Shown piece by piece: positions 1 to 60,000 of a stretch of DNA of 60,000 nt. Origin of the DNA: Lytechinus pictus. Lineage: Eukaryota. The notes under the pieces were generated by a model. The model searched no databases. It was not told the origin of the DNA and worked only from the letters and a program-made list of their open reading frames with translations. The position numbers and the translations under genes were made by a program. The stretch covers positions 48,982,001 through 49,042,000 of the forward strand of contig NC_087251.1 of assembly GCF_037042905.1 (NCBI RefSeq), given 5' to 3'. Every line of letters begins with the position of its first letter. The first letter of the stretch is position 1.

Positions 1-1
1 C

Positions 2-1591
2 TTCACGCAAGCACAGTACGAGGAAATGTATGGCGTGATGTTTAGGATGATGCAGATGATGCCATTCGGAGGAATTGGACAACCAGCTCCTCCATACTGC
101 AACCCTGCTGCCGCCTACGGTGGGTATTGCCCACCATGGGCTGGAGGCAGATATCCGCCACACTACCCTAACACTGTGGCCCCGCAAACCTCTCCCCAAG
201 GACCATGTGACTTGCAACATGGGGGTAGCAACCCTGTGTATCAAGGCGCTGGACCCCAAAGAGATGGACATGGAGGCCCAGTATACAGTGAAAATAGAAA
301 CACCACAAGGCCATCAGTAAGTCCTGGATACTTGGGGCTGCCAACAAGAAATCAGCCGCCCCGCGTCACCAGACTTACTTCGGCCTCAAGACCTGTGGTA
401 CCAGAATATGACGACAGAAGGCCCCCTTCTAGACCAACCTCTTTGCCGAAGACCATTTCGTTCGACGGCAAGGGAAGTTGGGCGGCCTTCTATTCAAAGT
501 TCCAACTTTACACCGAAAGACATGGCATGTCTGATGCAGACAAGAAATATCAGCTGTGTCTGGCGTTGGAGGCCGAAGCCAGTAAGTTGATGGCCCTCAT
601 CCAGGAGAGCAATCCAAATATCGCCTTCTCTGACTTGGTTACCAAGTTGGAGAAGCGGTTCGCTCTCCAGGAGGAGCCGGAAGTTACTCGGATGCAATTT
701 CAATCGGCTTTCCAACGCTCGGATGAAGACATAATCAAATGGGCAGACAGGCTTATGACACTTGCAGGTCAGGCCTTTGTAGGCCTACCTGACAAGTTCG
801 TCCAAGAACTTGTAGTGGCAAGGTTCTGCCAAGGTGCCCAAGACAAAGATGCAGGGCATCATGTCCTGACTTCTCGGCCTGGGACATTAGATGAAGCCAT
901 GACCAAGTACAAATGGTTTCAGTTTACCCAGAAGACCATGCAGAAGCATGGCCCTAGGCTGAGAAACGAAGTAAGGCAGCTCTCTGTAGGAGAAGATAAG
1001 AATGACCTCAGGGTACAAGAGTCGTCTCCTCCGGAAGCTGCCACCAAAGGAAATTCTAGCCTTGAGGCTAGAATCAGTGCTCTGGAGGCTCAGAATGCAA
1101 TGTGGGCCTCCAAGATGGATTCGATGGTTGCTGCAATCACGGATCTGTCTCGGAGTACTAAAGAACTTTTGTCGGTGTCAAGAGGCCAGCCGAGTTACTC
1201 CTCCGGCCGTGCCCCTGTCACACCTGAAAGACCAAAATATACCTCCGGCCGAGCTCTGGGAACACCGGACAGACCAAAGTATACCTCTGGTCGAGCTCCG
1301 GGTACATCAGACAGGCCGAGGTATACCTCTAATAGAACGCCGGATCGGTCAGAAGGAGGCAGAAGACCATCTTCGGGCCTTCCACCAACCGATCGGCAGC
1401 GAAACTTCGCAGGCTGCTTCAACTGTGGGGAAGAAGGCCATTTCAGTAGGGCCTGCCCCAGAGGGAGATCGCCTGCTCAGAACAGACGACTTAGGGCTGT
1501 CACCTTCGAGGAGGAGGGAAATGGACAGGGATCGGAGGAGATGGGGAATCCCCGATCCGATCACAGATCCCCACCATCTCCATTCCATTAA
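2..1591 (+). CDS. gag: Ty3/gypsy retrotransposon Gag (5'-partial), capsid-like region plus CCHC zinc knuckle
   Basis: 521-aa ORF, with the frame open back to the window edge. It has a capsid-like segment (FDGKGSWAAFYSKF...LEKRF...RFCQG) and the knuckle CFNCGEEGHFSRAC. Stop TAA at 1589-1591. Confidence 0.9.
   Translation, partial: FTQAQYEEMYGVMFRMMQMMPFGGIGQPAPPYCNPAAAYGGYCPPWAGGRYPPHYPNTVAPQTSPQGPCDLQHGGSNPVYQGAGPQRDGHGGPVYSENRNTTRPSVSPGYLGLPTRNQPPRVTRLTSASRPVVPEYDDRRPPSRPTSLPKTISFDGKGSWAAFYSKFQLYTERHGMSDADKKYQLCLALEAEASKLMALIQESNPNIAFSDLVTKLEKRFALQEEPEVTRMQFQSAFQRSDEDIIKWADRLMTLAGQAFVGLPDKFVQELVVARFCQGAQDKDAGHHVLTSRPGTLDEAMTKYKWFQFTQKTMQKHGPRLRNEVRQLSVGEDKNDLRVQESSPPEAATKGNSSLEARISALEAQNAMWASKMDSMVAAITDLSRSTKELLSVSRGQPSYSSGRAPVTPERPKYTSGRALGTPDRPKYTSGRAPGTSDRPRYTSNRTPDRSEGGRRPSSGLPPTDRQRNFAGCFNCGEEGHFSRACPRGRSPAQNRRLRAVTFEEEGNGQGSEEMGNPRSDHRSPPSPFH
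1516..1581 (+). promoter_or_regulatory. Programmed -1 ribosomal frameshift signal (slippery heptamer plus H-type pseudoknot)
   Basis: G_GGA_AAT at 1516-1522 is phased to the gag frame, followed by a 6-nt spacer. Stem 1 is GGATCGG 1529-1535 / CCGATCC 1552-1558. Stem 2 is GGAGATGG 1537-1544 / CCATCTCC 1574-1581. The -1 frame is open and joins the protease frame once the 1592-5700 insertion is removed. Confidence 0.8.
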
Positions 1592-4500
1592 TAGACAAGA
1601 CCAATATGGGGAGAACTTGAGTTCAAGGAGCATTTTGGGGTAAAAGTTGGGAACCGGTCTATTTCACCTAATTTGAATGTGCTGAATCTGATAAGACCGG
1701 TTCCCAAGCCAATTTTTCATGTTTTGACCACCTAATTTGCATAAACAAAATGGCTGCCAAATTGACAATTTATAATCTTATTTCTACAATATTCTTTTAT
1801 AATATTCGCTTTCACCGATATGGATACTGCAAAATCCTGCATACTTAACATGTACCATTTGGGAAAATTTGTTATTTCTGTTTGCGGCTAATAAATTATG
1901 CAAATTTATGCATATTTTGCAATATTATGCTATAATTTGATAATTACATCTAAAATGTTTATTATTTCGGGTACAAATAGCATTTGTATCATTATAATAA
2001 CTGTTTGGCCCTTAAATATAATACTCAAGTCATTTTTTAAATGTATTTTATAGTTCTTTGATATTTCTTGTGTGTTCTTGTATTTTCTGCCATTTGCGTT
2101 GTATATGTTTGATATGAGATCTTTAAAAAACTAATATCAATGGCAGACAAATATTAAGCTTCAATGATTGAATAATTTGATAAACTTCTTTTGCCACAAC
2201 TGTTAATTGTACTCAGGAACAAATACACACACATGCTCCCACACCCACACCTGTATATAGAAAGTAATATACTTGCAAGGTATAGTAGGCATGCCCAATA
2301 TAAAAACATTGATGCTGATCCTATAATCATGACAAATACCAAATTCAATGAACCCGTAAGAAAAGAAAAGTTTAGAAGTTGGAAAACCTGTAATCATGCT
2401 GAACTTAAATTTCTTGAAATAGATACATTAAAATGTTTTATAACAGATAAAATAATCAATTAAACGTGTGATTTACGCGGTGTAATTATCAATCGGATAT
2501 AATTATCAGTACATTGTTATTATCCTTGTAGTAAAATTATATCTTTGATTCAGCTCCATCAGAACTGCAATCATGGCAGTTAACCAAAGAACTATCTGTA
2601 ATAATTGCAAAGGATCTGTATTACTGGATCACTTACTAGTTTTTTGGGTCATTACCGATTTATTTATTTATTTGGCAACGATACATTTTCCCCAAGTCAA
2701 CCATCAAAGTGATTACTGAAAACCACATCTTTTATCCAATCCTTGCCTTGGAAGATTCTTTGACGAACGATACTGAATACAGAAGTGGAAATGATAAAAA
2801 CATGGGGCTAAACACAGATTAGCTCCATGGTTAAAACATGGGCAAAACAAGGTTTCCAGCCCAGTCACTGCCCAATGCAGAACAAATTTTCACAGTGTGT
2901 CCTATGGTTAAAAAGTGCTAGAGATGCCTGTTGAAGGTAAAACAGCATGGAGACAGTTGCAGAAGTCCAGTCTAGAGGTTATCCGGTCATGGATGATATT
3001 TTCTGCACCACCTCATGTAAGACAATTTCTGATCTCAGCAATTCTGTGGAGCAGGTAATATGCAGAATGGCAGACATGTGACGTGTGTTTCTTCATGCTC
3101 ATTGTTCTATCAAAGACTACGCCAAGAGATCTAGCCTTGCATACTGGAGATATATAGCTTCCTCACCTATTAAGACTGGAGTTGTAGTCATAATAATTAC
3201 GCATATAAGGAGATGACAGAACAAGATACTTCGCTTTTTATTGTTAAGCTCCAGGAAGTTGACCTTCATCCAACATCGAATCCTCAATGGCAGCACCAAC
3301 AACAGCAGCTGTACGAACCTCTGTATATTTCCCTTTTGGATCAAAAGTTAGGTATACAGCTGGATGTCATCAGCATAGAAGTGTATACCAAGACCATGTT
3401 GCCACATTACAGAGCCAAGAGGAGTGATGTACAGTTTGAAGAACAAGGGACAAGGACAGACTCCCAAGGAACTCCATATCAAAGGGTAGTCACAGGAGAC
3501 TGCATGCCAGTGATGAATACAGCTTCATACAGCTCTGTTGGCAAGGTAAGAGGAAACCTGCCACTGGAGTGCAGAATCATCAATTCCAAAACAGACTGTG
3601 AGTCTCCCAAGAAGAATGACATTTTCACTGGTATCAAAACCGGTTGACAAGTCAAACATAACTTAGGCAACTGCTTTCCTCATAGAAAGAGAAATCCTGG
3701 CTCTACAATCGAAGAAATTCTCGACCTAAACTTTGATGGTGATATCTCAGACTCGCATGCAGCCTATCAAAGCTGGGTAAGCTGTTGGATGCTGTTAGGT
3801 TTAATACCGATAAAAATAAGTGGATTAATAATCACCCACAGGAACGCCAAACATGCCAGGAACCCACCATCCTCTGAAAGATATCTTCGTTATCAATTTG
3901 AAATAGTCTATCTTATGAAGATATGAAGATGTGTGAAAATTAGAAGTTCGATAAATGGCCTAGAAGACATTACACAATTCACTGCGGTATTGAAAAGGTG
4001 TACTCCGAGCGTTTTAACACCTGAAACAAGATCTGGTTAGACAGCAGATTCTATCTCAAGACAAACGTTTAGGTTTTCTCTATTGATCTGTGACATGAGA
4101 ATCGGACATATCTCAAGAACACAAACACTAATCTATGACTTCGATACGAACTGCCTCCGCAGAATACTTGTACTAAATTGGTTTTATTTCAACAATTAGA
4201 GATGACTTTTATAATATGAGGCTGCCCTATCAATCAAGCCATCCAATGGAACACCAAATCGATGATAACTGACATTGATCATTCAACACCCCGAAGGTAA
4301 AGGTGTATATCAAGCTGGGGGAAGCTGGATGCCTCTAAGTTGGATGAAGCGGCAATCCTTGATAGGACAGGTGCAGTACTGCATTGGAAAAGATATATTA
4401 TGGAGATGCACATGTAATCCGTTAATGAAGTCCAATGGTAAAAAATTGTTATTAAAAGAATATGCAGTGACTTATTCGTTGTGGAACTTTAGAACATCAC

Positions 4501-5697
4501 AGTCTGGCTTTTAAAACACGGAAAACGGTCTAATTGATAGGCAAAATGAGAAATTAGATGGATTATATGTGGGTTCTGTTCTGAGAATTTTTTTTCAATA
4601 TTGGGACAATTTGACGAGCGTAATGGAGAAAAACACAGGACATCTCATTTTCAGCAGACGGTTTTCACTTCATTTTGCTGAAGAAAAACACACTAAATAT
4701 ATATACATGTATGTGTGATCAGATTCTGTTGGTCTGGAACATAACTACTCCAAAGGATATTAAATGCAACTGATTGACTATTAGGAGTTGAGAATTACAG
4801 TACTGTTATGATTCAAATTTAATAATTCATCATCTAAAATTGTAAATATAAATGAATTGATACCATAATTCAAGATACCATTTTATAATAAAAATATAAG
4901 CAATTAATAGTGACATTTGCTTGAATAAAGATAGCTTCATGAAATTCGTTGGATCTCCACCAGTGTGCTTTTAAATGGGAAGGCCCTCCGTGCAGGAGTT
5001 TACCTTTGTACGCAGATGTGGGTGTGGGAGTGGGTGCATCTGTTTATGCCCATGCCATATACGAATAAAAAATGTTAAAAAAGTGATTACATAATTAAAT
5101 CATTGAAGCTAATTATTTTCTTCCATTGATTGATAATCAATAATTTGACAGATCCCATAACAAAAATAACAAAACATGTACAAAACAAAAGGTACAAAAT
5201 ACAAAGAAATACATTAGAAATTCAAAAACAATAAAATACATTATTATTCACTGTGATATTATATTCTAAGGGCCGTACAATTATTTATAATGATGTAAAT
5301 GCTATTTGTACCAAAAATATAAACATTTGAGCTGAAATTATCAAATTATAGCATAATGATCCAAAATATGCATAAATTTGCATAATTAATTAGCCGCAAA
5401 CAAAAGTAACAAGTTTTCCCGAAAGGTACACGTATGTATGCAGGATTTTGGAGTATTCATGTCTGGGAAAGCGAATATAATTAAAGAACATTGTCGAAAT
5501 AATATTCTGAATTGTCAATTTGGCAGCCATTTTGTTTATGCAAATTAGGTGGTCAAAACATGAGAAATTAGCTTGGGAACCGATCTTATCAGATTCAGAA
5601 TATTTGAATTGTGTGAAATAGTCCGGTTTCCAACTTTTACCCCAAAATGCTTCTTAAAGTTTATATAGGCCTCTTTTTCCAGAATGGGTCTAGTCTA
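1592..5697. mobile_element. Non-autonomous long-TIR DNA transposon, Academ-like (TAG...CTA termini, 3-bp TSD)
   Basis: Ends are TAGACAAGACC and GGTCTAGTCTA. Imperfect inverted repeats extend ~680 bp (~1592-2280 vs ~4990-5697). TAA is duplicated at 1589-1591 and 5698-5700. No intact transposase. Confidence 0.8.
3950..4330 (+). mobile_element. Possible degenerate RTE-type LINE 3' fragment
   Basis: Conceptual translation FDTNCLRRILVLNW (~4140-4182) resembles the post-RT region of RTE LINEs. The rest is decayed. Confidence 0.35.
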
Positions 5698-5700
5698 TAA

Positions 5701-6254
5701 AGGACAGCCTCATGCCACAAGACCATGGTAGCTCACGGGCACCGGACTCACAAGCAAGTCCAGGGAGCCCAAAATTCTCTGAGGTAATAGATGTTCCTTG
5801 GAGGAATCCACCATGGCCACCAGACATTCCTGGTGAGGTTAAAGATCAAGATATTGAAGTAGTCATTTGTAGAATTATGTCTACTTCAACATTGAGTGTT
5901 GGGTTGACAGTTGGCAAAGAGCCCATTACATCTGTTTTGGACACTGCGGCAGCTGTCACCATTATATCAGATAGGCTATTCAAACGCCTCCAGCCTCGGC
6001 CGCCCATCCTTAAGCGTGTAATCCTTAAGGGGGCTGGCCGAGACATGAAAATGGACGGCATGGTGGTAGGGCCTATCAATATCAAGCTGGGTGCCCAAAT
6101 ACTCAGCGAGAAGATTTATGTAGCTCCGATAGCAGATGAGATGTTGTTTGGCGTTGACTTGTTACGAAAACACAATGCCAATATTAGCATCCCAAATGCT
6201 ATCTTAACTATGAATGGTGAAGACCTACCAATCATACAAAGAGAAGATCCATAA
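5701..6254 (+). pseudogene. Retrotransposon aspartic protease (pol N-terminal part), truncated
   Basis: Catalytic motif VLDTAAAVTIIS and C-terminal MLFGVDLL motif. Premature stop at 6254. Confidence 0.85.
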
Positions 6255-6484
6255 AACAAGGTGATATGATTGGGAAGGCTTATAAGTCTTGATTGTAGGA
6301 CCTGACGTAGAACCCTCAGAATGTGTCCCATTGTGGATACTCATGAATCAGGTCTATACTCTTCATCTTCTGGATCCCTGGAGCCGCTCTGTTGAGGGGC
6401 TGGCCCCAGGGGAACAGGAGTTGAGAAGGTTTCTACTTAAAAAGAAATAGATTGGTACACCTTGTCGATTGATTAGACAAAGAT

Positions 6485-7055
6485 GTGCCATTAAGTCAAA
6501 GACAAAGGGTCCCAAATGAGGCTCTTGAATCTTTTCCTGTAATGTGCATGGAAACATCCTTCAACAAAGCCAATTCATTTGAGATCCGAATAGTTGACCC
6601 AGCTGAGGTGGCAGAGGAGCCGCCTTCTGACGATTTAGTCAAGATCATGCGGAACCAATTCCTCGAGCCCCCCTGCAGGTGGTTAACATACAAGAAAGAG
6701 CCGGCTGAAGAGACTCTGTTTCCCCTCCCGCCAGAGGGAAAGTTTTTGTGGACAAACAGGGAACTCTTCTACCATTACAGAGAAGGAGTCATCTTGATGG
6801 AGAAGGATGAGCGTGATGTCATGATGATTTCTGAATCACTACGACATTACATCATCCAGCTTAGTCATGATCCTCCTTCAGCAGGGCATGCTGGGATCGG
6901 TAGCTCTCAGTAATATACCGATACGGCATGTCGGAAGACACTCATCTGCATATAGCCAGGTGTGCAACTTGTAAAACAAGAAAGCGACCCGTTCTGGGAG
7001 GCATCCTATGAAACGTTTTCATGAGAGCGCCCCCTTGGAATGTGTCCATCTTGAA
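6485..7055 (+). pseudogene. Integrase N-terminal Zn-binding (HHCC) remnant
   Basis: LRHYIIQLSHDPPSAGHAGI, then frameshifted HIARCATCK and MKRFHESAPLECVHLE. The catalytic core is missing. Confidence 0.7.
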
Positions 7056-7460
7056 CTCAGTATCGATCCTGGTTATGGCAGATTAAAGCAAGGGAGCTCT
7101 ATTGCCTCAAATAATGGGGCAATGCTACTCCCTCGCACCTGTCTCTGCCTTTTACCTTCATTGTAAGGCTATTTATTTTAAATACAAAAGTTGTATTTTA
7201 TATGTGTTTATTATGCTTTATATATGTAATACGGAAAATAGACGCCTATGATTTACAATTCTTATTGAGTTATGCTTTTTGTTGAAATTGGAAAATTAGA
7301 TCAGATAAGTAATAATATATACATATGTATGTATGTATCGATTTAAATATTTGCTTACTTTTTTACTTAGATACATAAACAAGGCAGAGACAAGGTAAGA
7401 ATATGTTTTATGATTGATAGTGATGTACAATGTATATATTGATGTATTTATGTTATATCT

Positions 7461-7700
7461 ATGTCATGAACAAATAAGAAAAAATAAGAAAAGAAAAAAG
7501 ATCACAAAGAAAAGAAAAAAAAAATCTCAAAAGAAAATAAAAAGATTACAGAAGAAAAGAAAAAGAAAAAAAGATCACAGACAAAAAAAAAATTAAGGAG
7601 AAAAGAAAAAGAAAACAAAAGAAGAAAAGAAAGAAAAAAGATCAAAGAATACGAAAAAAGGAAAGAAAAAGATATGATCAAGAAAAAAAAGGAAAAACAA
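7461..7700 (+). repeat. A-rich low-complexity (AAAAG)n-like tract
   Basis: Runs of A interrupted by G or GATC, in the retroelement 3' non-coding region. Confidence 0.8.
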
Positions 7701-7753
7701 ATGTACGTTGATGTATATTTTATGGTTTTATGTTTAGGGTTACCTTATGTTAA

Positions 7754-9207
7754 AGTTGAATTAAGAAGGGGGTGAGTTTCCATAAATATAGGTTCTACAT
7801 ACAATATATAGTATATATAAGTTGTTCAAACACATAGCATGTCACAATAATCCTCTGCCTTCTCGATATTTTGCTTTGAAAGTCTATGAAATTAGCCACC
7901 TGTCAGAGCCCGAGAGACGAGTGTACAGAAAAGTCACTCGGAGTGTGACGTCACCGGGGGGAATTTAGTATAAGAGGTGCCTGAATGTCATACAGAAATG
8001 CTATGCAGAGAGAGAAAGATATTTTACAATTTTTTTTCAAAGCAACTCAAATCAAACAAATAGGACTGATATGTACAAATCTTTACTTTCCCTGTATAAA
8101 AAAACAGTATGAATAACCACCATGAACTCTTCAATCATGATGTAAGATAGCAAACAGTGAGTTATTGAATGATATTTTCACTATTTCTCATTTATTTTAT
8201 CACGATGTTCAATCAAGTGAGTAGCTGGAAAGTAATTCCGGCGGCTAGCTCAGCGCGCGCTGAACGCATAATACTAGTACACACAACACCCAGGCATTGA
8301 GTGTACTGTTATGGTCTGGTATGTCGACTTAGTTCATGGCCGTGCAGCGATCCCCTGGCGTTTTTTCTTCTTTTCTTTTGTCTTTGACTCCACTTTTATA
8401 TCCTCTGGATCATTTCCACTCATAGCTCATTCCACAGAACAATCTTGAACCAAACGTATAGTATTCTTTCTCGGCCTTCTGAGTTGTTTTCTATATTTAA
8501 TTACGCTAGGGGTCACCGTCACACATACAAACGCAATTCGGAAGTGAGTTGAAGACAGAAAGATATATAGTAATTAGTATACATCTCTATGGTTGAAGAC
8601 AACAAGAACGGTACGGTAGCTCGACAGCTAGCTGCGCCGGAGCGGGCGGCCGGTCGGCACAAAGCAATTCCGCAACCAACTGTGTTTTTTTGCAAGAGCC
8701 GCGTCACACGCGGATAAATATGTCATAATAACACGTCTGCTACGTTATCGACTGGTGAGAAGATCTCGATCAAATTTCATATTATTCACCTTGAAATTAT
8801 TCCTTTAGGGTCTATGGTATCATTCTGAGGGAATTCACATATTTGGAATAATAGTACGGCCACAAATATTTTAATCATTTCCTCTTTGCAAGTTCTATGG
8901 CTCGCAGATACAACTTCAACTGCAGTTATTCCATATGAAGGAGTACGTGCATAGTACACAAAACGGCACTGCCTTGATTACTACACCGGGACCGAATACC
9001 CCCCGGTGACGTCACACTCAAAGAACACCCGTCTCTGTAGGCATTGCAGGAGCGAACTCAGGGAAAATGGGTAGGGATAAATCGTTCAAATTCACTATTT
9101 TGAAAAAAGAAAATGGGGGGTCGAATCACCTATTAGTGTTTGGGGGGTTGTAAGGTTGCTATTAATGTAAATATCTCAATATTTGGAATCGTCTTCTTAA
9201 TTCAACT
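7754..9207. mobile_element. Non-autonomous Kolobok-like DNA transposon
   Basis: 15-bp TIR AGTTGAATTAAGAAG / CTTCTTAATTCAACT. TTAA at 7750-7753 and 9208-9211. Inner inverted repeat GAGTGTGACGTCACCGGGGGG at 7941-7961 and 8999-9019. Confidence 0.75.
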
Positions 9208-9276
9208 TTAAGTATGTCAAGTTATGCTAAGTTATATAGAAAATGGGCCACCCAATTTTTTTAGGGTGGGGGGAAG

Positions 9277-9695
9277 TATGGTGTTAGGGGATTAGTAGGG
9301 ATTAGTAGTAATTAAGCACACAACATCACATGACCCATCGGCGGGAGGAACAAACACAAGACCAGTCAGCTGTACAACACACATACCCGGCACACACACT
9401 ACACACGCCATTCATCATTCCATACCCAACCCCCGGTCGTAGCGGACCTGTCACAGTGCCTGGATAAGAATAAGGTAAGGCTTTCTCCCGGTGTGAAGTT
9501 TATATGTGTATAGCGAGTGTATTATTATTTATGTTATCGGCCCACCTCTTTACTGCCACCCATGATTAAAAAGAAAAGTGATGTTAGACTCTGGAACAAA
9601 TATGACGAGGCGTTTACTGGAAGTTAGCAAAATGTTGGCTGCGGGCACTCACACGTATTGCGAGGTTAGTATTAGTATACTAACCTCGCACCACG
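9277..9695 (+). repeat. Putative 3' LTR
   Basis: Follows the polypurine tract AGGGTGGGGGGAAG. Imperfect inverted termini TATGGTG...CACCACG, internal ATTAAA at ~9565. The 5' LTR is outside the window, so the boundaries are unconfirmed. Confidence 0.45.
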
Positions 9696-10634
9696 AACCG
9701 CGTTTGGCAGTGGATTTCTAACTAGTGGGTTGCGCGTTCTGGGATCTCACTTCTTGGGTCCACAACACACGACTTCTATGGCTTGATTTTTCTGTGCGCG
9801 GCGGCATGTAATGAACCCTTGGGCAGTAGAGTCGCACGGCCAATATGGGAGACTCTCTCCAATAGGGGAGACAATCTCCCACATTGGAGACTTGCTTTGC
9901 AAAAGGACAAAAGAAACAACACCAACAAAAGCATGATTTTTTCCACCCAAAATTTTGTCTCGCTGAGGTCAGAAGCCCATTTGTTTTGTGTGTGATTGAC
10001 AACAAAAATCCTTATCAAAACAAAAGTAGACGGTGAATTTTTAAAGTAGACGGTGAAAAGGGGTAATTTTTCATGAGGAATCTGCTTATCACATTTTTAT
10101 TTGCCGCCAAGTTAATCCTTTTGCAGCAAATGTAAACAAAGGAAATTGGACTCCAAAACTGGAGACTGTCTCTGAAATTGGATACCCAAATTCTTTACGA
10201 AAGTCTCTGATATTGGAGATAATCTCCCACATTGGAGACAGTCTCCAACTCCGAGTCCAAGTCCAATATTGCTCTAGGCCTACTGTTCACCTGTTGGGTG
10301 GCTGCGGGCGTCAATCGTATTTTGATACGCTATGGAAATCGTACACTTTATTGTCGGCTGCTTGCGGTCGCATGGTCGCATCCGGACAATAGCGGCGCTA
10401 TTGCCCCCTTTGCGATCCCATGATCCTTTGCGTGAATCTATTTGCGATAAGGTCTATCGTGTAACGGTGTATGCATTGACATGAATTTAAATACCTGGGA
10501 CTGCATCTAGGCCTACCAAAGAAATGACAATCAATTTCATGAATTTGCGACTTTATTTTGTAGTCTACCAGTCCGAGTATTGAAAAAAATAATAATACAT
10601 GTTCCATTTGAGAGAAATTCTAGGGTCTGTTTAC

Positions 10635-10649
10635 CTTTGAAGCTGCCAT
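10635..10649 (-). CDS. Candidate first coding micro-exon (MAASK) of a divergently transcribed gene
   Basis: The minus strand reads ATG GCA GCT TCA AAG|GTAAAC in a CpG-rich region ~490 bp upstream of the + strand gene start. No downstream exon was identified in the window. Confidence 0.35.
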
Positions 10650-11135
10650 TAAACTGAAATTATCCGGTTTTTATGAGAACCCTGCGCAAAGCTCGTGCTG
10701 TCGAGTCGTCTGCAAACTGTCGATTACGCACAGTCGCCCTCTTGCGATTTAAAATTTGTAAGGGGCTTGTTGTTGTTTTCTGCGGGTACATGCAAAAATT
10801 AGAATGTCAAAGTCCTTTTCCGTGTATTTGACTTTAAAAGAAATAGAAAAGTGGAAATATGTGTCTAAAAATGATTATAAACTTTATCATTTTAGTGAAA
10901 ACAAAATCACCCTATAAGAAAGTTGTTTCAATCTTTGAGTTGACTATCGAAATATCCAGTTGAAGACATAGCAAGTGCCCCCCGGTGAAACCAGGGACGC
11001 TATTAGTACAGTGGCAGTCGTGCAGTTCCTGACGTCGGGGCAGTTGATCCTTTTCTTTCTAAAAAAATCCTACCCATGGCATAGAATAGATGAACAACTT
11101 AAGTTAGGCCAACCTTACATTTGTTCGAGACAATC

Positions 11136-14100
11136 ATGGATGATGCAGACTTGGAGAAACTTTCTGTCAAGCCCGGATCCCTTAGTCCAAAGTTCGAAAG
11201 AAACACGACAGAATACGCCGTGACTGTCGCGAGTGATGTGGGCAAACTGACCATCAGTTGCTTGACAAGTGACAGCAATGCAAGCTACCAAATTGTGGTG
11301 AGTAGAATAGAAAGGGATATCTTCCAGGAATATATACATAATCTCGAATGGGACCTGTTTCGTATTGAATCACAGAATCGAAACAATAAAGTGGAGTTCT
11401 GGTATGGTATATGGGCTTGAGTCGCTTCTGAAAGTGAAAATGAAGTGGGGAAGAGTTGTCCTATATTATTAGTGAGCACTTTTAGAAATGTATGTCCACA
11501 TAGTGAACTGGTACGAAATGACGTCATTTTTTGGCCTGCCATATGCCTCGCGTCCTCACACACGTCCACTTTCAAAATCGAGAACCTCGCCACATCCATT
11601 TTGCGGTTCTCCTAAATCATAGACGACGTGCACGTGAGTGACGTCATTTATTTTTATTTTTAACCGTTCAAGCCCAGCATGAAGATCAACCTTTCCCTTT
11701 TAAAACACAGTTTTCAGCGACTTTTCACAAAATTAATGTAAGTTGTACGATGCATTATGTTTATCATATTTGAAATTACTTTCTGATCTCCAAAATATAC
11801 ATCGAAATATATCCTAACTCGCGTAAAAAGGAATCAAAGCAAGTGAAAGGGCACATGTGCACAAGTTGCACCTTCGCATCACCCGACCGGGTCGCCAGGC
11901 GATGGTGCGCCAGATCTTCCGGGTCGGGCAGCGTGTCATGACCTGCTGGTTATCGCGCTGTTTCATGTGAGAAAAGTTCTCTCCTTTTACCCCAGTCTCG
12001 ATCGGCCATTTTGTTACAATTCATAACAAAAATGGCCGATCGAGACGGGGGTAGAAGGAGAGAACTTTTCGTTTTTTGAGGTTCCAGTCTGTGCCCAGAT
12101 GTCAGGAAACTGCCACTCGTTAGACCTTCATCCATATAATCGTGGTAAGTGCATAATTTCTGTTTTCACAATTCATTTGGAGAAATATTTAGACCATAAT
12201 TCACCCTAGTCCCGTGAGTATGGTAAAATACACGGTAAGCTCCTGGGCTCCGGCCCGCTGCGCGGGCCGGAGCTCCCTGGGTTAGCTATTGTGCAGCCAC
12301 CATTAGGGGATTAACAATGCAAAATCCCCTCCGACGGGGCACATTGATTTTTGTCTTTATTTCATGAAAATATATAAAAAGATTAAAAGAACTGTACCAA
12401 AATAAAGATTATCATTCCGTTTTGACTGAAATGCACCAAAACGGGGAAAAATAATCTTAAAAGGGGAAAAAAAAGTGACTTACTTCGGCTGTCGCGCAAC
12501 TTCACTATCCTGTTTTATCCAAACTTAATACATAAACATATGGCCATTGAGTCCCTGTACAGATAGAGCTAGAACTTCGGTCTCTGTATTTGGTGAGTGG
12601 AGCCAACAGAGACAGAGTTCAGCAGAACAACTAACATAACAGAGACCGAATCTTTTGGTCTAGTCTAGAGTTGTCCCTGCAGTGCGTTAGTGCAATGTAG
12701 TGTTACTGTTAGTCGTAAGTTCCTGAATCAAATCTGAGAAATTCATAATTTTGACCTAAGGCTTTAAGTCCCATATTGCACAAACAAAACTCAAATGGGG
12801 TTAAGTTTCAACCTAAGGCTTCCTTCAATAAATTTAGCCTAGTCTAGCTAGGATATAGACCTTATTCAGGCGCATATCCAGCATCATGCATCAGATCATA
12901 CAAAGCATTTCATGGGCCCCATTGTCTGCAGACAATATAGTGACATTGTGCGTGGGCCCATACGTTTCTTTGTCATAGTTGATGCTGGATACACTAGTGT
13001 AATAATGATAATGATAGTAATCGCTAGAGGGTATTAATGATATTAATTGGTAACAGTTTCTGCTTTTTGAAATATTTGTGAACTAGATCTAGGTCTTTTG
13101 TCAAAATTGTTTTTTCTTTTCTTTTTTCTTCTTATTTTTGGGGGTTGAAGGAGGTGTGTTAATAGTGATTTGGCTAGAGTAATGAAGGAATTTTTTTTTT
13201 TAAATATTGGTACAGATTTTAATAACTGATGCTTATCAAATAATTTTATTTGTATATTTTTTATTGCAGGGTGGGGATGGAGGGAGGACTGTTGATCTTG
13301 CAGAGCGTAAGACAACAACAATCAAGATTGATGTGTCTGCCGAAGATGGAACATCAAAGCTCTACATCATCCATGCCAAGAGACTCTCAGCCAAAGATGC
13401 TTCCCTGACCAATATCAAGATAGCAGATGGGTGCCTGGTTCCTGACTTCAGCCCTGATACACTCGCCTATTCATGTAAGAACTAGAACTTAGTGGCACAG
13501 GGGGCAGCCACCTCCTACTATTTTTTCAGGAATGTAGAAATTGAAAAAGATCGATCAGGAGAAAAAGGTGAAGGAAGAGGGGGAAAAAAGGAATAAGAAT
13601 TTAAAGGGGTCTAGGTCATGTTCTACAGAATACCACAATAATTCAATTGAGGTCATCTCCCCCCCCCCCCCCATCAAAATATCCTGATGCTGCCCCTGAA
13701 CATGCATTGCGAGAGGTTTGCCTGACAAATTATCAAGTATGCAGGTGCATTAAAGTATAATTGTTGATTTAACAGTAGGTTAATGAAATACTTCAATAGG
13801 TCCCAAAGAGAGAAACATCAATAAATAAATTTGAAATCTATGCAAGTTTATAATTAAGCTTTATATTATTTTCAACAGAACAAAATAAAATGGTTGTAAA
13901 TAATTACAATTGTAATTACAATTACAAAAAAAAAAGAAGTTGAAGATCACCACCATTGGGGGTTCTTAACCATGCAAAAAAGGGTCACTCGTGTGAGTCA
14001 AGTCAGGGGGGAGGGGCATGTGAACCTTTTGTCCTTCCATCCCCTGGATACCCACCTGCCATGATCTAAATAAATCTGCTCTTCAAACAGTGGACTCATA

Positions 14101-17100
14101 AATAAAATAGCGTGGATAACCATGGCAACAGGCATCAATTTGGCGCACTGTGACAAAAACGCGCATCAGCATTGGACATTTTTTAATATATGCGGTAAAT
14201 AAGCGTAATTTATACAGGAAATCTGCATATACCGTGGGTTCAACCGATGGTTTTAAAAACCACCTTTGTGAATATGGGCCATTATGTATGTAGGTGGAAA
14301 GGTGATGGAACTGACTGATAGCAAGACCAAGCACTGTGGTGTCAATTGTTTGCAGTCCATATATTTGTATCATTACCCAAACTCATGTTTAGATCATATT
14401 CTGTCATATTTTATTCATGAAATCTTTGCAGGCATTCTTCCTTACTCTGCCAGTGTACTGAAGGTCACTCCGACTGCTCCTGATAAAAAGAATGTAGTGA
14501 AGGTCAACGGTCAAGACCCGGGGTCAGAGGTCAACCTTCATGTTGGTGAGACAGCCATAGAGATTGAGGTCACATCTGCTGATGGGTCCAATAAACAGGT
14601 TACTCTTTACTCTTATGTTTATGTATACCATGAGAGAATTTCATAAATTGTGATTTTCACTGACAACTATAAGCTATTGAAATCCTTTTATCTGATTGGC
14701 TCAGACCAGCTTAGGTGATGAAAATCACTGACAAGTGGCTTCTTGAAATTCTCCCCATGTCTCACTTTAATTCATTCTCAAAATTCTTAATTCTCTCTGG
14801 ATTTATTCTTGAGAATGCGCTTCATTGTGAAATCTAGGTATTTGTATATGATACTTTTAATTATTTTTGTTGCTTTTTGTCTTTATTTTCCTTTTTTTGC
14901 ACATTATTATTATTTTGAAATTGCCATTGAAGGATGAGTAATTGTTAAATCACATATCATATTTCATGGTTTCCCCAAATCTTGTTTGCATTGTGTTGTT
15001 GAATTTTTTTTTCAGACGTACACTGTGAATGCCACAAAAAGATGGCTGGGACGTGCAGTACAGTTTGCCAATAGCAAAAATGCTATGAAGTATGAATGCC
15101 CTATCACCATCAGTCCATTTTATAAGCCATGCAGTATCAAAGGTAGTTCTCATTGCTCTTGAGAATTTTTTTTTCTTTTAGATTGCACAAATGATTTTCA
15201 ATAAATTTTAATCCTTCTTTGTATACAAATGAGTTAGCATTTATTTTTCTTTTACCATATTGCAATTGCCTAATTTCTTTTGAGAAATGTAATGATTACC
15301 TATCAAACACCTGTTTCATATTTTGGAATTTAGTAAATTGTTACAAAGAAAGTGTATTTTATCATTTGGGAATTTTCATAATTCATTGATTTACTTTGTT
15401 TCTTGTGTTTGCTACATAATATACATGTTTCTAGTAATTGTTAGTACAGCACACACATTAAAGTAACATTGAGAATATGTTCTTATGATTATAGCTAAAA
15501 TAAACAAATTTTAGTTCAGGTTAGTTGGGAAGTTAATTGATATTTTGTATGCATTGCTTATCTGTTTGCATGTTTTCTATATCACATATTTCTACATAAT
15601 TTCATACTTGAACAAAACCTCTTTGATACTTCCATGACTGAGCAAAAAAAGAGCAAATTTTCTTTAAGGTCACATACATTTTTTTTATTGTGAGTTTATA
15701 GTATGAATCATTCTGCAAGACAATTTTGGCTATAATACCTAATATGCCCAGTAATCCACAAATTAGGAGGAAACCGTAGGATGAAAGTGGAGGTATTCTA
15801 TAGAGAGAAGGTATAAAGCCTGTAGTCAATATTGTTCGTTGTACAAGCATCAGATCAGGGGCCCGTTGCAGAAAGAGTTGCGTTTAAACGCAAGCCAAAA
15901 AATCAATCGCAAGTCCCAAATGCGCGCTGTTGATTGGTTGAAAATCAAGTTGCGCATGATTTTTAGAGTTGCGATCGATTGCAACTCTTTCTGCAACAGG
16001 CCCCTGAGCTGTATGCTGTACTGATCTGGCAATGATTCAAATCCCACTCTTGTTATATGATTTTTTTTTTTTCAGTTATAAATTACAATAACATTTAGAC
16101 CATTGAAACTGGTATTGAATTACAGAATTTCGACAATAAAAACAAGACACTTGATTGTTGAGCATGATAAAAAATTAAGCCACATTTTTATCTCTCCAAA
16201 GGTTCTGACCCAAAGCATGTATTCAGTGAACCAATCATTGATGAGCTGACAAGAACATCAAAGGTAGATCCATTGGATGGGACACCCCTCGAGAATGAAT
16301 GGAAGGTTCCAGAGGGAGGCATTGAGAAGGACTTGTCTAGTGCTACAGTATGTTGTATCTACTGCTATACAGGTAAGGTACATTCTTTGTTGAGGGGTGT
16401 CTGAAAATCAAGTAAAACTTATATTAATACTTTGATAGGGAACAATAATTGCAAAAGAGAATTTAGCTTGGGATGTAGTGATTTCAAGTTCAGCAAGGAG
16501 GTGATTTAATGGTGATTATGAAATTACAACTATAAAAACTTATTGAGAAATTTTACATTTTTATTCTAAATATATTTCTTGTGGTTTGGTATGATTATTA
16601 TATATGATATTTGCTGAATAAAATAGAAAACAGCTATTAGTATATCCAACCAATGAAATACGTAAAATTAACTCAAAACGTTATTTGAAGACAGCTACCA
16701 AGAGCTGTGTTTATGAGAATGTTGGCAAGTTAGTGACCTCATATTGAACCTCCTAACTGTTGCAGATAACTCTGTCAAGGCAAAAGAAAGTTGCCATGTA
16801 TGTAGCTTTAAACTAGAGCTTTTGCTAAGCTGTCCTAAATAATTCAAATTTTGAAATACAAGGTGTGAAAGCCCATCTTTGATCCTTTAATCATTATACT
16901 GATATCATAGGATGTGAAGAGAAGATGAAGTACAGTACTCTAGGGACTCATATAAAGACATGTGGGAAGAGACCTAAGATTGATGCAGAACCAGAGGTAA
17001 TACTGACATGGCCTTCATTTTGTTTATTTGTTTTGTTTTCATTTTCGTTTGTTATCTTTTTTTTTTTTTTTTTTTTTTTGCTCTACTGTAAAGTGCATAC

Positions 17101-20100
17101 CACTTAAGTAATTGATATCTAAACAATAAATCTGGCAAATGAATTGTAATTGATAATTTTACTCAATAATTAATGATAATAATCAAGTGATATTATCCAG
17201 TCACTTTTCAAACTTGTTCCACTCAAAAATATAAACATGGCCTATCTCTACTATTCAAGGGTGTATATTGATTCATTGATCAAGAACAATTGAACTCTTG
17301 TTTGAAATATAGTTTTAATTACTTACATGTAACTCCCAAAAAGTCTAAGTAGTGTGCGTGTACCTTATCGTAAATAATGCTATCCTTTTTTTTCTAAATC
17401 TACGATGATAATCTTAAACTTTTTATGACAGTAGAACAGTGATAATGTAGAAATTATTGATTATAGTGTAGTGATACATCAGTCAATAATATCACAGACC
17501 ATGTCATGAAGAAGAGTAGGAGATGAACATGAGGTACAGTCAGCTTTTAACTTCACGCTGTCCTAACTAGAAATTAAGTTTTGGATAAAAGTGCATGTTG
17601 CACAAGATTTGCAGTGATAAAGACTTTTATTGAAATTCACGTGCATAAGTTTTTGTATCAGTATCATAAATGTATTGAATACATATAAAATGAGGGTATG
17701 TAATGAACCCAATTCTTCCATATTTTTTTTATCTAACTCACTGCAGCTTTTATTGACACATTTTGTTGCAGATATACACTGTATTATTATGTGTATTCAA
17801 ATGTAAATTTATTTCATTCACTAGATTATATTGACATGTGTAGCGTATAAATATATCTTTATTTATTATCATTATTTTCTAGAATGCTGAGACTTGTAAA
17901 GAATGCAGTCGCAAACGCCCCAAAGATGAAATGGACTGGCACATGGCCAACATGTGTACCAGCAAACACACCAGTAGGGAGCTCAAACATTCCATAAAGG
18001 TAAGCAGTTCATGTCAAAGACTCTCTTGACTGAGATCGTGGTGGTGCTTTTCAGCTATTTATTCTTCCGATGTTAGGAAATACATGAGGCTAACGGATGA
18101 TTTTGCCCCCATGACAGCAAAAACTGCCCCGAAATTTGCAAAGTAGAATGCTTTAGGGACACCATCATTTCTAAATTTGTCCCAAGATCTGTCCCCAAAA
18201 AAAGTATCTCTTGAAATGGAAGAAATAGCTCGAAAAATTCAGTGGTCATCCCAACCTGTCAAAATAAAATTGCCCCTAAAAAAATTGAAAAATATTTCCT
18301 ACGCTGTGTATTATTTTTATCCTAATGTAAAAATCAACCCAACACCAAGATTTAAATCACCACTTGTAATCTTCAGAGTTTAGCAGAGTATTAAATCTCT
18401 CTTAGAAAACAATATTTGTTATAAAGTAAATAAACTGACAATTGCAATTTCTCTGTGATGAATGTGCCAGATTAAAACCTTTGAGTGTAATTTGCTTTAC
18501 AATATTTGATATATTGCAGAGCCATGACTGGGAGAAAAAGTTACAAGTTTCTGAAGAATCTGGAAGTGCAGATCAGCTAATGTCAAAGGCCAAAGATATC
18601 ATCAAGAAATACAGAATTGCTCTGCCAAAGAAAGGTATAGTATTATGATGATTAGTTATGATTTAAATTGCCAAATAAATGAATCAATAGAGGAGTTCGT
18701 TGTTTAGTGATGTGAATGCTCATCTCAGATGAAAGTCCTTTTGCTGTAAACAAATACAATTCTGTGAATCAGTCACCGACATGGTTTACATAATAAGCAA
18801 CATGCTCCATGAAAATGGCATTGTCAAGGAGGGGTCAAGGTTAAATCATTTTATGCGATACATCGCACCTTTTTTATATACGGTAATTATGCAAAATATA
18901 TGTGCACTCGTACAGTCGGTCTGGAGTCAGAATCGCTGGTCTGAGTATAGTATTAGGGACACTGCATGACTTGTGACACCAAGTTTTCATAGTTGTGGTC
19001 AAAAGAAGACATGTGTGGTTCATGAAAAAGCATAATTGATTGTAATTGTTAGAAGAGGACCTCTCAGAACTTATTAATCATTTTGATTGCTATAGTTATT
19101 ATGTTCTTCACTACATCTTTATTCAGGTCAGTCATCACGTTTTGAGGAAGGCGGATCCCCGTTGGACCTGCTGCACTTGGCTGCTGTGAACCTGGCATGC
19201 GGCATCAAGCAGAAACCTAAACAAGCTGACCTCCATTTTACATTGGGCCTGGTCCTGGAAGAGACGTACTATGCACAGGACATGTATGGACTCAAGAAGG
19301 ATGTAAGTCACCATTCTAATGCTGTGTTGTAACATGATATCTGCAATCAATTGCAAATTCCTGTGGAAAATTTATAACTGATAGATCAATATCAAATAGA
19401 GTAAAGTAATTTGAACTTCTTGTTTAAAAAAACAGACAGGCAATTGAGTGCAAATTTGCAATTAATTTTAAGACTTCTTATTAATTTTTGGACTCAAAAT
19501 TGACTTGCTATTCATTACAAGTTCATATGATTTTCAACTAAAAAGCAAATGAACTTTTTGATTGTTGTTTTGTTGTATTTGTTTATCAAATTCAGAATCA
19601 GAAAAGTAGTATTTACAGATTAGATATAAAATTTCTGAAATTACACAAAGCTGCTTCTCTTTTGAGACATAATAACCTTGAGTGAATTATCCTAAATCCT
19701 AAACAGAATAAGAAAAAGCATTGATCAAGTAAAATAGGAGATACCATCTGTTTAAAGGCAGTTTTCATGGGGAATTCGACACAATTTGGATGCTTAACCT
19801 TAGTAGTCTGATGCCAATCACCTAGGGTGGCACACAATTAATGACCAGTGGATGTGATCTAGTGCCACTGGAAATTCCATCCATTGCCTAATAGTGAAGT
19901 CACCAGCTCACCTTCCCTGGCCTGAGAGTTGTCAGACTGAGGCTTAGCAGACTTGGCCAAACAATTTCTCCCTGCTACTTTGAGTGTGTTTAAATCCCCC
20001 AAAAGTCTCTATTTCACTTATTTCCAGTTCTTTTTAACGGTTGTCAGCAAATAATTATCCACTCCCCATTAAAGCTGATACCCATATTTTTCAATTGTGT

Positions 20101-23100
20101 CTGACCAAACCTGACACTCCAGACCCTGAGCCTATATGGTCTTGAGTTGACACTACTCCCACAACTCCTAGATATTACGACTTTGAGTTATCATTTGTTT
20201 ATAAAATATGAATGACTTAATATCCTTGACCTTTTGACCCCGAGGATGATGACCTTGATGACAGCATGGCAACCCTGTCCCTCGGCCTGAGCACCAAGTC
20301 AAAGGACAGTAGCAAGGAGGATGATATCCAGGCCATATGTCAGCAGAGAGGAGCAGGAGCCAACGCCTCTCTTTCCCGACAGCTTCAGGCCATCGACGAG
20401 GAGTACAAGCACCTGCTCAACAGCGGTCAGTCACAAAAGGCTGACTATGTCCAGGAACTGTATCTGTTCAAGTCCAAGCAGGCTACTCAGGTATGGTGTA
20501 TGAGTCAAGAGGGTTACACTCATTTAGCTGTGTAGTATATACTTACGTCAGGATACTGCCCATCTTCTGTAAGAGGGATCAAACAGGCAGGGTAGGGTGG
20601 TCTGATGATTGATGTTTATAACTGGGAGGTGAGAGGCATTGCTTACGGTTAATATTGGTTAGGTACTTTTTGACTGTTGCTTGAATTTTTCTTTGTCGAG
20701 AATTGATTTGATCAAGCTTGGGTAAGTTGTTCCAGTCAACATCAGAACAGGATATACATTTACAAGAAAATTTACAACAAGTTTTGTTTACAAGCAGAAT
20801 TAATCTAGTAGAAATTGATGTGTTAAGCAGGTTTCCTTTTGTATTGGGTGCAATACGGGGGGGGGGGGGCACTCAGTATATAATGAATAGTGGGTATGTG
20901 CCGCGGAGGGGACCCCCATTTTTACACTCAAATTTCCGTTCCAAGGCATAGCATTTTTGTCTTATTGAGAAAAAAAAAAAAAGATATCCGCTCCAAAACT
21001 TCGCATATTTTCCGTTACGCCGTTCCGGTCGCATTGATCTGCTACGATGAGCCACAATTTTGGTGAAAAGCGGCCGGAGAGCGCTGTCCGACCATCGCCT
21101 CTGCGCTAGCGCAGCCGGCGCCCATGCACCGTGCTAGCTACATGCATGTATGCCCGTTCCATTGGGATATCGATGCACACGCAGGCGACCCGTTCCAAGG
21201 ACCCCCGTTTTCACAAACATTTGTAGTTCCGAAGCCCGTTCCGAGGACCTCCTTTTTACAATACGCCTGCTTCAAGGCCCCCGTTTTTTGTCTCACCCGC
21301 GGCACACCCCTACCACTTTTTTGGTCGAGTGCCCCCCCCCCGGTGCAATATACCAGAAGTGAGATCAAATAAGACCTTTTATAAGTGCAAATTGTAAAAC
21401 ACTTGGATCATAAATGTCAATGTTTTGAGGGCAAGGCCACTTTCCCAGAAGGAACATCACTGTATTGCAGGAAAAATATAAAAAGATGCAATACAGATCT
21501 CCAAGGCCCATGACAGGGGTATCAGAGTGAGTCAATAGGGTATGAATGGAAATGGCCTTTGATTAATATAAGCCCTGTTTAACTCGATTAAGCAAGTTGC
21601 AGCATGATTATAAGTCTAGGCATTAAAAGAAGGTATCATACAATGTGTTCAAAGACATGGGATTGATGGACTCCGATGAACTATTGAAAAGCATGCTGGT
21701 TTAATTCAACAATTATGAGAACTTTATCATGTAGTTGCACATTGATTTTGCCAAGTGTGTAATTGCTCTAAGAAAAGATTTGGCACATTTTCAATCCAAT
21801 CCAATCTTTATATTTCAGGGTGGAAAGACATCTCAGGCAGCATCCGATGAAAGCAACCCGCTAGGTCAGGCATGCGTCAAGTTCATGGATGCCCTGTTCT
21901 TGGAGCAGAATAATGTTATGTACAACATCCATGTGGGAAGGCTACTACTGCTTCAGGACAAAGTGGAAGATGCCCTTGTTAGGTTGCAGCATGCAGTAGG
22001 CCTCAAACCATTCCTACCCATTGCTAGGTAGGTTGGTTCTTAGTCACTTGGTCCACAAGCGGTTTGTCTACTTCTCAGATAGTCTTAAACAATTTGGGCT
22101 AAACCCATTTCGTCTATTATCAAATTGGTCTAATTGCCATTTGCCCTAGGTACATTACACTTGGTCCAATAGGATACTGAGAATGAGACTATTAGACAAA
22201 ATGGGTATAACCTAACAGTGTTTATCTTCATCATCTTGAAGCAGCACTTACACTGGAAGAAGAAGAAGGAAATTCAGCAATATGGTTTTTGGGTTAAATG
22301 GTGTTGAGACAGAAAGTTTAGTAAACAAAGTGGTTTTAGACCAAGTGGTTATTTATCAGAAGGTCCAGGTATTTGGCAAATAATACCCTAGACAGCTGGC
22401 AGCCGTCTGTTTAGAGGAGTTTTTTAACATTTTTTTTGTTTTTTTAATTTCTCCTCATACACAGACGGCTCGCTATCGTGCAGCCACCATTAGGGGACTT
22501 ACAATGCAAAATCCCCCCGTCGGGGCTCTTCAATTTTTGTCTTTAATGAATCAAACATTTGAAAATTAACGCGACCGAAATGCAAATTAATATTCCCTCT
22601 TTGGCATTAATTGCCAAAAAACGGGGAAAATCAAGTTAAAAGGGACAAAAACAGTGACTTACCTCGGCTGTCGCGCAACTTCACTGCCCTGTTTTATCCG
22701 AACTTAATTCACATAAACATATGGCCATTGAGTCCCCTGTACAGATCGCGCTAGAACTTCGGTCTCTGTTTTGGTGAGTGAAGCCAACGGAGTTCAGCTG
22801 AACAACCAACATAACAGAGACCGAAGCTTTTGGTCTAATAATACCCATGACCTTATCAAACTTGGGCTTTATTGACTTTTTGTGTGTAGGATGTTTGCTT
22901 TGAACTTGTCAAGTGAAGCTATCAACAATTACCGTATATATTTCATTAAATTTACATTTCATTTTATATTATTAGGTTTTTTTCATATCCTTGTAATTTT
23001 AAATCTTGTACTTAAACATTCATATTTCTATAAAGGTTTGAATTGTGGTAATTGTAATTGATGAAAATACTTGACATTGGCCTGCAATAACCTCAGTTCA

Positions 23101-26100
23101 GTAGGGCAAAGACCACATGGAATATCCTTATATGATTTGACCATTTGATTCCATTGTGCTCCACATATATTTTAAAACAAAATGGTCATGTCAAGTGAAT
23201 GGAGTTTGTTAATAAATTCAAATTCATACTAGATTCTACCTTGGCTTAGCATTGGTCCAGCAGAAGAATGGTCCTGGAGCCAGGAATAAAGAAACCACTA
23301 CCTACCTGCATGATGGCATCCAGTACCTGCTAGAGCTCACAACCAAACAGGCTGAAACAGTGGAGAACAGGTGAGTGGGTATTTGACAACATGACTGATG
23401 CATAGCAACGGATTGTTATGGAAAATTAGTATTTGTAATAAAAATATGACAGAAATTCAAAAGTGCATCCCAAAAAGTATGAATTTCAGAGCTGAAGAAG
23501 AGGAAAAGAAATAAGAGTGGGCAAATTCGTTATTTCATAAGAACATAAGTGATATCATATGCATATGTAAACACATTTTCAAGTGCTGAATTGCACAATG
23601 TAGTGCTTGATATTTAAATCTATGTTCTATAGCTGAGGTTCAGAGTGAACCTCCCTGGGAGTTTTGGCAGTTGGTGACAGTGGAATGACAGATTAATAAA
23701 AATCAAATATCATTAATTGAGAAAATGAAATTTTTTGATGGAAAATATTATTTTTGGTAATGCAGCATACTAGTTAATTTGCTCTTTCAATGGTTAATTG
23801 GTAACTCTACTAATGGACATGTTCAAGAATGTTGGATAGATCAAGGTGGGAGAAATGGCTCAGAATTTCAGAATCCAAATTTTTGATAATGGTAAATTAC
23901 TCCTTTATACCTTTCGAGCTTCACATTGTTCTGGAAACAACCTGTATCATTGGCAAACTGTTGCTTCTTTCTTTTGCCTTCTGTTTCAGTTCCTCATGTG
24001 ACCTTCACTCAGAGGACCTATGGAGGACTTCTAGCGGCCAGCTTCTCAAGGGATGTATAGAACTAGGAAAGCTACTCAAGAAGACACCTATATCGGGGTT
24101 CCTCGGTGCTGCCGATGTCTTTCACAGGTGAGGATGAGATACGAGTGCAAGATCTTTTCTTAAGCATATCGTTAACAAAGGTAGTTTGATTGGTCAGCGT
24201 AGGTACTTGATATTACCTCCTTACACAGCAGAATTCCGCAGCTGTACAGGATTTTGGTTTATATTTTTGGCACATTTAACAGTTCCATGACATATGCTCC
24301 AGCTACAATTAACAGTACCCTAAACCTAACATAAAAAACCCTATGCAACCCTAACCCTACATCTTAGTAAAGCCTGGAGTAATTGTCGCAGGAGCAAATG
24401 TCGTGTCACCCATGAAACATGTTTAGACATGTTCAGAGAAGCAATAACAACAAATTTAAAATATTAGATGAATTTCATAATTTTGTAAAGAGGCAGGCAT
24501 AAAACTCACTTGTGTATTTAATCTTTGTCTGTATGTTGTCGAAGAGAAGACATGATGAATTCCTAAGTACTTCAGTAAACTTTGACTTTGATTATAATCG
24601 ATATGAACTTGGTGTTATGACCCATCTTCTATATCAAGTTAGACAAACATAAGAAGATGATAAACTCATGCATTACAAGGGGAATCACCAGTTGTATGAT
24701 CCCCCTAAAAAACATGCTGTATTTTTATTACAGTGCTGCCATTTTGGCAGGGCAGAACCTATGCACGCTGCCCTCTAGAGGCGACACCTACCAGTCAATG
24801 GAGTGGGTACTCCTTGACGTTCATGCCATCCTGCTAGAGATGCTGATGGAGAAAGATGCAGGGAATACCCCTTGGATTGCTCAACGATGTCAGCGTCTCT
24901 CTTCACTCATCAACTGCTCTACCATCCCACAGAGTCAACAGGTTCTCAAACTTCAGGAACAGGTAAGGACCAAATCAATTCCAGAAATCAAGGTTTTATT
25001 TTATCAATAGGTCACCTCTGTATATATAGAACCTCCATTTTTCAAAAAAAATTTAAGTCGGGAAAATATATAACAATGATCTATAGGAAAATCTATTCAG
25101 ATCCCTGGCAGAGGACCCGACCTATAGGTACCTAATTTACTTTGTTATGGAATAACAATGGCTTGTATGATAGCAGTAGTGAATGATCTGAATTTCTTTA
25201 CAACATACTTGTAATGCAGAGCTTCCAAGTCTCCCGGATCCTGCGGGAGAATACTGGATTTCGATCCAATCTCCCGTTCTCCCGACCCCATGCCAAAATC
25301 TCCCGGATAATCGTGATTTTTAGCTGTTAAATTGTAAAATTCATACAAACGACTGTTTTACGAGTCTAGCATGTTCAACTCTCTTTACACCCACGTGGAA
25401 CCTCCTTATCACATTTTCATTTTACCCAGTAGCTTTTACCAGTTTTTGTATAATCGTACATTGATTTCCAATGTAAATGAAGATAATTTTACCGAACGAC
25501 TGGTGAATTAGTCTAACAAGCAATTTTTTTCTGGTTCTGCAATGTGTGTGATGGAAACACTTCAGCGGCACTCCATGCACATGCCCCCCGACGCGTCCCG
25601 GCGCGGCCCTGCCTGGTCTCCAGCAGACCGCGCCGCGGCAGGAGGCTATGCGAGAAGGGAAGTCCACGAGCACTGCGATGCATTTTTCGGAAGCTTGTGT
25701 GCGCTTTATTTGAGCTGAAACTGTGGATCAACGATGGGTTACTACACTACTCAAAAAAAGTTAAGGACCACTTTTTAAAACGTACATAAAGATTTTATAC
25801 AAGGTGTTTTATTTCTGGAAATACCTCAGTACAACTGTCCTAAATGTCCTTAAACACGCTGTAATCAATTTCACGCATGGGTGGTTTCAGTTGTTGCACA
25901 ATGTCTCTCGCATCACTGCACATCCTGAAAAGTGGGCCCCGAGGGGTATCAGCTACCGACATGAAGTGGTAAAAACGAATGTCTGAGTGTCTTTCAGGCA
26001 GTTCAGTAACGAGTGTGACCACCTCCTGCAGCAATAACGGCTTCACAGCGCTGTCTCATGGAGCTGATGAGGCGATTGATGTCTCTGACGTCCAGTGCAT

Positions 26101-29100
26101 CCCATGCAGCCTCCAGAGCCACACCCAGCTGCTGCAGTCCAAGTGGATGGGCTTCGAGCTGCTCGAGACTCCTCCCCATCATGTCCCAGACGTGCTCTAT
26201 CGGGTTTAAGTCCGGGGACCTCGCTGGCCACTCCATACGCTCAATCCCCTGGCCCTCAAGGAACTCGGTCACCACCCTAGCTCGGTGGGCACGGGCATTG
26301 TCATCCATGAAAATGATGTTTTGTCCCACATTTTCTGCAAATGGCACCACTATAGGTTCAAGGACCTCATCCCTGTACCTCACTCCTGTCATTGCTCCCC
26401 CTGGGACCACGTAGAGACGAGTACGGTTGGCGTAGGTGATGCCTCCCCACACCATGACACTGCCTCCCCCATAACGGTCATGTTCTGCAATACAGGGGTC
26501 TGCAAATCTCTCTCCTGGTCGCCTCCAGACTCTCGAACGTCCATCATTGTGGTCAAGGGAAAATCTGCTCTCATCTGTGAACAGAACTCTACGCCATTGC
26601 TGTCTGGTCCATCTGACATGCTCCCAGGCCCAGTTGAGACGAATTCTTCTGTGAGCAGGGGTGAGTGGGACACACTGAGCTGGCCGTCTGGCATGCATAT
26701 TGGCTCTGTGAAGTCGGTTACGGATTGTTTGAGTGGAAACAATCATTCCAGTTGCTGCAGCGAAGTCATTGTTGAGGCGGCGTGCACTGTGAAAGCGGTT
26801 GCGGAGGCTGAGATTCGTCAAGTAGCGATCATCTCTAGGGGTTGTCGAAACTGGTCGGCCACTGCGGGGTCTCTCGGAGTATAGCCCTGTCTCTCGGTGT
26901 CTTTGATTTGCTCTGCTAATGACACTGTGTGACACGCCCATCATTCTGGCTACTCTTCGCTGACTGAGGCCATCTTCCAGCATCCCTAGGGCTCTGGCTA
27001 CATCTGTTTCACTTAGGTGGTGTCTTGGCATTGCTGTTGTAGGCAAGTTGTTGATTGTACAGACTAAAGACGGAAAATGCTTTGGAAGACACTTGTCTTA
27101 TGGCCCACTGCAATGATGCCAGAGACATCATGAAAGAACTGCATGTGTGAAATTGATGTCATTGTGTTTGATGGCATTCTGGACAGCTGTATCTTGGCAT
27201 TGCTATTGTCAGCAAGTTGTTGATTGTAGAGATAGTGCACGCCGCCTCAACAATGACTTCGCTGCAGCAACTGGAGTGATTGTTTCCACTCAAACAATCC
27301 GTAACCGACTTCACAGAGCCAATATGCATGCCAGACGGCCAGCTCAGTGTGTCCCACTCACCCCTGCTCACAGAAGAATTCGTCTCAACTGGGCCTGGGA
27401 GCATGTCAGATGGACCAGACAGCAATGGCGTAGAGTTCTGTTCACAGATGAGAGCAGATTTTCCCTTGACCACAATGATGGACGTTCGAGAGTCTGGAGG
27501 CGACCAGGAGAGAGATTTGCAGACCCCTGTATTGCAGAACATGACCGTTATGGGGGAGGCAGCGTCATGGTGTGGGGAGGCATCACCTACGCCAACCGTA
27601 CTCGTCTCTACGTGGTCCCAGGGGGAGCAATGACAGGAGTGAGGTACAGGGATGAGGTCCTTGAACCTATAGTGGTGCCATTTGCAGAAAATGTGGGACA
27701 AAACATCATTTTCATGGATGACAATGCCCGTGCCCACCGAGCTAGGGTGGTGACCGAGTTCCTTGAGGGCCAGGGGATTGAGCGTATGGAGTGGCCAGCG
27801 AGGTCCCCGGACTTAAACCCGATAGAGCACGTCTGGGACATGATGGGGAGGAGTCTCGAGCAGCTCAAAGCCCATCCACTTGGACTGCAGCAGCTGGGTG
27901 TGGCTCTGGAGGCTGCATGGGATGCACTGGACGTCAGAGACATCAATCGCCTCATCAGCTCCATGAGACAGCGCTGTGAAGCCGTTATTGCTGCAGGAGG
28001 TGGTCACACTCGTTACTGAACTGCCTGAAAGACACTCAGACATTCGTTTTTACCACTTCATGTCGGTAGCTGATACCCCTCGGGGCCCACTTTTCAGGAT
28101 GTGCAGTGATGCGAGAGACATTGTGCAACAACTGAAACCACCCATGCGTGAAATTGATTACAGCGTGTTTAAGGACATTTAGGACAGTTGTACTGAGGTA
28201 TTTCCAGAAATAAAACACCTTGTATAAAATCTTTATGTACGTTTTAAAAAGTGGTCCTTAACTTTTTTTGAGTAGTGTATTATAATTACACCCAGACTTT
28301 TAGGAATAATTTTATTGACAATCCTGAAGAACAGAAGCAAAGTGGAGATTTTCTTGGCTACTTTCACTTGGGTTGATCGGATTCGAACATTTTCTCTTTC
28401 GTGAGTGAGCTGGCCTGGCGCGAACCAAGGGAGCTCCGGCCTGCTTCGCGGGCCGGAGCTCCCTGGGTTAGCGTGGCGCTGGCTGGCTGTGCGTGCCTTG
28501 CAACAAAAAGGCAATTTTTTCAGGAATCCCTCGGCCCTCAGAGACTTTAAACAGGCCACATATAAGTCTTTACACTTACAGGGCCAGGCAAGCTCATCTA
28601 CCACTACTGCAGCCCCTTCCCCCTCTGGACAATAAAGGTATTTTCATGTTGAATGCCTTCTTTTATGAATCATGTTATGTTCTACTGTATTGCCTGAAGC
28701 TTGAAGTATATTTTTAGTCAATGACAATTCATGAAATCTCTCTAATGTGCATTTAAATCTATGTGCCAAAAGTTTTGATGGTTTAGACAGCTGTCAGATA
28801 CTATCAAATGTTGTTTCTTAATGTGTTTTGCTACCCAAAACTCCCGTCCGTGGGACGTTTCGCCGCGCGCTCCCTCACAAAATCATACCTCTGCAAAATC
28901 TTCCAGATTCTATCATCCCAATGTTGGCAGCTCTGGTAATGTGAGTTTGCTTTTCAGGACCAAACACACGCCCATGATGTACCGTGATTCATTTTTTGCT
29001 ATTGAAAGCTACATAATTTCCTTCTTAATCAAAGATATCCTTGAATATTTTCAATTCAAATTATAACTTCTGGCAATAGGCTCGTAGATACGATTAAATC

Positions 29101-32100
29101 TCTCATTGAGTTGATATTTGCTTCTATTTCCATTAAAAATTGATTCATTAAATTAAAATGATGAACCTTAAACATTATTTGTTTTATATTTCTTCCTCTC
29201 AGACATGTCAAAAGGGAGTGATAGCCCAACCATGTAATAGCCAAGCTCTGTGTCACCTGGGCACCTCCCAGCTAGCCATGTACGAGAATGACCCGACCTC
29301 TGACCTAGGAAAGCAAGCACTCCTTGATGCTAGGTTGTCCTTTAGGGCAAGCATTGAGAAAGAGGGCAAGCCAAGTATAGGTGGTGACCTGCCGACTCAG
29401 ATGACAGGTGATTAGATCGTTTTTAATTTTCTTTTTAAAAAGCTATCCATTGTAGGATACAACCATGCATATTGTAGCCTTGTAGCTCATTGAGAGATCT
29501 CCAAGCCACTGCCCCCAATGGCTGGCTTATTTAATGAATTTTTATATCAAAGAAATTTATAGATTTACTCAGTTTCCAACTTACTTTAACCATAGCCTGG
29601 AGGCCTCTGAGCTAAAAAGAAAGGCACATCTAATGAATTATGTGGTGTTTTGCTATGAGATTATTTGTTACAAGACATTCTTAAAGGCCTAATGCCCTCT
29701 ATTGAAAATAACAAATATAGAAAAGACACCACATTGGTCTCTAGAGAGGACTATTTAGAGTTTTATCTGTAATCCTTGGAAAACAATTTCTTAAATTGAA
29801 AGAGACACCAAGAATATTGATTCCTTGTTCTGGGGAGACGTTCCCCTATCTGGTGTGGTTTGTGGCATGTTTTATGATACAAGATTCAAGGTAGATTAGA
29901 TTCTCTTGTTATATTAGAAGTATTCAATTTTATCTTCCTTCTTCCCCCCCCCCCCCCTTCCTGATATTCAGAACAAGGTTGGTGGCAGGAGAAAAAGAAG
30001 AAGGAAGAGGCGGCAGCAGCCAGTAAGGCAGCACCAGCAGATAAGGGTAAGGGTGTGGCCTCCAAGGCTGCCCCAGCTAGGGGAGCACCTGCAAGGGGTG
30101 CACCAGCAGGGAGGGGTACTACTACACCAAGGGGTGCAACCAGAGGCGGTCCAGCAGGTGGGTTTATTGTCTAGTTCTATCATGAATATTGAAATAGTAC
30201 ACAGCAAGGACATGCATTACATTTTCTGACTTGCTATTATCAATGCAGAGCTGCCAACCATTACGTTTTTTCATTCAAATTACGGCATTATGGTTTTTCT
30301 TTTCAAATTACGTTTTTTGACAATTTTGATAATGTGTGTACATAATTGTATGTATGTGTAGTGCGTGTTGAGCCCGAGATGAGCCTGGTACTTGCGCGTG
30401 CGTAGTCGCCCGCCGGCCGGTTTTCCAACTCACTTTAATAATTTGATAGTGCGCGCGTACATACGTTTATAGTTGAACATGCGAGCGGCATGCATGGCAC
30501 GAATCGCGATGTATAGCGACTGGTAAATACGTCTGTAAGGATGATGACGTCATCCAAGATGGCAACTTACGATGACCAACGAAAGGATCGAGGATGATTA
30601 TGTTTTGATCATCATTTGAAAGGAAATAGCAGTAACTGCGGTCTAAGGTACGATATTTCTGAATTTTATATATCTTATCTTAAATTTGCATGTAATTTCT
30701 TTCCTATAAAGTGATGTTTTATTTAAAAAAAAACGATCCTAAAATCGGATTTCCGCCGAATGATAGATCTAACGCAACTGCTAATACGTTGTCTTTACGC
30801 ACGGGCCAACACTCTGTCTGGTTATTATTCATCGACTCGTATCAAACAAATACGATAAATTCGGCTTTGAAAAGACCGGGAAAGCTCTTCATTGTCCCCT
30901 GAAGTACTAATTCTGGGTGATATTCAACATTTATTGATAGTTTCACATGATTTATACTAGAGAGATGTCCTACTGCTTTTGGAATTCTTTTAAAAAGTCG
31001 GCACTGTAGCATTCAGTTTAGCAGGAATGGGAAGATTTCTTCCCCGGTTCTGGCGGCCTAGATGTCTGCTCTATAGTGCTGTCACTGCTGGGGATGATTG
31101 AGTGTGCGTGCAGTGTGATTGAGGCTGAGCTGTGTACATCGTGAAGTGATCTACGATGGGACTTTTGTGGAATGATTTCAACTTCTAGATCTATTTGAAT
31201 TTTAGATTAGATTGATTTATGAATAATTTTTTTATATTTGTGGAATGTTATATATGTACTTCCATTTTATGACACTTTAATTTTAAAGGTTACTGTTTGG
31301 CAAAAACAATGTTACTTGGGAAGAGAAGTCTGAATTGATGTGAACTTTTATTTTATTTCTCTTAGTCTACAATTTGGTAGTTTGTCAGGAAACTCAACAC
31401 AAAACAATGTATTATTTTAAAAGTGGAAAGGTAGCCCCAGAAAAACGGTGCCCTAAAAATGTTCACCAGAACTGATTTTGGTGCCCCTGAAAGAATTTTT
31501 TCTCGACAGATCTTTACTCTGATAAGCATCATAAGGCATGTAAGGAAGTGCCGGAGTAGGTTGCACTACAAAATTAAAGTCCTACTTGTCTTTTTGAAAA
31601 ATTTGCCTTGGTGCCCTTTTGACTAGAATAAAAGTGGCCTTCATGCCCTTAAGCATGGCGTTGATGCCCCTTGAAATTTTGGGGCATCCAAGGCCACTTT
31701 GCCGGTTGCCCCAAGCTGAAAGTGCCCTTTTAAAAATGGCCTTTCCCCTCTCAATTCTTAATTCGAGCCCTGCTACTGACTTAATTTAAGTTGGTAGATT
31801 TTGTCAAAACAGGCCCAAGACTAAGGGTCCAATTTGTAACACTAGGTTACTTAGCCCAGACTAGGCCTAGAGATTTTTTTTTTTATTGTTCACTGCATAC
31901 ATACTTTTTACATTGGATATTTGTCACGTGTGGTTTTAAGGTTCGTTTTAACATATTCCTTTTTTTTGTTGGAAATTCCTTTTTTTGGCCAGAATGATTC
32001 CTTTTTTTGCTTGCACAAGGTTGGCAGCTCTGTCAATGGCAACACTAGAATTGGGCCTTTGAAATTCACTGTTTTCATTTTTATGACTACTTGTAATTGA

Positions 32101-35100
32101 AATTTTTACTTCTTTCTAATTCTCCATTTCCTCTATTTAATCTGTCTTTCTCTTTGATCCCAGTGCCAGTTAGTAGGAAAATAAAATACACAAGAATAAA
32201 CAATAACGAAATAAAGTTGCAGAATTCATGCACAATAGTTTATGAAGTATATACATGCATGGCCAGATGCTGCAGAAAATTGTGAAAACTTACAATTTTA
32301 ACTGAAAGTTTTCACAAAATTCACCAATAGTAAGCACAAATTCCTTTATCTTCACCTTACAAAATGCAAAAGTGCCCCAATGACAAGCCAGGTCACTTCA
32401 CTCCCTCGCTTTCAACTTTTTTCGAAAAAGTTTACAAGTCCTGCCCCCCAGCAAAAAATTTCTGCGTATGGCCATGTTTATTTGCCATTTTCTTAATAAG
32501 AGTAACATAAACTTCATTTTTACAGCTAAGACGGGTGCAGTCAAGGCAGCGCCAAGGGGAGGCGCAGCCCGTGGGCGTGGCACTACCTCTGGGCCAGGCA
32601 AGGCTGCCCCAGCCCGTGGAAGAGGGGGCAGTACCACCAGCGTGGCCAAACCTGCCGCAGGGGCTAAATCAGGTCCAGCTAGCAAGACTGCTGCAGCTCC
32701 AGCCAAGGCAGCACCCACTCCATCTCCAGAGCCAAGTAAGGAGGCTGCTGCCAAATCAGGTAAGTCCTTTCCACAAATATCATTCCTCTGCCCACCATCA
32801 TAGGTGTTTGCCAGAAGCATTATGCTCTCAATTTGTCCATTCGTATTTCCGGTTTTTGTTCTCGCAATATTATGAACCATTGAAAGATCAACTTCCAACC
32901 TTGTCCAAGTATGCATATCGGAGTGAAAATCAGGTTAAGTTTTAATTTATCTATTGAAAAGTAAAGCTTTCATTTTGCAATTGAATGATACAGTGCACCT
33001 CTGACTCGATTCATAGCGGATTATATATCCCAGTAGTTATAGAAATATATTTTTACAAGTAAGGCTTGTAGTCAATAATACTGCGGTTTCTTTTATATTG
33101 ATTCAATAAAACACATAGAAAAATACTGAGGTTTCTAAGGGCACAATACTTTGAATTAATTACTGGATTCTAAAATTATAGCATAATCAATCAATTAATA
33201 GTCTTCTTCTAAAAACATAACAAACAAGCAAAGATATAAAACAGCATTGATATGTGTTTTTTCTAGTGTTTTAATGAAATTCTATGTAGTTATTGAATTT
33301 AGATTTGATGAATGTATAACTATTTCTGATTTTGTTATTTGTGTTTTTTCCATGTACCTGCGACAGAGACTAGCCCAGTGCCTGCCAATGCTCCTCTGAA
33401 TCGCATGAGCTACCTTCCACGTCTTGGCCTAGCGAGGGCGCTAGCTAAAGAGACGGAAAATACCAAAGAATCGAGAATGCTCTATGATGATGTCATCACT
33501 ATGGCACCTCAGGTTAGTCAATATTTGATGAGAACCTTTCCACTTGCTCCCACAGCAATTTGCTTAAGGCATAGTTTTATTTGGAGGGATAAGAAAGTTA
33601 CTTTATGGGAAGTAGTAAACAAGGGATTATTCGAACAAAAGCATTTTTTTCTAAATCACTCGCGATTTCTGGTGACTTTTCAGAAAATAATTCAAATGAT
33701 CACCTTCCCATCTTCACAGTCAACGCAATGCCCGAATCGTTCCTGCAGGCAACTTTCCGCATGAAATGTGCATATTATAACTTTTTCACATTAAAATGTT
33801 GTCACGATTATTGTGATCGTAACATTGTGCAAGTCATGTCATTACGTTCATCCGATATCAATGGTTCTTGATGGAGAATGTGCCACATTTTGGGGGACTA
33901 CTTTTCACAGCCTACTGGATAAGTTTTAACATTGTGGTGAATAGGATTTCCAGGGATCTTTGGAGCATTTCAGGGGTGAAATTACCACAAGACCCTGTGT
34001 AATTTTTTCACTGCTGCATAATATTTGATATGCATATTAATTATGCATTAATTTCTCAATTTTCTGTATTCAACTTAGATCCATGATGCCTACATAGAGC
34101 TAGCTGAACTCCATATTAAGACGGAGCCCCTCCAAGCTGTTGATGTATACGCCCGCTATCCATTCTCAGACGAAGAGTCATATGACGATGCTTTCCTCCA
34201 TGGCGAGATCCTCCGTCTGCTCATGAAGCATGAAAAGTTTGATGACCCCAGACTGGAGAAGCACATGATTGCATATGGCAGGATACTTGGCAAAGGTAAT
34301 TCATGCCTAATCTTTTTGTTTGTGAAATGGGTCCAAATGTATTTTGTTGTTTTCTTAAATTTCTTATGTATTTCTCTATTCTTTCATCTTTTGTTTTTCA
34401 TTGGTTTTTATCAATGGAAATTTTACAGACAATTTAACAACTAAATTAAACCCTACATTAATTAAGCAGACCAATTAGAACGAAAAATAATCACCGTTTT
34501 ATGAATTTCATCTCCCTTAGACTTTGTATACTAAGTACAAAAATGAGCCATTTTCGACATGACATTGTCTCGTAAAATGTAATGTGGAGTTGCGATGCTA
34601 TACCTGTATGTCGCAAATTCCATCTCAAAAGTTGCGCGAGACCTAAAAAAAAGTCATAAAATTTTGCGTCGCTATCTTTTTGAGTTTCTGAAATATCGCG
34701 TGAAGCATTGAGGGGGGGCATCATGGCCCACCCCCCCCCCCCCCAGTCCTTTTAGGGTTAAACCAGATTTGATGATATAATAAATTTGTATAGCGCAGTC
34801 ACTATATAACTATACTCTACTGCACTTAGTTTACTCCTACTGCTTATACTAACTAAAAATCATGATCTACTTAATAGCTTCCTTAAACAGATTTGACATG
34901 CAGCCTTGAATTTGGTTCTTTTTCAAGTCTTATTTTAATGCTAGTTTGTTCTTTTATCAACCCAGATGAATAATGGGAAAGGGTGGGGGTAATTACATGA
35001 TTACAGTCAAACCTGCAGAGGAAGAAAATCCTGTTTTCAAAAGGGTTTGGAAATGTTTATTCAATGTATTAGTAGCATATCAATTCTTCAGAATACCAGT

Positions 35101-35360
35101 TTGATTTCCATTCTAGTTATCTTCTCATGGTAGCTGATTAACAGACCCAGATAGTTTCATGATGTACACCTTTATTTGATCCTGAGTCAATTTTTCATTT
35201 TCTTTTCCTCCACTATACAGGATGTATTGAGAAGTATGTTCAAATCCTGGAGGCTAAGTTCAAGAATGAGCTTCTGATGAACGTCTATGCTGCCGTCAAC
35301 CACAAAGCAGTGGATGATCCGGACATGCAGGCATTCTTTAAGTTTAAGATGTGGCTATAG
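11136..35360 (+). CDS. Uncharacterized ~1137-aa protein: 2x cadherin-like beta-sandwich, U-box, 2x TRAF-type zinc finger, TPR-like repeats (putative E3 ubiquitin ligase)
   Basis: 20 phase-consistent GT-AG exons: 11136-11297, 13270-13474, 14432-14598, 15016-15142, 16202-16372, 16911-16996, 17883-17999, 18520-18634, 19127-19302, 20245-20490, 21819-22027, 23233-23370, 23990-24127, 24734-24962, 29203-29407, 29972-30157, 32526-32759, 33367-33512, 34079-34295, 35221-35360 (3414 nt, ending FFKFKMWL*). Motifs: LSPKFERNTTEY and VSAEDGTSKLY; LVPDFSPDTLAY and VTSADGSNKQTY; YECPIT...DPLDGTPL; CIYCYTGC...HIKTC; CKEC...HMANMC. AATAAA at ~36266. Confidence 0.88.
11462..12667. mobile_element. Non-autonomous DNA transposon with 9-bp TSD (AcademH-like)
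   Basis: GAGTTGTCC is duplicated at 11453-11461 and 12668-12676. Right end GGTCTAGTCTA. The 3' ~370 bp is homologous to ~22475-22837. Confidence 0.6.
15858..16004. mobile_element. PIF/Harbinger-type MITE
   Basis: TIR GGGGCCCGTTGCAGAAAGAGTTGC / GCAACTCTTTCTGCAACAGGCCCC, flanked by TCA and TGA. Confidence 0.7.
20856..21342. mobile_element. MITE with C(G)nCACTC termini and 8-bp TSD
   Basis: CGGGG..GCACTC and GAGTGC..CCCCG ends. GTGCAATA is duplicated at 20848-20855 and 21343-21350. Confidence 0.8.
22389..22837. mobile_element. Non-autonomous DNA transposon, TAGAC...GTCTA termini, 9-bp TSD (AcademH-like)
   Basis: ATAATACCC is duplicated at 22380-22388 and 22838-22846. Homologous to ~12290-12662. 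Confidence 0.75.
26003..27031 (-). CDS. Tc1-family DD34E transposase (342 aa, apparently intact)
   Basis: MPRHHLSE start, N-terminal HTH, SGRP motif, catalytic FTDESRF / MDDNAR / SPDLNPIE with a 34-residue D-E spacing, GGHTRY end. Confidence 0.93.
   Translation of the reverse strand: MPRHHLSETDVARALGMLEDGLSQRRVARMMGVSHSVISRANQRHRETGLYSERPRSGRPVSTTPRDDRYLTNLSLRNRFHSARRLNNDFAAATGMIVSTQTIRNRLHRANMHARRPAQCVPLTPAHRRIRLNWAWEHVRWTRQQWRRVLFTDESRFSLDHNDGRSRVWRRPGERFADPCIAEHDRYGGGSVMVWGGITYANRTRLYVVPGGAMTGVRYRDEVLEPIVVPFAENVGQNIIFMDDNARAHRARVVTEFLEGQGIERMEWPARSPDLNPIEHVWDMMGRSLEQLEAHPLGLQQLGVALEAAWDALDVRDINRLISSMRQRCEAVIAAGGGHTRY
27234..28019 (+). pseudogene. 5'-truncated inverted duplicate of the Tc1 transposase
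   Basis: Matches the minus-strand copy from SARRLNND onward with ~3 substitutions seen. It lacks the first HTH and the native ATG. Confidence 0.88.
30246..32032. mobile_element. hAT-like non-autonomous element with 6-bp TSD
   Basis: TIR CAGAGCTGCCAACC / GGTTGGCAGCTCTG. TCAATG is duplicated at 30240-30245 and 32033-32038. Confidence 0.8.
34451..34757. mobile_element. Short degenerate piggyBac-like MITE
   Basis: CCCTA...TAGGG followed by TTAA. The 3' part resembles ~37200-37433. Confidence 0.5.
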
Positions 35361-35399
35361 TCAGATTCACACGTATCATCTTATTGGGGACAGTTGCGA

Positions 35400-35706
35400 A
35401 TGTTTCTCTCGACAGCCTATTCTAACTGAATCAAGATCCTTACGTTCCTCTTTTTCCAATTCTCTTGTTACCCCAAAAATTTCCAAAACCTGGGGTGAAA
35501 GATCATTTGTTTACTCATCTTCTATTAAGCTATGGAATAGCCTCCCTCAAAACATCAAACAGTGCTTGACTTCTGAACCTTTCAAACATTACCTCAAAAC
35601 ATTTCTGTTCAATTCTTCTTAATTTCTTTTATAATTTCCTAAAAAGCGCCTTGAGCACTCTACAGAGTGGATTTGGTGCGATATAAGTCTAATTATTATT
35701 ATTATT
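35400..35706 (+). mobile_element. L2/CR1-group LINE 3' end in the 3' UTR
   Basis: Translates as KTWGERSF...KLWNSLPQNIK...FKHYLKTFLF, followed by an AAGCGCCTTGAG tail motif and (TTA)n. Confidence 0.75.
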
Positions 35707-36670
35707 AATCACGGGGCCCCATCTGCATTGGAAATGACAAAGATAGTATTTCAACTGAAATGGCTAAATAATGACCGTTACTGCATGAATTCTGAACTCC
35801 TGGGCCGGTATTCAATTGAAAGAATTGAATATTTTGCTTGGCATTTTACTTGGCTAAGCAAAAGTCACAAATGCCACATCAGGGTGAAGACTGACCAATT
35901 GGTTAGTGTTATGGCATCTATGTTTTTATTTTCTTGAACATATCACTTTTTTTTTAATACATGGTCTTGTCACCACCACAGTTGGCCATGTGAGAGGGTT
36001 TTACGTTAGAAAGATCAGAAGAAAAATAATATTTAGAAAAAGTGGAAAGGCCAATGCTGCCCGGTTTATGTGTGTTAAATTAGGCTGAAGTAGTTGATTT
36101 TATGGAAGAAAAATCACTGTCATTTGATGATCCGTCCAAAAACACTAGATTCCATCCAGAAGAAAAACCTTCCACATTATTTTATATCGTTGTGCCTTGC
36201 TGTGACTTTTTCTAACAGATCATAGTGTATACAGAGTTCTATTGTGTATACAGAGTTTTATTTTAAATAAAGTCATTTCTAAAGTTAAATGTTTACTAAA
36301 TTGTGTGTTTTGTGATTGTCAATATATGGAAGAATCATGGATATTGACCATGTTTGGCTGAAATGACAAAGAAGTTTGTAAGCCCATCAAATTTGCCCAT
36401 AATATTCACCTTCACATATCATCATGGAGAATAGCTGTAAATAAATTTTTTTTTAATGAAAATTTTGTCATTCCTGGTAAAATAAAACGAACCTTTGCCT
36501 TTTGAGACAAAAGAGAATAATAAAAAACATCACCTAACCCCTGGCCATGATGGCCAAGTAAAGCCTGCCCCCAAATAGAGTGATATGTTGCAATCCAAAT
36601 ATGGTTTTAAACTGTAATTAGATTATAACAGTCATTTTCAATAATTGAGTCCACCTGATTCAGCTTTTAA

Positions 36671-37433
36671 CCCTAAATCTCCCGGGGTATTTTGATTCTT
36701 GTCATTCCCGGGGGGGGGCCATTATGGCCCCCCCCTAAGATCTCGGCCGCCGATCGCACGAGCGACGCAAAAATTTGCACGCTGGTAGTGGGCGATGTAA
36801 TCTACAAGGCTGTATGGTAAAATTTTCCAAAATAATGAGATTTTAGTTTATATGAATTTATTATGCTAATTTATGCATAAATCATACTTTTTGCTCTAAT
36901 TCACTAAATAAAGCTCCTAGAATGCTAATTTTTTGTAAAAATATTCTTTGTGGCATTCTTAACAATCGCAATTCAAAAAAACTTTGGTTTGGAAATAAAT
37001 TTCTTATGTATTTTATTGGTTTATGAATTTCTTATGTATTTCTTTGTTTTTTTACTTTTTGTTTTTTATTGTTTTTTCAATGGAAATCGTTCCAGACTTA
37101 ATTCTGATCATAAACAAGGCAAAATTAATTCAGTTTAATCAGTAAAAGTAGAAATAATGATACATTTATGAATTTTGGCTAAATACACAATTTGCATTGG
37201 ATTTGTACATGAAATCACGTTTATGAGCAATTTTTGGTCTGACATGCGCTTACATAATGTTGCGTAATGTCGTAACCGCGTACCCGGGCGTCACAAATTT
37301 GGTCTCAAAATTTGCGCGAGACTTGAAAGTAAAAAGTCAGTGAGCGGCGAGGTCAAAAAATTTCGCGCAGCAGATATATCGCGAAAATTGTTGAGGGGGG
37401 GGCCATTATGGCCCCCCCCCGGGAGAATTAGGG
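36671..37433. mobile_element. piggyBac-like MITE
   Basis: TIR CCCTAAATCTCCCGGGG / CCCCGGGAGAATTAGGG. TTAA at 36667-36670 and 37434-37437. Confidence 0.85.
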
Positions 37434-39569
37434 TTAAATAATGAAACATTCCATATTATTTTCATGCCAGAAAAAATTAAATGTTACAACTACGTCCGGA
37501 AAAAAGGCTGAATTGATTTGAAATTGTAGACGGTCGCAAGACTGTGCCAACATTAAAACCAATTAGACCTTTTTTGAAACATTAAACATCCATTATTTGG
37601 ATTTTCTATGTTTTGACTTTTCAAACATCAGTTAATGATTTCATTGCACCGTATCACATGTTATTGAGCTTTCGTGATTCTAAAATATACAAAATGCCTG
37701 AATGCATTTCTAAGGGGCATCAATGGAGACTTTGACTCTCATCACACTCAATAGCATCAACTGAATTTTAAACCTTAATCATAGGAATTTTCAGGTGGGG
37801 GCCCAGGCCCCCCCTATTGGCGGAGCAAAAAAAGGAGAAAAAAAGAAAAAAAAGGAGGGAAAAGAGAGGAGAAAAAAGAAGAGAAGGAAGACGAGTGAAT
37901 AGAATAAGATGAGGGGAAGACTTGGAAAATAAAAAGAATCTTTCATGTCACTATAGAATTTTTGCTCGCGCTCGCATTGCCTGTTAGTGTTAGGTAATTT
38001 TCATGTCTTGTTCAATATGGAGTTTAAATATCAAGTTTGGAAGTAAATATACAAAACATATTTCATCTCGGAAATCGAACTTTCATTATTTTGTGTGATT
38101 TACCTATTGATTTTAGAAAGTGCTCTGTAAAAATGACAGTTTTATGGTCTGAATGTTAACATTTTCTGCGTGCTCGCAAATTTTGATTTATCAGGTACCT
38201 ATTATTTTCTTGTATTCCATATTCCAGATTACAATATCAAAAATTTTTTGCTCGCGCTTTGTGCTCGCATTATTAATGTACGAAGATCCCCTATTACTCA
38301 TTCTTTTCATCATGATTTACAAAACATGAATAGAGTGTCCCATTTTTAGGTCTAAATCTCAATTTTCATTCCGCTCGCGCTCGCATCAGTTGTTTAGTTA
38401 TATAGCTATCCTGTTCACGATTATACAAATTGATTAAAATTTGCCATTCTTTATGCAGAAATGTCAAATTTTTCAGCTTGTGCTTCGCGCTCGCATTATT
38501 AGAATGTTGAAATATATGTAACGTCTTTATCGCTAATTATATACAAGCAGTCCTTAACAGGTATTTTTTCGATCAGTTCAAAACGTATATAAAAATTTTC
38601 TGCTCGCGCTCTGCGCTCGCATTATATGTAAGGAAGATCCCCAATTACTCATCCTTTTCATGATGTACAAAACAATAGATGTCTCGTTCAGTAGGTCTAA
38701 ATCTCGAAATTTTCCGCTCACGCTTCGCGCTTGCATTAATTGTTTAGTTCTATACATATTCTGTTTAAGGACGTTCCACAGTTATGTTTATGCGCATCAT
38801 GATCTGCGCATATTTCACACACTACGCGCTGACGTCACAATAGATGAACAGGTCATTGATCAGCTGTAGGTATGAGCTGGTTGTTCTCCTTATCTGCACT
38901 AACATCAGATCCGATGTGTTATTTTATGAAGCTAATAAACTGGAATTATTGCTTGGACAAATTTGTAAATTCCTCTACAGTTTCAAAATACTTTATTCTG
39001 TAGTGCTGCAAAGTATGACGAATACATGGACGGATATGACCCCGAGTTTGAATAAAATGTAGAGTGGTTTGGAAATATTTCTCCTCACAATACAAAGCTT
39101 TTCGGCGCGTTTTAGGGGGTTTAGTAAGCACATTTGCTATAATAAAAGGGCTGATTAGTTTGAAAACAAGCACATGAACCCATATTTTTTAATGTTTGCA
39201 CCTCTAAGTTATACCTTCCTCTACAACTTTGCAAAATTTGGTGAAAATGACATGGGTTTTGAATAAAGTGCAGCATTTCTTGTACTTCTACCAAATTTCA
39301 CATTCTTTGAGGTTGAGTTTTCATTGTCTTTCGTGCAATCTCTGAGAATTGAGAATGCTGTTAAACTTAAAAGAGCAAATACCAATATAAATAGATTATC
39401 CATCATAAGGATACAATTATTAATTATATAATGCGAAATTTGATGAAATTTTTATGGATTTTGACTGAGTAAGAGAGCTTTAAACTCTTTGTTGTGATCT
39501 CGTGAGGTCTAAAAATGCCAGTCTTTTGAATGCACAATTCTTAAGAACATCCATGTGGGTGAACTACGA

Positions 39570-41700
39570 AGCTCTATAGCAAAAAATCAAGCACATGGAC
39601 CCATCTTAATTTTTACATATTTGAAATATTCAGGTGCTAAACTATCCATGTGCAAAGTATGATGAAAATGACATGGATTTTCAATGTTTTACAGCAAGAC
39701 CACGGAACCATTCGCATTTTAGACAGTCAATATTATAAAACTTTTGCTTGCTCCTGTTTTCGGCGCATTTTAGGCGATTTTCAAGCCAACTCGCAATATT
39801 TTGGACACTGACAACGAGCACATGGCCCTATATTTTCAATATTCTAACGTCTCCAGAATAAATTCCTCTACAAATCTAGAGAGTAAGATGAAAATGACAT
39901 GGATTTTTAGTGTTTGGGAGCAGAACTACGGAACCATTCGTATTTTAGACATTAATTGGACGGTATGTTAGACTTTTGCCAGTTTTAGGCGCATTTTAGA
40001 CTGTTTCAAGCCAACTCGCAATATTTTGGTCACTGATAATTTAAAAACGAGCACATGGACCCCTTATTTTTATTACTTTAACGCCTTCAGAATATATTTC
40101 TTTATTCATCTAGAGATCATGATGAAAATGAGATGGATTTTGAATGTTTGGGAGCAGAACTACGGAACCATTCATATTTCAGACATTTTGGACGGTATAT
40201 TATCAGACTTTTGCCGGTTTCCGGCGCATTTTGTGCTATTTCAAGCCTACTCGCAACACTTTAAACAGTGGTGGTTTAAAAACGAGCACATGGACCCCAT
40301 ATTTTTAATATTTTAAGGCCTTTAAAAAATGTTCCTCTACATTTCTAGAGAGTATGATTAAAATGACATGGATTTTGAACGTTTGGGAGCGAAATATAGA
40401 ACCATTCGCATTTTAGACGGTATATTATCAAGCTTTTGCTTGCTCATGTTTTCGGCTGTTTCAAGCCAAGTCGCAATATTTTGGACACTGAAAGTTTAAA
40501 AACGAGCACATGGACCCCTTATTTTTATTATTTTAACGCCTTCAGAATATATTTCTTTATTCATCTAGAGATCATGATGAAAATGAGATGGATTTTGAAT
40601 GTTTGGGAGCAGAACTACGGAACCATTCGTATTTTAGACATTTTGGACGGTATATTATCAGACTTTTGCCGGTTTCCGGCGCATTTTGTGCTATTTCAAG
40701 CCTACTCGCAACACTTTAAACAGTGGTGGTTTAAAAACGAGCACATGGACCCCATATTTTTGATATTTTAAGGCCTTTAAAAAATGTTCCTCTACAATTC
40801 TAGAGAGTATGATTAAAATGACATGGATTTTTAACGTTTGGGAGCGAAATATGGAACCATTCGCATTTTAGACGGTATATTATCAAGCTTTTGCTTGCTC
40901 ATGTTTTCGGCTGTTTCAAGCCAAGTCGCAATATTTTGGACACTGAAAGTTTAAAAACGAGCACATGGACCCCTTATTTTTATTATTTTAACGCCTTCAG
41001 AATATATTTCTTTATTCATCTAGAGATCATGATGAAAATGAGATGGATTTTGAATGTTTGGGAGCAGAACTACGGAACCATTCGTATTTTAGACATTTTG
41101 GACGGTATATTATCAGACTTTTGCCGGTTTCCGGCGCATTTTGTGCTATTTCAAGCCTACTCGCAACACTTTAAACAGTGATGGTTTAAAAACGAGCACA
41201 TGGACCCCATATTTTTAATATTTTAACACCTTCAGAATATATTTCCCTACAAATCTGGAGAGTATGATGAAAATGACATGGATTTTGAATGTTTCGGAGC
41301 GTAATATGGAACCATTTGCATTCTTTAGGGTATTAAGAGACTTTTGCATGTTTTCGGCGCATTTTAGGCGATTTTCAAGCCAACTCGGAACATTTTGGAC
41401 ACTGATAACTTAAAAACGAGCACATGGACCCCATATTTTTAATATTTTAACGGCTTTAGAAAATATTCCTCTACAAATTTAGAGAGTATGATGAAAATGA
41501 CATGGATTTTGAATGTTTGGGAGCAAAACTACGGAAACATTCGCATTGTAGACGGTATATTATCAGACTTTTGCACATTTTCGGCGCATTTTAGGTGATT
41601 TTCATGCCAACTCGCAACACTTTGGACACTCATAGTTACAAAACGAGCACATGGACCCTATATTTTTAACTTCCCTACATCTTCCATATACATTCCTCTA
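39570..41700. repeat. Tandem satellite, ~220-235-bp monomer, 455-bp dimeric higher-order repeat
   Basis: Anchor AAAACGAGCACATGGACCC recurs at ~39583, 39812, 40043, 40278, 40498, 40733, 40953, 41188, 41412 and 41639. Confidence 0.92.
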
Positions 41701-41707
41701 CAGTTAA

Positions 41708-42311
41708 AGGACAAGTCCACCCCAACAAAAAGTTGATTTGAAAAAAGGGGGAAAAATCCAACAAGCAAAACACTGAAAATTTCATCAAAATCGGATGGAA
41801 AATAAGAAAGTTATGACATTTTAAAGTTTCGCTTAATTTCACAAAACAGTTATATGCACATCCTGGTCGGTATGCAAATTGGCAGACTGATGACGTCACC
41901 CACTCACTATTTCTTTTGTATTTTATTATATGAAATATGAAATATTATAATTTTCTCCTCCTCGCCAAGTGAAACAAAGTTTTATTTCTCCCTGAACATG
42001 TGGAATTACCATTATTTTAACAGTTTATGGTTAAGTCAAGTTGGTCCTTAATGTCAAATCTGTAAAAATTGAAATATTGTATTATTCAAACAATAAAAAA
42101 CAAAAGAAATAGTGAGTGATGGACATCATCGACTCTCTCATTTGCATATCGCTGATTTGTGCATTTAACTGTTTTGTGAAAAATAAGCGAAACTTAAAAA
42201 TGTCATAACTTTCTTATTTTACATCCGATTTCGATGAAATTTGCAGCGTTATGTTTGTGTGATTTTTCTCTATCGCTTCAAATCAACAATTTTCTGTGGT
42301 GGACTTGACCT
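41708..42311. mobile_element. Kolobok-like MITE nested in the satellite
   Basis: TIR AGGACAAGTCCAC / GTGGACTTGACCT. TTAA at 41704-41707 and 42312-42315. Confidence 0.85.
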
Positions 42312-43619
42312 TTAAGCTGAATTTGATGAAAATGACATGGGTTTTGAAAAAAGTGCAGCTTACAAAATACTTTTTTAATTTTTGAGTAGATTCACGTCTT
42401 TGAAGATTTGTTTTTTCTGAGTTTTTGCACCATTCTTGCCAAATGAGGGTGCTGCTGACTCCAAATAGATATAGTTTTACCAATTAAAAGACTTTCTCTT
42501 ACTTTGGTATACACTTTTTTGTATATCTTGAAAATTTGATGAAGTTTGATGCGGTATCCACTGAGTAAAGATGATTTAAACTCATTTGGTGAATTCGTGA
42601 GGTCTAAGAGAGGCATAATTCTCATGATTGCGCAACATTTAATATCATTCAAATACGTAGAAAAGAAATAAGCACATTAACCTATATTATTTTTTGCATT
42701 TTCATGCTGCATAGATACCAAAGTTACTCTCTGCAAAATTCGGTGAAGATGACATGGGATTCATTTTAACTGAGGAACGTCCTTAAGTTATAAAAGTGCT
42801 TAGAATCTCCATTCTTTAGATAAAAATGTCAAAAAATTTCAGCTCACGCTTCGCGCTCGCATTATTTGATGTTTAAAATATGTAACGTCTTCATGGCTAA
42901 CTGTATGCAGTCTTAAACAGGTACCTTTTCCATCAGTTTATTACTGCTTGCGTTCATATAGTTGCATACACATCTTTTTCAGGATAACAAAAATTGCCCA
43001 GAATGTTGAAATTTTAGGAAAAATACATAAGATTGCCCAAAAAAAAATTAGCTCGCACTTCGTGCTCGCATTATATAAATAAGGATTATGATATTATATA
43101 TTTATGTTGATTTGTAAGAATAAAGCTAAGAAGTGACTGTTAGGACTACCCCTTCAAAGAAACCAAAAATCATCTTCGATCGGGGAAAATATGGCTGGAA
43201 AAAAAATCCAGGCCCCCCCCCCCCCCCCCCTATTGGCGAAGGCTGGATCCACCCCTGTTAATGATAAATAGCAAATTACTGAAAATATAATGCTCTACAG
43301 ATGATCTTCACTTGATATATAAAAAGATTTTATTAATGTACACTCATGACAGTTTTGCTAAACAATATATGCAACAAATACTCCCATTGTCTTCCACTGA
43401 CTACAGGATTAAAAATAAGAAGGCTTATAACTTTCTTATTTTCATACAAAATTACAAATTAGACTTCCATTACAATGAATAATGAATCAAAATTATTATG
43501 GACATTTGATGCATTCTCATGAATTTTGATTCAAAAGATTAACAATTTCATTTTTTCTTAATCAAACAGATGAGAAACAGATTAAATGCAGTAAAAAAAT
43601 TGCAAACCTTTAATAGACC

Positions 43620-43785
43620 CAGTGGGTGTTTCATAAAGCTGTTCGTAAGAGTTAACGCATGACTGGCGATCCTTTCTTGTGCTATGTGATATCCCTATAT
43701 AATTGATTTATGACCTAAGAATATGTTCCAATCGTGCGTAAAGTTATGCGTAACTTTACGAACAGCTTTATGAAACACCCACCTG
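43620..43785. mobile_element. Harbinger-type MITE
   Basis: GTGGGTGTTTCATAAAGCTGTTCGTAA inverted at both ends. Confidence 0.7.
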
Positions 43786-44757
43786 GTTATGGGTCAGTTA
43801 GTCAACAAAAACAAATTCAAACATGCTGTTTTGAACTCTGAAACCTGTATTGCTTTATCACATCATTCCCCTCCCCTTACATTTAAAGTATACGTACATG
43901 AACACGTAAGATGTTTTTCACTTTTTATAACCCATATTTTAGCATTAGTTAACAGCTACATCAGTGGTAACTATCTTGGTAAAAATTGCTTACCAAAACT
44001 ACTGATCCAAAGATCCCTCGAGCCTGTAATTCTTAATAATGCCTTAGCGGATGTGCATAATTTGTATATTAAAAAAACAGAGATATGGATTCTTATCAAA
44101 TGATTGGTTTAAACCTATAAAGTGTCCAGTCATTAATTTTAGATAACAGAAATAATTGCTAATAACTGATACTAATGACCAGTTGTATTAACCGGTCACG
44201 GTTTTGAGACGAGTATGATGTATCAACTAACAAGGATCCATATCATTATCTTATAATGCATACACATCACTTTGCTCAAGGTATTAAAATGATTGCATGC
44301 ACTTCTTACACTTGAACAGTCTACACATCCTCAGCTATGCTTCAGGCATGTTAGATCTGTTAAAAAAGTTACCTTCTACATAATCCTTACTAATGCACTT
44401 GCTGTATTATTTGTTTATTGGTATATCAAATGGGACACTGATACAGCAATGTCGGGAAATAACAAGGTACCATTCCATGAATAGCTTTTCGTAATTTACC
44501 AATGACTGGATTATGAAATGCCAAAGGAGGTGACCATATTTCTGATGTTTTAGCAAAGAATGACAGTATCTTTATCAAATCATAATATATAATAATAGTT
44601 ACATTTATATAACGCTTATTACAATGTTTCTAAGCGCTTCATATTGCAATTATTATTACTTGATTGCTAGGTATATTACATAGGCTTTCACATCCGAACG
44701 GGTACCCATTATGTCAAATAATATCTTTTTGCATCTCTTTTCTATCCAAAATCACAA

Positions 44758-45682
44758 ACAAGTGGAATGCCTCTGGCGGTCTCACCTGCATCACGCGATT
44801 CAATATAGCAGCAGTGCTGACTTTGAAAACTACTGTAACTCGCGCAAGATGTTCAGTGATACTTGGTTACTTTTATGTCCACGTTTTATGAACTAGACCA
44901 ATACACTTACAGAGATATGATGGTAATTCAACAAATACCCCCAACATGGCCAAAGTTCTTTGACCTTGGTCATGTGACCTGAAATGCGCATAGGATGTTC
45001 AGTGATACTTGATTACTCTTATGTCCAAGTTTTATGAACTAGACCAATATACTTTCAAAGTTATGATGGTAATTCAACAAATACCCCCAATTTGGCCAAA
45101 GTTCATTGACCCTAAATGACCTTTGACCTTAATCATGTGACCTGAAACTTGCACAGGATGTTCAGTGATACTTGATTACTATTATGTCCAAGTTTCATGA
45201 ATCAGATCCATAAACTTTCAAATTTATGATGGTAATTCAACAGATACCCCCATTCGGCCAAAGTTCATCGACCCTAAATGACCTTTGACCTTGGTCATGT
45301 GACGTGAAACTCATTCAGGATGTTCAGTGATACGTGTTTAACCTTATGTCCAAGTTTCATGAACTAGGTCAATATATTTTCTAAGTTATGATGACATTTC
45401 AAAAACTTAACCTTAGGTTAAGATTTTGATGTTGATTCCCCCAACATGGTCTAAGTTCATGGACCCTAAATGACCTTGGTCATGTGACATGAAACTCAGG
45501 CAGGATGTTCAGTAATACTTGATTAACCTTATGGCCAAGTTTCATGAACTAGGTCCATATACTTTCTAAGTTATGCTGTCATTTCAAAAACTTAACCTTC
45601 GATTAAGATTTGGTGTTGACGTTGCCGCCGCCGCCGTCGGAAAAGCGGCGCCTATAGTCTCACTCTGCTATGCAGGAGAGAC
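44758..45682. mobile_element. Helentron-associated (DINE/HINE-like) non-autonomous element with internal tandem repeats
   Basis: Subterminal IR GTCTCACCTGCAT / ATGCAGGAGAGAC, terminal hairpin, (GCC)n microsatellite, ~5 internal TGACCT-rich repeats of 145-185 bp, A-rich insertion site. Confidence 0.7.
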
Positions 45683-45798
45683 AAAAATTAAATTTTTGCT
45701 TAAACATATGATTCAATGGTCTGAAATATAAATATCTTGTCATACTGAGTTCCCTCATAAATTATTTGTATGGAAATAAAAAGTAACCTGCTGCCACT

Positions 45799-48700
45799 TC
45801 ATATTCTGACAATTTCCACTGCAGTCCTCTTCCCGGCTTTGTTATCGTTCGCCTCATCATTCTTTGGACCAGTATCTTTTATCACTAGTCTAGCATAAGT
45901 CCCGCCGACTTGACCGCTGGTCAACAGGCCAGGATTGATGCACACAGCACCTTCAATTTCCTTGTAAAGAATAGAAAATAAATGGGGAATTTGTTATGAA
46001 CCAGTTTCAATCACCATTGCAAAACTGATGTTATACCACTCTTGTATAGAACTTATATCATATAATCCTTTTCTTTATTATCTAAATCATACCTCTTAAG
46101 GTTTACCTTACTTTCTCAAGGACCTAGATCAAACAGATATCAAGTTGAATGTAACCCTTACAGTTGATTGAACAAGTTTAGATGTAGTATATCATCCAAC
46201 ACTCATCTGCAGATCAGTAATCAATTGGAAGACATTGATATGTGATTTCATTTTCTAAAATCTTATTTCTCATGATAATAAATAAGTTTGAAACCCATCT
46301 ACCACCCCTGTCCCGCCTGCCTACCCCCCCCCCTCCCCACAAAAAACCCCTACTTTCCTGTTTGCTTACCTTCACAAAGTAGCGCAACCGAGACGGGCAG
46401 ATGAAGATGTGTGGAGCGCACCCCATCTTTCCGTACTGGGAGAATTTTTCGTAGTCTATCGGAATCTCCTCGGACGGCGGGTATAGAGGGTAGAAGTTCT
46501 GTTGGCTGAGGATGTGACGAACGAGACGGCCCAGACGGTCGGATGAACCAGGAGGACTGAAAACACAAAGATTCATTTATTTTAAATCCTTGTTTCTAAA
46601 GGATTTAGCAGAGAATGAGTTTGCCATGTACTTTTCAACAATTAATGAATTCTGCAGGATTTGGAACTTTTGATTGCAAATTACACCAAAAAATAAGCAT
46701 GAAATTTATTTCATGAAAAACAATGTCTAGGGAACTGCATGTTAATATTAAATGCTAGGTATGTACCAATATGAGTGTCCTTGTTTCTGTCGTGAACCCT
46801 CTCAGTCTATCTTTATTCTTTAGCTGCAGCCAACCCTTCATTTTGTGCTGGATCACCGATGCATATACAGCTGATGCCCTGCTATTGCAGGAGCTGTGGA
46901 GGCTGCTGAATAGCCAGCCAGCCAGCTAAAGGTAGCTAGCATACACGCATCGTGGGCGCAAGGCCGACCGCGTGACCACTGCGAACGGATGTTTCATAGC
47001 AGTGGTGTTCGGAGCAAGGACTAACGGCTTCTGAGCGAAACATAGTATTTGGGGAACAAACATTGAGGTCTGAAAGGGGGGACTTGCCTCAACCACCCTG
47101 TATCACAGATCTAGAATACAATATCCGATAATCATTATCGCAATACTGTCCTAGGAAGAAAGGACAATCTTGAAAAGCCATCCATGATATACAGTGACAT
47201 CATATTTGCAAGTTTTTCCTTTGGGAGGTTGTTCTTTATCGACAAGTTCTATCCTGAAGTAAATACTTTTCCATGACACAGAAAAGTTCACAGAATTCAT
47301 GGAACTTTATGGAAAACACAATTTTTCAGGTCACAAATTTGAATTCCGAAATGTAAAGTGAATATCATGACATCAAAGCAAATCCAATAAAACAAATTTG
47401 TGCATCCGTGGAAAATCTGCCCATCAAACCTCTTTGCAGCATTTAGCATGTGTTCACCATGCTTATTAATCTGAATACAGTGCAGATTATTATCACGAAA
47501 TGTTGCTTTTTCCTTAGCTTTTTCCTTTTATAATTACTTAATCATATATTTGTACGTCACCAAACATCACAGAGTTCAATGATTTAGAACAACAAAGAAA
47601 ATGGAATTGGTTGTTTAGATCTCAAAAGAACATGAAATTATTTGTTTAGAACACAGAAGAATGAAGAACCACTTGTTTAGAACACTGAAACACATGGAAT
47701 TACACTTTGGAAAATGAAAAACTGAGAACTTTACTAAATTCTTACCATGAGATCTCTTCTCGACTGAGATGGAATACGATGTCTGTTGAGGTAGATGCTA
47801 TATTGATTCCGTTGATATTAATCATCTCTGGCTCAGCCACAAAATGCACTCTCTATAAAATATGAAACAAACAAGGAAAATATAATAAATCACCTATCTT
47901 GTTAGGTTTCATTCATACTCTTTGGTCTTAAAACACACTTGTAATGTTGCAATGAAATTTTCTACATCTTTGCAATGATGTGTGATGTGTAGATGCAGGA
48001 TTGGCAGGTGTAAGAAAAATGTGGTGGTAAATACTGGTAAATACCACCTCGATAATTTTTTAGGAAAATGAGAAATAGTTGAAAACACAGGGAAATACTA
48101 TGCAATATACCCTTGGAATATCTTCAGGTATTGCCCAGGTGCTTGTCAAGCATATTCTAGCATTTCCCTGTACCTCCCTGTATGTTCATCTTAGGTACTT
48201 CCAAGCATTTACAAGGTTTTTTTTTCCAGTATTTCCCACTGCGGCAGGAAATACCTAAATTGCCAACCCTGCATAGATGTAAAGTCTGCAAAGAGGTTCT
48301 GAGAAGAATAAAGGACTCTAAGTTCAAGTTCATCTTTATTTTAGAACCTGAAATCATTTCCTCCTTTTACCTTTGGTTGGTTCTTGATGTCATTGTAAGG
48401 TGGTTGAGGATAGATGAAGTGATGATGAGCATCTCTCAAAGATGGCTGGAAGATCAGTTCACAACCAACACTGCAGCAAAAATTAAAATCATTTACATTT
48501 TTTTGTTAATTAATCACTTAATTAGCAAATCTGCAAAAGTGCAAATCAAAGGAAATGATGCAATACGCCAATAACACTTCCCTTTTGAGATAATGCAGGG
48601 AAATAAAATTCTATACAAAAAAAAATTGTTTTTATGATATCATAAAATAATCATCCAAGTCATTAAAAAACATGGACTGGGTGTTTGAAGGAAATCCAAT

Positions 48701-51700
48701 AACAATATTCTTTCAGACTTTAAAAAAAAATACACATGACCAAATTCCACAAAAATTAATTTAACATCATTCATGTATTTATGTTTGATATACAACAAAC
48801 CATTACCATTTCCAAGTTAAGAAGTACAACTTATCGGCATTACTGTACACCACTGCTCTGTGTTTTAAGTTTTATGTAACCAATGAGTTTAGGTTATATT
48901 GATACTTCGTTTTGAATTCTTCAAGGGAGCACCTTGCTAAATAAACTTCTTGAGCTGCTACCCCCTTTTATCTTTTGTACATTTTATATTGAAATATCTG
49001 AAAATAAATGAATTGCATTGAAATCATATCAGTCCCACACGAACCCAATGCTTGCCTTAACTAAGGTAAATAATTTTGTGGGACCTCTTTAATGATATAG
49101 GTCTACAGATATCTGTAAGTCCAAGCTATTTTATCAGCTCGAGCAGATTCAACTTGGGTACTACTTTGACTGCATTACACAAAGTAGCAACTACTTGTCT
49201 TTCAGCTACATACAATCATGGTGTTTGCATTCAAATTCAGAAGACTTTGGAAATTCATCACCTTATCCATCTTTTTTAACTATCTGATGGATATGCAGAT
49301 GGGCATCCAGAAAAAAAAACAAGCTTTCATATTTGAAATATCCTGAATGGACTTTTAATTCCTTGTATCTCAAAATTTAGAAATTTCATGGCAGCTAAAA
49401 ACAAGCTGTATTTTAGAATTACGACTGGTGTCAACCTAGTATTGTCTGTAAACAGTCTCCTAATTCCTGTAGAGAACTCATTCTAGGCAAAAAAAAAGGT
49501 TCCCACTTATGTCATAATTCTAAAATACAGATTTGTATGAGCTGTCCTAAAATTGTTTTGAAGTTTTAGATAAACAACCATCAAGGATATGCAATAGCCA
49601 TAAATAATCAAATTTGTTAATACATTGCATCATAATCTGACTCACTTTTCTGTTTTCCTAATGGTTGCCTGTATGATATCATTGAAGACCTTGTCATAAC
49701 TCTCACCAAGTGATCCATCCTAAATAAAGATTTGAAAAAAAAAAAAAAAAAAAACTAATAATTTCAATGCTCTGAAATTCTCTCAAATATTACCCATATC
49801 AAATAAGAAAACTGTTGCTGAGTGACTTTGGATCGTGTGTGCGTGCTACAAATCTTACAATATTATTGTAAGGGGGTGTTCCCAAAGATTTGAGTCTTGA
49901 CTAAAAAATTACACTTATACGCCACTTTGAATGAGGTATATATTGCATAACAGCATTGGTTACAATCATAGGACCTGCTCTACTGTGTAATTTATTAATA
50001 TTAAAGGAGAATGAAACCCTTGAAACCAGCTGAATCCATATCAAAGAGAAAAATCAAAGAAACATATTGTTGAAAGTTTGAGGAAGATTGAATGAATAAT
50101 AAGAAAGTTATGAGCATTTGAATATTGAGATCACTAATGCCATGTAGATCCTCCCATTGGCAATGCGACCAAGATCTGTGATGTCACACACGTGCAACTC
50201 CCTCATTACTTTAGTACTTATTTCACTTATATTCTCACTTTTATAGATTCTATCACAAGGTGAGGTGTTCTCTTTATGAGAGGACACGTACAGAGGTTTC
50301 ACAACATTATATCATTGATGAATCGTGTCATATGATTAGAAGTGAGCAAAAAGAGATGTTTTGAGGTATATTTTCAGTGTCCAAAAGGGGAGAGTTGTTC
50401 ATCTGTGACATCATAGATCTTGGTCGCATTGCCAATGGGAGGATCTCCATAGCATTAGTGATCTCGACATTCAAATGCTCATAACTCTTCTATTGCTAGT
50501 CCTATTTTACTCAAACTTTTGTTGATCTTATTCTTTGATTTTTCTGCTTTCACAAAAGCTAACTTGCTCCAAGAGTTTCATTCTCCTTTAAGGATAAAAT
50601 ATCATGTGTGTGGCACTAAATCATAAAGTCTTAACTTATTGACCCCCCCCCCCCCCCCCAAATACCTTTAAGCCATTAGATTCACACATCTCTCATTTAA
50701 TCTTCAAGAAAAGTGGGGGTAATAACAATAATTATACATGAGATCTATTTGCAAAACATTTTGAAAATAGTTAGAAAGATGATAAAGGAAAAAATAAGTG
50801 TTAAAAGGAGAGGTGGTCTTCGTGGTGTTACTCTGCATAACCCCTGCATTTCATTTGAGAAATTAAAAATGTTCACTTTTATGTCATGCCCGCCCCCTCC
50901 CCCTTCAAAATATCCTCATACCACTCCTGCTTGCAATATTCACATTCAAATTCTTTTGCTAAAAAGATGCAGAAAGCCAATATTTTGAAAAAAACCTTTT
51001 AATTTTACCGACATCTCAGTCCCATGTCATAAAGAGTGGTTATAGTATCAAATGTACAATTGCTATTACACCATTACTTTCAGCCAATCGGATTGACAGA
51101 TTTCAGTAGCTTTCAACTGTTATTGCAAATTTGTTATTACAACAAGTTTTGAGAAATGGGTCCCAGTTCACCATGAATGTGCTAAGCTATTTTACTGATT
51201 CCTTTTCTTACCTTGATTTGGCTGTGTTCAACATCAACAAAAGGCCCAAGCTATGAACAAGAATGGAAAAAAAATTACATCAATGGTATAAATAGAATTA
51301 GCTGTTTATTTCCACACAACCTATAGCACAGATAATTCTATGTTTACTTGAAGGGTACAGTATTCATTTATCAAACTCAAGTGTGCTGTAATGGTAATGA
51401 AAATGATAAGAATCATACAGTTTTGTTTACATTTGTCAGCTGGTGCTCTTCATAAAATCCTGCTTTCGTTGTTTATCTTATACCCGGATCTAAAGGTCAT
51501 TGTCTCAATCTGATGCAAATTCTATGATTCTCATGTGATACTGAGACATACACCGATCCTCATTCAATACACACAGAGCTGAAAATTCAAGAACTTCCAG
51601 AACAGTAGTTACGAAGTGTAAAATTTATCCCATTGTTTAAGCAAGTCCTATAATAATTATTGACAAATGACGTTGTTGGGGTGTTTTTTCTGAGTATTTA

Positions 51701-54700
51701 TGCAAGGTAACTTAAAGGGGAATCCAACCCAAATAAAAACTTGTTTTTATAAGGAAAAGAAAAATCAGACAAGTTGATAGGTGAAAGTTTGAACAATATT
51801 GGACAAACAACAAGAAAGTTATGAATTTTTAAAAGTTGTAAATATTGGTAATCACTATACCCATGGAGACTTCAAATTGGCCGCATATATGATGTATTAG
51901 TGATGTAAGGCAAGGACTACTCTTCCATATACTCCAATACATATTATGGCTAAAATTTCATTTTTCCCAAAAGTTTTATTTCAAATTATATTTTTCTTTC
52001 ATGGGGACATAAAACAATATACTACCTGGGTTACATTTAGATTACTGCCCCAGGGGAATGGGTACTTGGGAGAAAACCACAAATCCCTGATAATAAAGTA
52101 CATGGCCTATGGGAAAGTTGGCCTTGCCCCTTTTCATAATTTACTTACCCAGTTGCCAATTTGACATTTACATAGTATTAGTGATCTCAATTTTAAAGCA
52201 GCTATAACTTTCTTATTGCTCGTCCGATTTCTTTCAAACTTTTACCATTCTGTTTAATTTATTTTTCTCCTTCCCAACACAACATTTTATGGCCAAGGCT
52301 GGATTCCCCTTTAATTCATGTAAGATATGATTTGCAATTAAAATCTTTGAAAATGCCAAGGTGATTTACATTTGATCATAAAATGGAATGTGATAACTCA
52401 ATATTTTCAGTTTTATATTTGAAAATCTTGATACTGTTTCATACACAAAAAGAATTCTATACAATAAATAAAAAAATAACAATGACAAAAAATAAATAAT
52501 ACTACTACTACTAATAATAATGAAAATAATGATAACAACTGAACTAACAATAAGAATGCCACAACAATTACAAAGCTCTTAATACAATGTTTCTAAGTGC
52601 TGCATACTAGTACCCTGGCTTCAACCTTGATTGGGGACTCTAGTATTCCAGTAATTCCTTCCTACTCGGTTGCAAGTACCTATCTATGTGACAGGAGTTG
52701 CTCGAGTGCAAAGAAGAAATTGGGTCACAGTTACAACCTCAAATGATAACAATGATTCTCACCAAAATGCAAGCATCTGGTCTGGTCTTCTTGATAACCT
52801 TGATAAGATCTTCCAAGGGTTCTAAGCTGAGGTTATCAGAGGTACTGAACGGACCCGCAGCAAGCAATAGATGAAGGTTTCCTGTAGCTTCAGGGAAGTC
52901 TGTTGATTCAAAGTCACCCCTCACACCCTGTATGTCAAAATACATGAAAAGGGCTTGGTCTCATTATGCTTTATTTAAAGCTAAATGCCAGCTGTGGTAG
53001 CAATCTCAAAATGAGTCCAAACAGAATCCAATACAATGACCACCTTTGTGTTTGTAACCTAGAAATAACAAATGTGCCAAATGATTCTGGGGTGTTTTTT
53101 TTTGCAGTATTCCTCAATTCCATTCTTTTCTTGAAATCTCTGTATCACTTTATGTAATATCAGTATGTTTACATGCATATCTTTATAATGACTCTTTTTT
53201 GTTTTGACAATCTGTTATTATGCCCACATGCATTTCTCTGTACATTTCTTTTTATCGGAATTGAAAATAAATGAGTTGAATATAGAAAAATGTGTCATTG
53301 CTGAGAAATCGAGAAATGAGAAGAGGTATGCTAGCATTCCAGCCATATGTTGGGTCTTTTTTTTTTCAAGCACTAATATTTGATACACAGTCCCACATGT
53401 GCACACATAAAGAGCACCATCTCTACTCCCTGGGGAGTATCCTGGCCAGGCAACCATTTATCGGTGCACACATGCCAATCTAATCACATTGACTTTCACA
53501 TCCTACCAGCATCCATTTAACACCTGGGTGGAGAGTGAAAAACATGGCGGGTGGGATTCGAACCCTCGACCCTTGGTTTAAGAGTCAAGTGACTCAGCCA
53601 CTAAACCATGACACCTCCACAACACCATGTGTTGGTGATCTTCAGTGTGATTGTTTTTCAGCTTAGATTTCATGATTTCAAATAATTAGGTTTAAATGTT
53701 AAAGGAAAATGAAACTCTTGGAGCAAGTTAGCTTTTGTGAAAGCAGAAAAATCAAAGAATAAGATCAACAAAAGTTTGAGTAAAATAGGACTAGCAATAG
53801 AAGAGTTATGAGCATTTGAATGTCGAGATCACTAATGCTATGGAGATCACAGATGTCACAGATGAACAACTCTCCCCTTTTGGACACTGAATATATACCC
53901 CAAAACATCTCTTTTTGCTCATTCTAATCATATGACAAACGATTCATCAATGATATAATGTTGTGAAACCTCTGTACTTGTCCTCTCATAAAGAGAACAC
54001 CTCACCTTGTGATAGACTCTATAAAAGTGAGAATATAAGTGAAATAAGTACTAAAGTAATGAGGGAGTTGTACGTGTGTGACATCACAGATCTTGGTCGC
54101 ATTGCCAATGGGAGGATCTACATGGCATTAGTGATCTCAATATTCAAATGCTCATAACTTTCTTATTATTCATTCAATCTTCCTCAAACTTTCAACAATA
54201 TGTTTCTTTGATTTTTCTCTTTGATATGGATTCAGCTGGTTTCAAGGGTTTCATTCTCCTTTAATGTACCATAAACTAGATCGATCATGATGTGATGGCA
54301 ATTTAACCTTGATTTTAAAGCCGTCTAATGACATCATTGTTTGTTGCAACTTCATTCCTTTAGCTTTAACAGTGATACCACATAGAATTGAAAGAAGAAG
54401 AAAATTCAACTAGAATGGTCCCTAAATATTTGCTTTCTCTGGAGAAAAAAAAATCACATTTGAAAAAGAGAAATCCCTAATTTTGTCTGATAAATTACAT
54501 TCCTTCTTTAAAACACGAGAAAAATACTATCTTCTACAAGCAGATATTTTTTCTTTCTATTCCAATTTATTCCACATTATAAAAAAGGGTGTCTTTTGCA
54601 ACATACTATGGCTATTATTGCTATTTTTGATTTAGGAGGTAAACCACCATTATACTGCATGCGTTTTTCTGATTTAAGCATCACTCTACTCGGCAACACA

Positions 54701-57700
54701 ACCTCTACTATCTAATGAACTTCCACAATTAAAGATGATCAATTTTACAAAAATACTGTCATAAGAAAACCTCTGTAAAAGATAAATTCCATGAATTTCC
54801 TGTAACGATTGAATTCCCTGAAAAAGCATTTCCTGGCTTCCTGAACACTCTTACCATATAAACTTTAAAAAAATCCCTGGTCATAAACAAATAAGCAACT
54901 TGGAATAAAAAGCACAGCAGTTCATTCATTTACATAAGTTGAAAAATACATCGTCCCTAAAAAGACTTACCGGATATATCTTGGAAGCCACAAACTTGAC
55001 CCCAGCACTGTTGACCCCGTCCATGGCAACGACCTGACCCGGAAACAGGGAATACTCCTTGACCTCTGCAAGACTGACAGCGACCTGTTTACCAGCAGAC
55101 GACTCTACAGATCCCTCCATCATGACGGACTGAGCGTTGAGACGGCCATTGCTGTCACAGCAGATCCTACCCACAACTGTTTCTGATTCCTGATGGTGCA
55201 AGAAGGACAGACATAGTTCTTATGTAACGTTTAGGAGACGGGTTGAAAATATCATAAATTGCTGAGGGGTGTTTCACAGCTATTTAGGTCTGACTAAAAT
55301 TCAAATTTAATCATGTGTTATTAAAAATACTTAACAATAATAAACTAATAAAGTTTGAATACATTGGCAATTGCTATATCTGGCAAGCCATTGCAGATTG
55401 TTAAAAATTAAGTCCCCCTCCTCATCATCCTTCTTTTCTTTCTCCTTCTCTTTCTCCCCTCTCTCTCTCTCTCTGCTTTTCTTTCAATTTCTAATCTCCC
55501 TCCTTCCCCTCTTTCTCCTACCAGTACTTCCATTCCATATATTTCTACTACTTCCACTATCACTATCACTAAAGGGGGGGTGTTTCACAAAGATTTAAGT
55601 ATGACTTAGAGCCGCACTTAAATGCATAGTTGCGCTCGGTATAAAAGGCTTGACCGCATTGGTCAGATCATGCCAAGAGGACGCGCACTACTGCGTATTG
55701 ATCAATAAGATTGCGCGTTGCATATCATGTACGCGTAGGTATTTAAGTGCAATTTAAGTCATACTTAAATCTTTGTGAAACACCCCCCAGGTTATCATCA
55801 TTACCTGTATGGGCAATGCCAAGTGGGATACACTCTCAATATTATGTTTCTCCTGAAGGGTTTTTGACATGTCTTCAATCATTTCATTCAGAACTGAAAG
55901 AAAAAAGAAAATAAATATGGTGAATTTTATGACAAAGAGTTGGATATAAGCAGGAATTTATTAGATAAAGTACATGATAAGTTTGAAAGTGTAATAAAAT
56001 GAAACGGGTCACTTGGAGATCAGCCTTCCCCTAAAAAAAGTAGCTTTAAAATACAATGTGGCATAAACAGAAATTCACTCCCAATAGCAAATCACAACAA
56101 CATTAACATGAATGGAATGTCTTAATTATGAGCATACAAATTTATCTGATTGGCAGCCAAGTTAAGGAACTCTAGCTTTCTTTCTTAGTTCCTTTCCAAC
56201 TGATTTAATAATAAAAGAAATAAACAAGTGCAGCAGTCGCGAAAAAGGAGTTACCATAATATTCAAAATATGGATTGGCAATGGCCTAATGAATGATTTA
56301 CTACAGAAGATGGTCAAGATAACAAGAATCAAATGGCTTCATTTTCTAGATTTACCATGTAATCATTTTTTAATGGTAAGTATGGACAAGACTTGACAAA
56401 TGATACAAACATACCATCAGCTTTCTTCTTCATCTTCTGCATCATATACTTGTACTTGTCAGACTTCTTAATACATTGGTTGTCTCGACCTCGAGAGATG
56501 CAGCATTTGGTCAAGTTGGACCCCTCCCAGATGACCGAAGTGACCGGTCCGAAGCTGGCGACCACCTCGCCTGACTTGCTACGACTGCTGTACTTCTGAG
56601 AAGGAGTGGCAGACCTAGAAATTATGTCAAAATATTTCTATTTATACATTGCATAAGATTAAAAGGCGCATACCCTCAATCAGGAAAAATAAACAAAAGT
56701 ACTTATGAGTTAACAAAAATTGGCAAGGCATTGCAGGGGCGGATCCAGCCTTCGCCAATAGGGGGGGCCCAGAATTTTTTTCAGTCACATTTTTCCCGAT
56801 CAGCCGCTCGAAGATAATATTTGTTTGTTTGAAGGGGTAGTCCTAATAGTCAATTTTAGCTATATTCTTATAAATCAACATACAAATATAATATCATAAT
56901 CCTTATTTATATAATGTGAGCGCGAAGCGCAAGCTAATTTTTTATTTTATTTAATGAATTCGTCCTAAAATTGGAACATTCTCGGCGATATTTGTTATCG
57001 TGAAAAAGATGCGTATGCAACTAAATAATTACTACAAACACGAAGCGCGAGCACAAATTTTTAATACACGTTTTGAACTGATCAAAAAGCCAAGGACTTC
57101 TTGCACTTAGCCATAAAAACGTTACATATTTCAACAATCAAATAATGCGAGCACGAAGCGCGAGCTGAAAATTTTTTGACATTTCTTCATAAAGAAAATT
57201 TTAATCAATTTATGTAATCGTGAACAGGATAGCTATATAACTAAACAATTGATGCGAGCGCGAAGCGCGAGCAGAAAAAAATCGAGATTTAGACCTAAAA
57301 CAGGACACTCTATTCATGTTTTGTAAATCATGAAAAGGATGAGTAATAGGGGATCTTAATAATTCGAGCGCAAAGCGCGAGCATAACATTTTTATATACG
57401 TTCTGAACTGCGATCAAAAAGGTACTTGATGAGGACTTCTTGCACTTAGCCATGAAAACGTTACATATTTCAACAATCAAATAATGCAAGCGCAAAGCGC
57501 GAGCTGAAAATTTATTGACATTTCTTCATAAAGAATGAAAAATTTTAATCAATTTTTGTAATCGTGAACAGGATTGATGCAAGTGCGAGCGGAAAAAAAT
57601 CAAGATTTAGACCTACAAACGGGACACTCTATTCATGTTTTGTAAATCATGAAAAGGATGATTTATAGGGGATCTTCCTACAATAATGCAAGAACAAAGC

Positions 57701-59362
57701 ACGTGCAGAAAATGTTTGATATTGTGATCTGAAACTGGATAATGATATAAGTAGAGAACAATTTGCGTATCTGAATGTTTCAGATTTAGATCTAGAATCT
57801 ACGCATTCTAAATAATCTTTTATCATGAAAATCAATAATATTTGATATTCCAATCTAAAAAAAGGTCAATTTCAGCTCTATATTTCAAGCACTTTGTAGG
57901 AAAATTGTGAGGTGGATATGGATCACACTTATAAAGAGCTAATATTTTTCATAGTTTTGACATATAGGACCGGCACATCCTTAGGACATGTCATCACATG
58001 AAAATGATGACTATCTTCATATTCCTCTTGCTAAGCGCAAGATGAAACATAAGGGACAATTTGATTATTAAAATAATATCTTATTTATTAATCTAATATG
58101 CCTAATAAGGGCGCAAAATCTGATGATATAATGGCCTGAAATCTGGATATTTCAATCACTTTTGTAATTATAAATAGGATGCATGAGTTAATATATTTTT
58201 AACAATTAATGCGAGCGCCAATCGCAAGCCGAAATTTTTGATAAACTGTCATGAAATGGGGATTTTAAGTAGTTTGTTGTATAATCAATATTTCTAGACC
58301 TCGCCAATCAAAATGCGAGCGTGCAGCGCTAGCTGATACGTTTAACAATCAGACCTGAAAAGGGATATTTAGAAAAATATATGGAATACAATAAAATAAT
58401 TGGTACCTGATAAATTTGCGAGCGCCCAGCGCGCCGAGCAGAAAATTAATATTCAACCATGAAAATGACATGTTTACAGAGTACTTTTTAAAAATCAATT
58501 TGTAAATCAAACAAAATAATGAAAGTTCGATTTCCGAGGTGAAATATGTTTTGTATATTGACTTCCAAACTTGATATATTAAGCTCCATATTGAACAAGA
58601 TATGCAAATCACCTAGCGCGAAGCGCGAGTGAAAATTTTATATAGTGACATGAAAGATTCTTTTTATTGTCAAAGTCTTATTCCCCTTATCTTATTTTAT
58701 TCACTCATCTTCCTCCTTTTCTTTTTTCTCCTCTCTTTTCCCTCCTTTTTTCCCCTCGCCCCCCCTGGATCCGCCTATGCATTGAGCATTTCTCATTATT
58801 CTGCTGTATGTAGGAGAAAAAAATGAAAATCTATATTTTATTGTTCGAAATGAAATATGAAAAAAGAAATACTCCAAAAATTGATTGTGGGCCCGACAGC
58901 AACTGTGCAGCACCAGAATGACGTAGCCCTATCCCTAGAATTGTTGAACGCCAAACAGGATAGCAGCAACTCCCATCTTTTTAACGTCTTTTGGTCTGAC
59001 GTGGCTGGGGTTTGAACTCCCGACCTCCCGGTTGTGAGGACGCTCTTCCAACTGAGCAAACACACCGATTTAGAAAATTGCTTTTGCTTCTCTAAACTTT
59101 CTTTGTGGCAGATCTTTGAGCAACTTTGGACAAGATGGTCAATATTTGGGGGGGAGGGGGGTTGTTGGAATCAGACAAAACTTACAATGAGGGTGAACTG
59201 CCGGTCGATGTAATGTCATCTTCTTTCTTGATATTCTTCTCTCTCAGAGGCGTTCTCTTATTTGCAATGCTGTCTGGTGTTGCCATAACTCTCTTCTGTC
59301 TTGCCTTTGGGCCAGGGGTATATGCATCAAGCAAATCATCAGACTCATCATCATCATCAAGC
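45799..59362 (-). CDS. POLA2: DNA polymerase alpha subunit B (5'-partial; 11 exons in window)
   Basis: Exons 59186-59362, 56415-56614, 55805-55893, 54971-55189, 52763-52927, 51212-51250, 49646-49719, 48371-48470, 47746-47852, 46370-46556, 45799-45960. All are GT-AG and phase-consistent. Motifs: GRICCDSNGRLN, YSLFPGQVV, AAGPFS, LGPFVD, IYPQPP, QQNFYPLYPP, CINPG. Confidence 0.96.
47996..48271. mobile_element. hAT-like MITE
   Basis: CAGGATTGGCA / TGCCAACCCTG ends. TAGATG appears on both flanks, but the exact TSD length is ambiguous. Confidence 0.55.
50005..50587. mobile_element. Kolobok-like MITE (copy 1)
   Basis: TIR AGGAGAATGAAAC. TTAA at 50001-50004 and 50588-50591. Confidence 0.88.
51716..52310. 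mobile_element. Kolobok-like MITE
   Basis: TIR AGGGGAATCCA / TGGATTCCCCT. TTAA at 51712-51715 and 52311-52314. Confidence 0.85.
53380..53620 (-). mobile_element. tRNA-derived SINE
   Basis: Minus strand shows an A box TGGTTTAGTGG and a B box GGTTCGAATCC, followed by a CTCTCCACCCAGGTG core-like body. Confidence 0.7.
53703..54260. mobile_element. Kolobok-like MITE (copy 2, inverted relative to copy 1)
   Basis: Near-identical reverse complement of 50005-50587 with a ~25-bp deletion. TTAA at 53699-53702 and 54261-54264. Confidence 0.88.
55574..55788. mobile_element. Harbinger-type palindromic MITE
   Basis: GGGGGGTGTTTCACAAAGATTTAAGTATGACTTA inverted at both ends. Confidence 0.75.
56734..58779. 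mobile_element. Non-autonomous DNA transposon (CAGGGGCGGATCCAG TIR, 5-bp TSD)
   Basis: Ends CAGGGGCGGATCCAG / CTGGATCCGCCTATG. CATTG is duplicated at 56729-56733 and 58780-58784. Contains repeated GCGAGCGCGAAGCGCGAGC modules. Confidence 0.8.
58880..59069 (-). mobile_element. tRNA-derived SINE
   Basis: Minus strand shows an A box TGCTCAGTTGG and a B box AGTTCAAACC, followed by a non-tRNA body. Confidence 0.7.
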
Positions 59363-60000
59363 CTGGTATTTTTGTATTTCCTGGTTAAGGAAGAAATCTT
59401 AAAGGAATTATTACATGCATCTTGTCCAAAATGCTACAATACTATGCTAATATTAGAGGATGAGAAGCTTGTGCTTGCAAGGTATAGTTAAAATCTCAAT
59501 AACTCTACATTAATAGTGCCAGGAGAAACAGACATCACTAACATATTCAAAATCCAGAAACAAACTAACAAAGGCTGTTATTAATTTTTTTACATTAATA
59601 TATATATATGTCTTTCTGAAGTGGCAGAATAAAAAATTTCAATTCCATCCATGATAATACATTGAATATTTTTTAATTGACGAAAAAAGCATTATTGCAA
59701 TTTGCATAGGAATAATTTTATATAACTTAAAAATTATATATTACCTATGCTATAAAGTAGGGCAAGCTCACAACACAATGTCACAAGCAAATTTTATTAA
59801 TTTTTAATCCCAGCAATTCACAATAAGGAAATTCTCTTATACACTGTACAAGGTAATATGGATTTTTTTACAGTAGAAAAACATTTTCCCATAAACAGTC
59901 AAACTAATTTACCAATCACCTGTACACAAGAAGCATAGAACTCAAATTTGATTTCCATTGAATTAATTTCCATATTTAAACATGTATTACAGAAACCTGG

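Follow-up and report, generated by a model that had tools for sequence, protein, structure and literature searches.

A palindromic Tc1-like transposon with two 3' ends in an intron of a Lytechinus pictus gene, one of about 145 such units in the genome

The window analysed here, a stretch of 60,000 nucleotides from Lytechinus pictus, contains at positions 25743-28279 a TA-flanked unit of 2,537 bp, in which a Tc1-like transposon is joined to an inverted copy of its own 3' part, all within an intron of a protein-coding gene. The first-pass annotation saw in it a "killer allele" for its family. The question is whether the unit is indeed such a special silencing locus, or an ordinary product of the family to which it belongs. 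To our knowledge, the first recognition of an active transposon by its host is best documented for inverted duplications derived from DNA transposons, and the triggers that we know of, Mu killer and the Ac composite insertions, are single plant loci. The contrast is with one animal genome that holds about 145 palindromes of one near-identical family, with dozens of independent junctions and amplified lineages. The features of the locus are the following:

24730..24959, + strand: host coding exon 14 (tblastn; contigs X1 record 1 and X3 record 13)
24960..29199, + strand: host intron 14, with 3 nt of ambiguity at its boundary; the unit makes up 60% of it
25743..25744: left TA target-site duplication, adjoining the terminus CACTACTC, an arrangement shared by 29/29 family loci checked
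25745..25940, - strand: 3' terminal inverted repeat (TIR), left copy, canonical positions 1703-1898
25745..27232, - strand: long arm and spacer, canonical 411-1898, with the 3' TIR, the whole transposase gene and 201 bp of leader
26003..27031, - strand: Tc1-like DD34E transposase ORF, open, 342 aa
26789..27233: unpaired spacer of 445 bp, with ORF codons 1-81, the remaining leader and a 1-nt filler T at 27233
27233..27234: palindrome junction, canonical 411 / filler T / canonical 855
27234..28277, + strand: short arm, an inverted second copy of canonical 855-1898, with ORF codons 82-342 at 27234-28019 and the second 3' TIR at 28082-28277
28278..28279: right TA target-site duplication
29200..29404, + strand: host coding exon 15 (tblastn, spliced contigs)

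Inverted-repeat detection delimits two arms of 1,049 nt each, at 25740-26788 and 27234-28282, which are 445 nt apart and differ at four positions. Three of the mismatches lie inside the element (26155/27867, 26459/27563 and 26746/27276), and the fourth, 25742/28280, lies in the flank, beyond the TA. The element proper, at 25745-28277 with termini CACTACTC...GAGTAGTG, has arms of 1,044 bp with three mismatches: these measurements, and that of the spacer, agree with those given in the first-pass annotation. Chance cannot account for an inverted repeat of 1 kb with 99.7% identity.

Comparison with canonical copies of 1.9 kb makes the anatomy explicit. Both ends of the unit are the 3' end of the element, and the 5' 410 bp, which hold the 5' TIR and the greater part of the repeated leader, have been swapped for an inverted copy of the 3' 1,046 bp; that the native 5' end had been replaced was proposed from the window alone, and holds against full copies of 1,900 bp. 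The proposed TA duplication around the whole unit is also found, at 25743-44 and 28278-79. The long arm ends at canonical position 411 and is followed by the filler T, after which the short arm runs from position 855. Together, the long arm and spacer are 99.7% identical to the canonical copy L005 over 1,490 bp (4 differences), and the short arm is 99.8% identical to it (2 differences). The leader sequence left in the spacer carries a 44-nt repeat in two copies, 27020-27063 and 27189-27232.

The minus-strand ORF, which had been described as an intact DD34E transposase, is open over 342 aa. It matches the Pfam families HTH_38, HTH_29, HTH_23 and HTH_Tnp_Tc3_2, all above cut-offs (a paired-like helix-turn-helix region is present), and DDE_3 at 3.2e-19; its alignment to the catalytic domain of SB100X (5cr4) is gapless, with E=3.6e-28. 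D153, D244 and E279 form the catalytic triad, with an interval of 34 residues separating the last two. Three substitutions, A20D, V96M and R136W, separate the ORF from that of L005.

The canonical architecture comes from 14 full copies of 1,900 bp and one of 1,734 bp, among 30 loci returned; the 342-aa ORF is kept by 14 of these 15 copies. Their 5' and 3' TIRs share 84% identity along 198 bp, with no difference in the outer 36 nt; this length, the one property compared, fits ends of the IR/DR type, with two transposase-binding repeats per TIR. A TA is present on both sides not only at the 29 family loci checked, but at 33 further palindromic units. The family is one of very young 1.9-kb Tc1-like DD34E transposons of Lytechinus pictus. 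Efforts to establish this species as a genetic model use transgenesis with Minos, a Tc1/mariner element, and the accessible part of their description mentions no endogenous elements (PMC11361634); an apparently active endogenous Tc1 family is thus of practical interest.

Does the unit exist elsewhere? A 36-nt pattern across the 27233/27234 junction has exactly two matches in the assembly of 811.7 Mb, one here and one at C7:40028870-40028905. The one additional copy is 9 Mb away on the same chromosome and occupies an unrelated TA site. Over their 2,537 nt the two units show 3 differences; each has TA on both sides, and there is no similarity between their flanks; two variants limited to the long arm are common to both. 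The first-pass annotation called the unit still mobilizable, a claim that receives indirect support from this near-identical unit at an unrelated TA site, and from other junction types with 27 and 15 dispersed copies. Mobility is shown by the distribution of the copies; from there we infer the enzymatic step.

A census of the family used motifs specific to each TIR, with at most one mismatch allowed. The 3' motif has 425 matches in the genome and the 5' motif 135, against 0 for the reversed-pattern controls; these counts suggest about 145 3'-3' palindromic units next to about 135 canonical copies. Pairing was established on the first 100 matches listed for the 3' motif, which form 38 convergent pairs and 24 singles: all of the 33 pairs that were fetched are TA-flanked 3'-3' palindromes, and the singles that lack a 5' motif are palindromic as well (3/3). 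The 5' motif yields 0 convergent pairs, that is, no 5'-5' palindrome, among 100 listed of its 135 matches.

The 46 palindromic units examined are 1.4-3.1 kb long, carry one or two full transposase ORFs in 32 cases, and all end exactly at element termini with TA. They display 29 junction types, with overlaps of 0-3 nt or fillers of 1-72 nt. Two types have been amplified, 288/608 to 27 copies, spread over at least 12 contigs, and 215/644 to 15 copies. Within these lineages, copies differ by 2.4 per kb, which is comparable to 1.8 per kb for canonical copies. The two arms of a same unit differ by 2.99 per kb, against 1.43-1.80 per kb between canonical copies, and this higher divergence could come from age, error-prone synthesis or methylation; units L011 and L024 have 0 differences between their own arms, which indicates that arms are born identical. 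The census shows that the process is recurrent and one-sided, and that about half or more of the family copies are 3'-3' palindromes. The locus of the window is a routine, still mobile by-product of its family, rather than a unique silencing locus.

The host gene encodes a Cadherin-like beta-sandwich/TPR protein, similar to L. pictus LOC129264268. By tblastn, an L. pictus protein of 1,137 aa is spread over 20 coding exons of the + strand, of which exon 14 stops around 24959-24980 and exon 15 begins at 29200. Evidence from sequencing runs consists of Logan contigs from four runs: in each of two runs, one contig joins 24959 to 29200, skipping 4240 nt with GT..AG borders. Protein mapping and spliced contigs both place the unit in intron 14, as had been annotated. 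The host gene is thus expressed and its intron 14 spliced out, so the intron must be transcribed wherever the insertion is present; no contig of the four runs shows the unit inside a pre-mRNA. Co-transcribed with the gene, the unit would yield an RNA that folds into about 1 kb of near-perfect double-stranded RNA, much as first suggested: folding of the + strand predicts a minimum free energy of -2403 kcal/mol, with 1044/1046 arm positions paired with their mirror partner. Dicer, ADAR or piRNA pathways would be expected to act on such a hairpin.

One may then ask whether read-through of the intronic palindrome produces hairpins and small RNAs that repress the whole Tc1 family in trans, in the manner of Mu killer. 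We consider this rather unlikely. The palindrome does sit in a transcribed, spliced gene, its inverted duplication spans 76% of the CDS (codons 82-342) together with the 3' TIR, the hairpin is predicted to be near perfect, and the available texts on Mu killer (PMC3440606) and on Ac composite insertions (bioRxiv 10.1101/2020.01.07.897926) provide plant precedents. There is also a weak hint in CpG transitions, which are 33/173 of the rare variants of palindromic arms and 0/23 of the canonical ones (Fisher p=0.016), or 18/148 against 0/23 with singletons alone (p=0.14), the canonical sample being small and picked as best matches, and shared variants being counted more than once. Yet the locus is one among some 145, and the lineages of 27 and 15 copies, at 2.4 per kb against 1.8, were amplified alongside canonical copies, of which 14/15 retain the ORF. 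Amplification of the family went on once palindromes existed, which speaks against an efficient "killer", and the notion of a special allele is not supported. Contigs of the family occur, moreover, in RNA-labelled runs, where carry-over of DNA is possible.

Mu killer belongs to the Mutator superfamily and, as the available text describes it (PMC3440606), exists as one locus, in a plant that has RdDM; its hairpin RNA is proposed to come from read-through from a flanking gene, and its silencing was shown genetically. The L. pictus unit, on the contrary, is an animal Tc1 that has a whole ORF, is one of many and has moved, and its role in silencing is putative. With the Ac/Ds composite insertions it shares the inverted duplication of a transposon, generated by the transposon's own activity. 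According to the accessible part of that study (bioRxiv 10.1101/2020.01.07.897926), Ac composite insertions are transcribed from transposon or flanking promoters into double-stranded RNA, with 21-24 nt siRNAs and heritable silencing; composites arise by alternative transposition, involving two nearby hAT termini and re-replication, and include flanking DNA, whereas the L. pictus units are bounded exactly by element termini and TA.

An unlikely reading, at the scale of the family, is that two-3'-ended mobile copies are made at high frequency, transpose at least as well as their parent, and each encode a kilobase anti-transposase hairpin: the RNAi trigger would then scale with activity, and a self-limiting burst-and-crash would have been caught mid-process in a deuterostome laboratory model. 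Whether transposon silencing in a deuterostome is triggered by long hairpin RNAs can be addressed directly in this family. In C. elegans, sequences of the Tc1 family form fold-back RNA or DNA that feeds RNAi, and Dreyfus and Emmons reportedly described palindromic Tc1-related repeats there in 1991. The nematode double-stranded RNA, a product of read-through of Tc1, comes from the short TIRs of ordinary copies, and is not known to derive from kilobase arms of coding region.

We return to the explanation that we prefer: the unit is a genuine 3'-3' palindromic Tc1 derivative of the "411/855 type", most likely made by an error of break repair and moved by the family transposase. A canonical copy would have suffered a double-strand break within or at its 5' part; repair synthesis would have switched strand or template, copying the element's own 3' part in inverted orientation; end joining would then have sealed the ends, leaving the one filler T. 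The 5' TIR and 212 bp of leader would be lost in the process, and two identical 3' TIRs gained, after which the family transposase could cut and paste the whole unit at TA sites. We infer this formation from the anatomy of the junctions, whose signature is common to three routes: a one-ended break that folds back, with transposition afterwards; synthesis-dependent strand annealing (SDSA) in situ, with a TIR switch; or the joining of two broken sister copies. At C7:21.21 Mb, one arm of a unit had broken; the other arm served as the template for its replacement, copying went past the junction and took in 23 nt of flank, and end joining followed, which we read as repair synthesis in action. The palindromes form a natural series of break-repair products in which the mechanism of formation can be read.

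A close parallel is Goblin, a MITE of Aedes aegypti derived from the Tc1/mariner element Ozma. As far as its available description goes (PMC3814204), both of its sides are the right (3') end, inverted, with a 1-nt T scar, and its proposed origin is gap repair by SDSA with a template switch from left to right TIR, followed by microhomology-mediated end joining (MMEJ). The L. pictus unit likewise has both sides of its junction taken from the 3' end in inverted orientation, a single-T scar, and more than one copy. In contrast, Goblin is described as a single non-coding type of 213 bp, with 54-bp TIRs and 15 copies (PMC3814204), while the L. pictus family has at least 29 junction types and about 145 units that equal or outnumber the canonical element; and the present unit, at 2,537 bp with an open ORF of 342 aa, is a precursor-like coding form rather than a MITE.

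A neutral template-switch model predicts 5'-5' palindromes, and a putative end preference would be the sole explanation of their absence. The 3' end could be the preferred end of the transposase, hence the one-sidedness, by analogy with Mos1, Mboumar-9 and Sleeping Beauty. In vitro, a pair of right ends (RR) raises the activity of Mos1 26-fold over that of the natural LR element, a pair of left ends (LL) lowers it 50-fold, and the trend is the same for Mboumar-9, where LL is preferred, and for Sleeping Beauty (PMC4505599). The unit resembles those constructs in having two copies of one end; they are laboratory constructs with short inverted repeats, whereas the preference in L. pictus is putative. 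The pairing of preferred ends, as in Mos1 RR, would explain both the exclusive 3'-3' pattern and the amplified palindromic lineages. Whether a Tc1/mariner element that has two preferred ends transposes more than its parent is a question that the palindromes put to a natural test.

Could two insertions have produced the same structure, with no error of repair synthesis? A 5'-truncated copy would have landed head-to-head beside or inside a full copy, and a deletion would have followed. Tc1 elements do insert at TA and often hop locally, and in units L036, L047 and L048, whose long arms begin at canonical positions 5, 9 and 21, nearly the whole 5' TIR is kept beside the inverted partial copy. However, the present join connects internal positions 411 and 855 through a filler T, with neither TIR terminus nor TA duplication; 5'-truncated copies are not inserted by cut-and-paste transposition; and at least 29 independent events would be needed, always 3'-3'. 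This makes the scenario very improbable.

Least credible is an assembly artefact, in which a chimeric or mis-joined long read would have put a false inversion in an ordinary Tc1 copy: no contig of the four runs spans the junction at 27233/27234, or those between flank and unit at the locus, and contigs reaching 27232 continue as canonical, but the identical junction recurs at the second locus between unrelated flanks with common arm-specific variants, 46/46 units end exactly at termini with TA, two of the 29 junction types have 27 and 15 dispersed copies, and a fold-back read would not yield arms that differ at 3 sites. Since contigs collapse rare variants, their failure to bridge the junction neither confirms nor refutes it. 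In run X1, one contig goes from 25738 directly to 28298; it crosses a diverged paralogue of the flanking repeat, one that is free of the unit.

The palindromic Tc1 copy at 25743-28279 belongs to a very young family in which half or more of the copies are mobile 3'-3' palindromes of many independent origins, and this family-level pattern is a more interesting result than the locus itself. The parts of the unit are as follows.

25740-26788, left inverted arm, 1,049 nt
25743-25744 and 28278-28279, the TA on each side of the unit
26003-27031, minus strand, open frame of 342 amino acids
27233, a filler T between the arms
27234-28282, right inverted arm, 1,049 nt

A repeat search places the arms 445 nt apart; compared base by base they show 4 mismatches, and matching stops at both arm ends. 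The termini of the element are CACTACTC...GAGTAGTG. One mismatch falls in the flank, leaving 1,044 bp with 3 mismatches within the element proper, the very figures of the first-pass annotation. The minus-strand frame, announced there as an intact DD34E transposase, is indeed open: it contains the Pfam domains HTH_38, HTH_Tnp_Tc3_2 and DDE_3, aligns with the catalytic domain of Sleeping Beauty SB100X (E=3.6e-28), and has the triad D153, D244 and E279, with a spacing of 34 residues between the last two. It differs from L005, an ordinary copy of the element, by A20D, V96M and R136W, and is putative as to activity. The right arm holds codons 82-342 only.

In order to describe the ordinary element, the assembly (811.7 Mb) was searched with 25743-27233. 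There were 241 matches; 40 out of 298 candidates were scored, and the best 30 loci taken. Half of these 30 are ordinary, or canonical, copies: 14 have a length of 1,900 bp, including the TA, and one of 1,734 bp. From its 5' end, a canonical copy has a terminal inverted repeat (TIR) of 198 bp, about three tandem leader units of 166-169 bp, the transposase frame at 612-1640, and a 3' TIR of 198 bp; identity between the two TIRs is 84% overall and complete over the outermost 36 nt. The 342-amino-acid frame is found in 14 of the 15 loci. In canonical positions, the palindromic unit reads from 1900 down to 411, then the filler T, then from 855 up to 1900: the 5' TIR and 212 bp of leader are absent, and in their place the 3' 1,046 bp appear a second time, inverted. 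The earlier structural interpretation, with both ends being 3' ends and TA around the whole unit, is thus right.

Within the leader (canonical 199-611), every tandem unit repeats the start-codon region and has a stretch with about 73% similarity to the inner TIR; in the window, two copies of a 44-nt leader repeat lie at 27020-27063 and 27189-27232, and one tandem unit fewer is found in a canonical copy (L026) and in a palindromic one (L035). One contig from the RNA library of sequencing run X16, with a joint 25778>27521, contains the outer 36 nt of a TIR, the motif TGTGTGT that continues the 5' TIR, and then canonical position 1142. It is an internally deleted ordinary derivative, so simple deletion products of the family exist too.

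The first-pass annotation proposed a search for other copies of the 27233/27234 junction. A pattern of 36 nt spanning it occurs exactly twice in the genome, in the window and at C7:40028870-40028905. Over 2,537 positions the units at these sites show 3 differences, and they have in common two variants restricted to the long arm, at canonical 1184 and 897; both are flanked by TA, and their flanks have no similarity. The observation of the palindrome is thereby confirmed, and the same junction at a second TA site with unrelated flanks supports, through the distribution of copies, the claim that the unit can still be mobilized.

Public sequencing runs were also consulted over 23900-30200, as Logan contigs of runs X1, X3, X16 and X9. 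No contig of these four bridges 27233/27234, and those that reach 27232 continue as the canonical element; since contigs collapse rare variants, this is uninformative either way. One X1 contig, of depth 303, joins 25738 to 28298 through 37 other letters, and is read as a diverged paralogue, without the unit, of the high-copy repeat at the insertion site. Four A>G or T>C differences on the unit (26459, 26626, 26746, 27867) were considered as A-to-I editing and rejected: they are the canonical bases at sites of variants private to the unit. Clustered A>G differences are absent on the unit in the contigs of the four runs, a type of data unable to show editing.

How common are such palindromes? 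A 33-nt motif specific to the 3' TIR has 425 occurrences in the genome (212 forward, 213 reverse), and a 34-nt motif specific to the 5' TIR has 135, with at most one mismatch allowed and no occurrence of the reversed patterns used as controls. If a canonical copy has one of each, and a palindrome two 3' motifs, these counts imply about 135 canonical and about 145 palindromic units. The first 100 3' hits in the list, on contigs C1 to C3, fall into 38 convergent pairs, implying units of 1,420-3,116 bp with 31 different lengths, and 24 singles, 17 of which have a 5' motif within 2.3 kb. Each of the 33 pairs that were retrieved forms a 3'-3' palindrome between two TAs, and the surrounding DNA is unrelated from one to the next; the remaining five pairs were already among the best 30 loci. 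Three out of three singles without a 5' motif are palindromic as well: two are complete units and one is truncated. No 5'-5' palindrome was seen: among 100 listed of the 135 5' hits, inspection by eye gave no convergent pair within 4 kb.

A full-text search of literature outside subscription journals did not turn up any account, for sea urchins or another animal, of Tc1 copies that are 3'-3' palindromes of kilobase size. As a class, these palindromes belong with right-right fold-back derivatives and with inverted-duplication hairpin loci, both already known kinds. Runs X9-X15, from four other organism codes (B to E) and marine or echinoderm metagenomes, contain 0.25-0.39 of the words sampled from 25749-27232. 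Run X9 has a 1,498-nt family contig with only 4 differences from the window, and the host exons have no cover in that run. The explanation could be that the organisms are close relatives, that the runs are contaminated, or that the transposon was transferred horizontally.

The junctions can be compared over 46 palindromic units, 13 from the best 30 loci and the 33 retrieved pairs, leaving out a segmental duplicate (L017, of L016) and a unit that is part of another locus (L023, of L024). We name a junction by the canonical position that ends the long arm and the one that starts the short arm, the unit of the window being of type 411/855. There are 29 types: the long arm ends anywhere from 5 to 718, the short arm starts anywhere from 523 to 1735, and the scars are overlaps of 0-3 nt or fillers of 1-72 nt. 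Five types recur, namely 288/608, 215/644 (of which L030 is a deletion derivative), 245/1109, 568/697 and 411/855. In the whole genome there are 27 copies of the 288/608 junction, spread over at least 12 contigs, and 15 of the 215/644 junction. Pairwise divergence is 2.41 per kb among six 288/608 units and 1.80 per kb among 14 canonical copies, values similar enough to place the amplification of palindromic lineages at about the time of that of canonical copies. At least one 342-amino-acid frame is present in 32 of the 46 units, nine of which have two, and 14 have none. The 288/608 type (for example L006, L011, L018, L053 and L061-L063; the two complete units among the singles are also of this type) is the most amplified. 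Its short arm begins 4 nt upstream of the ATG, which yields two complete head-to-head transposase frames around a loop of 320 nt.

Within units, one arm diverges from the other by 2.99 per kb (120 mismatches over 40,119 bp), above the 1.43 per kb that separates canonical copies over the 3' kilobase (91 pairs); methylation, age or error-prone repair synthesis are possible sources of the excess. Comparisons of arms between different units were set aside because of indels (mean 71).

Two units, L011 and L024, have no difference between their own arms. The founders of the two large lineages were thus born with identical arms, which points to copying from the same sequence, whether on the same strand or in a sister copy. 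In the window's own assembly, one locus, G000:C7:21210623-21215712 (L064 3624-8712; also L023/L024), consists, in order, of a partial 215/644 unit, 23 nt of the right flank in inverted orientation, a complete inverted unit, and the flank itself. We read this order as a short arm that broke at 1061, the other arm being copied through the junction, the 3' TIR and 23 nt of flank before end joining. Among the 46 units, true inverted duplicate flanks occur only there, a 13-nt match at L014 being a TA simple repeat.

We propose that a canonical copy would break in or at its 5' part, that synthesis would then change strand or template and continue on the 3' part, and that end joining would seal the repair, giving the junctions observed. 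This model has also been put forward for Goblin, a MITE of Aedes aegypti: its junction has, on both sides and in inverted orientation, sequence of the right end of Ozma, a Tc1/mariner element, and carries a scar of one T (PMC3814204). The variant routes would be (a) fold-back of a one-ended break followed by transposition, (b) gap repair in situ (SDSA) with a switch of TIR, or (c) joining of two broken sister copies. All three lead to one and the same junction signature and microhomology, which do not tell them apart; the identical arms seen in L011 and L024 speak for a template of the same sequence and no more.

A neutral switch would yield 5'-5' units as well. Mariner and Tc1 transposases prefer one end: in one study, activity in vitro rose 26-fold over the natural element when Mos1 carried two right ends and fell 50-fold when it carried two left ends, and the behaviour of Mboumar-9 and Sleeping Beauty was similar (PMC4505599). 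Should the transposase of this family, by analogy, favour the 3' TIR, it would mobilise and amplify 3'-3' units, and 5'-5' units would be nearly inert or never integrate.

The first-pass annotation also suggested that the hairpin silences its family, as a killer allele. At the level of prediction, the RNA of the plus strand does fold as supposed into about 1 kb of double strand, with a minimum free energy of -2403 kcal/mol and 1044 of 1046 arm positions paired with their mirror partner. The anatomy matches that of the maize Mu killer (PMC3440606) and that of Ac composite insertions, reported to produce dsRNA, siRNAs and heritable silencing (bioRxiv 10.1101/2020.01.07.897926). An excess of CpG transitions gives a weak hint of epigenetic targeting: rare variants occur at 1.65 per kb in palindromic arms, 33 of 173 being CpG transitions, versus 0.93 per kb and 0 of 23 in canonical copies, a baseline of 13-14 copies that is small and was picked as best matches. 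As a proxy for methylation, the contrast is suggestive for all rare variants (Fisher p=0.016), and not for singletons alone (p=0.14). However, the large number of such units, the intact frames of most canonical copies, and the continued amplification of both kinds at about 0.2% divergence speak against an efficient killer, and a killer allele as a single special locus is unlikely. Silencing of the family by the hairpin stays a hypothesis beside the reading of the unit as one of many mobile palindromes.

The unit was said to lie in intron 14 of a protein-coding gene. An exon-sized frame with a Cadherin-like domain led to a protein of 1,137 amino acids, "uncharacterized protein LOC129264268 [Lytechinus pictus]", which matches at about 100% identity 20 coding exons of the plus strand, from 11136 to 35357; the unit sits, as said, between coding exons 14 and 15, its transposase frame antisense to the gene. 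Spliced contigs of two 'organism A' runs (X1, 2,016 nt; X3, 1,734 nt) have the joints 24123>24730, 24959>29200 and 29404>29969, the second skipping 4,240 nt between GT and AG. These joints show that the host gene is expressed and that splicing removes the intron which, in this assembly, carries the unit; the source animals of the contigs may or may not have the insertion.

Other features of the neighbourhood are the following.

24322-24532, 25166-25740 and 28283-28963, other high-copy repeats in or near intron 14, with contig word depths of 250-1,579; the unit is inserted into one of them
28419-28473, a 26-nt near-palindrome
46217-55219, minus strand, exons of a gene for DNA polymerase alpha subunit B (POLA2-like), with matches to DPOA2_OB (3.7e-29) and DNA_pol_E_B
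2-1588, plus strand, an open frame of 529 amino acids with PNMA/gag-like and zinc-knuckle matches
5694-6251, plus strand, a frame of 186 amino acids with weak matches, near or below Pfam cut-offs, to retroviral-type aspartyl proteases

The last two frames belong to a retroelement or gag-derived gene upstream of the host gene.
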